Assembly (NCBI GenBank): GCA_964016885.1
Contig: OZ024742.1
Coordinates: 197,966,001 to 198,030,000, forward strand
Length of the DNA: 64,000 nt
Source of the DNA: Eledone cirrhosa
Taxonomy: Eukaryota
Direction: 5' to 3'
In this document: positions 1-64,000 of the stretch, piece after piece
Position numbering within the stretch: position 1 is the first letter of the stretch
How the letters are laid out: every line of letters starts with the position of its first letter
Position numbers and translations under genes: made by a program
Notes under the pieces: model-generated
What the model was told of the DNA's origin: nothing
What the model saw: the letters and a program-made list of their open reading frames with translations, nothing else
Databases searched by the model: none

Positions 1-407
1 GTATATGTATATATATATATATGTATATGTGTGTATATATATATATGTATATATATATATGTATATATATATGTATATGTATATATATATATTGTTATAT
101 TTGGGGAGGGTCATATTTGCGTAATATTGCCAGAATTAATAACAGAACACACTCACTGTTTGGTTGGTTTTCGCTTCTCGCTGTCTTTTATATATATATA
201 TCTGCGATCTAACTTACTCGGTCCTCAATGTTGCCATTGACTGACCGGCGGTCAAAAATAATACAGATACAATATAGACAAACACATATATATATAGTTT
301 ACATAATTTACATAAATCTTTCGTTGCACATCTGCAACATCGTCAGTGGTGTTATATTCATTGTTCCTCCTGTTGTGTTGTATGTCTACGCCATTTTTTT
401 TTGTTCA

Positions 408-2453
408 TGCAACCCCACATCACCAACACGAGCGAAGTTGCACAACTAACACACGATGGGAGAGAAAAAATCCTCAACGCTCACATGATGATGTGGACTG
501 ACATCCTAAAGCCAAGCAGACGCACTGCCAACAACTTCCAGGCGTCTAACAATGGCATACCACCCTTGTATGGGCTCCGCAAAGACCACAAGACAGTCGA
601 CGACCCGACAACGGAGCTAATATAGCTAGCAACTACAGGATCTCCTACTTCCTCTCAATGGTTATACGCCCCATAATCAAGATGTCCCCAGATGTATGTG
701 AAAGTACAGAGGACCTCCTCAGCAGAATCAGTGAGTGCAACAAAAACAGGAGCCTATCCAACTGCATAATAGGCAGCATGGATGTGGTGTCACTGTACCC
801 ATCCATCAACATTGATTTTGCTGTGAAAAGATGTGTGGAGATGATCATTGAGAGTGAGGTGGAGTTCTGCGACGTCGACACAGACGAACTGGGCCTCCTA
901 CTTAGACTTACCTACGACACTGACTACCTACACAGCCATGACCTTAGATGTTTCTGCCCTAGTAGACCTATAAGAGGTAGACCCCCCACCATAACCTCAA
1001 TGGCTAAAAAGACTCCCATAGGAAGGTGGATTGGGTGGACCAAAGCTATACGGACCCCCAAAACACTGATCAGGTAAGAAAAATGGTCGCACATGCAATA
1101 GGGGCTAGTATCAAAACTACCCTAAAGGGCCACATATTTAAGTTCAATGAGAAAATCTACACCCAAAATGAAGGAGCAGCCATCGGCGTCAGCATAGCTG
1201 GTGATGTTGCCAACCTTTTCATGGTATGGTGGGAAAGGAGACTTAAAGATCTCCTCCTTAATGAAAGCTCCATAGACCTCATCATGTACTCTCGTTATGT
1301 AGACGATATCAATATAGTTATAAGAACACCCCCACTAGAGAGCACTAACAAGTTTGATTTAGAACGTAGCACGATGGAAAGCATCCAGCAGATAGCTAAT
1401 TCCATACACCAGAGTATAACTGTAACTATAGACTTCCCTTCCAAACACCCTAACAATAGACTACCTGTATTAGACACAGAACTCTGGATTAACACTATAG
1501 ACGAGAGAGCCCAAATTCTCCACTCACACTATGCTAAACCCATGGCCTCCAAATACCTGATACTCAAAAACTCAGCAATGTCCAGTAGTGCTAAGTTTAA
1601 TATTCTGATCGCAGATTTGGTACGAGTGATGAAGAATATGTCCAGCATGTGCGACCCAACAGAAATGGAAGGACACATCCAACACTTCATCAACGGCATG
1701 CAGTTCTCTGGCTACAACCAAAGAGACAGAGTCAGAGTATACGAAGGAGCCATGGAAAAGTATAAGACCCTCATAGAACTGGACATGAAAGGAATTTGCC
1801 CACTATACAGGAGCAAATCATGGAATAGCTTAGATAGGGCTAGACATAAGATAGGGAAGGCCACATCATGGTACGACAACCAGAGATATCAGAGTGTCAT
1901 GTTTGTGGACGCCACCCCTGGAGGGAAATTAGCTAACCAGTGTAGAAAGGCCCTGAGAAAGACCCACTTAAAAATAAAGGTGGTAGAAAAGCCAGGAACC
2001 ACCATAAAATCCCTGATCAGCAAAACCTACCCTTTTAAGAAAACCCACTGTACCAATAGGAAATGTATCATATGTAAGGTGAACCCCCGGATAAACTGTA
2101 AAACTAGAAACGTAGTCTATAGCATAAGATGTACAGAGGGTACTTGCAGAAACACGACAACAACATACATAGGTGAGACAGCTCGTAGCATAGGTGAAAG
2201 GATAGATCAACACTGGGGGGAACTAAAAGGACGAAAAAACGGGTCAGTACTATACGAACATGCTAGACAACAACATGACAGTAACATAGACAACATAGAA
2301 ATTAGAATAATATCTAAACATAGGAATGACCCAGCAGATAGGCAAATCAGAGAGGCCAGTGAAATAGAAATTAGAAGACCAAAGCTAAACAGAAAGAATG
2401 AGTGGAACAACAACAACACCCAAACAAACAACACTGACCTAAGAGAAGTATAA
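408..2453 (+). pseudogene. PLE reverse transcriptase / GIY-YIG endonuclease, frameshifted and N-terminally truncated
   Basis: Consecutive ORFs 401-625 (LYGLRKDHK), 658-1077 (SMDVVSLYPSI) and 1026-2453 (GAAIG, RYVDD, CxxxxCxxC linker, [22 protein letters not shown]). Confidence 0.9.
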
Positions 2454-2724
2454 ATAATTAAGTAAATAAAATAAAATAAATAAAATAAGATAAATAAATA
2501 CATACACAAGCACATAAACACACACTAGTCACCCAGCAGACACAACACTATACACACTAGTCACACATCACACATAACACTATACACACACGCAAACGCA
2601 TGCGCAAAGAAGACAAAATAAAATAAGATAAACAAACAAGCAAATAAATAAATAAATATATAGACAGACTGAACAAAAAAAAAATGGCGTAGACATACAA
2701 CACAACAGGAGGAACAATGAATAT

Positions 2725-2770
2725 AACACCACTGACGATGTTGCAGATGTGCAACGAAAGATTTATGTAA
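2725..2770 (+). ncRNA. Hammerhead ribozyme motif (type I, degenerate stem I) in PLE-A pLTR; mirror copy ~308-353 on minus
   Basis: CTGACGA-T-GTTGCA-gatg-TGCAAC-GAAA-G-AT-TTA. It sits at the same relative position as the well-formed HHR at 31009-31053, but stem I pairs only 2 bp. Confidence 0.55.
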
Positions 2771-3071
2771 ATTATGTAAACTATATATATATGTGTTTGT
2801 CTATATTGTATCTGTATTATTTTTGACCGCCGGTCAGTCAATGGCAACATTGAGGACCGAGTAAGTTAGATCGCAGATATATATATATAAAAGACAGCGA
2901 GAAGCGAAAACCAACCAAACAATGAGTGTGTTCTGTTATTAATTCTGGCAATATTACGCAAATATGACCCTCCCCAAATATAACAATATCTGTTTCGACA
3001 CACGATTTCATATAAAAAACCTCGCAAAACTAATTCATCGCCGCTATATATATATATGTATATATATATGT

Positions 3072-3105
<34 letters not shown>

Positions 3106-3214
3106 GTGTGTATATATATATATGTATATATATGTATATATATGTATATATACATATGTGTGTATATATGTATATATATATATGTATACATATATATGTG
3201 TGTATATATATATG

Positions 3215-3339
<125 letters not shown>

Positions 3340-3370
3340 GTATATATATATATGTATATATATTTATATG

Positions 3371-3402
<32 letters not shown>

Positions 3403-3636
3403 TATGTATATAAATAAATATATATATTTAAAAAAAAATAAGACTCCAGTTGCATTTTCGATTTCATCTCTTTTTCTTTATACTTTCACTCGTGTAGGAC
3501 ACCTCGGTTATTTTTCAATTTGTAAAAAAACCCTCACTTTCTAATATATATATGTATATATATATGTATATATATATATATGTGTATATATATGGATATA
3601 TATATATATGTATATATATATGCATATGTGTATATG

Positions 3637-3667
<31 letters not shown>

Positions 3668-3719
3668 GTATATATATATGTATATATATATATATGCATG
3701 TGTGTATATGTATATATAT

Positions 3720-3789
<70 letters not shown>

Positions 3790-3833
3790 AAATAAATAAT
3801 GAACAAACAATTCCTTATATTAAACAAAAAAAG

Positions 3834-3988
3834 TTCACTATTTAACGATCGTTTCTAGGGCATATATGTGCTATAATTGGTATGCATATTTAACAGATCT
3901 ATGTACAAAATTATACAAAATTATACAAATTATCAAGATTAAATATACATACCTAACTCATATATACGCCGTCTTCAGAAATAATGAA
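3834..3988 (-). ncRNA. Hammerhead ribozyme with long stem II (mirror copy of 16194-16348)
   Basis: Exact reverse complement of the plus-strand motif. Confidence 0.75.
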
Positions 3989-4759
3989 GTATATTTATTG
4001 ATAATAACAACAATTCAAAATATCAGTTCAAAATTGACCAATGAAAACACAAAGGGTTAAAAAGCAGTTTGGTGTGTGTATATACATGTAAAACCCCACA
4101 CACATTTTACAATAATGTGTGTATAATATGTATGTGCATACTAAAAAGATGGATGCAAATAAAAAATTTCAAGGTTAATATCTCTGTAAGCTTAATGCGC
4201 TGATAAGATACGCAATGATACTTATGTAGTCAAGCATATAAATATATTTTTTCTTCATACTCACACATATCAGTATAATCACACATACATGTGCGCATAT
4301 ATATAAAAATATACACATAACCACGAACACACAAACACACACACACCCCCCACTCACATTTATATATGTGGATATAAAATCATAAGCAAATAGAAATTAA
4401 GTCACTCACATAAACACACTGATACATACATTTCAAGATCAAGATACAGAAATTAGGTGGGAGGGGGGGGGAGGGGTCAGTATTAGGTTGTCAGACCAGA
4501 CAGCCTAATATAAATGTATCTATAAATTATGAAAAATAAAAAAATAAAAACAATAAAATATATTACATAATATAATGTACATACGCATACAGATATACAT
4601 ACACATACGTACATGTACGCGCACATAGAGATATCTACACATACATAGATACACACATACCTATAGTGTCCTACACACACATATATTTACACGAACATAC
4701 ACATACACATATAAAAAGATAAAAATACGGACACACACACGCGCAACACATACACACAT

Positions 4760-4806
<47 letters not shown>

Positions 4807-4916
4807 TATACACACACACACATAGACTCATATATATATATATACACATACATATACTTATACATAAACATATATATTCCACACTCATACCACCATGAAA
4901 ACACATACAAACATCC

Positions 4917-4955
<39 letters not shown>

Positions 4956-5014
4956 TATGTATATATATAAACATACACACACGTACACATATATGCATAT
5001 ATACATACACATAT

Positions 5015-5045
<31 letters not shown>

Positions 5046-5070
5046 CACACACACATAAAATACAGACATG

Positions 5071-5109
<39 letters not shown>

Positions 5110-5201
5110 TTCATTACCTTTATATATACACATAGTATATATACATACACAACCTCACTTATACACATATACACATAAGTTATATTACAATAATAATAAA
5201 G

Positions 5202-5238
<37 letters not shown>

Positions 5239-5975
5239 TATACACACATATACACATATACATACATACACATACATATACATACATACATACACATACA
5301 TACATACACCTAAATATAAACATATATAAATACACACATACGAATAAAGACATATATTCACACATAGACACCTATATACACATATATATATATATATATA
5401 TAAACATATACATATATATCTATATACACACACATACACATACATACACATATATATATATATATATATACACATATATACACACGCACACACATACAGA
5501 CTCGCATACACACTCACATATATATATATATATATATATACATATATATGTGTGTATGTGAGTGTGCGCAAATACATACATATATATACACACACACATA
5601 TAAACACACACAAACACATACATATGCATACATGCACACACACACACATATATCACATAGATACGAAGATAAACATATAAATAGAGAGACATACACATAT
5701 ATACAGAACCCATATACACATACATGCAAACACGCATATACATATATACATATATACACACATATATATTCCTATATACAAGCATACACATACGCACACA
5801 TATATACATATACCTACACATATATATACACCACACATTCACATACACGTACATATATAATACATATATATACATACATATACATACATATGTATGTACA
5901 ATCATATATACACACTCAATCTTACATTCATATTTACATGCTCATATATGTATTTTTATATCTAGAAATAAATAC

Positions 5976-6018
<43 letters not shown>

Positions 6019-7279
6019 ATATAGACACCCATCTACCCATATATTCATACATATACACTTACAAAAACAGATGATAATAGTATGGGGGAAAGGGGGGGGT
6101 TTGGAGAAGGGGATCAAAGTAAATATATGTTTCAAGAAACCTATAATATTTTCCATATCTTAATTCAATGTATGTTCTTACATATTTTCAATGCTAGGAA
6201 ATACGAAATCTATGCATCACAAAATAAAAAAGTATACCATTAATCATATGTCAACTAAACCAAAGATAGTCAACATATTGATTTCCAAGGTGTAAATTAG
6301 TTAGGTTTATAATATTTGAAGCAGAATTATGAAGTCAAACAGTAGTAAATTATTAATTACATTATAACTAAATTAAAGTTAATAATAGGGAAAAGAAACC
6401 CAAATAAAAATAAAATAAAGTATTACATCGGTAGTAGCATATAAATTATATGTAAACTAAGTTAAAAATTATATATTTATTTCAATAGTATATGTTAATT
6501 AGTATATGTTAATTAGGTATACAATACATAAAGCAGATATTGTATTTCATCAATAGCATAATATAATTATATGCAAATAAAAATCAAAATTAATACGCAT
6601 ACACATACATATACATACACATACACATACATATACATATACATACACATATATATATATATATATATACATATATATACACACGTACATACATATATAG
6701 TCACATAAATATACATACAGATACACATACAATACACACATATACATATACATATAGATATACATATCTTTTTCAAAAAATTTGCACAGAATATATTAAC
6801 TAGGTATATATCCAAAAACACCTCCCATTCTATGATTACATGAAATTCTGCAATTCGTCTGTACAAGGATACTAATTTTAAGCTAATTAAAATTAAAATT
6901 AAAGTTTTAGGTTGATTAAAGCTAAAACCAAATAATAAATATATTTCCAAAATGTATATTAATTAGGTCAATAATACTAAAAATTCTTTCTCCGTCATAG
7001 GATACATGATATTATTTTGTTATATTTTATCTGTAAAAGAATTATAATAAAAAAAATTTTATAATAAAAGGTTAAACTAAATTAAAAAATTATAATAAAA
7101 GGTTAAAATAAGTTAAAATTAATCTATAAATTAAATTACTGAATATATATTAGTAATATTTAAAGGTTTTTCAAAATTAATGATTACATAATATTTTCTC
7201 ATCTGTAATAAAATATTAATTAAATTAAATTTATAGGTTAACTAACATTTAAATTAAATTAAATTCTAGAATAATGTTA

Positions 7280-9722
7280 TTAATTAGGTTTATAATATTT
7301 AAATGTTTTTTTTAGTTTATGATTACACGATATAATTAATTCCTGTCTTTTATTTAATAAGATATCCCTAGACTTCATTATTTCAAATAGTTCTTGGGAA
7401 CATAATCTACATTCCTTTCTATTATTTTGATAAGGGGTGGCTCTTTTGAGCACACTCCAGGTCAAATCATATTTTATATTTTTATTTTTATAACTATTGA
7501 TTTTTTCTGCTAGAGATGTTGTATTAGCCAGTGCGGCATTTTTAAAGCTATGTTTGTGGGTATTATACCTTGTCTTAAAATTGTTAGAGGTAGCTCCTAT
7601 ATATGAGCAAATAGAATCTTTAGTTTTAACATTACATTTATAGACTATGTTGTTAACAAGACAATTCCCTTTTAATGGGCAGTTTGTTTTGTTTCTACAG
7701 TTACATCCTTTCGTTAATTCTGTATTTGAGGAGATATTATTGTTAATTTGATGTACTGGTGGTATACTTATAGTTTTCTTACATTTATATGCATTATATG
7801 CACTTATATTTTGTTTTATGTTATTTGTTGTAGAATATGAGAATTTAACTGTAGACCTATTTAAGATTTGATGGTATTTGTGGTTTGGCGGGAAGTTTTT
7901 CTCAAGGATATAAAAAAATTTTTTAGCAATATTATCCTTAACTTGTAAATTAAAAGGAGCATTATACCAAGTAACTCGTCTATTACGGTTTCTATGTTGT
8001 TTATTATTTTTATTATTTTTATATGTTGTATCATGATTTTTACTAGGAGGAATAATGTTAATGATCTCACCACAACTATTTTTAGTTATATTTGTAGATT
8101 TAGGTGTTTTATCTTTTTTATTAGGAGTTTTATTATTAATATTTATTATAGTCTTATGATGAGTAGTTTTTTGAGGGTTACTATACTTTATATTAGAAGA
8201 TTTAGTATTTTGGGGTATACTGTGGGTGGCATTTAGGTGTGTACCTTTCATTTGGTGTTTGTTGGTAATATTATGCTGTATGTTTTCAGTATTTTTAGTA
8301 GAAGTTATATACTCTAATCTATTTTTGTGGCCACTTCTATCTAGAGCTTCATTATAAAAGGTCGCATTTTTATCAAATACATCTTGGTTAGAAGAAAGGT
8401 TAGAAATTCTAAGTGATATATTATATGCAAGGTTTTTTAAGGATAGATTTAGGGTGATTAGATTGTGAGTGTATGTAATGTAAGTTTTGGTTAGGTTTAT
8501 GGTAAGGTTGGTATATACCCGTAGCTAAATCTAAAGTTATATCTAGGAAATTTACTACTTTACTTGTTTTTTCAAAAGTAATATTAAGATTATAATAGTC
8601 CTTAAGGAAAGTTCTAATATGCTTTTTGTTTTTTTCGATTTCTGAAAGGCTAAGGTTGTTAGAAAGAAGAAGACAGTCATCACGATATAAACCACCTTTG
8701 AGGTGGGGAAAAGAGGCATTTATGTTGAAAAGGAGAAAGAGGCCCACAAGATCAGTAATTTGGGCAGAATCGCTTGAACCCATAGTAATATCAAAAAGAT
8801 TACAATAAGTGTTTCTGGTCCAGTATTCATTCTGAAATTCAATAAGTGTTTGTCTAGCATGTGTAATAATGTTAATGTCATCCGAAGTTAAATTAGATCT
8901 ATTTTTAGCAAATATTAATGCTTTGTTCAGGAGTATGGGTGATATAGAAGAATAATAGTTATCTATATCAAACTGTAGGAAAGAAGCAGAAGATTTACAC
9001 CTAATATTTTTAAACCAATTAATTACCTGGGAGGTGTTTTCCCAGAGTGGTAAAATAACGTATTTTCTTATTTGTGGGATGACTCTATCTAAAATTTTTT
9101 TGCTAATTATTCCAATATCTGATTTGGAGGGACATATAAGTCTAATAGAAGGATTAGAGTTAAAGTTAGATTTGTGATCTTTCAGGTTAAAGTGTGGACT
9201 TCTCAATGCCAAAGGTTCAGTTCTATCTTCAATATTTAGTTTTTTTACTATGTTGTGTGTTTTGTTGTTGATGTTGGTGAGTGACGCGTTATTAGATTTT
9301 TTATAACTTTTTCTGAGTTCTTTATATATGAACTCATTATAATGTTCGATATCCATATGATACAAGTTACCAGTTTTGTCCGAGTGGACATGGATTTTTT
9401 TAGACTTTTTTAGGTCCAATAGGGTAGAATCAAGGTCCTTTTGAAAGACGGATTTATACTTTTTAAATTTGAGATGTTTAATTAAATTAAAAAGGTCTTT
9501 CTCGAAGTCTTCAAGTAAAAAGTTGTGTGGTGGATTCTTGTAAGTGTTGAAATCATACATATATTTCCGATCTGCTTGTTTAGATTTTCTATCAAAGTGG
9601 TAGGCTCTCCATCTAACCCTTCTGATAAAATTATTAGTTTTCTGAATCATAAGGAGTAAGAAGTCGTCCTTAGAAGGTATTGGTATGTTTTTTAAGGAGG
9701 TTCCTAAATATTGTTTTTCCAT
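7280..9722 (-). pseudogene. Naiad RT/GIY-YIG ORF with a single +1 frameshift
   Basis: ORFs 8421-9743 and 7280-8251 match the intact plus-strand protein. A6 versus A5 at ..SILKK/SILKN could be a homopolymer sequencing error. Confidence 0.85.
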
Positions 9723-10399
9723 TGTGATATGGATGATGGACAATTGAAAGAGCTCAACTAAATGTATATGGGTTTACAAAATCATACATATATATATGTA
9801 TATACATAAATATAAAATTAATACACACATACAGTACAAAAATACGAATATTTCCGTGAAAATAGGAGCAAAATTATGTAGATAAATCTACCAAGAGTTT
9901 ACGGTAGTGTCCAATCCGTATGAAGAACTCAATGTATTCCGGATATCATGGAAAGAAGAGATGTAATGAAAATCCAATTTCGGTGAAAGATAAACGGTAT
10001 ACAGAGTCAAGATAAAATAAATAATGAACAAACAATTCCTTATATTAAACAAAAAAAGTTCACTATTTTTTGTTTAATATAAGGAATTGTTTGTTCATTA
10101 TTTATTTTATCTTGACTCTGTATACCGTTTATCTTTCACCGAAATTGGATTTTCATTACATCTCTTCTTTCCATGATATCCGGAATACATTGAGTTCTTC
10201 ATACGGATTGGACACTACCGTAAACTCTTGGTAGATTTATCTACATAATTTTGCTCCTATTTTCACGGAAATATTCGTATTTTTGTACTGTATGTGTGTA
10301 TTAATTTTATATTTATGTATATACATATATATATGTATGATTTTGTAAACCCATATACATTTAGTTGAGCTCTTTCAATTGTCCATCATCCATATCACA

Positions 10400-12841
10400 A
10401 TGGAAAAACAATATTTAGGAACCTCCTTAAAAAACATACCAATACCTTCTAAGGACGACTTCTTACTCCTTATGATTCAGAAAACTAATAATTTTATCAG
10501 AAGGGTTAGATGGAGAGCCTACCACTTTGATAGAAAATCTAAACAAGCAGATCGGAAATATATGTATGATTTCAACACTTACAAGAATCCACCACACAAC
10601 TTTTTACTTGAAGACTTCGAGAAAGACCTTTTTAATTTAATTAAACATCTCAAATTTAAAAAGTATAAATCCGTCTTTCAAAAGGACCTTGATTCTACCC
10701 TATTGGACCTAAAAAAGTCTAAAAAAATCCATGTCCACTCGGACAAAACTGGTAACTTGTATCATATGGATATCGAACATTATAATGAGTTCATATATAA
10801 AGAACTCAGAAAAAGTTATAAAAAATCTAATAACGCGTCACTCACCAACATCAACAACAAAACACACAACATAGTAAAAAAACTAAATATTGAAGATAGA
10901 ACTGAACCTTTGGCATTGAGAAGTCCACACTTTAACCTGAAAGATCACAAATCTAACTTTAACTCTAATCCTTCTATTAGACTTATATGTCCCTCCAAAT
11001 CAGATATTGGAATAATTAGCAAAAAAATTTTAGATAGAGTCATCCCACAAATAAGAAAATACGTTATTTTACCACTCTGGGAAAACACCTCCCAGGTAAT
11101 TAATTGGTTTAAAAATATTAGGTGTAAATCTTCTGCTTCTTTCCTACAGTTTGATATAGATAACTATTATTCTTCTATATCACCCATACTCCTGAACAAA
11201 GCATTAATATTTGCTAAAAATAGATCTAATTTAACTTCGGATGACATTAACATTATTACACATGCTAGACAAACACTTATTGAATTTCAGAATGAATACT
11301 GGACCAGAAACACTTATTGTAATCTTTTTGATATTACTATGGGTTCAAGCGATTCTGCCCAAATTACTGATCTTGTGGGCCTCTTTCTCCTTTTCAACAT
11401 AAATGCCTCTTTTCCCCACCTCAAAGGTGGTTTATATCGTGATGACTGTCTTCTTCTTTCTAACAACCTTAGCCTTTCAGAAATCGAAAAAAACAAAAAG
11501 CATATTAGAACTTTCCTTAAGGACTATTATAATCTTAATATTACTTTTGAAAAAACAAGTAAAGTAGTAAATTTCCTAGATATAACTTTAGATTTAGCTA
11601 CGGGTATATACCAACCTTACCATAAACCTAACCAAAACTTACATTACATACACTCACAATCTAATCACCCTAAATCTATCCTTAAAAACCTTGCATATAA
11701 TATATCACTTAGAATTTCTAACCTTTCTTCTAACCAAGATGTATTTGATAAAAATGCGACCTTTTATAATGAAGCTCTAGATAGAAGTGGCCACAAAAAT
11801 AGATTAGAGTATATAACTTCTACTAAAAATACTGAAAACATACAGCATAATATTACCAACAAACACCAAATGAAAGGTACACACCTAAATGCCACCCACA
11901 GTATACCCCAAAATACTAAATCTTCTAATATAAAGTATAGTAACCCTCAAAAAACTACTCATCATAAGACTATAATAAATATTAATAATAAAACTCCTAA
12001 TAAAAAAGATAAAACACCTAAATCTACAAATATAACTAAAAATAGTTGTGGTGAGATCATTAACATTATTCCTCCTAGTAAAAATCATGATACAACATAT
12101 AAAAATAATAAAAATAATAAACAACATAGAAACCGTAATAGACGAGTTACTTGGTATAATGCTCCTTTTAATTTACAAGTTAAGGATAATATTGCTAAAA
12201 AATTTTTTTATATCCTTGAGAAAAACTTCCCGCCAAACCACAAATACCATCAAATCTTAAATAGGTCTACAGTTAAATTCTCATATTCTACAACAAATAA
12301 CATAAAACAAAATATAAGTGCATATAATGCATATAAATGTAAGAAAACTATAAGTATACCACCAGTACATCAAATTAACAATAATATCTCCTCAAATACA
12401 GAATTAACGAAAGGATGTAACTGTAGAAACAAAACAAACTGCCCATTAAAAGGGAATTGTCTTGTTAACAACATAGTCTATAAATGTAATGTTAAAACTA
12501 AAGATTCTATTTGCTCATATATAGGAGCTACCTCTAACAATTTTAAGACAAGGTATAATACCCACAAACATAGCTTTAAAAATGCCGCACTGGCTAATAC
12601 AACATCTCTAGCAGAAAAAATCAATAGTTATAAAAATAAAAATATAAAATATGATTTGACCTGGAGTGTGCTCAAAAGAGCCACCCCTTATCAAAATAAT
12701 AGAAAGGAATGTAGATTATGTTCCCAAGAACTATTTGAAATAATGAAGTCTAGGGATATCTTATTAAATAAAAGACAGGAATTAATTATATCGTGTAATC
12801 ATAAACTAAAAAAAACATTTAAATATTATAAACCTAATTAA
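10400..12841 (+). CDS. Intact Naiad-clade Penelope-like RT + GIY-YIG endonuclease (813 aa from ATG 10400)
   Basis: Motifs SLKNIPIPS, DKT, LKDHK..NP..RLI.P.KS.IG.ISK.ILD, FDIDNYYSSI, MGS.DSA, GLYRDD, VNFLD, SNHP, CNC..CPL.G.C, IVY..YIG...FKTRY..H and C-terminal CxxC..LNKR.E...C.H. Confidence 0.93.
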   Translation: MEKQYLGTSLKNIPIPSKDDFLLLMIQKTNNFIRRVRWRAYHFDRKSKQADRKYMYDFNTYKNPPHNFLLEDFEKDLFNLIKHLKFKKYKSVFQKDLDSTLLDLKKSKKIHVHSDKTGNLYHMDIEHYNEFIYKELRKSYKKSNNASLTNINNKTHNIVKKLNIEDRTEPLALRSPHFNLKDHKSNFNSNPSIRLICPSKSDIGIISKKILDRVIPQIRKYVILPLWENTSQVINWFKNIRCKSSASFLQFDIDNYYSSISPILLNKALIFAKNRSNLTSDDINIITHARQTLIEFQNEYWTRNTYCNLFDITMGSSDSAQITDLVGLFLLFNINASFPHLKGGLYRDDCLLLSNNLSLSEIEKNKKHIRTFLKDYYNLNITFEKTSKVVNFLDITLDLATGIYQPYHKPNQNLHYIHSQSNHPKSILKNLAYNISLRISNLSSNQDVFDKNATFYNEALDRSGHKNRLEYITSTKNTENIQHNITNKHQMKGTHLNATHSIPQNTKSSNIKYSNPQKTTHHKTIININNKTPNKKDKTPKSTNITKNSCGEIINIIPPSKNHDTTYKNNKNNKQHRNRNRRVTWYNAPFNLQVKDNIAKKFFYILEKNFPPNHKYHQILNRSTVKFSYSTTNNIKQNISAYNAYKCKKTISIPPVHQINNNISSNTELTKGCNCRNKTNCPLKGNCLVNNIVYKCNVKTKDSICSYIGATSNNFKTRYNTHKHSFKNAALANTTSLAEKINSYKNKNIKYDLTWSVLKRATPYQNNRKECRLCSQELFEIMKSRDILLNKRQELIISCNHKLKKTFKYYKPN

Positions 12842-14102
12842 TAACATTATTCTAGAATTTAATTTAATTTAAATGTTAGTTAACCTATAAATTTAATTTA
12901 ATTAATATTTTATTACAGATGAGAAAATATTATGTAATCATTAATTTTGAAAAACCTTTAAATATTACTAATATATATTCAGTAATTTAATTTATAGATT
13001 AATTTTAACTTATTTTAACCTTTTATTATAATTTTTTAATTTAGTTTAACCTTTTATTATAAAATTTTTTTTATTATAATTCTTTTACAGATAAAATATA
13101 ACAAAATAATATCATGTATCCTATGACGGAGAAAGAATTTTTAGTATTATTGACCTAATTAATATACATTTTGGAAATATATTTATTATTTGGTTTTAGC
13201 TTTAATCAACCTAAAACTTTAATTTTAATTTTAATTAGCTTAAAATTAGTATCCTTGTACAGACGAATTGCAGAATTTCATGTAATCATAGAATGGGAGG
13301 TGTTTTTGGATATATACCTAGTTAATATATTCTGTGCAAATTTTTTGAAAAAGATATGTATATCTATATGTATATGTATATGTGTGTATTGTATGTGTAT
13401 CTGTATGTATATTTATGTGACTATATATGTATGTACGTGTGTATATATATGTATATATATATATATATATATGTGTATGTATATGTATATGTATGTGTAT
13501 GTGTATGTATATGTATGTGTATGCGTATTAATTTTGATTTTTATTTGCATATAATTATATTATGCTATTGATGAAATACAATATCTGCTTTATGTATTGT
13601 ATACCTAATTAACATATACTAATTAACATATACTATTGAAATAAATATATAATTTTTAACTTAGTTTACATATAATTTATATGCTACTACCGATGTAATA
13701 CTTTATTTTATTTTTATTTGGGTTTCTTTTCCCTATTATTAACTTTAATTTAGTTATAATGTAATTAATAATTTACTACTGTTTGACTTCATAATTCTGC
13801 TTCAAATATTATAAACCTAACTAATTTACACCTTGGAAATCAATATGTTGACTATCTTTGGTTTAGTTGACATATGATTAATGGTATACTTTTTTATTTT
13901 GTGATGCATAGATTTCGTATTTCCTAGCATTGAAAATATGTAAGAACATACATTGAATTAAGATATGGAAAATATTATAGGTTTCTTGAAACATATATTT
14001 ACTTTGATCCCCTTCTCCAAACCCCCCCCTTTCCCCCATACTATTATCATCTGTTTTTGTAAGTGTATATGTATGAATATATGGGTAGATGGGTGTCTAT
14101 AT

Positions 14103-14206
<104 letters not shown>

Positions 14207-14943
14207 GTATTTATTTCTAGATATAAAAATACATATATGAGCATGTAAATATGAATGTAAGATTGAGTGTGTATATATGATTGTACATACATATGTATGT
14301 ATATGTATGTATATATATGTATTATATATGTACGTGTATGTGAATGTGTGGTGTATATATATGTGTAGGTATATGTATATATGTGTGCGTATGTGTATGC
14401 TTGTATATAGGAATATATATGTGTGTATATATGTATATATGTATATGCGTGTTTGCATGTATGTGTATATGGGTTCTGTATATATGTGTATGTCTCTCTA
14501 TTTATATGTTTATCTTCGTATCTATGTGATATATGTGTGTGTGTGTGCATGTATGCATATGTATGTGTTTGTGTGTGTTTATATGTGTGTGTGTATATAT
14601 ATGTATGTATTTGCGCACACTCACATACACACATATATATGTATATATATATATATATATATATGTGAGTGTGTATGCGAGTCTGTATGTGTGTGCGTGT
14701 GTATATATGTGTATATATATATATATATATATGTGTATGTATGTGTATGTGTGTGTATATAGATATATATGTATATGTTTATATATATATATATATATAT
14801 GTGTATATAGGTGTCTATGTGTGAATATATGTCTTTATTCGTATGTGTGTATTTATATATGTTTATATTTAGGTGTATGTATGTATGTGTATGTATGTAT
14901 GTATATGTATGTGTATGTATGTATATGTGTATATGTGTGTATA

Positions 14944-14980
<37 letters not shown>

Positions 14981-15072
14981 CTTTATTATTATTGTAATAT
15001 AACTTATGTGTATATGTGTATAAGTGAGGTTGTGTATGTATATATACTATGTGTATATATAAAGGTAATGAA

Positions 15073-15111
<39 letters not shown>

Positions 15112-15136
15112 CATGTCTGTATTTTATGTGTGTGTG

Positions 15137-15167
<31 letters not shown>

Positions 15168-15226
15168 ATATGTGTATGTATATATGCATATATGTGTACG
15201 TGTGTGTATGTTTATATATATACATA

Positions 15227-15265
<39 letters not shown>

Positions 15266-15375
15266 GGATGTTTGTATGTGTTTTCATGGTGGTATGAGTG
15301 TGGAATATATATGTTTATGTATAAGTATATGTATGTGTATATATATATATATGAGTCTATGTGTGTGTGTGTATA

Positions 15376-15422
<47 letters not shown>

Positions 15423-16193
15423 ATGTGTGTATGTGTTGCGCGTGTGTGTGTCCGTATTTTTATCTTTTTATATGTGTATGTGTATGTTCGTGTAAATATA
15501 TGTGTGTGTAGGACACTATAGGTATGTGTGTATCTATGTATGTGTAGATATCTCTATGTGCGCGTACATGTACGTATGTGTATGTATATCTGTATGCGTA
15601 TGTACATTATATTATGTAATATATTTTATTGTTTTTATTTTTTTATTTTTCATAATTTATAGATACATTTATATTAGGCTGTCTGGTCTGACAACCTAAT
15701 ACTGACCCCTCCCCCCCCCTCCCACCTAATTTCTGTATCTTGATCTTGAAATGTATGTATCAGTGTGTTTATGTGAGTGACTTAATTTCTATTTGCTTAT
15801 GATTTTATATCCACATATATAAATGTGAGTGGGGGGTGTGTGTGTGTTTGTGTGTTCGTGGTTATGTGTATATTTTTATATATATGCGCACATGTATGTG
15901 TGATTATACTGATATGTGTGAGTATGAAGAAAAAATATATTTATATGCTTGACTACATAAGTATCATTGCGTATCTTATCAGCGCATTAAGCTTACAGAG
16001 ATATTAACCTTGAAATTTTTTATTTGCATCCATCTTTTTAGTATGCACATACATATTATACACACATTATTGTAAAATGTGTGTGGGGTTTTACATGTAT
16101 ATACACACACCAAACTGCTTTTTAACCCTTTGTGTTTTCATTGGTCAATTTTGAACTGATATTTTGAATTGTTGTTATTATCAATAAATATAC

Positions 16194-16348
16194 TTCATTA
16201 TTTCTGAAGACGGCGTATATATGAGTTAGGTATGTATATTTAATCTTGATAATTTGTATAATTTTGTATAATTTTGTACATAGATCTGTTAAATATGCAT
16301 ACCAATTATAGCACATATATGCCCTAGAAACGATCGTTAAATAGTGAA
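16194..16348 (+). ncRNA. Type I hammerhead ribozyme with 116-nt stem II; predicted cleavage after GUU at 16338
   Basis: Stem I TTCATTATTT/AAATAGTGAA (10 bp); CTGAAGA 16204-16210; GAAA 16327-16330; palindromic stem III AACGATCGTT. Stem II includes GGCGTATAT/ATATATGCC and GGTATGTATATTTAA/TTAAATATGCATACC. Confidence 0.78.
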
Positions 16349-16529
16349 CTTTTTTTGTTTAATATAAGGAATTGTTTGTTCATTATTTATTTTATCTTGA
16401 CTCTGTATACCGTTTATCTTTCACCGAAATTGGATTTTCATTACATCTCTTCTTTCCATGATATCCGGAATACATTGAGTTCTTCATACGGATTGGACAC
16501 TACCGTAAACTCTTGGTAGATTTATCTAC

Positions 16530-16563
<34 letters not shown>

Positions 16564-16874
16564 GTGTATATATATATATATGTATATATATGTGTGTTTA
16601 TATATATGTATATATATATGTGTGTATATATATATGTATGTATATATGTATATATATATGTATATATATATATATGCATGTGTATATATGTATATATATA
16701 TGTATTTATATGTGTATATATATATATATGTATACATATATATGTATTTATATGTATATGTATATATATATGTATATGTATATATATATGTGTATATATG
16801 TATATATATATGTATATATATATATGTATATATATGTATATGTATATATATATGTGTATATATATATATGTATC

Positions 16875-16929
16875 TGTTAGAACACGAAAAGTGTGAAACA
16901 ACAGAATGTTCACTTTTCGTGTTCTAACA
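16875..16929. repeat. Perfect 19-bp inverted repeat with 17-nt loop, in a ~150-bp island inside (TA)n
   Basis: TGTTAGAACACGAAAAGTG ... CACTTTTCGTGTTCTAACA. Confidence 0.85.
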
Positions 16930-17023
16930 TATATGCCTAACATCTTCATAAATTTTTCGGGGATAGCCGTGGTGGTGGTGATCGTATGTCATTGGCTAAT
17001 TTTCAACCAATCAGAGTAAGTGT

Positions 17024-17069
<46 letters not shown>

Positions 17070-17521
17070 TATTCCCCCTCTCTCTATATATATCTTACGC
17101 TTTCGCTTTACACTCCTCCCCTTCAATAACACATTTCCCCCTCTCTATATATCTCTTCCACTGTTACTTACGCCTGTTTCTCTCTATCTGTTCCGTCTCT
17201 ATATATATATATATCTTACTCTTTCGCTTTGCACTCCTCCCCTTCAATACCATCTCTCCCCCTCTCTATATATTTGTTACTCTATCGCTGCACGCTCCTC
17301 TCCTTCAATATATCAATTACACACGCTTTACACTCCTTTATCCCCAGCGCCCCTATATATACACCCCCCCCCTCCCGCATCTATATTTTAATGTTCCGTT
17401 GCACCGTGAATATATGTGTCTATATATATATACATATATATTGTATATACACATTCATGTATGTGTATACACACTCATGTATGTATATACACTGGTTTTA
17501 TGTGTGTATTGTAAATTTGTA

Positions 17522-17629
17522 CTGTTAAAACACGAAACTAACATTCGATTGACACTTTGATTACCTGTACAGGCAATAGTTATTAGAATGCTGTTGAAGT
17601 GTGTATATATTTTTGGGGGACATCCTGTA
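17522..17629. mobile_element. Tc1/mariner-like terminal remnant
   Basis: Ends TTTTTGGGGGACATCCTG|TA, resembling a CAGG-type TIR plus TA target. Confidence 0.35.
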
Positions 17630-18396
17630 TATACACACATTATATATAATACAATAAACAGATAAATACACACATATATATATGAGCTTATTTAATTATA
17701 AATATTGTGAATTTTTAACTCAGTTCAATTATATATATAAATGGCTTCTACAGGACTAGAACTGTTTCATTCGAAAGAAATCATCATAATATTGAGAGGG
17801 GGGACTAGATAAAATATTTCAAATCAAATGTGTATAAGTTATAAGTTAAAATGTATAAATAGAGACGATAGTGGAGGTATATCTGTTTAGTGGAACAGTA
17901 GACGATAGAATTAAATACAGACGAGAATCTCCCTTTAATGAAACAGCAGACGATAGAATTAAGGCAATTTAAATTTTAAGCATTTGCATTTCATCGTTAC
18001 GGGGTCGATAAAATAAAGTACCAGTAATACACTGTCACTATAAGTAGACGACTTTCAAATTGAATTGTTGGTTCCATTTCTTTAGTATTTTCAATTGTAG
18101 TTATCTACTTAAAAAGCGTTACATGGTTAGAGACATAATTGGTAAGTTATATCTTCCCTATTAAACCATTGCATTATTTCGCCTACAATAGAACAAAAAT
18201 GAAATGTTCTTTAAAGAAACAGGAATATAACTTTATAAAAAAAAAAGTTGCATCCGCTTCTTTTATCATTGATAATTTTTTCGTTTTAATATTAATTGTT
18301 TTTTGTAGTTGTTTATATTAAAAATCTTACTGTAATATTTACTTAAACGAAGGCAGACATCTAAACTTATAGATTAATCTTGAGCGAAGGACTAGA

Positions 18397-18898
<502 letters not shown>

Positions 18899-19064
18899 CG
18901 TATGATTAGAACTGTGTTTATTATTAATATTTTAATGGATTTAATGAAAAATTTTAGGTGTTCATATATATATTCTAAAAATGCGCGAAATCGTGAATCC
19001 GCGATAGTTGAACCGCCAAGTAGCGAGGTATCACTGTATATATGTTTAAATATATAGTGTAGCT

Positions 19065-19529
19065 GTGATGTATCTCGCGAGTGAATCGAGACCTGTCACT
19101 GATTTTGGTGTCCCCACTGCCGATGTGAATGAGCAACGCTGCACTTGTGAATTGGGTCTTGATGTTGCAGGCAGTTCATATACTTACAATGATGCGGTCC
19201 CACAAGCTTGTTCACATTCCTGTGCTAATAATCTAGATGGGCGTATTAAATTGGATGTGAAAGCAGCTTACCGGATGCGGAATCGGGAGAAGTTGAGACA
19301 AAAACAGGCCGATTATAGAGCTGTGAATTTTGCTAAATTAACACAAAAACAGGCCAAGTATAGATGTTCAAAACGGTATGAGTTGGCAAACAAGCAGGCC
19401 AAGTATAGATCTGCAAATTCAGCTATTATATCTCAAAAGCAAGCCGAGCGTAGAGCTTCTAAACGTACCGAGTTGGCTAAAGAGCAGACCGAGTACAGAT
19501 CTGCAAATATCTTATTGCACAAACAATAA
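19065..19529 (+). pseudogene. Fragment encoding 15-aa basic helical repeats (KQA.YR..N...L), possibly a Helitron N-terminal remnant
   Basis: About six 45-nt repeats 19262-19510. The family guess is inference only. Confidence 0.3.
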
Positions 19530-19557
19530 TTCTGCACAAATGTTGCTCCATTATTTT

Positions 19558-19737
19558 GGCAGTATTGGTAGAGGGTCGGATGCCATGCTTTCCAGCATAG
19601 TTATGTCCCTTTACGATCTGAGTTCAAATCCTGCCGAGGTTGACTTTGCCTTTCATCCTTACGGGGTAGATAAAATAAAGTACCAGTAATGCACTGGGTA
19701 ATTGCTGGCCTTGTGCCTAAAGTAGAAACAATTATTA
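19558..19737 (+). mobile_element. tRNA-derived SINE with Deu/Nin-like core
   Basis: A-box-like TGGTAGAG, B-box GAGTTCAAATCC, core GCCTTTCATCCTTACGGGG.....AAAATAAAGTACCAG. More than 12 copies in the window. Confidence 0.75.
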
Positions 19738-19923
19738 GATCTAATGTTGCAACGATACAGTTAAATGTTGTCTGTGTATTTTAAAAAAGATTTGCTTATA
19801 ATCTTTTCAAATTTCATTACGCCAATGATTCAAGCTCAAATTGACATTATCTAAAAAATTGTACAAACAGCGGTGGATTAGCAGTAGTGAACAGATAAAT
19901 CAGTCAATTTATTAAGATTGACT

Positions 19924-20575
19924 TGGCATCAATCAGCAAGACCTTCATTAGCTGCTCTCCAGCCATCTATTTAAAGCTGTATACATCTATGGTACGAATA
20001 CACTTGGAGTTCGCGTCATCAGTCTGGAACCCCTATCTTGCTCAGAACATTGACCTCCTGGAAACTGTTCAGAGACATGCAACCAAGCGCATACCCTCCA
20101 TCAGACACCTACCATACCCTGAATATTTTGCTTCCCTCTGGCAATGGACTTGGTAAACACCCACAAAGTTATTAACCATCCGACCAACAACAACCCCTAA
20201 CACCTTTTTGATCTCCATGTGTCTAACACGTGGACATGCCTACAAAGTCAGAAAACAACACAGCTCCCATGACTTTAGGAAATATTTCTTCATGCTCAGA
20301 GTTGCTGAAGGATGGAACAAACTTCCTGCATCAGTTGTTAGCTGATGACACACTGCATCCTTTAAAACCATCATACATTCCGAAATACACCAAAACTACA
20401 CCTGATGTCCCCCTTCCATACACATGCACATATGTGTATATCATGACTCATGCACTGTTCTTTTTTCATGACGTTTTTATATTACCCTATGTATTATATA
20501 TGCACTTTTGATGAGTTGTAGTGCACCTCAGCATTGTACACAATATTTTCATTATTATTATCATTATTATTATTA
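19924..20575 (+). mobile_element. CR1/L2-type LINE 3' fragment with (ATT)n tail
   Basis: LYTSMVRIHLEFASSVWNPY...LETVQRHATK; F..RV...WNKLP; ATT repeat tail. Confidence 0.8.
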
Positions 20576-21043
20576 CACTCATTGATCCATTTTGCACTAA
20601 CTCTGCATCAAGCACCCTCACCTAAATATTAACCAATCAAGGATCCAATACAGCTATCTGTTGGATGAGTATTGTATAGTGCCAAAAACGAAACCAATCA
20701 GTTTAGCAGAAAATTTCCAGACAAGAAACACGCATATTTTGCTATCCTCAAACACGTTTACACATGGCATGAAATATAACTAATCCGAGATGGCTAGGTT
20801 TCATCTTCTAACTGGATATACGAAATCCATTATGTCTTGACAACAACATGAGGTAACATTATGTTATTCACAGACACACTTTGTACACTGTTCCATATCA
20901 GAATGTATTTCCTTCGTCACATTCACAAACAGTATTGAAAATATGTTCTTCGGCAAATAAAAATGTTTTGTTCATAATATTTCAACTAGCGATTGCTCTA
21001 CTCCACGCACGACCACCATAAATTAATGACCAGCTCAACACAA

Positions 21044-21215
21044 GTATTGGTAGAGCGTCAGACACCATGCTTTGCAGTATTGTTATGGTCCTTTGCATTC
21101 TAAGTTCAAATCCTGCCGAGGTTAACTTCGACTTTCATACTTACTAATTCGATAAAATAAAGTACCAGTAATGGACTGCCGTAATGGATTTGTGCCGAAA
21201 AATAGAAACACTATT
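21044..21215 (+). mobile_element. SINE copy (duplicated at 38404-38575)
   Basis: Same B-box and core. Confidence 0.65.
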
Positions 21216-21767
21216 AATGTGCAATAAGAGCAAAATATAACGACATTGCTCAATTATTTTATCTAATGTTGTAATAACACAAGGAAATGTTGTTTGTGTA
21301 TTTTTTTTTATATTTGCTCATAGGCTTTTACAATTTCGCTCAGCCAACAACTATTAAAAAGTGAGTTGCTTAAGATAACAATTTAATCACAAATTGTTGC
21401 TATCTTTTAATACACTCCAACAAGTCATCAAATTATGTACAATAAAAACAAATCTTATTAATTTGCTCAGGGAATATAAAGAAAATGTATATACACTGAT
21501 AATTGCAATTGTATGTAAATATTTTGTTTTTGTATTGTTTATTTTATGTTTTCTATTATGTATAATATATTGATTTAATATTGATTGTTTTTTGTAGTTG
21601 TTTATATTAAAAGTCTGAAAATATTTTTATACATCTTACACTAATATTTATAAGATAATTTATAATAACAATTACATAATCTAATTACATTACAACGATA
21701 ATTTATTATTAATATATATCCTCTTTAACTAGAGTTATTACAAGCGTTGCCTTAAAAAAATATTAAA

Positions 21768-22723
21768 CTAGACATGAAAAATGCGCAAGCTCAAAAGTGC
21801 CACAGAATGTTATAATAAACCTTCAAAAGTGTGGGACTAGAGTTGTTGCTAAAAAATATTGTAATCATTATATATCGTACATTCTGTGGCATCCTTTATA
21901 AAAATAGCTTAAACCAACGAAGCCTTTATTTTTACGCTATTTCACTTAGTTAATTCTTAGAGTGTAACATATAAAAATAAATACATCTATGTTTAATGTA
22001 ATAACAGCTATAAATAATTACGTAATATTATTATCATATACTCATAGTAACAAAATAATTGTGTTGAAAATTAATATGATGCTTATATGAACGATCAAAT
22101 CTATAATGATAATTTCTTAAATATACTAATAGTAAAATAATTTAGTTATCTATTGTTACATTTTCATAGAACTATAATATTAACAATCGTATTGCATTAT
22201 CAAATTTTTATCACTACAAACTTTCATATTGGAATTACCTTAAGCCACTTATTATTACTTCGCTTTCGTACTTTTACAGCTGTAGATATTGCGCTGTATC
22301 TTATATCTAATATCAATATCTCATGGTAATTTGCATGCAGTGTAAAATAGGTTTATTAATAACTTTAATATGAAATGTATTATACAGGGCTGCGGAGTCG
22401 GCCAAAAATTGACTGGCTCCAACTCAGGATCCGATATTCCCTTATTTCCTAAATTTCAGCTCCGCAGCTCTGTTATTATATTAATTAATTTATTTTATAG
22501 TTGTAAATCATATTTTTATATGTTACACTCTAAGAATTAACTAAGTGAAATAGCGTAAAAATAAAGGCTTCGTTGGTTTAAGCTATTTTTATAAAGGATG
22601 CCACAGTATGTACGATATATAATGATTACAATATTTTTTAGCAACAACTCTAGTCCCACACTTTTGAAGGTTTATTATAACATTCTGTGGCACTTTTGAG
22701 CTTGCGCATTTTTCATGTCTAGT
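21768..22723. mobile_element. Foldback/MITE-like element with ~210-bp inverted arms ending ACTAG..CTAGT (second copy 39128-40082)
   Basis: 21768-21978 is the reverse complement of ~22513-22723. Confidence 0.7.
22385..22472. mobile_element. 88-bp hAT-type MITE nested in the foldback
   Basis: TIR CAGGGCTGCGGAG/CTCCGCAGCTCTG; 8-bp TSD gtattata/ttattata (7/8 match). Confidence 0.65.
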
Positions 22724-22972
22724 ATATATATATAAATGTAAGTATGCATGTATACGTACATACATATATGTATACAGACGTACAGTAGCATGCACATATA
22801 TATATATACATATATACATACATATGCATACAGGTACACATACATATATGCACGTATCAGTTTAGCGGCGCTAACGTCGCTTTGTTCGTTTGTAAACAAA
22901 CTGAACAGCCTGAATTTATGCCATACGGTGTTAAGGCAACCACGTCACCTTTTTGTTCAACACTGACACAGG

Positions 22973-23017
22973 AACGATGTACTAGTTTCAAGCTTGTTAG
23001 CTATCATCAGCACCGTT
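22973..23017 (-). ncRNA. Minimal type I hammerhead ribozyme (family A)
   Basis: Reverse complement of 23382-23426. Confidence 0.88.
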
Positions 23018-23297
23018 TACCCATCTGCCAGATAGTTGAACGTTCGAAAGTATATACTTTCCTTATGAAAATTAACGGCTGAGCAGCCTAATTTGCATAT
23101 TGAGTGAGTTAAATCGGTCAGGCATACCGAAAACGATAAATTGAAACAAAATGAAAACGAAATTTCATTTCTCACTCTTAGTATGGCACTTACTTAAATG
23201 TAAGTATGCATGTATACGTACATACATATATGTATACAGACGTTTCATTTTGTTTCAATTTATCGTTTTCGGTATGCCTGACCGATTTAACTCACTC

Positions 23298-23374
23298 AAT
23301 ATGCAAATTAGGCTGCTCAGCCGTTAATTTTCATAAGGAAAGTATATACTTTCGAACGTTCAACTATCTGGCAG
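23298..23374 (+). promoter_or_regulatory. Putative snRNA-type promoter cassette (octamer, PSE-like, TATA-like) upstream of family A HHR
   Basis: ATGCAAAT 23301-23308, TATATA 23343-23348, TGGCAG 26 nt later. A homologous block with the same spacing is at 46840-46917. Confidence 0.45.
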
Positions 23375-23381
23375 ATGGGTA

Positions 23382-23426
23382 AACGGTGCTGATGATAGCT
23401 AACAAGCTTGAAACTAGTACATCGTT
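23382..23426 (+). ncRNA. Minimal type I hammerhead ribozyme (family A); cleavage after GUA 23419
   Basis: AACGGTG-CTGATGA-T-AGCT-aaca-AGCT-T-GAAA-CTAG-TA-CATCGTT; 7-bp stem I, palindromic stem III ACTAGT. Confidence 0.9.
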
Positions 23427-23968
23427 CCTGTGTCAGTGTTGAACAAAAAGGTGACGTGGTTGCCTTAACACCGTATGGCATAAATTCAGGCTGTTCAGTT
23501 TGTTTACAAACGAACAAAGCGACGTTAGCGCCGCTAAACTGATACGTGCATATATGTATGTGTACCTGTATGCATATGTATGTATATATGTATATATATA
23601 TATATATGTGCATGCTACTGTACGTCTGTATACATATATGTATGTACGTATACATGCATACTTACATTTAAGTAAGTGCCATACTAAGAGTGAGAAATGA
23701 AATTTCGTTTTCATTTTGTTTCAATTTATATATATATATGTATATATATATGTATATATATATATATGTATACATATATATGTATTTATATGTGTATATA
23801 TATATGTATATAAATATGTATATATATATATGTATATATATATGTATATATATATGTATGTATATGTATATATATGTGTATATATATGTATATGTATATA
23901 TATGTATATGTATATATATATGTATATGTATATATATTTATGTATATATATGTGTATATATATATATG

Positions 23969-24015
<47 letters not shown>

Positions 24016-24246
24016 GTATATATATATATATGTATATTTATATATGTATATATATATGTATATATATGTATATATATATATGTATATATATATGTGTATA
24101 TATGTATGTATTAGAATTGGAGCTCTGAAATAGCAATATATATATGGATGTATATATAATGTATTTTGCAATACACTTTATGCTTAATTAAAAGCATTTT
24201 GAAGACCGTAAGCTATTGTTTTAAAGTAGTGACAAATTCACTCACT

Positions 24247-24343
24247 TTGATCTCAGCAAACAGGGGAGATAAGCCGAAATTTCATGTTTCGCTTTTGTTG
24301 AAGCTTATCAAGGCCAACTACCCCGCCTGTCTACTGAGATCAA
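24247..24343 (-). ncRNA. Hammerhead variant (U3-A8 core UUGAUAA) on long rod; cleavage triplet mutated in this copy
   Basis: Minus strand reads GGGGTAGTTGGCC-TTGATAA-GCTT-caacaa-AAGC-GAAA-CATG-AAATTTCGGC. Confidence 0.55.
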
Positions 24344-24702
24344 TGATGTTATATTCTTATAGAAATCTAGTAAATAATCAGGATCTGATTATGCAGAGCG
24401 GTTGTTGGTCAGGCAGAAATTAAAAATTAGAATTGGAGCTCTGAAATAGCAATATATATATGGATGTATATATAATGTATTTTGCAATACACTTTATGCT
24501 TAATTAAAAGCATTTTGAAGCCGTAAGCTATTGTTTTAAAGTAGTGACAAATTCACTCACTTTGATCTCAGCAAACAGGGGAGATAAGCCGACATGACAT
24601 TTCAGAGCTCCAATTCTAATTTTTAATTTCTGCCTGACCAACAACCGCTCTGCATAATCAGCTCCTGATTATTTACTAGATTTCTATAAGAATATAACAT
24701 CA

Positions 24703-24799
24703 TTGATCTCAGTAGACAGGCGGGGTAGTTGGTCTTGATAGGCTTCAACAAAAGCGAAACATGTCATGTCGGCTTATCTCCCCTGTTTGCTGAGATCAA
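24703..24799 (+). ncRNA. Hammerhead variant (family B) with ~30-bp extended stem I; GUC at 24763-24765
   Basis: TTGATAG-GCTT-caacaa-AAGC-GAAA-CATG-TC; palindromic stem III ACATGT; rod TTGATCTCAGTAGACAGG/CCTGTTTGCTGAGATCAA. Confidence 0.62.
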
Positions 24800-24935
24800 A
24801 GTGAGTGAATTTGTCACTACTTTAAAACAATAGCTTACGGTCTTCAAAATGCTTTTAATTAAGCATAAAGTGTATTGCAAAATACATTATATATACATCC
24901 ATATATATGTATATATATATATATGTATATATATG

Positions 24936-25004
<69 letters not shown>

Positions 25005-25256
25005 GTATATATATATATATGTATATATATGTATATATATGTATATATATGTATATATATGTATATATATATGTATATATACATGTATATATATGTATAT
25101 ATATGTGTATATATATATGTATATATATGTGTATATGTATATATATATATGTATATATATGTGTATATGTGTATATGTATATATATATATGTATATATAT
25201 GTGTATATGTATATATATATATGTATATATATATATGTATATATATGTGTATATGT

Positions 25257-25864
25257 GTCAGGTCACCAGTTGGTGCTACTGGTAACATGTATCCCAGTAC
25301 AACCTGTCCCATGGTCGGGTCATTGGCGACTAAACTGGCAACCTCACCAAGGTTTCTTGGTGAGGAGGGTGACTTTGGACATCCTGCAGGACTAAAAACG
25401 AAACCTGTCAAAGGGCAAAGGAGCTCTTAAGAGTCAATGACCATTCAAAATCACCGGGAGAGATGACCCCTTAGCCTTTGTCAAGGCAGAATTCTAGGAG
25501 AAGGAAAACTCTGATATAACACCTGCAACCCTGATGGTATCCAATGATGTTGACTTGTTCTTCTTTTTGGTAAATATCATCTTGGTTAAGAGAGTGGGAC
25601 TGGCTTTGTGCAGTGCCTTTGCTCACTATAAAAGCTTCACGGCACAGGCATTGCTTTATATCTGGAGATCTCTCTGCACTTGTCGTCACATGGTACCATG
25701 GGCCCAGCACTGTGTCAATAATTGTCACAAGTGTAGTGTTTGTACCAGAGTTTACAAGTCGCTGGCTGGACTAAAAAGTCTCACTTGTTCAGCGCATCGG
25801 TAGGGGTTCTCCTACATGGATATAAAGTAGTGGCCGTACTCGAAAACGAGTTGGCAGCCACCAT
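25257..25864 (+). mobile_element. ~605-bp non-autonomous bipartite RTE-derived element, copy 1
   Basis: Four copies with shared ends. The middle resembles the RTE 5' UTR at 53722-53945. The 3' part encodes a CxxC..S..GL.SH...H remnant and ends GGCAGCCACC-ATGT. Confidence 0.7.
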
Positions 25865-26061
25865 ATGTGTATATGTATATGTACATGTATATATATATAT
25901 ATGTATATGTATATGTATATATATATGTATATATATATGTATATGTATATCTATATATATATGTATATATATGTATATGTATATATATATGTATATGTAT
26001 ATATATGTATATATATATGTATATATATATGTATATATATATGTATATATATCTGTATATA

Positions 26062-26096
<35 letters not shown>

Positions 26097-26239
26097 ATAT
26101 ATGTATATGTATATGTATATATATATGTATATATATGTATATATATATGTATATATATGTATATATATATTTGTATATATATATGTATATATATGTATAT
26201 ATATATTTGTATATATATATATGTATATATATATATATG

Positions 26240-26270
<31 letters not shown>

Positions 26271-26274
26271 GTAT

Positions 26275-26321
<47 letters not shown>

Positions 26322-26486
26322 GAGATAGATAAAATACACGGGTGTGTATGATTGTGTATAGAAGATTATATTAAGAAGAGGAATTCCAACTTTGTCTGAT
26401 TTACTCGTTTTATTTACAATCCTTTAAAATTTATAGTGGTATTATAATGAAATAGTATGATAGAATATTAAATGTTAAGTGTTAAT

Positions 26487-26525
26487 TGAACAAGTACTTT
26501 CATGCTTTCGCAATCTTCAGGTTCA
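26487..26525 (-). ncRNA. Minimal type I hammerhead ribozyme (39 nt)
   Basis: TGAAC-CTGAAGA-T-TGC-gaaa-GCA-T-GAAA-GTAC-TT-GTTCA; palindromic stem III AAGTACTT. Confidence 0.88.
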
Positions 26526-26910
26526 TAATGTGTGGTGACAGTCAAGTTTGCAATTTTCAACTGTAATGAGATGGCTAAATTTTGTACCTTATATACAGTG
26601 AAAAGTGGCTCCAGAATGCTATATCTTGCAAACTGTATTTCGACCAATCGGTGTGTAGTTTCACTGAATTACTAAAGCTGATTGGTTTAGGCATCGCGGT
26701 TGGTTGAAAATGTCTAATGACCACTAATTGATCCTATCCAAAGCATCAATTGTTTTGCTATTTTTAGAAATGATGAAAATAGCATTTTCTAGTAATCATC
26801 ACAATCAACATCACTTTTATTATTATTATTATTGTTGTTGTTGTTGTTAGTGGTGGTAGTCGACATGGTTGTAGGCGTAGTCATAGTAGGAGTAATACCC
26901 CTAAGCATAA

Positions 26911-29200
26911 TTATTGTTCATTTAGCTTGGGTTTGAATTTATCAATAAAATTCTTTTCTTTGATTTTTCTCTTGATTTCACTTGGGCTGTGTAATTTGTA
27001 GAATGGGAATATTATAAATATTCCCTGTCCACATGTTGCTAGATGGTTTCTTAGGGGTATCTGATGGACATTTAGGTCTCTGATTTGCTGACGGTGTACC
27101 CGTGCACGTTCCAATAGTGCATTTCCAGTTTGACCGACATATAGTTCTTCACAATTCGGCCATTTAATGCAGTAAATTAGATTTCTGCTTTTGCAGTTCA
27201 TATTTGCATTTGGGAATGTTTTTCCAGTTTTTATTTTCATATATTGACCGGCGTGTATGGATTGATATGTGCCGCATCGACTATCATTGCATTTAGATAC
27301 AGTGAATGATTGGTCTTTGTTGTTAAGGTCAAACTTTGCCTCTGTTAGTAATTGCTTCAAATTTTTCGGCTGTCTTTTACTAAGAGTCAAAGATCGATCT
27401 GTGATTAAGCCTTTTAATTCATTACTTTGAACAATGATCGGTAGGTTTGCTTTGGCAGTGTTGAAGATATTCTGGTGACATGGGTTGTGTGTCATTATAA
27501 ATGGGTTGACCAGTTCTTGGTTTCTTCTTCCTTGGGTTGTCCTAAGTTGTTGTATAGGTATTTTTATAGCCCGCTGTATGCCATTTTCTATAAGTAGAGA
27601 TGGGTATTTTTGTTTGAGCAAAAATTCTCTTAGTTCTGTTAGGCGTTTGTACCTGGTATTCGTATCTTCTACAATGGTACAAATTCTTCTAGCTAGACAG
27701 TATGGGATGTTGCGTTTTGTATGAGGTGGATGGCACGACTTAAAATTCAGATATTGATGGGTATCTGTGTGTTTATAATATATATCCGTGGTAATGGTGG
27801 TGTCGTTTTTGATTATCATTATATCTAGGAATGGTAATTTGGTCCTACTCATCTCTTTTGTGAATTGGAGAGATGGGTGTAGGTTATTCAGGAGGATATT
27901 GAACTCATCCATAGTATCTAGAGATTCTGTCCAGATGATGAAACAGTCGTCAAGGTATCTCTTCCAAGATTTTTCAATGTACTTTCTAAAGTCAGTACTA
28001 TATTTTTCCTCTATTTTTTGGTAGAGTTGTTGTTCTAAGTATCCCATTACAGACTTCGCGTAAACGGGAGCAAACTTCGTTCCCATCGCTGTGCCTCTAA
28101 TTTGGATGTAATTCTTTCCATTGAAGAAGAAAGTGTTGTTTTCTAGAATAAGTTTAACTGCGTCTAATATAATTGGCGCTGTGAATCTGATGGGAATCAC
28201 TTATCTATGTTTTTCCACCCAGTATTTAACCGCCTTTATTCCTAAATCATGTGTAATGTTGGTGTAAAGGCTTACCACATCAAAACTAAGTAGAAGTGAA
28301 TTCGTTTCCGTGGTTTTGGGAAGATGGGACAGGAAGTCGATATCATCCCGGATGAAACTGGGTATGTGAATACATAGTGGTTTCAAAATAATGTCAACAA
28401 AATTGCTTAGACGGTGGGTGGGGCATGTTGGACCAGCTATAATAGGTCTAAGTTTTAAGTCTTTTGGGTGTAGTAATTTAATGTACTCACTGTTTTGTTC
28501 TCTTACTGCCAGTTGTATTTCTTTTGACTTATGAACTTTCGGTAGGCCATACAGGTTGCAGGTTTTGGCTCAAAATTGGTGATGTAGTCTCTTTCCTTAT
28601 CAGTAAGTGAGTTGTGGTATTTTGAAGCCAGGTTGTTGATCTTCTTCATGATGTTGTGGTCTATATTTGACGGTATTTCATGATAGAATGTGTCTTTCAG
28701 TTGTTCTTCAACCAAATCCTTGTAGTATTCAGCATCCATTATAACAACTGCACCCCCTTTATCTGCTTGTTTAATTATTATTGTTTTATCATTTTGTATA
28801 CGTTTAAGTGCAGACATTTCTGATTTGTTAATGTTTGGCCTAACATTAGTATTACGTCTAAGAGGAAATTTAGACAGGATGTCAATGTATTGGTCGAGAT
28901 AGATATTTCTTCCTTTTGGCGGAGTGAAATTTGATTTATTTTTTACTAGTGATTCATCACTCTCATTACTTTTATCAGCGAAGAATTCTACAAGACGTAA
29001 TTTTCGACAGAATTCTTGGGTATCCTCCTTCAGTTCTTGATGGTTGACTGCTGGAGTCGGTGTGAATTTCAGTCCTTTTGACAGAATTTGCATTTCATCA
29101 TTGTCAAGATCTCTTTTGGATAAATTAATTATTTTAGGATCTACGTGTACAGTTGTTTTGGGTATGTTTCCTTCTGGAGTTTTTCTTTTTCCGGTTTTTG
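26911..29200 (-). pseudogene. PLE RT/GIY-YIG, frameshifted
   Basis: LSKGLKFTPTP, ADKGG, FDVVSLYTNI, GTAMGT, RYLDD, SCHP, C...RC linker, LIY..LYVGQTG, E..I....P.LN. Confidence 0.9.
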
Positions 29201-29258
29201 TTGTCCTGACGTTAAAAAATGGATTTTTCTCTGTTCAGGATTTATATTCCTGTTGGTG

Positions 29259-30542
29259 TTCTAGTTGTCGATAACCCTATTCACGCCACTAAGACGAAGC
29301 TAGTGTGGTGTGTGTATTTCTAGTAGAAATAACACGTGTTACTGGCCAGTCGCTGATTTGAACTTGAAGTGTAAACACGGATCGCTGGAACTTCTTCCTT
29401 GTTGAAAATCCAAGTATCCACTTCCGTAGTTTACCATCCGATTAATTGGTGAAATATATTTCTTTAATGGAATATATACAGGGAAGATTAATTATATTAT
29501 AAGGTATCTATTTTTGAAGTTCTGGTCAACTTTATGTAGTTACCTACCTAGCTATGTTGTAAAAATTATCTCCAGTGATTTCATTTCATTTCATTTCATT
29601 TCATTTCATTTGAGTTTGAGTCCATGCTCAGGCCAAGTCGAAGACTCCACCCTCAGAGTCTGGTGTGGTTGCCAGGTTGGATTCTCTATTTAATTTTGAC
29701 ATGTGTAGGAGCGAGTTTGAGTCAGTTTGTGCTCGTTGTGTATATCCTGGGAGATGGGGTTCATCTCTAATGGTGCTTAAGTATCTATCCAGCTGCAATT
29801 TGAATGATTCCACACTGCATCCTGATAGATTTCTGACATGTACCGGAATGGAGTTGAATAGTTGTGCCCCTCGAACCAACAGACTTGACTCTCGCAGGGT
29901 TTTTGCTGCCTGGCCAGCCTTTTTGTTGATTGGTGGTAGCGGGCAGCGTCTTCCGTGGCGCAGTGAGTGGTAGGTTTTGATACCAAAGTTTGGCACTTTT
30001 TGCTCTATCATTTTCCAAATGTATATAATTCGGTATCGCTCAAATCTTCTTTCTATTGAGTACATCTTCAAGGTTTTGAGTCTTTGCCAATAGTCCAGGT
30101 CCCTCGTTTCTGAGAAGTATGAGGTAAAATGATTATTCATGTTTATTTATATGTTAATCAATTTCTAGTTATTATAAAATGCTCGGACCTACTCGTTAGA
30201 ATCTTAGAGCTTATTTTGCGGCTGATATGGCGCATGTCTTTCTGGCATGACACCCATAATTTTGATTTGGATTAAATTCATTTGATTTATCTTAATTTTG
30301 GATATAGATATATAAATACTTAATTGTAGAGCTAACTCTGTTGAAAGGACTCGACTGCTGTTTCTAGTTGTCGATAACCCTATTCACGCCACTGTGTGTA
30401 TTTCTAGTAGAAATAGCACGTGTTACTGGCCAGTCGCTGATTTGAACTTGAAGTGTAAACACGGATCGCTGGAACTTCTTCCTTGTTGAAAATCCAAGTA
30501 TCCACTTCCGTGGTTTACCATCCGATTAATTGGTGAAATATA
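29259..30542 (+). repeat. ~200-bp direct repeats (29259-29458, 30362-30542) bounding a ~550-nt unit interrupted by a LINE fragment
   Basis: Repeat read directly with a ~20-nt indel; the right end joins (TA)n. Confidence 0.8.
29578..30130 (-). mobile_element. CR1/L2-type LINE 3' fragment with (TGAAA)n tail
   Basis: LDYWQRLKTLKMYSIERRFERY..LFNSIP..FK..LD; TGAAA x6 tail; possible TGATT TSD. Confidence 0.8.
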
Positions 30543-30844
30543 ATGTATATATATATGTATATATATATGTATATATATATGTATATGTATATATATGTAT
30601 ATGTATATATATGTATATGTATATATATATATGTATATGTATATATATATGTATATATATATATGTATATCTGTATATGTATATATATATGTATATATAT
30701 ATGTATATATATATGTATATGTATATATATATATATGTATATGTATATATATGTATATGTATATATATATATGTATATATATATATGTATATATATGTAT
30801 ATGTATATATATATATTAATATATATATATATGTATATGTATAT

Positions 30845-32251
30845 ATTGTTATACTTTGGGAGGGTCATGTTGCCAATAAGAAACACACGCACCAGTTGCT
30901 TTCACTTCAATTTATTATATATTTATAAATTTATAAATTTACAAATCTACAAATTTATAAATTTCTGGTTGGTTGGTTGGTTCCACAACCAGATAGTTGT
31001 TTATATATAGTCATAGTCCTTTCGTCACACACTCTGTGACCTCTTCAGTGACTGGGGATTCCTTTCTTTGTTTCTGTGCCTTTCCTTTCTTCTGTCCTAC
31101 GCCATTTTGTTTCTGTGTGTGTGTTGTGTGCTGAGTTTGCGCATGCGCCACATCCAGGTGTCTGTGTGTGTTTGTGTTCATTTATCTATTTGTTTATTTA
31201 TTTACATGTTGTTGGTTGGTTGTTTATTCTATGTGTGTGTGTGTTTTCATTTTGTCCTTAATTGTAAGTTGTGATGTTGCTGTTCCACTCATATTTTCTA
31301 TTTAATTTTGGTTGTAATTCTTTTATGTTTACTGCCTCTGTAATTTGTCTAAACATTGCATCTTTTCTGTGTGTAGATTCTATTTTTATTTCTATGTTCT
31401 CTAATTTATCCTTGTGTTCTATCTTAGCATGTTGGTAGAGTACATATGATTCTTTATTATCTTGAAGGTCTCGCCAGTGTTCATTTATCCGTTCCCCTAT
31501 ACTACGAGCTGTCTCACCTATGTACACTATATTTTTGTTTCTACATTGTCCTTCAGTACATCTTATGCTATACACTACATTTCTAGTTTTACAGTTAATA
31601 TGCGGGCTTATTTTACAGGTTATACATTTCTTATCTATACATGAGGGTCTTTGGAACGGGTATGTCTTGCTAATAAGTGTTTTTACGGAGGTACCTGGTC
31701 TTTCTACTATCTTAATATTGAGTTTATGTTTATTTATGGCCCTTCTAAATTTGTAGGCTAGTTCGCCTCTAGGGGTTGTATCGATGAACATTACACTCTG
31801 GTATTTATTGCTATCATACCATGAGTTTATTCTATTGGCCTTGTTCCTAGTTCTTTCTATTCTATTCCAAAATTTGCTCCTATACAAGGGGCAGGTCCCA
31901 TTTATGTCATTATTTACCATTTTTTCCCATTTGGTTCTGGCTCCTCTATACACTCTGATTCTATCTCTCTGATTGTAGCCAGAGAACTGCATACGGTGGA
32001 TGAAGTGTTGTATGTGTCTCTCTAGTTCTTCGGGGTTGCACATGCGGGACACATTTCTCATCACCCGTACCAAATCCGCAATCAGTATGTTGATTTTGGT
32101 ATGGTCCGAAATGGCCGAGTTTCGGTGGATCAGATGTTTGGAAGTCATGGGTTTGGCATAATTGGCAACATGACCCTCCCAAAGTATAACAATATCGGTT
32201 TCAACACACGATTTCAGATAAAGAATCTTGCTAAACAAATTCAGAAACGAA
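30845..32251 (-). mobile_element. PLE-A-related fragment (thumb + GIY-YIG) with short inverted 5' end plus tail
   Basis: 31258-32160 encodes [27 protein letters not shown], similar to 1026-2453. 30845-30877 is inverted at 32161-32193, with a tail to 32251. Confidence 0.88.
31009..31053 (-). ncRNA. Minimal type I hammerhead ribozyme
   Basis: AGTCA-CTGAAGA-G-GTCACA-gagtg-TGTGAC-GAAA-G-GA-CTA-TGACT. Confidence 0.78.
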
Positions 32252-32367
32252 ATATATGTATATATATATATATGTATATATGTATATGTATATATATATG
32301 TATATGTATATATATGTATATATATATATATATATGTATATATATGTATATATAGATGTATATAGAT

Positions 32368-32409
<42 letters not shown>

Positions 32410-32845
32410 GTATATGTATATGTATATATAGATGTATATAGATGTATATATATATATATATGTATATATAGATGTATATATATATATGTATATGTATATA
32501 TATATGTATATATATATGTATATGTATATATATATATGAATATATATATATATGTATATGTATATATATATGTATATGTATATATATATGTATATATATA
32601 TGTATATATAGATGTATATATATGTATATATAGATGTATATATATAGATGTATATATATGTATATATAGATGTATATATATAGATGTATATATATGTATA
32701 TATAGATGTATATATATATATATATCTATATATAGATGTATATATATATGTGTATGTATATGTAGATGTATATATATATGTATATGTATATATAGATGTA
32801 TATATATATATGTATATGTATATATAGATGTATATATATATATAT

Positions 32846-33453
32846 GTCAGGTCACCAGTTGGTGCTACTGGTAACATGTATCCCAGTACAACCTGTCTCA
32901 TGGTCGGGTCGTTGGCGTCTAAACTGGCAACCCCACCAAGGTTTCTTGGTGAGGAGGGTGACTTTGGACATCCTGCAGGACTAAAAACAAAACCTGTCAA
33001 AGGGCAAGGGAGCTCTTAAGACTCAATAGCCATCCAAAATCACCGGGAGAGATGACTCCTTAGCCTTTGTCAAGGCAGAATTCTAGGAGAAGGAAAACTC
33101 TGATATAACACCTGCAACCCTGATGGTATCCAATGATGTTGACTTGTTCTTCTTTTTGGTAAATATCATCTTGGTTAAGAGAGTGGGACTGGCTTTGTGC
33201 AGTGCCTTTGCTCACTATAAAAGCTTCACAGCACAGGCATTGCTTTATATCTGGAGATCTCTCTGCACTTGTCATCACATGGTACCATGGGCCCTGCACT
33301 ATGTGTCAATAATGGTCACAAGTGTAGTGTTCGTACCAGAGTTTTTAAGTCGCTGGCTGGACTAAAAAGTCACATTCGTTCAGCGCATCGGTAGGGGTTC
33401 TCCTACATGGATATAAAGTAGTGGCCGTACTCGAAAACGAGTTGGCAGCCACC

Positions 33454-33455
<2 letters not shown>
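32846..33455 (+). mobile_element. Bipartite RTE-derived element, copy 2
   Basis: High similarity to 25257-25864. Confidence 0.7.
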
Positions 33456-33484
<29 letters not shown>

Positions 33485-33856
33485 GATGTATATATATATA
33501 TATGTATATGTATATATAGATGTATATATATATGTATATGTATATATAGATGTATATATATATGTATATGTATATATAGATGTATATATATATGTATATG
33601 TATATATAGATGTATATATATATATGTATATATAGATGTATATATATATATATATGTATATGTATATATAGATGTATATATATATATGTATATGTATATA
33701 TATATGTATATGTATATATAGATGTATATATATATATATGTAGATGTATATATATATATATATATATATGTATATGTATATATAGATGTATATGTATATA
33801 TAGATGTATATATATAGATGTATATATATATGTATATATATGTATATGTATATATA

Positions 33857-33919
<63 letters not shown>

Positions 33920-34060
33920 ATATGTATATATAGATATATATATAGATGTGTATATATATGTATATATAGATATATATGTATATGTATATATAGATATATA
34001 GATATATGTATATATGTATATATATATGTATATATGTATATATGTATATATGTATATATG

Positions 34061-34115
<55 letters not shown>

Positions 34116-34116
34116 G

Positions 34117-34179
<63 letters not shown>

Positions 34180-34189
34180 GTATGTATGT

Positions 34190-34619
34190 ATGTATACGTA
34201 CATACATATATGTATACAGACGTACAGTAGCATGCATATATATATATATATATATATACACATACATATATGTACGTATCAGTTTAGCGGACGTTTATTA
34301 TAACGCCCGCTTTGTCCGTTTGTAAACAAACTGACAGCCTGAATTTATACCGTACGGTGTTAAGGCAACCACGTCACCTTTTTATTCAACACTGACACAG
34401 GAACGATGTACTAGTTTCAAGCTTCTTTGCTATCATCAGCACCGTATACCCTTCTGCCAGATGGTTGAACGTTCGAAAGTATATACTTTCCTTATGAAAA
34501 TTAACGGCTGAGCAGCCTAATTTGCATATCGAGTGAGTTCAGTCGGCCAGGCGCACCGAAAAAGATAAGTTGTAATAAAATGAAAACGAAATTTCATTTC
34601 TCACTCTTAGTACGGCACT
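34190..34619 (-). mobile_element. Diverged family A monomer with HHR at 34402-34445
   Basis: Aligns with 22748-23190. Core CTGATGA-T-AGC-aaagaa-GCT-T-GAAA-CTAG-TA is intact. Confidence 0.82.
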
Positions 34620-35410
34620 GTGGAGCGTGGAGAACAATAGCACGCAAAGACAAAACCGCGTAAATGGTATAGCAGAAGTCGTAGACTAAAATTAATCTCC
34701 GCTACAGAGTTAAGAACAAAGTAAATAAATACAATACAGAAGTAATAGAAACAAATAAATACATACATGCAAACAGATACGTACATACACAAGCATACGC
34801 AAAACCTTACCATAGGTATACAAAACCACGCACATATAAATGTGTGTGTGTGTGTATGCTTGTGTACAAATAAATAAATAAATAATTATATCAACATATA
34901 TAAGTAAATAAATACGTATATAACAAGCGCACACGCATACCTACATATAAATACACGAATGTTCGGAGACTAAAACAAGAAGTACACATATACACACACC
35001 CACCATACGTACGAACCTGCATACTCACGCAGACGCAAAACTCCCGTATACACATAGCCAAACCCTAAATACCAGACTATGTAAAAATTATACGCCATAA
35101 CAGTCAAATATACGTACGAGAAGGTATACATACCTTCACAAAACATACGGGTAATCTATACTTACCTATGCAAATAACTAAAGGAATAAACAAAACATAT
35201 ACTTAGCTCCCACATCAAGACGTAAAATATCCACGTATAGATGGTGCTATCCGTTAGGGTATAACGTGGGGCTGTAATACAGGAAAGTTTTGTGCAATTT
35301 ATGTTTACAAGCCGAAATTGCCTCAGATTTTTTGTTTAAGATTTGGTCTGTGGCGTAGAGTATTTCCAGGGCCTCAGCGGCGCAGAGATCACATGGTCTT
35401 TTATTTCCGA
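34620..35410 (-). mobile_element. Second Naiad-type family: ORF C-terminus and 3' UTR
   Basis: 35247-35410 encodes CDLCAAEALEI..ILNKKSEAISACKHKLHKTFLYY, matching the C-terminus of the 813-aa ORF. Confidence 0.8.
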
Positions 35411-35749
35411 AAACGGAGAAAAAGAAGAAATGTATGTAAAGAAAAACAGAGAGAAATAGAGAGAGATAGGGGAGAGAGAGATAGTGAGGAGGTGAAAAAA
35501 GAGATGCAGCTGAAGGCAACAGATGAATAATAAAAATTCATCATACAAATTGAGAGATTTAGGAGGGAGGGAGTGCTGTAATTATTTAGTTATAGTGTTA
35601 AGGACAGTTATGGAGGAGATGGAGAGAAAAAATGAAGAGAAAACAGAGAGAGAGAAAGATAGAGGTGGGGGGAAAAAAAGAAAGAGGTAGACCAAGTTGC
35701 TCAATATTCATGGTACGTCAAAATTATTTATAAAACTGTTTATATATTG

Positions 35750-35815
35750 TATTTTATCTGAAGAAGGCATGCCATATTTTTAATATGGTATCCCCGAAAT
35801 ATGTATAATGAAATA
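35750..35815 (+). ncRNA. Type I hammerhead ribozyme in the inverted arm (35411-35945) of the second Naiad locus
   Basis: TATTTTAT-CTGAAGA-A-GG-C-ATGCCATATT-ttt-AATATGGTAT-CC-CC-GAAA-TATGTA-TA-ATGAAATA; 8-bp stem I. Confidence 0.7.
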
Positions 35816-35942
35816 AATATGGTTTTATAAATATAGTTTCCATTTGTTTAATATCGTATATCTACTCCAAAACTTGTCGAGTGCTTTATTTCAGTTATAA
35901 AATATTTACTTGTTGTAACCCAACAATTTTAAATAAAACTTT

Positions 35943-35988
<46 letters not shown>

Positions 35989-36025
35989 TATAGATAGATA
36001 TAAATAGAAGTATAAATAGAAGTAA

Positions 36026-37380
36026 TAATAGGTGTCATACCAAAAGATTGGTGCAGTAGCATCATTGTCAACTGCTACAAAGTTAAAGGTGATGCACTAG
36101 ATAGAGGAAACTATAGTGGTATAAAGCTGATGGACCAGGTCATAAAAGTAACAGAAAGAGTTATAGCACAGTTGATTAGGGACTGGGTGAAACTAGATGA
36201 GATGCAATTTGGGTTTGTACCAGGAAGAGCCACTACTGATGCCCTCTTCCTTGTGAGGCAGTTACAGGAAACGTACCTAGCTAAAATTAAGCCACTCTAC
36301 CTGGCATTCGTCGATCTCGAGAAAGTCTTTGACAGAGTTTCACGTGCTGCAATCTGGTGGGCTCTTAGAAAACTAGGAGTAGATGAATGGCTTGTGAAAG
36401 CTGTACAAGCCATGTATAGGGGAGCAGTCAGCAAAGTTAGGATTAGCAATGAGTATAACGAGGAATTTAGCGTACAGGTTGGGGTCCACCAGGGCTCTGT
36501 TCTTAGCCCTATCCTGTTCATCATAGTCCTGCAGGCAATAACGGAGGAGTTTAAGACCAGATGCCCATGGGAACTCCTGTATGCAGATGACCTCGCACTT
36601 ATAGCTGAATCTATGGTAGAACTAGAGAATAAATTCCAAACTTGGAAGCAAGGACTAGAAAGAAAGGGTCTCAAAGTCAACATGAAAAAGACTAAGGTCC
36701 TTGTAAGTAGATGAAAAACAGAACCCAGATCTCCCCAGGGAAATGGCCTTGCTCAGTATGTAGGAAAGGTGTAGGTAGGAACTCCATTCTCTGCCCCAAA
36801 TGCAAACAATGGGTACACAAGAGATGTAGCGGGATCTCAAGAAGCTTAATTAAGAATGTAGGCTTCACATGTAGCAGCTGTGCTGGGACAGCAAGCAGCA
36901 AAGAGCCACAGGAAACAAGTGCCACCAATCTCTGGGAGGGCTCTGTAGAAACAGTATAAAGCTTCTGCTAGCTAGGTGACCGAATTAGCAGCGGAGGTGG
37001 GTGTTCAGAAAATACAATAACTAGGGAAGAACCGGATGGAAGAAGTTTTGGGAACTACTGCCACTGCTAGCTGCAAAAGGCTTCTCCCTCAAAATGAAAG
37101 GCAGACTGTATGATGCGTGTATCCGAATAGCAATGTTACGTGGTAGTGAGACCTGGGCGCTGAAGGTGGAAGATTTACGTAGATTTGAAAGAAAAGAAGC
37201 CTACATGCTCCGATGGATGTGTAATAGTAATATACGCGAACGGCAAAGCATAAATGAATTGAGAAAGAGACTGAGCATAAGAGGAATCAAATGCTGTGTG
37301 CAGGAGAGGCGGTTGCGTTGGTATGGACATGTGATGCGTATGAAGGATGACAGCTGCATAAAAAGGTGCAGACCACTAGA
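36026..37380 (+). mobile_element. RTE-type LINE RT fragment with PHD-like finger inside the RT region; decayed
   Basis: QFGF, FVDLEKVFD, GVHQGSVLSP, LLYADD, then CSVC..CPKC..HKRC..CSSC, RLRWYGHV. Confidence 0.85.
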
Positions 37381-40092
37381 AGTCTGGAACCCCTATCTTG
37401 CTCAGAACATTGACCTCCTGGAAACTGTTCAGAGACATGCAACCAAGCGCATACCCTCCATCAGACACCTACCATACCCTGAATATTTTGCTTCCCTCTG
37501 GCAATGGACTTGGTAAACACCCACAAAGTTATTAACCATCCGACCAACAACAACCCCGAACACCTTTTTGATCTCCATGTGTCTAACACGTGGACATGCC
37601 TACAAAGTCAGAAAACAACACAGCTCCCATGACTTTAGGAAATATTTCTTCATGCTCAGAGTTGCTGAAGGATGGAACAAACTTCCTGCATCAGTTGTTA
37701 GCTGATGACACACTGCATCCTTTAAAACCATCATACATTCCGAAATACACCAAAACTACACCTGATGTCCCCCTTCCATACACATGCACATATGTGTATA
37801 TCATGACTCATGCACTGTTCTTTTTTCCTGACGTTTTTATATTACCCTATGTATTATATATGCACTTTTGATGAGTTGTAGTGCACCTCAGCATTGTACA
37901 CAATATTTTCATTATTATTATCATTATTATTATTACACTCATTGATCCATTTTGCACTAACTCTGCATCAAGCACCCTCACCTAAATATTAACCAATCAA
38001 GGATCCAATACAGCTATCTGTTGGATGAGTATTGTATAGTGCCAAAAACGAAACCAATCAGTTTAGCAGAAAGTTTCCAGACAAGAAACACGCATATTTT
38101 GCTATCCTCAAACACGTTTACACATGGCATGAAATATAACTAATCCGAGATGGCTAGGTTTCATCTTCTAACTGGACATACGAAATCCATTATGTCTTGA
38201 CAACAACATGAGGTAACATTATGTTATTCACAGACACACTTTGTACACTGTTCCATATCAGAATGTATTTCCTTCGTCACATTCACAAACAGTATTGAAA
38301 ATATGTTCTTCGGCAAATAAAAATGTTTTGTTCATAATATTTCAACTAGCGATTGCTCTACTCCACGCACGACCACCATAAATTAATGACCAGCTCAACA
38401 CAAGTATTGGTAGAGCGTCAGACACCATGCTTTGCAGTATTGTTATGGTCCTTTGCATTCTAAGTTCAAATCCTGCCGAGGTTAACTTCGACTTTCATAC
38501 TTACTAATTCGATAAAATAAAGTACCAGTAATGGACTGCCGTAATGGATTTGTGCCGAAAAATAGAAACACTATTAATGTGCAATAAGAGCAAAATATAA
38601 CGACATTGCTCAATTATTTTATCTAATGTTGTAATAACACAAGGAAATGTTGTTTGTGTATTTTTTTTTATATTTGCTCATAGGCTTTTACAATTTCGCT
38701 CAGCCAACAACTATTAAAAAGTGAGTTGCTTAAGATAACAATTTAATCACAAATTGTTGCTATCTTTTAATACACTCCAACAAGTCATCAAATTATGTAC
38801 AATAAAAACAAATCTTATTAATTTGCTCAGGGAATATAAAGAAAATGTATATACACTGATAATTGCAATTGTATGTAAATATTTTGTTTTTGTATTGTTT
38901 ATTTTATGTTTTCTATTATGTATAATATATTGATTTAATATTGATTGTTTTTTGTAGTTGTTTATATTAAAAGTCTGAAAATATTTTTATACATCTTACA
39001 CTAATATTTATAAGATAATTTATAATAACAATTACATAATCTAATTACATTACAACGATAATTTATTATTAATATATATCCTCTTTAACTAGAGTTATTA
39101 CAAGCGTTGCCTTAAAAAAATATTAAACTAGACATGAAAAATGCGCAGGCTCAAAAGTGCCACAGAATGTTATAATAAACCTTCAAAAGTGTGGGACTAG
39201 AGTTGTTGCTAAAAATATTGTAATCATTATATATCGTACATTCTGTGGCATCCTTTATAAAAATAGCTTAAACCAACGAAGCCTTTATTTTTACGCTATT
39301 TCACTTAGTTAATTCTTAGAGTGTAACATATAAAAATAAATACATCTATGTTTAATGTAATAACAGCTATAAATAATTACGTAATATTATTATCATATAC
39401 TCATAGTAACAAAATAATTGTGTTGAAAATTAATATGATGCTTATATGAACGATCAAATCTATAATGATAATTTCTTAAATATACTAATAGTAAAATAAT
39501 TTAGTTATCTATTGTTACATTTTCATAGCACTATAATATTAACAATCGTATTGCATTATCAAATTTTTATCACTACAAACTTTCATATTGGAATTACCTT
39601 AAGCCACTTATTATTACTTCGCTTTCGTACTTTTACAGCTGTAGATATTGCGCTGTATCTTATATCTAATATCAATATCTCATGGTAATTTGCATGCAGT
39701 GTAAAATAGGTTTATTAATAACTTTAATATGAAATGTATTATACAGGGCTGCGGAGTCGGCCAAAAATTGACTGGCTCCAACTCAGGATCCGATACTCCA
39801 TTATTTCCTAAATTTCAGCTCCGCAGCTCTGTTATTATATTAATTAATTTATTTTATAGTTGTAAATCATATTTTTATATGTTACACTCTAAGAATTAAC
39901 TAAGTGAAATAGCGTAAAAATAAAGGCTTCGTTGGTTTAAGCTATTTTTATAAAGGATGCCACAGAATGTACGATATATAATGATTACAATATTTTTTAG
40001 CAACAACTCTAGTCCCACACTTTTGAAGGTTTATTATAACATTCTGTGGCACTTTTGAGCTTGCGCATTTTTCATGTCTAGTATATATATAT
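37381..40092 (+). repeat. 2.7-kb local duplication, copy 2
   Basis: Matches 20021-22733; starts abruptly, fusing RTE to CR1 sequence. Confidence 0.95.
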
Positions 40093-40097
40093 GTCTC

Positions 40098-41250
40098 ATC
40101 ATCACCATCATTTCCGTTTAACGTCTATTTTTCCAGTCTTCCATAGGTTAGCCGGCTCATCCACACTGGGAGGCAGGTCTAGCCAGGGCTGGTCATGTGT
40201 TGCACCTTGCTCTGGAGAGGTCTGTAAATTTGGCTGGGTATTTTACAGCTGGATGCCCTTCCTAACGCCAACCACAGTAACAGTGTGGAACTGGGTGGCT
40301 TCATTATGAGGAGGGACAGACCAGTTGGCCACGCCAAACCCGTCTCACAATGGAACCATAGTTTTGGAGCCCGGTACTGGATGGTACCGATTTGCGGAGC
40401 TTAACCCATTTCGCAGCGCAGCCACTGTTTTGAGGCCTGGTATTTGGTGCACTGCTATGAGGAGGGGTGACCAGTCGGCTGTGCGAAACACATCACACAA
40501 TGTTGCCACAGCTTTGAGGCCTGGTTCTGGATGACACCGCTATGAGGAGGGACAGGTGCAGAAACACAGTTTGGTAGCCTGGTGTTGGATTATACCACAA
40601 TGCGAAGGGGCCAGTGATACCACTATGAACTATGGGGAAGGACAAGCCAGTTAGCTGCACTGAACCCTTCTCATAGCAACACCCCAGTTTCAAAGCTGGG
40701 CACTCTCCATGCGACGGACACTTCTCAACATGAAACTGGACTGAAGCAGCCTGGGACTGGATGGCACCACTATGAGAAGGGACAGGCCAGTTGCCCCCCC
40801 CCCCCCCTCGCAGTGACACACCAGTTTCAGAGCTGGCACTCTCCATGTGACGGACACTTCTCAATACGAAACAACCACATGTGACTCCACCATGCGACTA
40901 ACCCTTCTCAGTGCAAAACCACCTTTGTGTTGTGTGGGGCGGGAGTCTGACATTGGATGGCACCAATATGTGAAGAGGCCAGTTAGAATCCAGTACTAGA
41001 TGGCACTGATTCTAGGAGCCTAACCCAACTCACAGCGTAGCCATAGTTTCGTGGCCCAACATCGGATGGCACCACCACGAGGAGGGACAGGCCAGCTAGC
41101 CACGCCGGACCCACCACACAGCATAACCATGGTTAAGGGGCCAGATATTGGATGATGTCGCTTTGAGGAAGGATAGGTGCGGGACCACAGTATGGGAGCC
41201 TGGCTCACAGAAGGAACACACACAATCTCACTTGACCTACCCTTCAGTGT
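40098..41250 (-). mobile_element. Retroelement 3' region with (GAT)n tail and degenerate internal subrepeats
   Basis: CATCATCA..GTTTAACGTC end like 45860 and 56857; recurring GGATGGCACCACTATGAGGAGGGACAGGCCAG-like motif. Confidence 0.45.
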
Positions 41251-41838
41251 CCCCAGTAGAGGGTTGCCACTCTGAACTCACAGGTGGAGCATACAGCTTT
41301 TCTGGTGGTGGGTGATATTTTTGCGCCAGTTATTTACGCCCAGTTTGGCGTTTGCATTGTGACCTTGTTCATTATTGATATTACTTACTGGTCAATGCTA
41401 TTTGTATGTGTTAGTGGCTGCTAAATTAGCAATAGAGTTCTTTTTGGGAGGAGAGGGTTATTAGGATTAGAAGATGGTTGCCTCCATGGGTGTGGAGGTG
41501 TGTGTGTAATATGGTTAGGTTTCTATGGTAGTCTCATTTGATTGGACTTTTTTATGGTGGAGTATGTGGGAGGACAGGTGGGAAAAATGTCTACGATAAT
41601 AGAGACGCTATTTTGGGTTGTGATTGAAATATTCTAAATAACTTTATGATAAAAATATGACAAAATAAACATACAAAACTAATTAATCAGTATTGAGAAA
41701 ATAAATATATAAATATGTATATATATATACATATTTATATGTATGTGTATATATATATATCATCATCATCGTTTAATGTCCATCTTCCAATACTGGCCGA
41801 AACCTCTCAAATTTATCAAAGGTACATGCATACGCATG

Positions 41839-41880
<42 letters not shown>

Positions 41881-42644
41881 TATATATATATATGTTGCAA
41901 GGTAAATAAATGTGTGAATATATCCTAACAGAGCCAAAAAGTAACACAAACACCAACATTAAAGAGATACAAAGGCACAAGGAAGGAAGAAAACATAGTA
42001 GTTAGACAGTTAATTGAGGGAGAACAACATATAACAAAATACTAGTGTGTATGAATATAACAAGAGACGTGGTTTGTGTGTATAAAGTTTAATCAACAAT
42101 TTGCAGTTATATAAAATAGTATAGTTGACATGTCAATGAATAAATGAAAGAATGAAGCAAAGTTATTAGTTACCGTTTGGTTGCCAGGCGAACGCGCCTG
42201 GCCGAAGGCCAGGAGCCGAAAAGGCAAATGAGAGATAAGGAGCTGAAAGTTATTCCCTTTATAGGGTTGGAACGGAAGTGACAGAAAGGGTTCTGCCACT
42301 AACGGGAAGTAACTCCAACTACTTCCTGTCTAGAGGGCGTTAATCTATTGGTGATGTGAGTGTCACAACAAGGGAGGCAACTCCTGCTACAAACACAATA
42401 CTGCTATAGCTATAAACAGAAGTTTAAAGTAATGATTGTTTATGAGAAAAGGGGAAAGAAACACAACAGAAGCCTTCTCATTTTGACGCCTGTCGGAAAT
42501 GTTCAGCCAATTGTGTTAACATTATTTTCAGTAAATTCATCCACCTGCTTCATACGGATACTACAGTAAACGTTAAAACACAACACTTGATGGAGAGATT
42601 TTTAATTCCTGAAATATTAGGACAAAATAATAATAATAATAATA

Positions 42645-42860
42645 ATGATTTCTACTATAGGCACAAGGACAGCAATTTGGGGAGAGAGGAAAGTCAATTA
42701 TATCGACCGCAGTGCATTACTGGTGTTTATTTTATCGACCTCGGAATGATGAAAGGCAAAGCAAATCTCAGCGGGATTTGAAATTAAGCTGTAAAGGGCA
42801 GATATTATATGCTCCAAAGCATGGTGTATGACGCTCTACCGATAATGTTAATCCACAGCC
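42645..42860 (-). mobile_element. SINE copy
   Basis: Reverse-complement core GGATGAAAGGCAAAG..GGGATTTGAA. Confidence 0.6.
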
Positions 42861-42861
42861 A

Positions 42862-43050
42862 CAGGACTGATGTTGTTTAGCCCCCAGGACAGATGTTCTT
42901 TAGACCGAGGACAGATGTTGTTTTGACCCAGGACAGATATTTAGCCCAAGGACTGATGTTTAGCCCCAAGATTAATGATGTTTAGCCCCAATACTAATGA
43001 TGTTTAGCCCCAGGACATCTTTAGCTGAAGGACTGATGTTTAGCCCCAGG
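42862..43050. repeat. ~20-bp degenerate tandem repeat (GGACTGATGTTTAGCCCCA)
   Basis: About 9 units read directly. Confidence 0.85.
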
Positions 43051-44030
43051 AGTACACATATGGAACACCATGAGGTTTCCCCCCTCTTTGGCTGCTATTT
43101 CTAGCACACCATTGGACCACCATAAGGTTCCCGCTATAAAGCTGCTATTTCTAGCACATTTATGAACAGCCATAAAGTACCCCCTATTTAGCTGCTATAT
43201 CAGGAACACCTATGGGCCACCATGAGATTTCCTCCAATTTAGTTGCTATTTCTAGCACACCTATGGACCACCATGAGGTTTCCCATAGTTAGCTGCTATT
43301 TCTAGCGCGCCTATGGAACACCATGAGGTTTCCTCTATTTAACTGCTATTTCTAGCTGATGTAGCTGCTATTTCTAGCGCACCTTTGAACCACAATGTGG
43401 TTCCCCTAATTTAGCTGTTATTTCTAGCACACCTATGGACCACCATGAAACTCCCACTATTTAGCTGCTATTTCCAGCACACCTATAAACCACCATGGAG
43501 TTCGCCCTGTTTAGCTAATGTAGCTGCTATTTCTAGCACATCTATGGACCACTATGAGGGTCCCACATTTAGCAGCTTTTTCTAGCTCACATATGGACCA
43601 CCACAAGGTTCCCCCTATTTAGCTGCTATTTCTAGCCCAAGTATAGACCACCATGAAGTTCACCCTATTTAGCTGCTATTTCTAGCACACTTATAGACCA
43701 GCATGAGGTTCCCCTATTAGCTGCTATTTCTAGCAGACATTTTGATCACCATGAAGTTCCCCCAAGTAGCTGCTATTTCTACCACACCTTTGGAACACCA
43801 TATGGTTCCCCCTGTTTATCTGATGTAGCTGCTATTTCTAGCACAACTATCGACCATCATGAGGTTCCCGCATTTAGCTAATATTTCTGACACATCTATG
43901 GACCAGCATGAGGTCCCTTAATTTAGCTGCTATTTTGAGTACACCTATGGACCACTATGATGTTCCCCTATTAGCTGCTATTTCTAGTACGCCTATAGAC
44001 TATTATGAGTTTTCTCCTGTTTAGCTGATG
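43051..44030. repeat. ~41-bp minisatellite (TTTAGCTGCTATTTCTAGCACACCTATGGACCACCATGAGGTTCCCCCTA-like)
   Basis: More than 20 diverged units. Confidence 0.92.
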
Positions 44031-44154
44031 TAGGACAAGGCACAACAGTGAGGCGGAAGTAGATGATGGACGCGTTCGCCACCTCCGCTCTACCTTTCAG
44101 GGATGGCTTCCGTTCGGCCCATTTCTGGGTGAATAATATGATAATAATGATAGT

Positions 44155-45420
44155 AATGTTTCTACTTTTGGCACAAGGCCAGCAATTAACCCAGTGTATG
44201 ACTGGTGGTTTATTTTATCGACCCCGTAAGGATGAAAGGCAAAGTTAACCTCGGTGGGATTTGAACTCAGAACATAAAGGGCCGTGCTGCAAAGCATGGT
44301 GTCTGACGCTCTACCGATACTACCAAACTACCACCCTAATAATAATAATAATAATTGTTTCTACTTTAGGCACAAGGCCAGCAATTATCCAGTGCATTAC
44401 TGGTACTTTATTTTATCGACCCCGTAAGGATGAAAGGCAAAGTCAACCTCGGCGGGATTTGAACTCAGATCGTAAAGGGACGTAAAATAATAGTAATAAT
44501 AATGAGTAGGAACACAGTATCAATATAACATCATTATGTTTATTCATGTGTGACGAGTGTTTTGCGATTGATCAGCCCAAGGTTTGATCAGTATTGATTG
44601 GGCCTAACTCTGGAATCAATAGCTCATCAGACATGTGGATACCTTAATGACAGGTGTGCTAATTGATATCCCATTCCTACTCATTATTATTATTATTAAT
44701 CGGTAGGGAATCAGACACCATGCTTTGCAGCATAGAGTTACGGCCCTTTACAGTCTGAGTTCAAATCCCGCCAATGTTAACTTTGCCTTTCATCCTTAGG
44801 GGGTCAATAAAATAAAGCACCAGTAATGCACTGGGGTAATTGCTGGCCTTGTGCTAAAAGTAGAAACAATTATTGATGAGGCCCAACTCTGGAATCGATA
44901 GCACATAAGACATGTGGGTTCGTTAATGACAGAAGGTATGCTATATTGATGACCTGTTCCTAGATTTATTATTACTACTGCAACCACCACCAGATCAGTA
45001 GGGGTTGACCAATTAAGAAGACTGGCCCAAGAACCAAACCCCTCAAGTTACTTTCCTCCTGGGACCAGTAACGTCTCTCACAATTGACCAGATGGGGGAA
45101 CCATTTTCATGGCAGAATTGGTAGAGGGTCGGACAACATGCTTAACAGCGTAGAGTTACGGTCCTTTATGTTCTGAGTTCAAATCCCGCTGAGGTCAACT
45201 TTGCTTTTCATCCTTATGGGGTCGATAAAATAAATGTATTGGGGTCAATTTAATCAACTTTACCCTCCCCCAAATTGCTGGCCTTGTGCCTCTACTAGAA
45301 ATCATTATTTAGAAACAATTATTGAGGAGGACCAATTAGCAGTATCGGTAGAGAGCAGGGCAACATATAGTTGTGACCTTTTACGTTCTGAGTTCAAATA
45401 ACATTAAGGTTAGCTCTGTC
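44155..45420. mobile_element. Cluster of five SINE copies (44155-44335 -, 44352-44485 -, 44701-44873 +, 45111-45310 +, 45340-45420 +)
   Basis: Same B-box and Deu/Nin-like core in both orientations. Confidence 0.7.
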
Positions 45421-45785
45421 TCTCGTGTAGTCGACCCTGTAAGGTGGTAGTGCCATCATCTATTGCTCCCAATAGATGCTGTAAAGTGGCTGGCATTAGG
45501 AAGGGCATCTAGCCATAGAAAACCAAGCCAAGTGTATGAGCAAGATGTAGCCACCTAAACAGTTTGGACTAAGTATGTGACAGCTCATCTACTGCATGCA
45601 AATATAGAAAATAGATGTTGAAGGATATTGATGTTTTATATATAGATACATATATTGTGTGAGTGTATGTGTGTGTGCATGTACGTATATATTTAGACAC
45701 ACATATAAATATATATGCGTAGATCATCATAATTTTACCTGCGTGTAAGAATTATATACATATACACACACACACACCACGCATA

Positions 45786-45859
<74 letters not shown>

Positions 45860-45862
<3 letters not shown>

Positions 45863-46560
45863 TCATCATCATCATCGTTTAACGTCCATCTTCCAGCATG
45901 GGTCTGGACGGGAATTGTCCCACTTGAGGCAAGATTGCTTGTCTTGCTCAGGACTGTCTGGCGGGTTTTATACGGCTGGATGCCTTTCCTAGCACCAACC
46001 ACGTTTACAGTGTGGACTGGGAGGTTTTTACCGTGTTACCTACACGGCCACATTACAGCGTGGACTGTGTGTTTTTTTTTGTCGTGACACCTACACGACC
46101 TCATTTATTTAAGACTGGATGTTGTGGTACGAACATAACTTTACATTGAAAGGGGTGGTGTAGATGTCGGTGGGGGGTAGGGGTAGTGGGACGGGGGGTG
46201 TATTTTGGTTAAGAGGTGCCTACTGACTGTAAGTTTTGCTTTGTACTTAGGCAAGGCGGGTCTTCTGTATTACTGCGTAGCGCCAAAGATCTCGGTCCAG
46301 TGACATTGTCTTGGAGAGGTGTAAGTGTGTGAGGTCGGAATTTATCAAGTCGTCCCAGGTTTTTCTGGGTCTGCCTACTCTGTAACTTCCGTCAAATTTG
46401 ATCGCCCTGCACTTTTTTATACAGCTGTTGTCTTTCATGCGCATCACGTGACCGTACCAACGTAGTCTTCTCTCGAGTAAACAGCATCTGATCCCTCTTA
46501 TTCCTAATTTCTCACTTAGTTCATTTATGCTTTGCTGTTCACGTATATTACTATTACACA
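45860..46560 (-). mobile_element. RTE-type LINE 3' end with (GAT)n tail
   Basis: RRLRWYGHVMRM..GRPRKTWDD; same family as 36026-37380. Confidence 0.8.
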
Positions 46561-46610
46561 TATATATGTATATATATACATGTATGTATATATATTTAAA
46601 AAAAAAAAAA

Positions 46611-47110
46611 ATTTCGCTCTACATGGCTGGATACAATAAATGTAATCTGAGTATTAATAATAACATTCGATTCGTTTGCAATTATGCAAACAAGCAGACT
46701 GGCCAGTCAGTTGCTTGTATACACGTGATAAATGGCCGGCTTTGCCAACAGGAAACTGACTGGCCAGTCTGCTGATATGCAAATCTAGCTGATCAGTGTA
46801 TCTGCTAATTTGCAGATCTGATTGATCAGCCAGTCTGCTAATAAGCAAATCAGGCCGTTCAGTCACGCTATATTTTAGAAAATAGCATATATTTTCACTA
46901 GCTCTGACATTTGGCAGGTGAACAGTGAGCTGTACTGATGAAGGGTGATACCCAGAAACATTAGTGTCTGCAGTTCTGTTTACATGCCAACACAAGAGCA
47001 AGAATGAAGGGTTCATTCTACTGACATGGCGTTAAAATGAGGCTTGTTTGCATAATTGCAAATGAATCGAATGTTATTATTAATATTTGAAAAACTCAGA
47101 TTACATTTAT
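46611..47110 (+). mobile_element. Retrozyme-like family C with short inverted 5' arm, in (TA)n
   Basis: 46637-46695 is inverted at 47042-47109; octamer-containing subrepeats; HHR. Confidence 0.65.
46911..46990 (+). ncRNA. Type I hammerhead ribozyme with extended stem I; cleavage after GUC 46968
   Basis: GAGCTGTA-CTGATGA-A-GGGT-gat-ACCC-A-GAAA-CATTAGTG-TC-TGCAGTTC; extension TTGGCA.GTGAACAG/CTGTTTAC.TGCCAA. Confidence 0.88.
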
Positions 47111-47123
47111 GTATATATATATG

Positions 47124-47234
<111 letters not shown>

Positions 47235-47585
47235 ATATATATGTATGTATGTATATATATATGTATGTATGTATATATATATGTATGTATATATATATAT
47301 ATATATATATGTGTATGTATATATATCTATATGTGTATGTATATACATATATATATGTATGTATATATATATATATGTATGTATATATATATATATGTAT
47401 GTATATATATATGTGTATGTATATTTATATATATGTATGTATATATATATGTTTATATATGTATATAAATATATGTATGTATATATATTTATATATATAT
47501 GTATATAAATATATATATGTATATAAATATATGTATGTATATATATTTATATATGTATATAAATATATGTATGTATATATATTTA

Positions 47586-47666
<81 letters not shown>

Positions 47667-47791
47667 ATATATATGTATGTATGTATATATATATATATGT
47701 ATGTATATATATATATATATGTATGTATATATATATGTATGTATATATATATATATGTGTGTATGTATATATATCTATATGTGTATGTATA

Positions 47792-47822
<31 letters not shown>

Positions 47823-48101
47823 ATATATATATATATGTATGTATATATAAATGTGTATGTATATTTATATATATGTATGTATATATAAATGTGTATGTAT
47901 ATTTATATATATGTATGTATATATATATGTGTATGTATATTTATATATATGTATGTATATATATATGTTTATATATGTATGTATATATATATGTTTATAT
48001 ATGTATATATATATGTATATAAATATATGTATGTATATATATTTATATATATATGTATATAAATATATATATGTATATAAATATATGTATGTATATATAT
48101 T

Positions 48102-48149
<48 letters not shown>

Positions 48150-48182
48150 AATGTATGTATGTATATATATTTATATATATAT

Positions 48183-48234
48183 TTATTAATTCTGGCAATA
48201 TTACACAAATATGACCCTCCCCAAGTATAACAAT
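48183..48234 (+). mobile_element. 52-bp PLE-A terminal fragment in (TA)n
   Basis: Matches 2936-2987 and ends at the same AACAAT|AT. Confidence 0.8.
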
Positions 48235-48901
48235 ATATATATATGTATATATATATGTGTGTGTATATATATATATACATGTATATATGTGCATATATAT
48301 ATATATGTATGTACATATATATGTATATATGTATATATATATATATATATATATGTAAAATCTGTTAGTTGGTGAAGAAATCGATTGGTACATATCTTAT
48401 ATCTTGTACTTTTACAACAATATCTTTGTGTATTTAATGCTTGAGGACACCATCTTGATTGTACAGCTGATACTGTCATGATATCAATAATTTGTGTTCA
48501 TATGTGGTTCAATAACTTCTTCAGACATAGTTATAATAACCTCTGTCCTCAATGTTGCTATTTAAGGTGGTGAATTGGCAGAATCTTAAGAGCATCAGAT
48601 TAAATTACTCGGTATTTGTTTCAGTTTGTAATCTGAGTTCAAATCCCACACCTTGCTCAAACAGAACTGTATTTTGGTTGGGGATTTTCTTTTTACAGCT
48701 GGATGCCCTTCCTAATACCAACCACGTTTACAGTGTGGAACAGGAATAGCCCTATGAGATATATTCTTTTGTTCTCTTACTGATTTCTGTCATTAGATTG
48801 CTGCTGGGCTGAGGCATTGCTTTAATTTAGTAAACAATATAAATCGCTGTACATATTTTTTTCATTGATATCTTTTTTGTTGAACAGCTATGTTCAATCA
48901 T

Positions 48902-49037
<136 letters not shown>

Positions 49038-49422
49038 GCGCGCGCATCCACACGTTAATCTGTATAAACCCTGTATAAACCCTGCCTCATGTATTCTAAA
49101 TGGTAAATGTTCTATAGTCTATTGGGCTGAAGTCTCACTAGCTATTATACCAATTAAATGAAATGTATATTTAGAAGGTAACCAGTTTAAATTATGGTTT
49201 GACCAGCATACATACATGTTCAGAAATCCAGGCAGATGTACAAATGTGCAGATGCTCCTTTTTCAAAATATATTTGGAACACATCAATTTTTATATAAAA
49301 TAGGAAAAAAATTGACCAACGAAAAACAATAACTCAAATTTTCAAGATTTTGTGATATGTGCACTTCAGTAATTCTAGGATTTTTATCCCATACTGAGGA
49401 TACTTTAAATAAAGATTCTGAA

Positions 49423-50190
49423 CTTGGCTCAGTGCACAGTCTTTCCTCACTTTAAAAAATATCTTCACGCACAGGCATTGCACGATAGAATTAATTAATT
49501 ATTTCTACTTTTGGCATAAGGCCAGCAATTATCCCAGTGTATTACTGGTACTTTATTTTATCGACCCCGTAAGGATGAAAGGCAAAGTTAACCTCGGCGG
49601 GATTTGAACTCAGAATGGCAAGGGCCGTAACTCTATACGTCAAAGCATGGCGTCCGACCCCCTACCGATCCTGCCAATCCACCGCCCTTAATAATTATTA
49701 ATAATGGTATATCGTGCAATGGCCATACTCGATAATGAGGGGGCAGCCATCATGTATGTATGTATGCAAGGTCTTTCCCCACTTAAAAAACATTCAAAGC
49801 ACAGGCATTGCTTGTTCAGGATATGTTACAGCTTTGTGTGACTGGCCGTAGCCTAAATGTGCACCAAACTCTATAATCTGACCAGCCATTGCAATACTCT
49901 TAGCAGAGTTTGCAGCCATCATGTATGTATGTACAGGCAGATGGACAGATGGACAGATGGACAGATGGACAGATACATGCATGCATTGAAAGCAGGTTAT
50001 TATTGGTGAATTGGCAGTATCGGTGGAGGGTCGGACGCCATGCTTTCCAGCATAGTTACGTCCCTTTACGATCTGAGTTCAAATCCCGCCGAGGTTAACT
50101 TTGCCTTTCATCCTTACGGGGTCGATAAAATGAAGTACCAGTAATGAACTGGATAATTGCTGGCCTTGTGCCTAAAGTAGAAACAATTAT
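49423..50190. mobile_element. Two very short RTE-derived bipartite elements (49423-49767 interrupted by a SINE; 49771-49932) and a SINE at 50005-50190
   Basis: RTE 5' UTR motif GTCTTTCCTCACTTTAAAAA..GCACAGGCATTGC joined to GCAGCCATC-(ATGT)n ends. Confidence 0.55.
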
Positions 50191-50619
50191 TAATACATAA
50201 CCTACAGTCAGTGACCATAGAAGTGAGCATTGTTTTCCGTTTGTGTCTTATGTATTTTTGTCATTGTTATACTCATCAGCAAGTCAACTTAAGAGCTGAT
50301 GAGGTTTTAGAAGAAATGGTTATTATATGTATATATCTTAATGTTTTAAAAACAAGGTGAAAGGCTGATTTAATTTAGGAGAAATGTATTGTATAAGGTA
50401 AATGTTTTTAGTTTATATATAAAGGTTTACTTGATGAAAGTCAAAAGTAGAACAATACATATTTTACCACAAGCTGTGATGGTGTAGTTGGCTTATTAGA
50501 TTGAGACCAAAGTGACGAGAGAGGTGCTCTCAACATGTTCCCTGGAGTAGGCTGGTAATCTGCATCCCACGTGTCATGGTGAAGGCTGCTGTCAGTGGCA
50601 AGGCAGAGCTGTATCTTGA

Positions 50620-53600
50620 CTTATCTTTTGGTTTATGTGGCGGTCGTTTTCCTTTAACCAACTCTCCATAAAAGAGTTGTTTTGGTATTCTAGAATCCTT
50701 CATCCTGGCAAGGTGACCACTCCAACGGAGTCGTTGCTTAAGCACAAGAGCTTCTATACTGTCACACATAGAGCTTTCCAAAATCTCGACATCACTGATG
50801 TGGTCCCTCCAGTGAACGCCATGGATCCGTCTGAGACACATCTGATGGAAACGCTCCAATTGCTTAAGGTGGTGTCGATATGTGACCCAGGTCTCGCAGG
50901 CATAAAGAAGACAAGAGAGCACACATGCCCTGTACACCTTTACCTTTGTCCTCCTGCATATGTCTCGCCGACCCCCAGAGTCGCCTTTCTAGCTTTCCGA
51001 AAGCATCACTTGCTTTCCTAATCCTAAGTGAGATTTCACTGTCAAGGTTGCTGTATCGATTGACAGTGCTTCCCAGGTAGACAAACTGATCAACCACTCC
51101 AAGTCGTTTACCATACACATAGATATTTGGCTCAGTGTACTGCTTACCAGGGGCAGGTTCGTACATGACGACGGTTTTCTTGAGACTGACAGTCAATCCT
51201 AGGGCAGTGCAAGCGTCAGAAAATGCATTCAAAATGTGCTGCATATCACTCTCTGTGTGCGCTACAAGATCATAATCATCTGCATACAAGAGGTCTCTTA
51301 TGATTGATGTAAATACTTTTGTCTTTGCAGCAAAGCGCCTGATGTTAAATATGCTGCCTGAGGTTCGATATTGGATGTAATCACCATGCTCGCAATTCCT
51401 GAATGCAATACAGAAAACCATTGCAAAGTATATGGCAAACAGGGTCGGTGCTGGAATATCCCCCTGTTTCACTCCATTTTTTACTGAGATAGGCTCCGAC
51501 ATTAACCCAAGCCTTCATGTCGTCATGGAAAGACCTAACTAAAGCAAGGAACTTATCAGGGCAACCAAGTTTCTGGAGAACCTTCCATAATGCATCTCTG
51601 TTAACAGTATCAAAAGCTTTTGTCAGATCGACAAAAACCTGATACAGATCCAAGCCTTGTTCCATGCACTTCTCCTGGAGCTGTCTAGCTGAGAAGATCA
51701 TATCAGTAGTGCCGCGTCCAGCATGAAAACGAGATTGACTTTCAGGAAGAACACAATCTGCAATGTGTGTCAGCAGATGGTCCAGAAGCACCCTACATAA
51801 AACTTTCCCTACGACAGAAAGCAATGATATACCTCTGTAGTTCCCACAATCATTCCTGTTACCCTTTCCCTTGTACAAGACCACCATTACTGCATCTCTC
51901 CAGTCCTCAAGTACGGATTCATTAGCCCATATCCTGCCAAACAAAGAGTGAAGATGTTGCAGGAGTCTCTCACCACCATATTGTAGGAGCTCAGCATGTA
52001 TGCCATCCATACCTGGAGATCTTCCACTGTTCAGCTTTGAAATAGCCACTGCAACCTCCACAAGCGTTGGAGGTTCTGCGAGAGCTACTTTCACAGGACT
52101 TTCTGGAATGAGATTGAGGAAATCTTCACTGACGACAGACGGCTGATTCAAAAGATCATCAAAGTGCTCTCGCCACCTTCGTAGAATTCCTTGTGAGTCA
52201 CGAAGAAGTTCTTTGTCATCCTTGCTGCGAAGCGGTGTCACCAGAGAAGAAGACGGTCCATAAACCTCACGCAAGAGACTGTACAACAGCTTTGTGTTAT
52301 TGGAATCTGACGCAGTTTGTATCTCACCAGCCTTCTCACTCCACCACTGATCCTTCTTCTGAGAAAGACTCCGCCTAACACGTGATTTTACATCCTTGAG
52401 TTCCTCATGCAACGTATTCCTCTCCTGTGGTTTTGCCGTCAAGTAGCGTGACAGAGAACGCTTCTTATCAGCCAACAAGTCTTCTATATGTACATCATTC
52501 TCATTAAACCAGTCCTGATGTTTTCTCTGCACCAATCCCAGAACACATCATAAACCGACTTTTTAAGGGTCGGCCAATCCTCACCAAGATCTGCAGCTTG
52601 CATCTCTTCTTCCAATGTCCTCTTCACATTTTTATCCTTAAGACGATCAGCATTCAATCTTTTGGGCAGGGCAACACCAGGAGCCCGGATTTTACGTTTA
52701 GTGATTAGTTTCACTTTTGCGCGTACCAGGCGGTGGTCCGTCCAGCACTCAGCTCCACAAAGAACACGAACACTCTGCACATCCTGTCTGTCACGCATCC
52801 TGACTAGGACGTAGTCCAAAAGATGCCATCCTTAGATGCAGGATGCATCCATGTGGTCTTGAATTTGTTCTTTTGTTGGAACATGGTGTTGGTAACTCAC
52901 AGATCCAGCTCCTCACACATCTGCAGCAGGAGCTTACCATTGTTGTTACACTTTCCCACCCCATGCCTTCCAATTACATTCCATGTGTTAAAATCCCTAC
53001 CCACTCTAGCATTAAAGTCACCAGGCACGATGACTTTGTCTGCCTGAGGGATATTTCTTAAAGCACCTTTCAAGGCATGGTAAAAGGACACTTTTTCTTC
53101 ATCGACAGAATTCATAGTTGGAGCATACACACTCACCAGGGTCGCATATCTTCCTTTCTCCAGCGGAATTCTCATGGACATAAGACGCTCACTAATCCCT
53201 ACTGGGAATTCTTCTAATTTATTCACAAGTACAGTATTAACAGCAAATCCTACCCCAGCCTCTCTTCTGGTTCCTTCATCTCTTCCTTTCCAGAAGAATG
53301 TATATTCTCCACAAAATTCTGTAAGATGACCATCCCCAGCTAACCTCGTCTCAGATAAAGCCACGATGTCAAGATCGTAACGTCGAAGTTCCTTTGCAAC
53401 AAGAGCGGTCCTTCGTTCAGGACGCTCCAAGGAATCCCTGTCAAGCAGCGTCCGTACGTTCCAGCAGCCAAGACTAAATGCCTTATTTGGCTCTATTACA
53501 ATGGCACGACGACAAGCGGGCCCAGGCTGTGATAACCTGGGGCCCCTACCCTTATTGCCAATTATCTTTTTTGTTCCAGAACCTAAATTGTCAATTATCT

Positions 53601-53997
53601 CTTTTATATTGTTCTGGAACATCATTGAATTGAAAAAAAAAAAAAAAAAAAAAAGTAATAATAATAGTAACAATAATAATAATAATAATAATAGTACACT
53701 ATCAATAATTATTAATGCACTCGTGCAATGCCTGTGCGTGACGAATATTTTTAAAGTGAGGAAAGACTGTGCACTGAGCCAATCCCACTCTCTGAGCGAC
53801 AGTAGCTATAACCCGAAAAGAAGAAAAGATCAACATCATCGGTAACTACTGAGCTGCAGGTTTTATGTCGAAGTTAACCCAGTTTTCTGAGATGCCTTCT
53901 CCTAGAAGAATGCCCTGACATGGGCTAGGGGTTCTTCACTCCCAGTGGTTTAACTGCGCGATCGGGCATCCAGCCCGATTATTTCTATGTCTCCGCG
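50620..53997 (-). mobile_element. Near full-length RTE (BovB-like) LINE, frameshifted, 3' end missing
   Basis: APE motifs WNVRTL, ALSETR, GDFNARVG, DYV, TDHRLV. RT motifs YRGISLL, FVDLTKAFDTV, GVKQG, LLYADD, RLRWSGH. Confidence 0.9.
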
Positions 53998-54107
53998 CAA
54001 AAAAAAAAAAAAAAAAAAAAAAACTCACTTATTGACACTTATACGTACGACATACACACATGCGCATACATATGCACGCACACATACATACATACATACA
54101 TACATAC

Positions 54108-54715
54108 ATGGTGGCTGCCAACTCGTTTTCAAGTACGGCCACTACTTTATATCCATGTAGGAGAACCCCTACCAATGCGCTGAACGAGTGTCACTTTTTA
54201 GTCCAGCCAGCAACTTGAAAACTCTGGTACAAACACTACACTTGTGACAATTATTGACACAGTGCTGGGCCCATGGTACCATGTGACGACAAGTGCAGAG
54301 AGATCTGCAGATATAAAGCAATGCCTGTGCCGTGAAGCTTTTATAGTGAGCAAAGGCACTGCACAAAGCCAGTCCCACTCTCTTAACCAAGTTGATATTT
54401 ACCAAAAAGAAGAACAAGTCAACATCATTGGATACCATCAGGGTTGCAGGTGTTATATCAGAGTTTTCCTTCTCCTAGAATTCTGCCTTGACAAAGGCTA
54501 AGGGGTCATCTCTCCCGGTGATTTTGGATGGCCATTGACTCTTAAGAGCTCCTTTGCCCTTTGACAGGTTTCGTTTTTAGTCCTGCAGGATGTCCAAAGT
54601 CACCCTCCTCACCAAGAAACCTTAGTGGGGTTGCCAGTTTAGTCGCCAACGACCCGACCATGAGACAGGTTGTACTGGGATACATGTTACCAGTAGCACC
54701 AACTGGTGACCTGAC
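54108..54715 (-). mobile_element. Bipartite RTE-derived element, copy 3, with (TATG)n tail
   Basis: Reverse complement of 25257-25864. Confidence 0.7.
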
Positions 54716-54724
54716 ATACATACA

Positions 54725-54810
<86 letters not shown>

Positions 54811-54902
54811 AAAATTAAGTATTTCCGTCAGAAAGGTACAGGAAAAAAGAGTGCTCTATGTAGCTTATAAATCCATATTTAATAAATACACCATGTTTTT
54901 TA

Positions 54903-54960
54903 TTCATTCTGACGACTGAAGACAGGCACATCTGTCTTCAAGAAACCACTGGTAAATGAA
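54903..54960 (+). ncRNA. Type I hammerhead ribozyme in a ~185-bp island between microsatellites
   Basis: TTCATT-CTGACGA-C-TGAAGACAG-gcacat-CTGTCTTCA-A-GAAA-CCA-C-TGG-TA-AATGAA. Confidence 0.85.
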
Positions 54961-54990
54961 ATAATTATCTTATGTTGTTTATTACATAAC

Positions 54991-55144
<154 letters not shown>

Positions 55145-55906
55145 ATAATAATAATAATAATAATAATGATAATATACCATCAATATACATGCATGGGGGC
55201 TGGAAGGCGTTTGTGTGTGTGTGTGTCGGGGGGGGGGGGTTAGAACAAATGGAGATAATGTTGATCAATGGAGGGTGAGGTAGATGACAATAGAAATGGT
55301 GGTGGTGATGGTGGTGATGGAGAGTTGCTGATGGCAGTGGATGTAGTGTTTGGTGGTAGAAATGATAATAGCAATACAAATGCTACAAGAAAAAAAACAA
55401 AACAAAAATCAGCAACGTGAATTAACCATCAAACTATCTATAATAATAATAATAATAATAATAATAATGGTTTCATTTATTGGCCACAAGGGCCGACATA
55501 TAGGGGACAATACAATAGATGGGGACAGTGGGGTTTTACACAAAAAGCGAGTAAAAATTAGGAAGACAATAACAATAAACAAGAAAAATACAACAATGAA
55601 AATTCCCCAATAGGAGGGATGATGTTGATGCAAGAATAATCAATAGCAATAACAACAATAAATAATATCAATATTATCAATGATGATGACATTAATAGTA
55701 ATAATGATTTCTTTATTATTTTTTTTTGTAATAAAAATAATTATGATTTTTTTATTAGCCACAAGGGCTTTCACATAGAATACAGTAAATATTATAAACA
55801 CAGAGGTTACAATACATGTGTGGCTAGATAAACAAATTTACATAGAAACAAGGGTAGAGGAAATGACTTTATACAATTGACAGATTAATTTGATAAAACA
55901 TAAAAT

Positions 55907-56520
55907 ACGAGGTCCTTTAAAATGTTCGCGGAAAAAGGACAGTTGGAGAAAATGGTCTAAATTATGATGTTTATTTTTCAACATATGCTCCATCTAGGTC
56001 AATACACTTCTGCAAGCATTGATACCAGCCTTTAAATCCATCTGAGTAAAACTGGGGGTCATGCAATTTAAACAGCCTTTAAGTCCATCTGTGTAAAACT
56101 GAGGGGGCCATGCAATTTAAACCATGTCAAAGCAGCTTTTTTTACATCTTCAACTGATGGAAAATGGGCATCGTTCTATGATTATTTCAAGTTTGGAAAC
56201 AAAAAGAAGTCGGATGGGGCTAAATCGGGTCTGTAAGGTGGGTGTCAAATGATTTCCCATCAAAATTTGCATAACACAGATCGTGTATGCTGAGCTTTGT
56301 CATGGTGGAAGACAACATACCGATGCAGCTTCCCCTGGCGTTTTGGGGTGATTTTCTTGGCCAGTTTTCTCAAAACACCTTCATGATATGCAGCAGTAAT
56401 TGTTCTCTTATTCTCAAGGAAGTCAACCAGCAAAATCCCTTCATCCTAGAAGACAGTGGGCATGACCTTCACTCTTTAATGCTCGGATTTTGCCTTGACT
56501 GGCCCACTTCCACCCACATA
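55907..56520 (-). mobile_element. Decayed mariner transposase remnant
   Basis: Minus strand ~56180-56260 reads HPPYRPDLAPSDFFLFPNLK; TA|CGAGG terminal motif at 55906. Confidence 0.65.
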
Positions 56521-56856
56521 GAAATATTGTAAAACACACTACTACTAAGTGTATGAGGCAGAGAAATGGTTGTTAGAATGTTGGATAGAATGCTTTGCAA
56601 TATTCGTTTTGGTCCTCTGCTCTCTGAGTTCAAATCCTACAGAGATTAACAATGCCATTCATCCATCTGAGGTCAATAAAAAAAGTACCAGTCAAGTACT
56701 GGGGTTGATTCTTCTTCTATATCTCTTTCTCTTTCTCATTTCCATTCTCTCACTCTCTCTATATACTTCTCTGGAAGAACCTGCTGTATTCAGACCTGGA
56801 GAAGAGATGGGCTAAGCCATATGTTAATACAGCACCTCAATGACTCCCTCAGGTCC

Positions 56857-57402
56857 ATCATCATCATCATCATCATCATCAGGTTTAGCGTCCGTGTTCC
56901 ACGCTTGCATGGGTTTGGACGGGGGTTTTCCCACTTGAGGCAAGAGTGATTGTCTTGCTCGCATAGGACTGTCTGGCGGGTTTTCTACAGTTGGATGCCC
57001 TTCCTAACACCAACCACATTTACAGTGTGGGGCTGGGAGGTTTTTACCGTGTTGCCTACACGGCCACATTTACAGCGTGGACTGTGTGTTTTTTGTCGTG
57101 ACACCTACACGATCTCATTTGTTTCGGCCTGGATGTTGTGGGACCAACATAACTTTACATTGAAAGGGGCGGTGTGGGTGGGGTGGAGGTGGTGGGACGG
57201 GGGTGTGTTTTGATAGAGGTGCCTACTGACTGTAGTAGGTTTTTACTTTGTATTTAGGTAAGGCGGGTCTTCTCTATTACTGAGTACTGCCAAAGGTCTC
57301 GGTCCAGTGACATTGTCTTGGAGAGGTGTAAGCGTGTGAGGTCGGAATTTATCAGCTCGTCCCATGTTTTTCTGGGTCTGCCTACTCCGTGGCTACCGTC
57401 TA
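56857..57402 (-). mobile_element. RTE-type LINE 3' end with (GAT)n tail
   Basis: Similar to 45860-46400; GRPRKTWDELI. Confidence 0.8.
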
Positions 57403-58189
57403 TCTTTTTTATATATATATAAAACATAAGATATGACACAAAAACAAAAAAATAATATTTATGGTTACCCACCCACACACAGATGGAAATCCACTAGCCG
57501 AGTCAGAAAACCCCACATCTCTGCTCACCAGCTATGCATTATATATTTCCTGGGGATCACCGAAATCCTCTGAAAATATTTCATTACTTGGTTCCTCAAG
57601 AAAAGTTCCTCTCTGTAGGTTGTTGTGTCCCCATCAGTTCTGATGATGAGTGTATGTGGGTGGCAGAGCATTCCACAGACATAAGTATCCTTAACAGACT
57701 TCTCAGGGAGATTCAGCATGAGAGAATGTGTGACAAGGCTGGACTTTTGAATGGCATGTACAGCTCATTTTATCCAGCTGAGTGCATTGGAACAATATGA
57801 AATCATCTTGCTTAAGAACATGATGCACTGCCTGGTCCAGGAATTGAACACATGACCTTACGATTGTGAGCTGAACATCGGACAAAATACTTTACGGCAT
57901 ATAGTTACAGCCCTTTAACATTCTAAGTTCAAATCCTGCCAAGGTTAGCTTTATCTTTCATCCTTATGGGGTCGATAAAATAAAGTACCAGTAATGTACT
58001 GGGGTCGATTTAATTGACTTTCCCCTCCCCCAAAAATTATTGGCCTTGTGTCTAAATCAGAAACCATTTATTTATATTATTACTGTTTCTTTTATTGACC
58101 ACAATGGACAGTATATGAGTGAAATACAAATACATTGAACAACAATGAAAAATGGGGTAGGGGAGATTTATATTGAGGAAAACCACTCT

Positions 58190-58773
58190 AACAACCACAA
58201 CCATCACCATCACCACAACCATCACCATCATCACCACCACCACCACTATTATCACCATCTCCACCACCATCACCAACCATCACCCTCACCCTCACCATCA
58301 CCACCACCACTATTATCACTACCACTACTATCATCACTATCACCATCACCCTCGCCATCACCACCACCACTATTATCACCACTATTATCATCACCATCAT
58401 CATCTCCACTATTATCACTATCACCACCACCTTTATCAGACACCATGCTTTGCAGCATAAAGTTATGGCCCTTTACATTCTGAGTTCAAATCCTGCTGAG
58501 GTTAGCTTTGCCTTTCATCCTAATGGGGTCGATAAAAATAAAAGCACCAGTAATGCGCTGGGTAATTGCTGGCCTTGTGCCAAAAGTAGAAACAATTATC
58601 ACCATCACCACCACCACCATCACTACTATCATCTCCCCCATCAAACCACCACCATCACTACCACCATTGTCACCACCATCACTAACACCACCACCACCAC
58701 CACCACCACTAGCGCCACTACAACCCTTATTGTCACTACCCCCACCCATCACCACCACCACCACCACCACCAC
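58190..58773. repeat. (CAC/CAT)n trinucleotide tract with embedded SINE (58436-58600)
   Basis: Direct read. Confidence 0.9.
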
Positions 58774-58943
58774 TGTAAATATTGTTTCCTAGATACGTTT
58801 TGATCATGTTTGAATATTTTATCTCATAACAGGAATGGTAGTGATAATGATGATGAAGACGTTGATGTAGATTATGATGATAGTGATGCTGATTATGATT
58901 GTGAATATATATGTATGTATACAAAAACGTATATATAAATGTA

Positions 58944-58980
<37 letters not shown>

Positions 58981-59071
58981 GTATATATATATATATGTAT
59001 ATGTATATATGTATATATGTATATGTGTATATATATATGTATATGTATGTATATGTGTATATATATATATA

Positions 59072-60367
59072 CAGGGTGTGGACGATATTTGTTCGCAATT
59101 TTCAACTGCTAATTTTATGCAAATTTTTTTTACTTCCGTTGTACTCTTATCTTCATAAAAACAGTGACTATTTTTCCATTATTTATTTTCAGAATAATTG
59201 ATTATGAATAATTTTGAACCTCCAAATTTGTGGAAGAGACACGGAGTTCTTCTTGGAATCCGCTCCCGGAGGACAAATAAGGAAATTTCAGACTTTCTCA
59301 GCGTCAGCAGGAGAAAGGTGGAAAAGGTCAGAAAGGAATTGGAAGATTCAGGATTCGACTACGAAGCAACATCAGAGAGGGAAACACATGATCGACAATC
59401 TGATGCGTTAAGAACGATTGAGTTCATCGCTGAAGTTCAGGATATCATCAACAATGAACCTAACAAGTCGATGCGTGCCATTGCAAGGGAGAAAGGCGTG
59501 GATGAAAAGCTCATTAGGCTGGTGGTACATGAAGACATTCGCTACGTTTCATACAAGATGAGGAAAGGACAATTTCTGTCAAAGGCGATGCAAGAAAAGC
59601 GACTGAAGCACGCAAAGAAGCTGATCAACAAGTTGAAACACCCACTGGAGCCAGACATGCTATGGTCTTTCTCCGACAAGAAAAACTTCTGCCAAGACCA
59701 GAAGATCAACTCCCAGAACAACAGGTGGTTCGCTGTCTCATCCAAAGACATGCCCAGAGTCATGCAGACAAAGTTTCCAGCAACAACATTGGTCTTAGGT
59801 GTCGTCAGCAGTCAAGGTGACGTCATGCCACCTCACTTCTTCCCTGAGGGCCTCAAGCTGAACACCAATGGCTACATCCGCATTGAGTGAGTTAGTAAAG
59901 CCCTGGATCGACCAGGTAGCTGCAGGTAGGCCGTACATGTGGCAGCAATACTCAGCGCCCTGCCATACCAGCCGAAAGACCCAAGCCTGGCTGTCAGAGA
60001 ACTTCCTCGACCACACTTCACCTGACATCTGGCCTGCCAGCTCGCCTGACTGCACCCTCCTCGACTTCTTTGTGTGTGGTGCAGTGGAACGAGACACCAA
60101 AAGATCTAGCTGCAATACGAAAGACGATCTGAAGGCCAGGAACACAAGTGCCTTTAAGTCGGGGGACAGTGACGAAGGCCTGTAGCCGGTTCCGAGGCCG
60201 CCTTGAGGCCGTCATCAAAGCCAATGGAGGGTTTATCGAGTGAGATCGAAAGAACAAGTCATGAAGATAAACTGACCCAAGTTTGATAAATATATCATAA
60301 AAAATAAAACTACTGGGTTATTTTTTCCTAGACAGTAATCTTGCAAACAAATATCATCTGCACCCTG
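59072..60367 (+). mobile_element. Full-length DD37D (maT) Tc1/mariner transposon, inactive
   Basis: Imperfect ~27-bp TIRs CAGGGTGTGGACGATATTTGTTCGCAA / TTGCAAACAAATATCATCTGCACCCTG; TA at left; 1296 bp. Confidence 0.88.
59204..60243 (+). pseudogene. DD37D transposase, frameshifted, second Asp mutated to Tyr
   Basis: FSDKKNF; WQQ(Y)SAPCH; 37 residues to the D of SPDCTLLDF. Confidence 0.85.
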
Positions 60368-60383
60368 TTTATGTATATATAAA

Positions 60384-62630
60384 TAATAATAATAATAATG
60401 AAATTATTGTGTATTACAACTCATCAAAGGTGCATGTATAGTATATAGAATAATATACAAATGTCAGGGAAGTGAATAGTGTATGAGTCATGATATACAT
60501 GTGTGTATGTGTGTATGGAGGGGGAATATTAGGTTTAGTGTTGGTTAATCTCAGGAAGATTTTAAAGGATGCAGTGTCTCGACAGCTAACAACTGATGCA
60601 GGTAGTTTGTTCCATGCTTCAGCAACTCTGAGTGTGAAAAAATGTTTCATGGGAGCTGTGCCGTTTTCTGACTTTGTTGGCATGCCCACATGTGTTAGAC
60701 ATATGGAAATCAAAAAGGTACTCAGGGTTTTTGTTGGCAAGATGGTTAATAATTTTGTGGGTGTTTACCAAGTCAGTTGCCAGATATCGGAACTTCGATG
60801 TAACCATGCCAGGGAAGTAAGGCGTTCAGAGTATGGTAGATGCCTGATGGAGGGTATTCGCTTGGTTGCACGTCTCTGAACAGTTTCCAGGCGGTCAATG
60901 TTCTGGACGATAGTTTACAGGTGATGTGCAGTCACCGAATCTGACATCGGATTCTATTACAACTATGGAATTTACACCTGCAATGCTGCGACATCACCTT
61001 AAAAATAAACACAACCTGGTCTTGATGGTGTTACGTACCTGCTTCTCAAACGTGGTGGGTACTTCCTTCTGCACCAGCTATCACGCTTCTTCCAATTCTG
61101 TCTGAACAACGGTGCTACTCCAGAACAGTGGAAAACTGCCAGTATCATTCCTCTGTTCAAAAAGGGTAGCCGCACATCACCTGTGAACTATCGTCCAGTC
61201 AGTCTTACTAACTGCATTGCCAAACTGATGGAATCCTGTGTTAGAACTCTCACAGTCTTATCCGGCCCTCGGAATTTTGATTTATCCCTAACTCCAGCTG
61301 CTATGATCAACTTATCGAGTTTCTTGAAGACATCACCCGGATCACTGATGGTGGTTCATGTGTTTACCTTGACTGTGCTAAAGCTTTCAATTCTGTGCCA
61401 CACAAAAGACTTAGGGCAAAACTCCCTGCAATGGCTGTGAAGGATGATCTTTTTAACTGGTTGAAGTCTTTCATTCTCAGTCGAAGAGAGGTAGTCACGG
61501 TTCTAGGACAGCATTCCTCACCATATGAGATGTAATCTGGTGTACCACAGGGATCTGTTCTTGGCCCCCTTTTGTTTGTGGCATATATTAATGACATAGA
61601 TGCCAACTTAAAGAATGTCACAGTACTGAAATATGCAGATGACATCAAGCTGTAACTTGAGATAAAAAGGACAGATCCTGAACACTATAGATCTTGCCTG
61701 CAATCTGACCTGGACACAATGCAACAATGGATCATGGACTGGCAACTCAAGCTAGCTGTGGACAAGTGTACCACCATGCATTTTGGGAGTAAAAACCCTG
61801 CACATTCCTTGGGGTCATCAGGGATTGTGAAGAGGACCAACTGGAGAATGAGGCTTCTGCTTTGAGTGAACATACTTCCAGAACACCTTACTGTCAGGCT
61901 TGGTTGCTATGCGTTGCTCAAATTCAAGCACTGCCTTTTTTGTCACCTGCGTGAGACGGTTGGATGATTTATTTCGCTTTTTCCTATTGATATCTGATTA
62001 ATGCAGTTTGTACTCACGTTCAGCATTACGATGGTCTTTCCTGGCACGACGGACTGGTGCAGTCTCCCAAATTGCACTTTTGGGTTGTTTTTTCTGCTTA
62101 TGTGGCACCGATGCTGCACATGCTGTCCATATTGAGTTCTGGAGTACAGTGTTGACATCTCCAGAGTCGTAAAACTCAAACCAGTTTGGATGTTGCAGCT
62201 CGGTGCAGTAACAGTTCCAGTCTACTTTATTCCAGTCAAAGTGACCAGTTTGGAGATGTTTGTGGTTTTTGTTACTGCCCATGAGGGACAGATTGGAAAT
62301 GATCATAGCATGATCAGAGTCACCTAAAGCTTCCTCAGTAGTAACACTAATAACTGTTTCAGGAGTAGTGGTGAAGAGTAGATCCAAAGTGTTGTCACTT
62401 CTTGTTGGGGAAGTGACTACTTGGGACCAGTTCGAGTCCAGCACTAGCTCAAGGAAATCATTTGCACTTCGCAATGAAAGGTTTCCTAGTCAATCTCAGG
62501 GTGATTGAAGTCCCCTGCAATAAAAACATTGGCTGTTTTCCTGGCAGCAGCTCTGAGGATATCACAAAGTTGAGTGTCCTGATGGTAATTTGGGGGACGG
62601 TAAACGACTCTAAGTAGCAGTGTTGACATG
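60384..62630. mobile_element. Rearranged CR1-type LINE: 3' end on minus (60384-60910), RT on plus (60911-61810), APE on minus (61940-62630)
   Basis: [22 protein letters not shown] on plus; VYRPP, GDFN, LDLLFT, SDH on minus; 3' end like 20021-20575. Confidence 0.8.
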
Positions 62631-62646
62631 GTCATATGTATATCGC

Positions 62647-62701
<55 letters not shown>

Positions 62702-62849
62702 CATAACACCAATACTGGAAGAATTACTCCGTTTTCAGGGAGAAATTCTTTGGAAATAGAGTAATATTGAATAGATAGTATACCAGCCATGTCATTGTTG
62801 AAATTGCATGTTGTGTCCAACTATTGTACATATCTCTCTCGTAAGTTTC

Positions 62850-63425
62850 ACATTTGGCTGTTGCACAGGGGAAGTAAGCAGCAAAAACCCTCACAGGAAA
62901 CAAGTGCTATGAAATTCTTAGAGGGTAACATAGAAGCAGTTGACAGTTTCTGTTACCTGGGTGACCAAATTAGCAATTGAGGTGGGTGTTCTGAAAGTAC
63001 AGTGACCAGAGTGAGAATGGGATGAAAAAAGTTCAGGGAGCTATTACCACTGCTAGCCACAAAAGGCTTTTCCTTCAAAATGAAGGGCAGATTGTATAAG
63101 GCATGTATACAAACTGCAATGTTGCATGGCAGTGAGAGATGGGCACTGTGTGCCACTGACCTGCACGCTCCAATGGATGTGTAATAGTAATATGCATGAA
63201 CGACAAAGCATAAATGAACTGAGAGAGAAACTGGGTATAACAGGGATTAGAAGCAGTGAGCAGGAGAGGAGATTGGTATGGACATGTGATGTGCATAAAG
63301 GATGATAGCTGTATAAAAAGGTGCAGGGCGCTCAAAGTTGATGGAAGTTATGGAGTAGGAAGACCGAGGAAGACTTGAGACGAGGTGATAAAAGTTGACC
63401 TTGCACAATTACACCTCTCAAAGGC
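62850..63425 (+). mobile_element. Decayed RTE-type LINE fragment
   Basis: Similar to 36880-37380 (FCYLGD, WYGHV, GRPRKT). Confidence 0.75.
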
Positions 63426-63796
63426 ATAAGTGTGTTCTGGAATGGGTTTTTTGTCCATCTTACTTCCATTGAGCTCTTTACAAAACAACAAAATTGATAT
63501 TAAAGTAGTATAGCTCATGCTTTGCATTAATTATACTCTTTAATATCAATGAAATATGTAATAAATGACTGATAAGTTTCAAAAAGCCAGTACAATGTGA
63601 TAGAAATATATAAAAAGCAAATGATAACAAATAAAACTAAACAATATAATGTTTTACTCAATATATTTCAACACAATATTTCAGGGTTACTACCCTCTTT
63701 TCAAATATGGGACAGAAATGGTTCAAAACAAAAATGAACAATCAATATGTTCTTCTTTGAGAGGTTTTTGTTTTGATTTATTTTTGCTACATATAC

Positions 63797-63827
<31 letters not shown>

Positions 63828-63888
63828 TGTATGTATGTATGTATGTATGTATGTATGTATGTATGTATTTATGTATGTATGTATGTAT

Positions 63889-64000
63889 GTCAGGTCACCA
63901 GTTGGTGCTACTGGTAACATGTATCCCAGTACAACCTGTTTCATGGTCGGGTCGTTGGCGACTAAACTGGCAACCCCACCAAGTTTTCTTGGTGAGGAGG
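63889..64000 (+). mobile_element. Bipartite RTE-derived element, copy 4 (runs off the window)
   Basis: Same 5' end GTCAGGTCACCAGTTGGTGC. Confidence 0.7.

Follow-up and report, generated by a model that had tools for sequence, protein, structure and literature searches.

We conclude that the insert at positions 22733–23729 of a 64,000-nt stretch of Eledone cirrhosa DNA (assembly GCA_964016885.1, contig OZ024742.1; hereafter the window) represents a single young insertion in which a very common 466-nt repeat with a hammerhead motif stands back to back, and that this repeat, judged from its sequence, is a metazoan non-LTR retrozyme. The family offers unusually direct genomic evidence both for circular RNA templates and for two-ended insertion of the Penelope type, with the retrozyme circle probably being copied by a borrowed Penelope-like enzyme into cut (TA)n from both DNA ends. 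The retrozyme identity, already proposed in a sequence-only reading of the window, is supported by the presence of a hammerhead in each unit, the tandem arrangement of low-GC units, the lack of an encoded protein and the dispersal of retrotransposed copies.

The insert consists of two head-to-head arms with 99% identity. With unit positions numbered from the predicted hammerhead cut, the left arm (22733–23243, minus strand, 1.11 units) has its 3′ end at position 251, designated site A, and its 5′ end at position 203; the right arm (23245–23729, its start lying at 23243/23245, plus strand, 1.05 units) has its 3′ end at position 310, designated site B, and its 5′ end at 290/291. As had been described, each arm is one monomer plus a terminal redundancy. 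The periods are 462 nt (left) and 466 nt (right), a gap of 4 nt that reflects AT-repeat length only, and the redundancies comprise 49 nt in the left arm (22733–22781, minus strand, repeating 23195–23243) and 19 exact nt in the right arm (23711–23729, plus strand, repeating 23245–23263), or 21 nt counting 23243–23244. Both 5′ ends meet at 23243–23245 with an overlap of about 1 nt, and site A (23670) and site B (23729) are set apart by a 59-nt ‘tail’ (23671–23729, plus strand). On the left the insert borders a (TA)n target (22721–22732) without a readable target-site duplication, and on the right a (TA)n-rich microsatellite (23730–24109), adjoined in turn by a 316-bp direct repeat pair at 24110–24600. 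Comparison of the units of both arms revealed no A>G marks of the kind discussed below. Short, unmarked and ordinary, this insert is by itself an uninformative member of its family, and on its two arms alone a circle and an uncut linear multimer are indistinguishable. The different permutation of the arms is not evidence for a circle, since the insert is a two-site structure with short arms.

Both arms carry a type I hammerhead motif, located at 23383–23425 (+) in the right arm, with the core at 23389–23395 and 23410–23413, and at 22974–23016 (−) in the left arm. In agreement with the claim of an intact cut site in the middle of each arm, core and predicted cut were seen, the latter at GUA after 23419 and mirrored between 22980 and 22979 on the minus strand. 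In the right arm, stem I has 6 bp and is extended by two outer helices, stem II combines a U-U mismatch with 4 bp, and stem III is a palindromic helix of 2 bp. An Rfam scan of the insert gave nothing at gathering score, and the only match below threshold (Hammerhead_HH9, 18.5 bits, E 0.15) spanned both motifs, so the hammerhead assignment depends on core motif and stems. Core and three stems are preserved across six lineage haplotypes, and 0 compensatory changes were found among seven distinct rows. Changes borne by natural copies include A452G and A460G. The 71-nt motif by itself folded no better than shuffled sequences (z −0.37). The strong fold of the right arm (z −7.95) is due in part to a long AU-rich hairpin of variable length at 23540–23648 (+); of the 18 repeated A>G marks known from sister copies, 10 fall within it. 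miRNA matches over this hairpin were dismissed as low-scoring composition effects. Regarding coding potential, the unit (466 nt, GC 0.36) has a longest stop-free frame of 81 aa in sense and 114 aa in antisense over three laps, and no reverse transcriptase or GIY-YIG ORF was found in it.

An older, one-armed copy with 86–88% identity occupies 34175–34619 (−), and has its hammerhead motif at 34403–34445; its 3′ end lies within (TA)n and corresponds to site A. The longer hairpin and altered stem II loop that had been noticed there (as 34190–34619) are indeed present; the copy comprises 0.99 unit and is thus not longer than one unit. Its 5′ end is abutted by a 3′ fragment of a Hydra-type Penelope-like element (34620–35408, minus strand; endonuclease C-terminus and UTR).

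Pattern searching puts the family at a minimum of 16,130 units across the 3.0 Gb of the genome. A 31-mer spanning the cut has 14,256 exact matches genome-wide and its reversed control 0, so that the abundance of the motif is not a matter of chance, and a string that marks the young subfamily of the window is matched 4,498 times. Arms were analysed in two sets. The first, taken from the clusters behind the first 100 of the listed 31-mer matches (start of contig C1), comprises 65 non-redundant loci with 109 arms, both window copies included, after leaving out 24 small loci replaced by larger ones and two palindrome-driven arms; the second comprises 34 young inserts with 58 arms. Both were picked by within-unit strings and hence favour longer arms, the first favouring also arms that cross the cut. 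In the first set, 38 of the 3′ ends fell at 243–259 (site A, mode 251) and 50 at 291–310 (site B, mode 310), so that 88/109 arms end within two windows totalling 37/466 positions, the two sites being 59 nt apart; 15 further ends lie within the AU hairpin, where (TA)n flanks blur them, and 6 elsewhere. The 5′ ends of the same arms are dispersed over the unit. The permutation map proposed as a check of ‘differently permuted copies’ therefore reveals ends that are not randomly permuted, and the family is better described by two fixed 3′ ends with random 5′ truncation. Nor is a length just over one unit a family trait, as had been suggested: arms range from 0.1 to 9.4 units in the first set, with 14/109 between 1.0 and 1.15, and have a median of 2.96 and a maximum of 15.8 units in the young set, with 4/58 in that interval.

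The two 3′ end sites, like the (TA)n targets and the head-to-head arms, recur among the inserts of the family, and their pairing is strict. Among 31 head-to-head pairs of the first set, 21 combine A with B, none combines like with like (A+A or B+B) and 10 have an end outside both windows, while 23 of the 24 pairs of the young set are A+B when window B is widened to 287–316. Pooling both sets minus two shared inserts yields 53 distinct two-armed inserts, of which 42 are A+B, 0 like-with-like and 11 have an end outside the windows; 42 out of 42 classifiable inserts would arise under free choice with p ∼2e-13. According to the accessible parts of the literature, to which all citations here and below refer, an enzyme of a Penelope-like element, predicted to be dimeric, was shown in vitro to cleave AT-rich DNA on both strands and to extend each of them; it begins copying from a pair of neighbouring internal positions on the RNA, and the gap between these becomes the genomic tail (PMC11167929). 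Likewise, Penelope-like elements display a tail at one end, an inverted 5′-truncated arm and (TA)n targeting (PMC8557442). Two start sites with a tail, an inverted 5′-truncated arm and a microsatellite target are all present in the 466-nt family, and on this signature the retrozyme appears to be a passenger mobilised in the Penelope style.

Evidence on the template comes from the manner in which units are repeated. The 9 nt spanning the cut are exact in 14,979/16,130 units (92.9%), and young arms retain an exact 12-mer in 199/203 cut crossings; a cut linear monomer is an unlikely template because the read-through is so seamless. Variants were counted on the ribozyme strand in the 34 young inserts, repeated ones being included if present in fewer than three inserts. 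Those repeated in at least two units of an insert comprised 18 A>G, 3 C>T and 1 T>C; singletons were strand-symmetric, with 10 A>G and 9 T>C out of 112. Loci L123 and L134–L151, picked by their A>G patterns, were omitted from this spectrum test, and eight lineage markers were set aside. Since locus L108 supplies 12 of the 18 repeated A>G changes, the comparison was also made without it, giving A>G in 6/10 repeated variants versus 10/111 singletons (Fisher p 3e-4); when each insert is counted once, the excess of A>G shrinks to 6 versus 1 (p 0.046). Strand-specific clustered A>G is a signature of ADAR, an enzyme with a preference for the base 5′ of the edited A, and a 5′ neighbour G preceded 1/42 of the changed A's versus 17/140 (p 0.03). 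Marked sites were not enriched in the predicted pairing of the circle (0.62 vs 0.61 for other A's), and editing may instead have occurred on sense-antisense duplexes of inverted inserts.

One such case is L108 (C1:160,405,392–160,411,449), found via a G>A lineage marker. Its 11.7-unit arm alternates unit types X and Y over six laps, all 12 of its marks are A>G, and the opposite arm is in phase, ending in the same unit type with the other type before it. The X string, the one searched, has six genomic matches, all at L108. As edits are molecule-specific and the same ones recur in each lap, L108 therefore points to one RNA read six times, and its template would most simply have been a two-unit circle. 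Similar patterns include an A94G string present in six consecutive units at one locus and in one elsewhere and, among loci selected by an A>G string, a set of five A>G marks at L136–L139, present in each of the three units as well as in the opposite arm and recurring at L140, and more than 20 A>G in one copy at L143. Two further candidates for private marks were rejected, 327A as it belongs to a lineage of 472 units and 361A with 13 matches at seven loci. At L116, A>G at core position A15.1 of one ribozyme occurs in phase in both arms and is possibly a cut-blocking edit. Within single inserts, the two arms agree in their marks and in unit length (L089, L091, L095, L096, L098, L110 and L112), and together with the strict A+B pairing we infer from this one RNA molecule per insert. 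The circular template advanced in the sequence-only reading is thus retained as the best reading for the family, though the reasons offered there, permutation and unit length, do not sustain it; the two-site signature of the Penelope type and the A>G marks of sister copies had escaped that reading.

Other templates have to be weighed against the circle. Reverse transcriptase might have copied a cut linear RNA of one or two units, jumping at each lap from the 5′ end of this RNA back to the 3′ end; marks would likewise be repeated each lap, and end-to-end template jumping is known from R2 enzymes, but the seamless cut junctions noted above, together with 5′ ends within positions 1–10 in 1/109 arms (a sample picked by a cut-spanning string), make this highly improbable. 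Short RNA-derived arms could also have been lengthened afterwards at the DNA level by unequal exchange or slippage, whereby edited blocks would be repeated too. An array at C3:180,043,400–180,056,200 (L190–L192), with an arm of more than 25 units in a ten-unit higher-order repeat, contains a five-unit local duplication, and L121 shows a two-unit duplication with many old mutations in common; the two-unit pattern of L121, in which one of the ribozymes has an altered core, was itself discounted as perhaps the outcome of a later duplication in the DNA. However, inverted arms share marks and unit length at the seven loci listed above, L108 would need five exchanges among near-identical units, each shifted by two units, and arrays are long already when very young, so that we regard such lengthening as improbable for the family.

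More weight, although still in the range of the unlikely, is due to a two-site Penelope-like insertion whose template is an uncut linear multimer of a donor array, the ribozyme being weak or idle. The two arms of the window are fully compatible with it. The arrays at L093, L094 and L116 are mosaics, those of L093 and L116 with identical variant order in both arms, and in the C3 array the changes are mostly other than A>G, with a stem III change in half of the units and five stem III changes in the ten-unit pattern; periodic patterns are therefore possible without editing marks, and mosaics and ten-unit array together imply a contribution from multimeric templates or from duplication in the DNA as well. 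Furthermore, the weak stem III and the U-U mismatch of the motif are features linked in axolotl to low monomer cleavage (PMC7229834), and an anole element is inserted without need for ribozyme cutting, uncut RNA being the main substrate in vitro (PMC11167929). On the other hand, in a linear RNA of 12 units editing would strike each unit independently, yet the same 12 marks recur six times in L108; no donor with the searched L108 string was found in the genome, nor a donor array for the A94G change fixed in six consecutive units.

The helper enzyme of the proposed route is most likely, with about an even chance, a Hydra-clade Penelope-like element. Several Penelope-like families occur within the window. 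An 830-codon frame at 10349–12841 (+; ORF 10400–12838) has RWR, DKT and CxCX5C motifs that fit the Hydra description (PMC8557442). It is mirrored by a frame-split copy at 7280–9773 (−) and belongs to a large inverted duplication (4660–15520, centre at ∼10060, flanks included) that is a fold-back insertion or an assembly artefact. The window's 813-aa ORF returned 118 relatives in a homologue search, and Pfam searches with five Penelope-like ORFs of the window gave one sub-cutoff GIY-YIG match. Hydra-type fragments are joined to the retrozyme without a TA spacer at L032, L045, L051 and window position 34620; only L051, whose odd 3′ end enters reverse transcriptase sequence, looks like a template switch, and the 5′ end of L033 is joined directly to an RTE copy, so such joins can be mere target sites. 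No terminal-repeat sequence in common with a helper was found against 18 flank and element fragments. Identifying the helper through its neighbourhood was abandoned as not convincing, Hydra-type fragments being present at 15/105 family loci (344 kb) and 3/17 control loci (170 kb), without a clear excess.

Other elements deserve mention. Frames for a Penelope-like reverse transcriptase and GIY-YIG at 550–2453 (+), in the region 354–2770, lie between two hammerhead-like motifs in inverted orientation (354, minus strand; 2724, plus strand), and L032 and L082 contain protein matches to them with 99% identity. Two further Penelope-like elements on the minus strand (26500–29234 and 31000–33015) carry a hammerhead-like motif downstream (26528 and 31056), that of the former having a U-U base in stem II as well, and a hammerhead-like motif at 46927–46970 (+) is unrelated to the 466-nt family. 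The 3′ end of a young Hydra-type family (L086:1795–1850 and L037, reverse strand 8076) includes a hammerhead-like motif with CAGAAGA for CUGANGA, and at L080 both insert flanks start at an identical truncation point of a Hydra-type element. Reverse transcriptase fragments of LINE type at 36016–37516 and 50530–53805, with a fuller copy on the minus strand of the latter, are presumably RTE-like, to judge from their motifs.

Metazoan non-LTR retrozymes are likewise non-coding, tandem and low in GC, carry one type I hammerhead per unit, range from monomers to multimers in thousands of copies, and coexist with Penelope-like elements in the same genome (PMC7229834; PMC7761336; bioRxiv 10.64898/2026.07.22.740005), and the U-U base of stem II recalls HHR_Amex2 of axolotl (PMC7229834). 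The unit of 466 nt compares with 170–400 nt in one account (PMC7229834) and 51–972 nt in another (bioRxiv 10.64898/2026.07.22.740005). Expression and circles have been demonstrated for known retrozymes (PMC7229834; bioRxiv 10.64898/2026.07.22.740005), whereas for the 466-nt family circles are postulated from genomic marks; in Xenopus, 8/9 elements are described as lacking self-cleavage (bioRxiv 10.64898/2026.07.22.740005). Circle-templated reverse transcription and mobilisation by Penelope were proposed from co-occurrence and terminal-repeat homology (PMC7229834; bioRxiv 10.64898/2026.07.22.740005), and rolling-circle reverse transcription, Penelope helpers and more-than-unit cDNA are standing proposals (PMC7229834, PMC4209133, PMC7761336); arms in our samples reach 15.8 units. 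No retrozyme with paired start sites, or with editing marks that recur lap by lap, turned up in the open literature, and paired inverted arms are not described in the retrozyme accounts cited, though supplements and subscription papers may hold such reports.

Endonuclease-bearing Penelope-like elements also have two adjacent internal start sites, a tail at one end only, an inverted arm at the 5′ side, AT-rich or (TA)n targets and a hammerhead upstream of the starts (PMC11167929; PMC8557442). The 466-nt family differs from them, as described in these sources, in having no reverse transcriptase or endonuclease frame, in arms that are pure unit repeats, in a tail of 59 nt versus 30–40 nt, and in the strict one-of-each pairing in 42/42 classifiable inserts. 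With the Hydra-clade elements, several families of which occur in the genome, it has (TA)n targeting and hammerheads in common (PMC8557442), but no shared terminal or ribozyme sequence was found. Non-autonomous Chlamys elements such as MRC1 are likewise non-coding, head-to-tail, multicopy and thought to be moved by a Penelope-like element; unlike the 466-nt family, they resemble their helper at the 3′ end, and most Chlamys elements are described as lacking canonical hammerheads (PMC8557442). The origin of the tandem and inverted structures of Penelope is termed undefined in the same source (PMC8557442).

Taken together, the proposed cycle, which we consider likely, would run as follows. The non-coding 466-nt repeat would be transcribed, cut itself and be ligated into a circular RNA; both DNA ends would then prime on one RNA molecule, at unit positions 251 and 310, each reverse transcriptase would roll for 0.1 to 16 laps, and the two cDNAs would be joined at their far ends with an overlap of 0–6 nt. 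Repeated A>G changes would be ADAR-catalysed A-to-I edits of the template, inscribed once per lap, and templates would be mostly monomer circles, occasionally dimers or larger. We also lean, if only slightly, towards a broader view in which arrays are fossils of single RNAs, a dimeric enzyme, rolling and ADAR editing jointly carrying edits into germ-line DNA and founding new lineages, and in which edits in the ribozyme may set monomer versus dimer.

The thousands of young insertions in one assembly allow marks specific to a molecule to be tallied lap by lap and arm by arm, and the questions of rolling-circle copying and of the Penelope structures become testable computationally and in vitro with the 466-nt family. 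If the broader view is true, the family would amount to proof in vivo that retrotransposition proceeds by a rolling circle, and the tail and inverted arm of Penelope would find a single-step explanation. Editing would then feed directly into germ-line sequence, and RNA editing would become heritable germ-line mutation.

What the first reader, a model, noticed from the sequence alone, without database searches (positions are those of the whole stretch)
24110..24908. Retrozyme family B: 316-nt unit with a U3-A8 hammerhead on a viroid-like rod
Seen: the core reads UUGAUAA (24305-24311, minus) or UUGAUAG (24735-24741) instead of CUGANGA. Stem II is GCUU/AAGC, stem III is palindromic, the triplet is GUC, stem I is ~30 bp and G-U rich, and several more hairpins surround it. 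The minus arm 5' end lies 3-5 nt from the predicted cut. Known: the 3-8 tertiary pair can covary. Caveat: each complete copy has a defect and the base of stem I is mismatched. The units differ from each other within one insertion, implying heterogeneous templates.
Basis: partly seen in the sequence, partly recalled or inferred. Interest (0 to 1): 0.72.

Follow-up and report, generated by a model that had tools for sequence, protein, structure and literature searches.

The report
Retrozyme lineage with switched hammerhead core
This is one damaged copy of an abundant non-coding jumping repeat whose hammerhead RNA motif swapped a core base pair once (C-G to U-A) and kept it through several later waves of spreading; the RNA is predicted to stay folded shut as a single unit and to cut itself in pairs, and it is likely copied into the genome by Penelope-type transposon enzymes.

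Summary
Real. The window holds a two-armed insertion of a 316-nt non-coding unit with a type I hammerhead motif. The U3-A8 core is fixed in the family: at least 1,077 of 1,084 exact matches, none C3-G8. Across a wider superfamily, 4,272 of 5,107 motifs are U3-A8 and 637 are C3-G8. Rooted on a C3-G8 outgroup, U3-A8 arose once and persisted through six subfamilies while stems I-III changed compensatorily. Corrections: the cut is at the second GUC, the base of stem I is paired, 5' junctions ignore the cut, only a third of the unit is rod-like, and mixed templates are not needed. Monomers are predicted self-blocked; in this subfamily the double hammerhead is the best dimer fold. Insertions carry a Penelope footprint: (TA)n targets, 5'-to-5' arms, and one short plus one tailed end in 57 of 59. 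Cleavage and circular RNA are untested. Retrozymes and natural U3-A8 hammerheads are both published, and this scan already noted the two-armed layout in other families of this genome. New: the rooted core switch and the candidate blocking helix.

The parts
24110..24425 (-). Complete 316-nt unit of the tailed arm; its 3' end faces the left (TA)n tract
24110..24135 (-). 26-nt tail beyond the internal AT tract, present on this arm only
24247..24342 (-). Hammerhead domain closed by the long stem I; the only rod-like part of the unit
24272..24315 (-). Type I hammerhead motif, copy 1: core UUGAUAA at 24305-24311, C17 at 24276; G16.2>U and two loop III changes, likely defective
24426..24600 (-). 5'-truncated second unit of the tailed arm; crosses the cut site (24591|24590); 1-nt deletion
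24599..24600 (.). 5'-to-5' junction of the two arms with 2 nt of microhomology
24599..24908 (+). Short-end arm: last 22 nt of one unit plus 288 nt of the next, ending in the unit's AT tract
24731..24774 (+). Type I hammerhead motif, copy 2: core UUGAUAG at 24735-24741 (A9>G, likely defective), C17 at 24770
23727..24109 (.). Left (TA)n-type target tract, shared with the neighbouring 466-nt hammerhead element
24909..25258 (.). Right (TA)n-type target tract

Best explanation
It is a damaged genomic copy of a young non-coding retrozyme subfamily whose hammerhead motif has a U3-A8 core pair; the RNA is predicted to be folded shut as a monomer and to cut itself as a double hammerhead, and it is likely inserted by Penelope-type enzymes. 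Shown from sequence: the unit, the two-armed layout, the fixed U3-A8 core, its single origin from C3-G8, compensatory change in all three stems, and the end rule shared with local Penelope-like elements. Predicted by folding: the blocked monomer and the dimer switch through the palindromic stem III. Inferred: tandem copies are transcribed; multimers self-cleave at the second GUC; monomers are ligated to circles; a Penelope RT/GIY-YIG complex opens a (TA)n tract and primes cDNA from both target ends at two fixed RNA sites 26-33 nt apart; the two cDNAs run through the cut site and join 5' to 5'. My odds: hammerhead active in intact copies 0.8; Penelope-type mobilisation 0.85; circular rather than linear multimeric template 0.55; blocking helix under selection 0.5.
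For: Core fixed: 6 of 1,084 matches differ at position 3 and 1 at position 8. Superfamily: 4,272 U3-A8, 637 C3-G8, 198 other of 5,107. Structure on 42 diverged copies: 95.0% of cells paired, against 33-46% for slid controls; both-sided changes in 16 of 30 pairs. Rooted tree: U3-A8 clade 100/99, nested in C3-G8 groups; C3-G8 as one clade rejected, p-AU 0.006. Youngest subfamily 0.6% from its majority line. For this subfamily the best dimer fold is the double hammerhead (-23.3 against -13.4 kcal/mol for two monomers). The fifth stem III pair cannot form in a monomer hairpin, yet changes A-U to G-C. Layout: 76 of 108 clusters are 5'-to-5', none purely 3'-to-3'; 57 of 59 classifiable two-armed insertions have one short and one tailed end, P = 3e-15; two Penelope-like copies and the 466-nt family in this window follow the same rule. 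Direct junctions to Penelope-like or 466-nt arms in 5 of 27 single-orientation clusters. Published support: PMC7229834, PMC8557442, PMC3088659, PMC4209133, preprint 10.64898/2026.07.22.740005.
Against: No cleavage assay and no RNA data. Both complete window copies are defective. The 3-8 covariation is one evolutionary event, so copy counts overstate it. No Penelope element homologous to the unit was found (best nhmmer E outside the unit 0.34, window only; tail likeness to PLE tails not significant). The chimera excess is modest (P 0.004 to 0.06 by choice of background), and deletions between neighbouring insertions could give the same junctions. Chimeras do not all obey the one-tail rule (L046 and L135 do; L066, L114, L183, L186 do not). 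No A>G strand bias in private changes (21 against 20 T>C). In four of seven subfamily lines (S1, S3, S4, S5) and also S2 the free dimer fold is not the double hammerhead. One preprint found cleavage in only 1 of 9 predicted retrozyme dimers.
Confidence: 0.78

Rival explanations
1. Same element and same Penelope-type machinery, but the template is a linear multimeric transcript from a genomic array; cleavage and circles play no part in copying.
For: The tail end behaves like a fixed RNA 3' end: 45 of 80 tails stop at one base, and two tails join directly to another element in sense (L114, L183). A few private changes are shared by only some units (4 of 93). A long array exists at C2:207.69-207.71 Mb.
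Against: Insertion-specific marks fixed in all units, often in both arms (L029 5 of 5, L199 7 of 7, L112, L223), fit one circle, although a homogeneous array would also give them. Arms reach six or more units.
Confidence: 0.35
2. The hammerhead is vestigial: U3-A8 lowered or abolished activity and the lineage spreads on its 3' priming element alone.
For: Predicted share of the active fold in the monomer is below 1% in all U3-A8 subfamily lines. Insertion ends ignore the cut site.
Against: After the switch the core stayed constant through six subfamilies while stems I, II and III changed on both sides. U3-A8 ribozymes were reported active in vitro (PMC3088659, section 8, citing a paper I did not read).
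Confidence: 0.12
3. The copies are 3' fragments (pseudo-LTRs) of an autonomous Penelope-like element with a U3-A8 hammerhead, as described for Schistosoma Cercyon elements.
For: Identical insertion footprint. U3-A8 occurs in Penelope terminal repeats (PMC4209133). A preprint derives retrozymes from such repeats.
Against: Arms run through up to seven whole tandem units without coding sequence. In 114 merged regions, searched with four window proteins, no RT reading frame lay in sense directly upstream of a unit arm. The genome was not searched exhaustively.
Confidence: 0.07
4. A DNA-level satellite or fold-back repeat, spread by recombination or hairpin copying, with a chance hammerhead-like motif.
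For: Local arrays show higher-order duplication (L024).
Against: Dispersed over many contigs with fixed strand-specific ends. RNA covariation including G-U pairs. Fold-back on the first cDNA is excluded because the short arm is longer than the tailed arm in 32 of 57.
Confidence: 0.02

Closest known systems
Metazoan non-LTR retrozymes (coral, mussel, axolotl; Cervera and de la Pena 2020, PMC7229834, parts 2-4 of 6 read; Li, Clavereau and Pollet 2026, preprint 10.64898/2026.07.22.740005, parts 1-3 of 5 read)
   Same: Tandem AT-rich non-coding units of 170-400 nt, one type I hammerhead per unit, thousands of copies, palindromic helix III suggesting dimer cleavage, co-occurrence with Penelope-like elements.
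   Different: U3-A8 core. Predicted self-blocked monomer, which that paper reports for plant retrozymes, viroids and only some mussel circles. Two-armed insertions with a one-tail rule are not described in the parts read. Cleavage and circles not shown here.
Natural U3-A8 hammerheads (Perreault 2011, PMC3088659, section 8 and passages; Schistosoma mansoni Cercyon PLE minimal hammerheads, about 1,300 hits, Cervera 2014, PMC4209133, passages)
   Same: The same compensatory core pair.
   Different: There: scattered examples or mostly single minimal motifs. Here: a full hammerhead with a 4-5 bp helix III in tandem units, at least 4,272 copies, with a rooted C3-G8 ancestry.
EN+ Penelope-like elements (Craig 2021, PMC8557442, passages read)
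   Same: Partial tandems, an inverted 5'-truncated copy, a tail often at one end only, (TA)n bias, hammerheads near the 3' end.
   Different: No RT or GIY-YIG frame. Tail 26-33 nt against 30-40 nt reported. No detectable homology to the Penelope-like copies in the window.
Hammerhead viroids and plant LTR retrozymes (as summarised in PMC7229834 and PMC4209133)
   Same: Size range; ribozyme predicted blocked in the monomer; double-hammerhead cleavage.
   Different: Genome-encoded DNA repeat; motif on one strand only; unit not a full rod; no evidence for RNA-to-RNA replication or infectivity.

Membership tests
Metazoan non-LTR retrozyme | Tandem repeats of about 170-400 nt, below 50% GC, many loci | tested here: met
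   316-nt period, about 36% GC over 279 counted positions, 129 matches listed on many contigs
Metazoan non-LTR retrozyme | One type I hammerhead per unit | tested here: met
Metazoan non-LTR retrozyme | Non-coding, no LTR pair | tested here: met
   No frame of 100 aa lies inside the unit; layout is tandem and inverted. PBS and PPT were not searched.
Metazoan non-LTR retrozyme | Self-cleavage of the transcript | not testable with these tools
   Covariation and folding only
Metazoan non-LTR retrozyme | Accumulates as circular RNA | not testable with these tools
Metazoan non-LTR retrozyme | Target-site duplication | tested here: inconclusive
   72 of 74 two-armed insertions have TA-rich sequence on at least one side, 44 on both, which hides any duplication
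Type I hammerhead ribozyme | Core N3 UGA N7 N8 A / GAAA / UH with a Watson-Crick 3-8 pair | tested here: met
   4,909 of 5,107 superfamily motifs have U-A or C-G; both complete window copies carry another defect
Type I hammerhead ribozyme | Three helices with compensatory change | tested here: met
   93-98% of cells paired per helix; both-sided changes in each
Type I hammerhead ribozyme | Loop 1-loop 2 tertiary contact | not tested
   Loop II resembles that of HH9 in the Rfam alignment and stem I has an internal loop; the contact was not modelled
Rfam Hammerhead_HH9 (RF02275) | Gathering score 52 bits | tested here: not met
   25.3 and 22.9 bits for the two window copies
Autonomous Penelope-like element | RT plus GIY-YIG reading frame | tested here: not met
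Penelope-type insertion footprint | Inverted 5'-truncated arm, tail at one end, (TA)n target | tested here: met
   features from PMC8557442
Hammerhead viroid | Ribozymes in both polarities | tested here: not met
   Rfam hits on one strand of the unit only
Hammerhead viroid | Autonomous RNA-to-RNA replication, no DNA form | tested here: not met
   Thousands of DNA copies; RNA-to-RNA copying itself not testable

The most novel reading that the evidence does not exclude
The superfamily records a ribozyme off-switch being kept intact while its catalytic core changed. Core base 3 also pairs, with its neighbours, to the 5' strand of stem III in a blocking helix. After C3 became U3 that pair went C-G, U-G, U-A, and the next pair went U-A, U-G, C-G, in subfamily order. 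The monomer circle would thus be protected, cleavage would need two units pairing through the palindrome, and one Penelope complex would copy the protected circle from both ends of a (TA)n break at two sites 26-33 nt apart.
Probability: 0.35. Interest if true: 0.72.

Novelty: new variant of a known kind. Interest (0 to 1): 0.54.

Why it matters
It gives an ordered natural series, in one genome, of a hammerhead before and after a change in its catalytic core, with matched intact copies to assay. That makes testable whether U3-A8 costs activity and what compensates for it. It also offers an answer to a question raised in PMC7229834, how animal retrozyme circles avoid cutting themselves. Searches that demand CUGANGA would miss 84% of this superfamily's motifs. 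The end rule and the chimeric junctions add genomic evidence for the proposed, unproven, mobilisation of retrozymes by Penelope-like elements.

Tried and rejected
RNA evidence: no RNA holder listed; the runs laid were contigs of unknown kind and were used only for sequence variants and leads. Rfam over the whole window gave only microsatellite-driven miRNA hits among the 150 of 377 rows shown. First GUC as cut site: rejected, it exists only in the two youngest subfamilies and leaves stem I unpaired. 5' junctions at the cut: not enriched. Fold-back on the first cDNA: rejected. L1-style twin priming with non-overlapping arms: rejected, the arms overlap and tailed-arm 5' ends are scattered. A-to-I editing scars: none. 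Homology to the neighbouring 466-nt family: collinear but marginal (best score 59 against a shuffle maximum of 57.5; the other two lines below the shuffle maxima; nhmmer E > 5). Homology of the tail to Penelope tails: not significant (75 and 78 of 500 shuffles as good in the best cases; two comparisons used the wrong strand and were redone). A search for C3-G8 motifs with this subfamily's stem III start found 11 hits of unrelated families. Ages alone could not root the tree (oldest subfamilies all 3-4%), so an outgroup was used. The plus-arm pair probabilities were mis-indexed and are not used. Papers: searches found none describing this family, a retrozyme with U3-A8, or such a blocking helix. 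The library lacks most subscription papers, Repbase was not available, and no supplements were opened; those of PMC7229834, PMC4209133 and the preprint may list such motifs.

Full report
What is in the window. The element spans 24110-24908 between two (TA)n-type tracts. The left arm is on the minus strand: one whole 316-nt unit and a 5'-truncated second unit. The right arm is on the plus strand: 22 nt plus 288 nt. The arms meet 5' to 5' at 24599-24600 and both 3' ends face outward. Rfam gives weak HH9 hammerhead hits at both complete motifs, below the gathering score. The cores read as reported. Each complete copy has a defect: G16.2>U in the minus copy, A9>G in the plus copy.

The family. The window lies in a 3.0-Gb animal genome. 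An exact pattern with positions 3, 7 and 8 free matched 1,084 times, the reversed control 0 times. Six matches differ from U at position 3 and one differs from A at position 8; none has C3-G8. A loop II variant adds 712 matches, and the 100 listed all have A8. In the first 30 loci, 65 of 68 copies read UUGAUAA and 67 of 68 GUC.

The superfamily. Variants in coded DNA runs pointed to relatives, which were fetched from the genome. A looser pattern gives 5,107 motifs: 4,272 U3-A8, 637 C3-G8 and 198 others. These are lower bounds for motifs that fit the pattern. The copies fall into subfamilies with different stems II and III. The window's subfamily is the youngest (median 0.6% from its majority line, 26 regions); the oldest sampled are at 3-4%. 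On 42 hand-picked diverged copies the hammerhead structure is paired in 95.0% of cells, against 33-46% for slid controls, with both-sided changes in 16 of 30 pairs. Cells count sequences, not events.

Direction of the switch. C3-G8 and U3-A8 copies are split by one branch. A 310-nt family (15,233 matches) is collinear with the unit at 62-66% identity and has C3-G8. Rooted on it, U3-A8 is a derived clade (100/99) inside C3-G8 groups, and a single C3-G8 clade is rejected (p-AU 0.006; 32 rows). The outgroup branch is long, but parsimony gives C3-G8 as ancestral under either arrangement. So the covariation is one event, followed by persistence through six subfamilies.

The cut site. This subfamily's stem III is ACAUGUCAUGU followed by C, with GUC twice. 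Across 39 young two-armed insertions, 3 of 78 5' ends lie within 10 nt of the cut, 5.2 expected, and arms cross the cut repeatedly. The template is therefore not a cleaved linear monomer.

Folding. A natural unit identical to the majority folds at z = -6.3 linear and -5.4 circular; the other strand reaches -2.1. About 100 nt around the hammerhead form one long hairpin in which the core is paired; the rest is short hairpins. The active fold lies 0.7 kcal/mol above the minimum in the C3-G8 line and 2-7 above it in U3-A8 lines. On the bare motif, a helix between bases 2.1-5 and the 5' strand of stem III is the minimum in five of seven lines. It is paired in 95.8% of cells, with C-G, U-G and U-A at 3-15.4 and U-A, U-G and C-G at 2.1-15.5. 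This rests on about four substitutions, each also tied to stem I or III, and the youngest subfamily breaks one pair and uses another blocked fold; I give selection on it even odds. Stem III is self-complementary in every subfamily, including a pair too close to form in a monomer. For the two youngest subfamilies the best dimer fold is the double hammerhead; for the other five it is not, though it equals or beats two monomers. These energies ignore tertiary contacts and Mg2+.

Insertion footprint. Of 108 clusters in 114 merged regions, 76 are 5'-to-5', 30 single-orientation and 2 complex (a few are segmental duplicates, and loci were chosen by motif searches). Of 74 uncut two-armed insertions, 57 have one end at the internal AT tract and the other 26-33 nt further on, 2 have two short ends, none has two tails, and 15 have an end that could not be classed (P = 3e-15 on 59). 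Two Penelope-like copies and the 466-nt hammerhead element in this window show the same short-plus-tail ends, and three Penelope-like copies carry C3-G8 hammerhead-like cores in their 3' regions. Their proteins resemble RT and GIY-YIG families (Pfam weak; atlas). PMC8557442 describes inverted arms, a one-sided tail and (TA)n bias for such elements. Five of 27 single-orientation clusters join directly to a Penelope-like or 466-nt arm, and two more tails do so. The excess is modest and deletion could mimic it.

Templates. In 33 insertions of the youngest subfamily (121 units; the long array left out), shared markers were fixed across covering units in 34 of 52 cases, and private changes were single-unit in 85 of 93, fixed in 4 and partial in 4. 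Both arms therefore usually come from one template type. The window's seven differences (0.9%) match the subfamily's age. A circle and a homogeneous multimer both fit. One site, C145, differs in 12 of 94 units and 8 of the first 100 genome matches and is unexplained.

Comparison and verdict. On every feature testable from DNA it is a non-LTR retrozyme (PMC7229834); cleavage and circles are untested. Natural U3-A8 is in print (PMC3088659; PMC4209133). A Penelope link is proposed in PMC7229834 and argued in a 2026 preprint. The scan's own notes already describe the two-armed layout for other families in this genome; a look-up by this sequence and one by U3-A8 words returned nothing. What I did not find in the papers searched is a retrozyme lineage with this core, its rooted history, and the blocking helix. 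New variant of a known kind; interest 0.54.

Noticed in passing
window 22737-23728; also 34270-34700: A second two-armed hammerhead element with a 466-nt unit and canonical CUGAUGA core (23389 plus, 23010 minus, 34439 minus) sits in the same (TA)n tract and obeys the short-plus-tail rule.
   Followed up: partly
window 100-3050 and 30846-32250: Two Penelope-like copies with C-terminal GIY-YIG-like region and a CX4CxxC linker (Neptune-like by the motif in PMC8557442), each with an inverted arm, one tail and a minimal hammerhead-like core in the 3' region.
   Followed up: partly
window 7280-12841: An uninterrupted 830-codon Penelope-like frame (10349-12841) with a large inverted copy; Pfam found no family.
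   Followed up: no
window 26330-29234: A further Penelope-like copy in pieces on the minus strand with a CUGAAGA hammerhead-like core at 26520.
   Followed up: partly
window 25258-25863, 32845-33454 and near 54170-54470: A 606-nt non-coding element inserted in (TA)n tracts, three copies in the window and more in fetched loci; no hammerhead core found by the relaxed scan.
   Followed up: no
unit position 145 (window 24281, 24596, 24765): Hot spot changing to A, G or U in single units; it pairs with G5 in the predicted blocked fold, and each change raises the predicted active share 25- to 70-fold.
   Followed up: partly
L046:1429-1434, L066:1536, L135:1328, L170, L183:1344, L114:1307-1325, L186:1409: Junctions without a TA spacer between this superfamily and three Penelope-like families or the 466-nt family, some with 1-3 nt of microhomology.
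   Followed up: partly
G000:C2:207687000-207706000 (L018-L027): A long single-strand array of 316- and 304-nt units with higher-order repeats; a candidate source locus or a local expansion.
   Followed up: no
L229-L248: The 310/311-nt family (15,233 matches) is a collinear relative with C3-G8 and a minimal helix III, and forms much longer arms.
   Followed up: partly
L068-L078: Unrelated C3-G8 hammerhead-like motifs with GC-rich stem II; not characterised.
   Followed up: no

Follow-up and report, generated by a model that had tools for sequence, protein, structure and literature searches.

Positions 34190-35945 of the window (the whole 64,000-nucleotide stretch of DNA that was analyzed) hold a composite insertion, in which a retrozyme-like repeat, family A, is joined directly to the 3' UTR of a Hydra-clade member of the Penelope-like elements (PLEs). 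In our reading, to which we give a probability of about 0.55, priming by the reverse transcriptase of a PLE took place in (TA)n, and the enzyme copied a circle of A once before it jumped to Hydra RNA.

The minus-strand arm of the insertion (34190-35410) is a single series of ORF end, 627-nt UTR, family A repeat, and (TA)n. It begins with a 5'-truncated ORF end (35247-35410) that encodes the final 53 aa of a Hydra-type C-terminal GIY-YIG region and a stop. The TG/TA-rich 3' UTR that follows (34620-35246) belongs to a second Hydra-clade PLE family, designated Hydra-2, and is high-copy in public runs and single in the window. The A repeat (34190-34619) starts at 34619 and covers 0.97-0.99 turn of a 462-nt unit; on the circle it runs from position 7 to around position 2 and takes in a TA-rich hairpin tail. 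Base 34619 matches both partners, so the junction at 34619/34620 has a 1-nt microhomology. The tail of A leads into about 740 bp of (TA)n-like DNA, the presumed target, at the 3' end of the arm (33445-34189, in a masked block extending to 34284). At 35410/35411, the minus arm meets head to head the plus-strand arm C (35411-35945), which is 5'-truncated and runs through a purine-rich stretch and a second hammerhead to a PLE-type 3' end and (TA)n (35946-35985). Both outer ends of the composite are (TA)n, although (TA)n siting is not Hydra-specific in the window. The sequence-only reading had noted almost one A monomer followed by (TA)n and no microsatellite at the junction. The alignment bears this out, giving 0.991 turn, or 0.97 without the last ambiguous TA-like bases, and the UTR runs straight into A at 34619 with zero microsatellite between them.

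The clade of the ORF fragment was examined by comparison with the intact ORF of another Hydra-clade element of the window, Hydra-1 (10349-12841, plus strand), which carries RWR, DKT, YRDD, CxCX5C, and, at the C-terminus, GIY-YIG. The fragment (35408-35250, minus strand) is translated as GNKRPCDLCAAEALEILYATDQILNKKSEAISACKHKLHKTFLYYSPTLYPNG (53 aa), with the stop at 35249-35247. Its motif, CDLC..E...LNKKSEAISACKH, corresponds to the CxxC..E..LN..CxH end of the endonuclease and is followed by the stop. The fragment was identical to the Hydra-1 protein at 23 of 47 positions (E 4e-15); this closest relative has RWR at 54, DKT at 132, and CNCRNKTNC at 690, the counterparts of the Hydra-clade RWK, DKT, and CxCX5C linker, in the region missing from the fragment. 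Among 122 proteins (118 homologues of the intact window ORF and four window PLE proteins), 56 were matched at E<1e-3, all of them at most 40 aa from their C-terminus, and none of the three non-Hydra PLE proteins of the window was matched. The RT comes first and the GIY-YIG last in the best match. As compared by eye, the pattern also agrees with the Hydra rows of Fig. S7 in the available material of PMC8557442. In X5 (record 22), the Hydra-2 ORF carries on past 35409. Neither the 53-aa fragment nor the intact Hydra ORF matched a Pfam family. When the fragment was used to look for longer proteins, three candidates were obtained, none of them significant, which is weak evidence, and exact-motif scans gave zero matches in metagenome, prokaryote genome, and viral contigs. 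The protein matches and the motif pattern indicate that the fragment is the end of a Hydra-clade PLE.

The ORF end and UTR had originally been ascribed to a Naiad. Both features are present as described, but the Naiad identity was rejected. As described in the available text of PMC8557442, Naiads have the GIY-YIG endonuclease N-terminal to the RT and no canonical hammerheads. Here, the fragment ends in a C-terminal endonuclease motif and a stop, and a hammerhead core with stems I-III is found at the end of each arm. The RT, in which Naiads carry CxC, DKA, and IFD motifs, is absent from this truncated copy. The element was placed in Hydra.

Several other PLE insertions were observed in the window. 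Three more lie in (TA)n at 102-3035, 26324-29450, and 30855-32241, with hammerhead-like cores at 2732, 26520, and 31048; two have CX2-5CxxC linkers and one is Neptune-like by motifs. The clade labels used for the window (Neptune-type, Nematis- or Neptune-like) were assigned from motifs and should be taken as presumptive. The Hydra-1 insertion (3797-16521) is a 6.6-kb palindrome with an intact 830-codon ORF, a 3.4-kb microsatellite-rich UTR, and a hammerhead with its core at 16204 and a stem II of about 120 nt. Its inverted arm has its 5' end at 10068, which corresponds to the base directly following the predicted cut at 16338/16339; this suggests a ribozyme-cleaved template for Hydra-1. Zero reads ended at the cut site in the available part of the Poseidon PLE study (PMC11167929).

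Family A is a tandem non-coding unit, and its tandem junction was found in all four runs examined, from two organisms. Elsewhere in the window, A was found only at a pure A locus (22733-23729) with periods of 462 and 466 nt, where 290 of 310 aligned core bases were identical to the 34190-34619 copy. This locus has two arms, 1.11 and 1.05 turns long, which meet head to head and both end in TTTA/(TA)n, and it shows the PLE hallmarks (head-to-head arms and (TA)n at both ends), as do four other two-arm insertions examined. The type I hammerhead of A lies at 34398-34450 on the minus strand, with a CUGAUGA core at 34439, a 3-bp stem II, a palindromic minimal stem III, and a 6-bp proximal stem I, which is extended by further helices in the whole-unit fold. 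The core and stems are present in 3/3 arms. The predicted cut is after 34409, at circle position 217, in the middle of the copy. In Rfam the hammerhead matched HH9 at only 17.6 bits (E 0.46), far below the gathering score. The 58-nt motif alone folded no better than shuffles (z -0.15 and -0.69); the unit without its tail folded better than shuffles (z -5.1 and -3.3). The unit also contains a TA-like hairpin of about 130 nt.

The three A arms measure 0.991, 1.106, and 1.045 turns, starting at circle positions 7, 416, and 41 and ending at 2, 2, and 61. They end at TTTA-like sites adjoining (TA)n, and none of the three arms starts or ends at the predicted cut at 217. These arms represent two insertion events, on which the one-turn lengths rest. 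A second ribozyme repeat (24110-24890) has arms of 1.54 and about 0.9-0.98 turns, so that overall four of five arms are near one turn. A circular A RNA copied once would explain the permuted one-turn arms simply, with an uncleaved tandem transcript as the alternative template. Family A is probably a non-LTR retrozyme-like repeat with putative self-cleavage and a putative circular RNA. The positions flanking its ribozyme core match the window Neptune-type ribozyme at 25/58 and the Hydra-1 ribozyme at 13/58; because they are nearer to the former, A may be derived from a PLE clade other than Hydra, or may mainly use one.

The second retrozyme-like family at 24110-24890 has a period of 316, two inverted arms, and TA flanks. 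Its hammerhead core is the variant UUGAUAA/UUGAUAG, not CUGAUGA, and it matched Rfam HH9 at 25.3 bits (E 0.0007), below the gathering score. For the whole window, only microsatellite-driven miRNA matches were found among the Rfam matches listed (150 of 270).

We compared the junction with four of the 20 public runs listed: X1, which may be the window's own sample, X4, X5, which is from another organism, and X18. All parts of the composite except 35410-35689 were very abundant in these runs. At 34619, loose ends were found on both sides, with A and the UTR both departing from the window sequence there. On the A side, the sequence continued into A's own tail in 65 X1 contigs, a further 78 X1 contigs with a variant at 34616, one contig each of X4 and X5, and 15,805 X18 reads; A is therefore tandem or circular. 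On the UTR side, 77 X1 contigs continued into a different, T-rich, non-A sequence (agreement 0.69). Since both partners leave the window sequence at the same base, these results indicate that the junction is a chimera of two pre-existing families. No listed contig spans 34190-35945 or bridges 34619/34620, and the junction is known from the window assembly alone (n=1). When the other continuation of the UTR was compared with A over its first 30 nt, 345 of 1000 shuffles and 174 of 1000 random window segments scored equally well, and homology between the two was rejected.

The last 71 nt or so of the UTR (34619-34690) were 2-10x deeper than the UTR upstream in X1, X4, and X5. In X18, reads joined 34689 back to 34619 (212 reads) and 34693 back to 34619 (70 reads; 282 in total), and the loose UTR-side sequence seems to stop where the 71-nt module starts. 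These observations suggest that the segment is one unit of a tandem module of about 98 nt in other Hydra-2 copies, and that the UTR's other continuation is probably the spacer of about 27 nt. Given such a module, the UTR loose end would show this spacer and not the true 3' end of Hydra-2. The sequence after the last module unit in typical Hydra-2 copies could be A. At most roughly 20-45% of the X18 plus-direction reads on the module (a hand estimate) could run into A, which is compatible with recurrence or none. X18 resembles a double-digest library, with reads that begin at the GCATGC site at 35768/35771 and end at AATT; we take the enzymes to be SphI and MluCI. For this reason, X18 depth was not used as copy number; the joints that it shows on the opposite strand to 34589-34619 were discarded as ligation products, as were the loose ends of low agreement at 34589/34590.

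The opposite arm had been described as carrying a different hammerhead, which our comparison supports. Arm C has a CUGAAGA core at 35758, a long stem II, a predicted cut after 35807, and (TA)n 138 nt beyond, and it showed nothing above low-complexity matches to either the UTR or A. Other copies of C end in (TA)n at 35861 (6,385 X18 reads), and in X5 (record 23) the plus-arm family extends upstream of 35413. The AT-rich ribozyme of C was nearest to that of Hydra-1, agreeing at 28/58 non-core positions, compared with 26 in a known related pair and 12-20 in unrelated pairs; local matches between the two reached only E 0.04. In 5/5 two-arm insertions examined elsewhere in the window, both arms are of the same family. 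By this pattern, C would be the 3' end of Hydra-2 itself, and two RNAs would have been sufficient. The proximal part of C was 10-40x shallower than the Hydra-2 ORF end (4-9 thousand versus 330-480 thousand in X1; 5 versus 47 in X5), so that C is probably not the 3' end that Hydra-2 normally has, and three RNAs may be required. We put the odds that C is Hydra-2's own 3' end at even. The ribozyme region of C (35746-35940) was 30-300x deeper than the Hydra-2 UTR in X4 and only about 1-15x deeper in X1.

In the mechanism that we favor, a PLE ribonucleoprotein would have produced the composite in a (TA)n tract by a single retrotransposition. The reverse transcriptase would prime, on one of the strands, on A RNA at a UUUA-like site and copy the RNA, either a circle or a tandem transcript, for one turn back to the start point. 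It would then jump over the 1-nt microhomology into the interior of the Hydra-2 mRNA, at a site 627 nt beyond the stop, and copy 790 nt into the ORF, where 5' truncation would occur. On the other strand, a second priming would copy the PLE-type 3' end of arm C, and the two cDNA ends would be joined head to head. We infer the RNA-level join, the circular template, and the use of Hydra-2's own enzyme, the last by cis-preference only. The event may have taken place here, or a single time in an ancestral copy that was amplified afterwards.

It had been proposed from the sequence that a Naiad RT began on retrozyme RNA and switched to its own mRNA. The switch and its direction are retained, in keeping with the shared base 34619 and the one-turn A, but not the Naiad. 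The further claim that the mobilising enzyme had been identified goes too far: one chimera supports a helper but does not identify it, the element belongs to Hydra, and three PLE types of the window, namely Neptune-type, Nematis- or Neptune-like, and Hydra, sit in (TA)n. The junction is a plausible but single candidate trace of the enzyme copying such repeats.

Two DNA-level events could also have produced the composite, and we regard this as the strongest of the alternatives, though an unlikely one. A would have been inserted by any PLE or LINE enzyme in or beside an older Hydra-2, and target-site deletion, or later end-joining over 1 nt, would have removed the 3' end of that Hydra-2. The native sequence at the breakpoint, CACA/TATG, is an alternating purine-pyrimidine patch resembling the preferred target, all these families crowd in (TA)n within the window, and the 1-nt microhomology suits end-joining as much as template jumping. 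If C is the true Hydra-2 3' end, the original insertion would moreover have been an ordinary inverted PLE copy. However, this account requires an extra deletion of the whole remainder of the UTR and its ribozyme, and a remnant of the UTR's other continuation, which a clean insertion into the UTR should have left behind, was sought elsewhere in the window with 0 matches at up to 3 mismatches. A later random deletion would also not be expected to spare exactly one turn of A. The divergence of the two parts from high-depth X5 contigs was 5/134 and 6/260 (Fisher p 0.52), so there was no sign of different ages for the Hydra-2 and A parts, in a comparison of low power. The variant table, with 40 of 361 rows listed, was rejected for dating.

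Alternatively, A could be the native 3' end of this Hydra family, a pseudo-LTR with a ribozyme, with tandem A as its non-autonomous derivative and the minus arm as an ordinary 5'-truncated copy. Hydra elements have canonical ribozymes near their 3' end and insert in (TA)n, and animal retrozymes have been reported to derive from PLE termini in the available part of bioRxiv 10.64898/2026.07.22.740005. The loose ends before 34619 may represent the internal spacer only. The CUGAUGAU...UGAAACU signature was seen by eye in the Hydra ribozymes of File S2, but it also occurs in the window Neptune-type ribozyme; as a clade marker, the CUGANGAU...UGAAA signature was rejected, being present in both. In X1 and X5, window-type A alleles at 34540-34554 were about as deep as the UTR, whereas in X4 they were nearly absent (0-16 of about 180) although Hydra-2 contigs were present (depth 128-265). 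A native end would further make it a coincidence that tandem A and the UTR spacer depart at one base, and the inverted arm is not A, against one family in both arms of the 5/5 other insertions. We consider this explanation improbable. The related proposal of the sequence-only reading, that A arose from this UTR, was weakened in the same way: it leaves the shared breakpoint a coincidence, shuffles equalled the similarity in 345 of 1000 cases, and the ribozyme flanks agree less with Hydra-1 (13/58) than with the Neptune-type ribozyme (25/58).

An assembly artefact fusing two abundant repeats is very improbable: none of the listed contigs bridges the junction or spans the stretch, but private variants on both sides (among the 40 of 361 rows listed) suggest an aged genomic copy, the 6.6-kb palindrome was resolved elsewhere in the same window, and an overlap of 1 nt is too short for an assembler to join sequences.

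Other repeats were also observed near these elements. A 590-bp element occurs at 25264-25853, 32853-33444, 54119-54708, and 63896-64000, with copies 96-97% identical and (TA)n flanks. It is in part 70% similar to the DNA before an RTE-like ORF (53725-53951) and may be derived from a LINE as a non-autonomous element, with (TA)n as its target too. A 2.7-kb direct duplication (20021-22733 and 37381-40092, 99.6% identity) ends exactly at the pure A locus and contains an element of about 970 bp with 220-bp terminal inverted repeats (21760-22731). A SINE-like interspersed repeat of about 190 bp was found at 19548-19743 and about ten other places, with copies 73-98% identical.

The enzyme that mobilises animal retrozymes and the question of a circular template are still argued from co-occurrence and sequence likeness. 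The locus gives two countable genomic signatures, permuted retrozyme arms of about one turn and chimeras with a named PLE clade, and the families are abundant enough in this genome for both to be counted. The Hydra protein and the A circle also form a concrete substrate for the type of in vitro assay built for the Poseidon PLE (PMC11167929). If the chimera has amplified, it would represent a PLE swapping its ribozyme end for that of a satellite. More speculatively, and in our view doubtfully, the junction could mark the origin of a Hydra subfamily that was later amplified and whose 3' end and ribozyme were newly acquired from a retrozyme circle. In that case, priming on such circles in (TA)n would be routine for PLE enzymes, which would go round once and then jump or invert, so that ribozyme modules move between satellite circles and PLEs of different clades, as with a Neptune-like ribozyme on Hydra.

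PLEs have been proposed as helpers or parents of animal retrozymes (PMC7229834; bioRxiv 10.64898/2026.07.22.740005, available parts). In Xenopus, 24 of 57 retrozyme families match TEs, and 21 of the 22 TEs are PLEs, as given in the available text of the latter. Like the metazoan non-LTR retrozymes described in these sources, A has a tandem unit that is non-coding, contains a single type I hammerhead, is low in GC and strongly self-paired, and co-occurs with PLEs. Its 462-nt unit is above the 170-400 nt given in PMC7229834 and within the 51-972 bp of the preprint. A is unlike the retrozymes in the available parts of these two sources, where no such chimera is described, in its TA-like hairpin of about 130 nt, in its permuted and inverted arms of about one turn, and in its fusion to a PLE body. 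The window A arms are 1.0-1.1 units long; the public contigs are too short to reveal dimers. Four short motifs of family A were not found in the available supplement of PMC8557442, and the available text of a paper on Octopus vulgaris repeats (PMC13282606) had no mention of ribozymes and no match to four motifs.

The composite resembles the Hydra-clade PLEs in the available material of PMC8557442 in its C-terminal endonuclease with CxxC and CxH around E and N, its (TA)n target, a ribozyme near the 3' end, and an inverted 5'-truncated arm. It differs from them in that its two arms come from dissimilar sequences, and UTRs here are 627 nt or more (3.4 kb in Hydra-1), compared with whole elements under 3 kb. 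Naiad PLEs in the same source likewise target (TA)n and have tandem and inverted structures, but they have an N-terminal endonuclease, a C-terminal RT, and no canonical ribozyme in the part available.

A PLE protein was reported to cut and extend both strands, to be a predicted dimer, and to initiate internally on its RNA (PMC11167929, available part). The U6/L1, U6/SINE, twin-primed, and triple LINE chimeras in the available text of PMC4476161 likewise arise when, within one insertion, the template is switched or two templates are primed, and they have been interpreted as marks left by the mobilising machinery. The mechanism proposed here agrees with this two-strand extension and internal initiation and with the LINE switch chimeras. 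The LINE chimeras start on the element's 3' end and then take up the passenger, whereas here the passenger would come first, the enzyme would be that of a PLE, and the passenger is a probable circle. Neither a retrozyme-PLE chimera nor retrozyme arms of one turn were found described in the literature searched, which was mostly non-subscription, with preprint supplements outside its scope. Within that literature, the proposed link between PLEs and retrozymes and the chimeric retrotranscripts of LINEs are already known, and the retrozyme-PLE fusion and the one-turn arms are new here.
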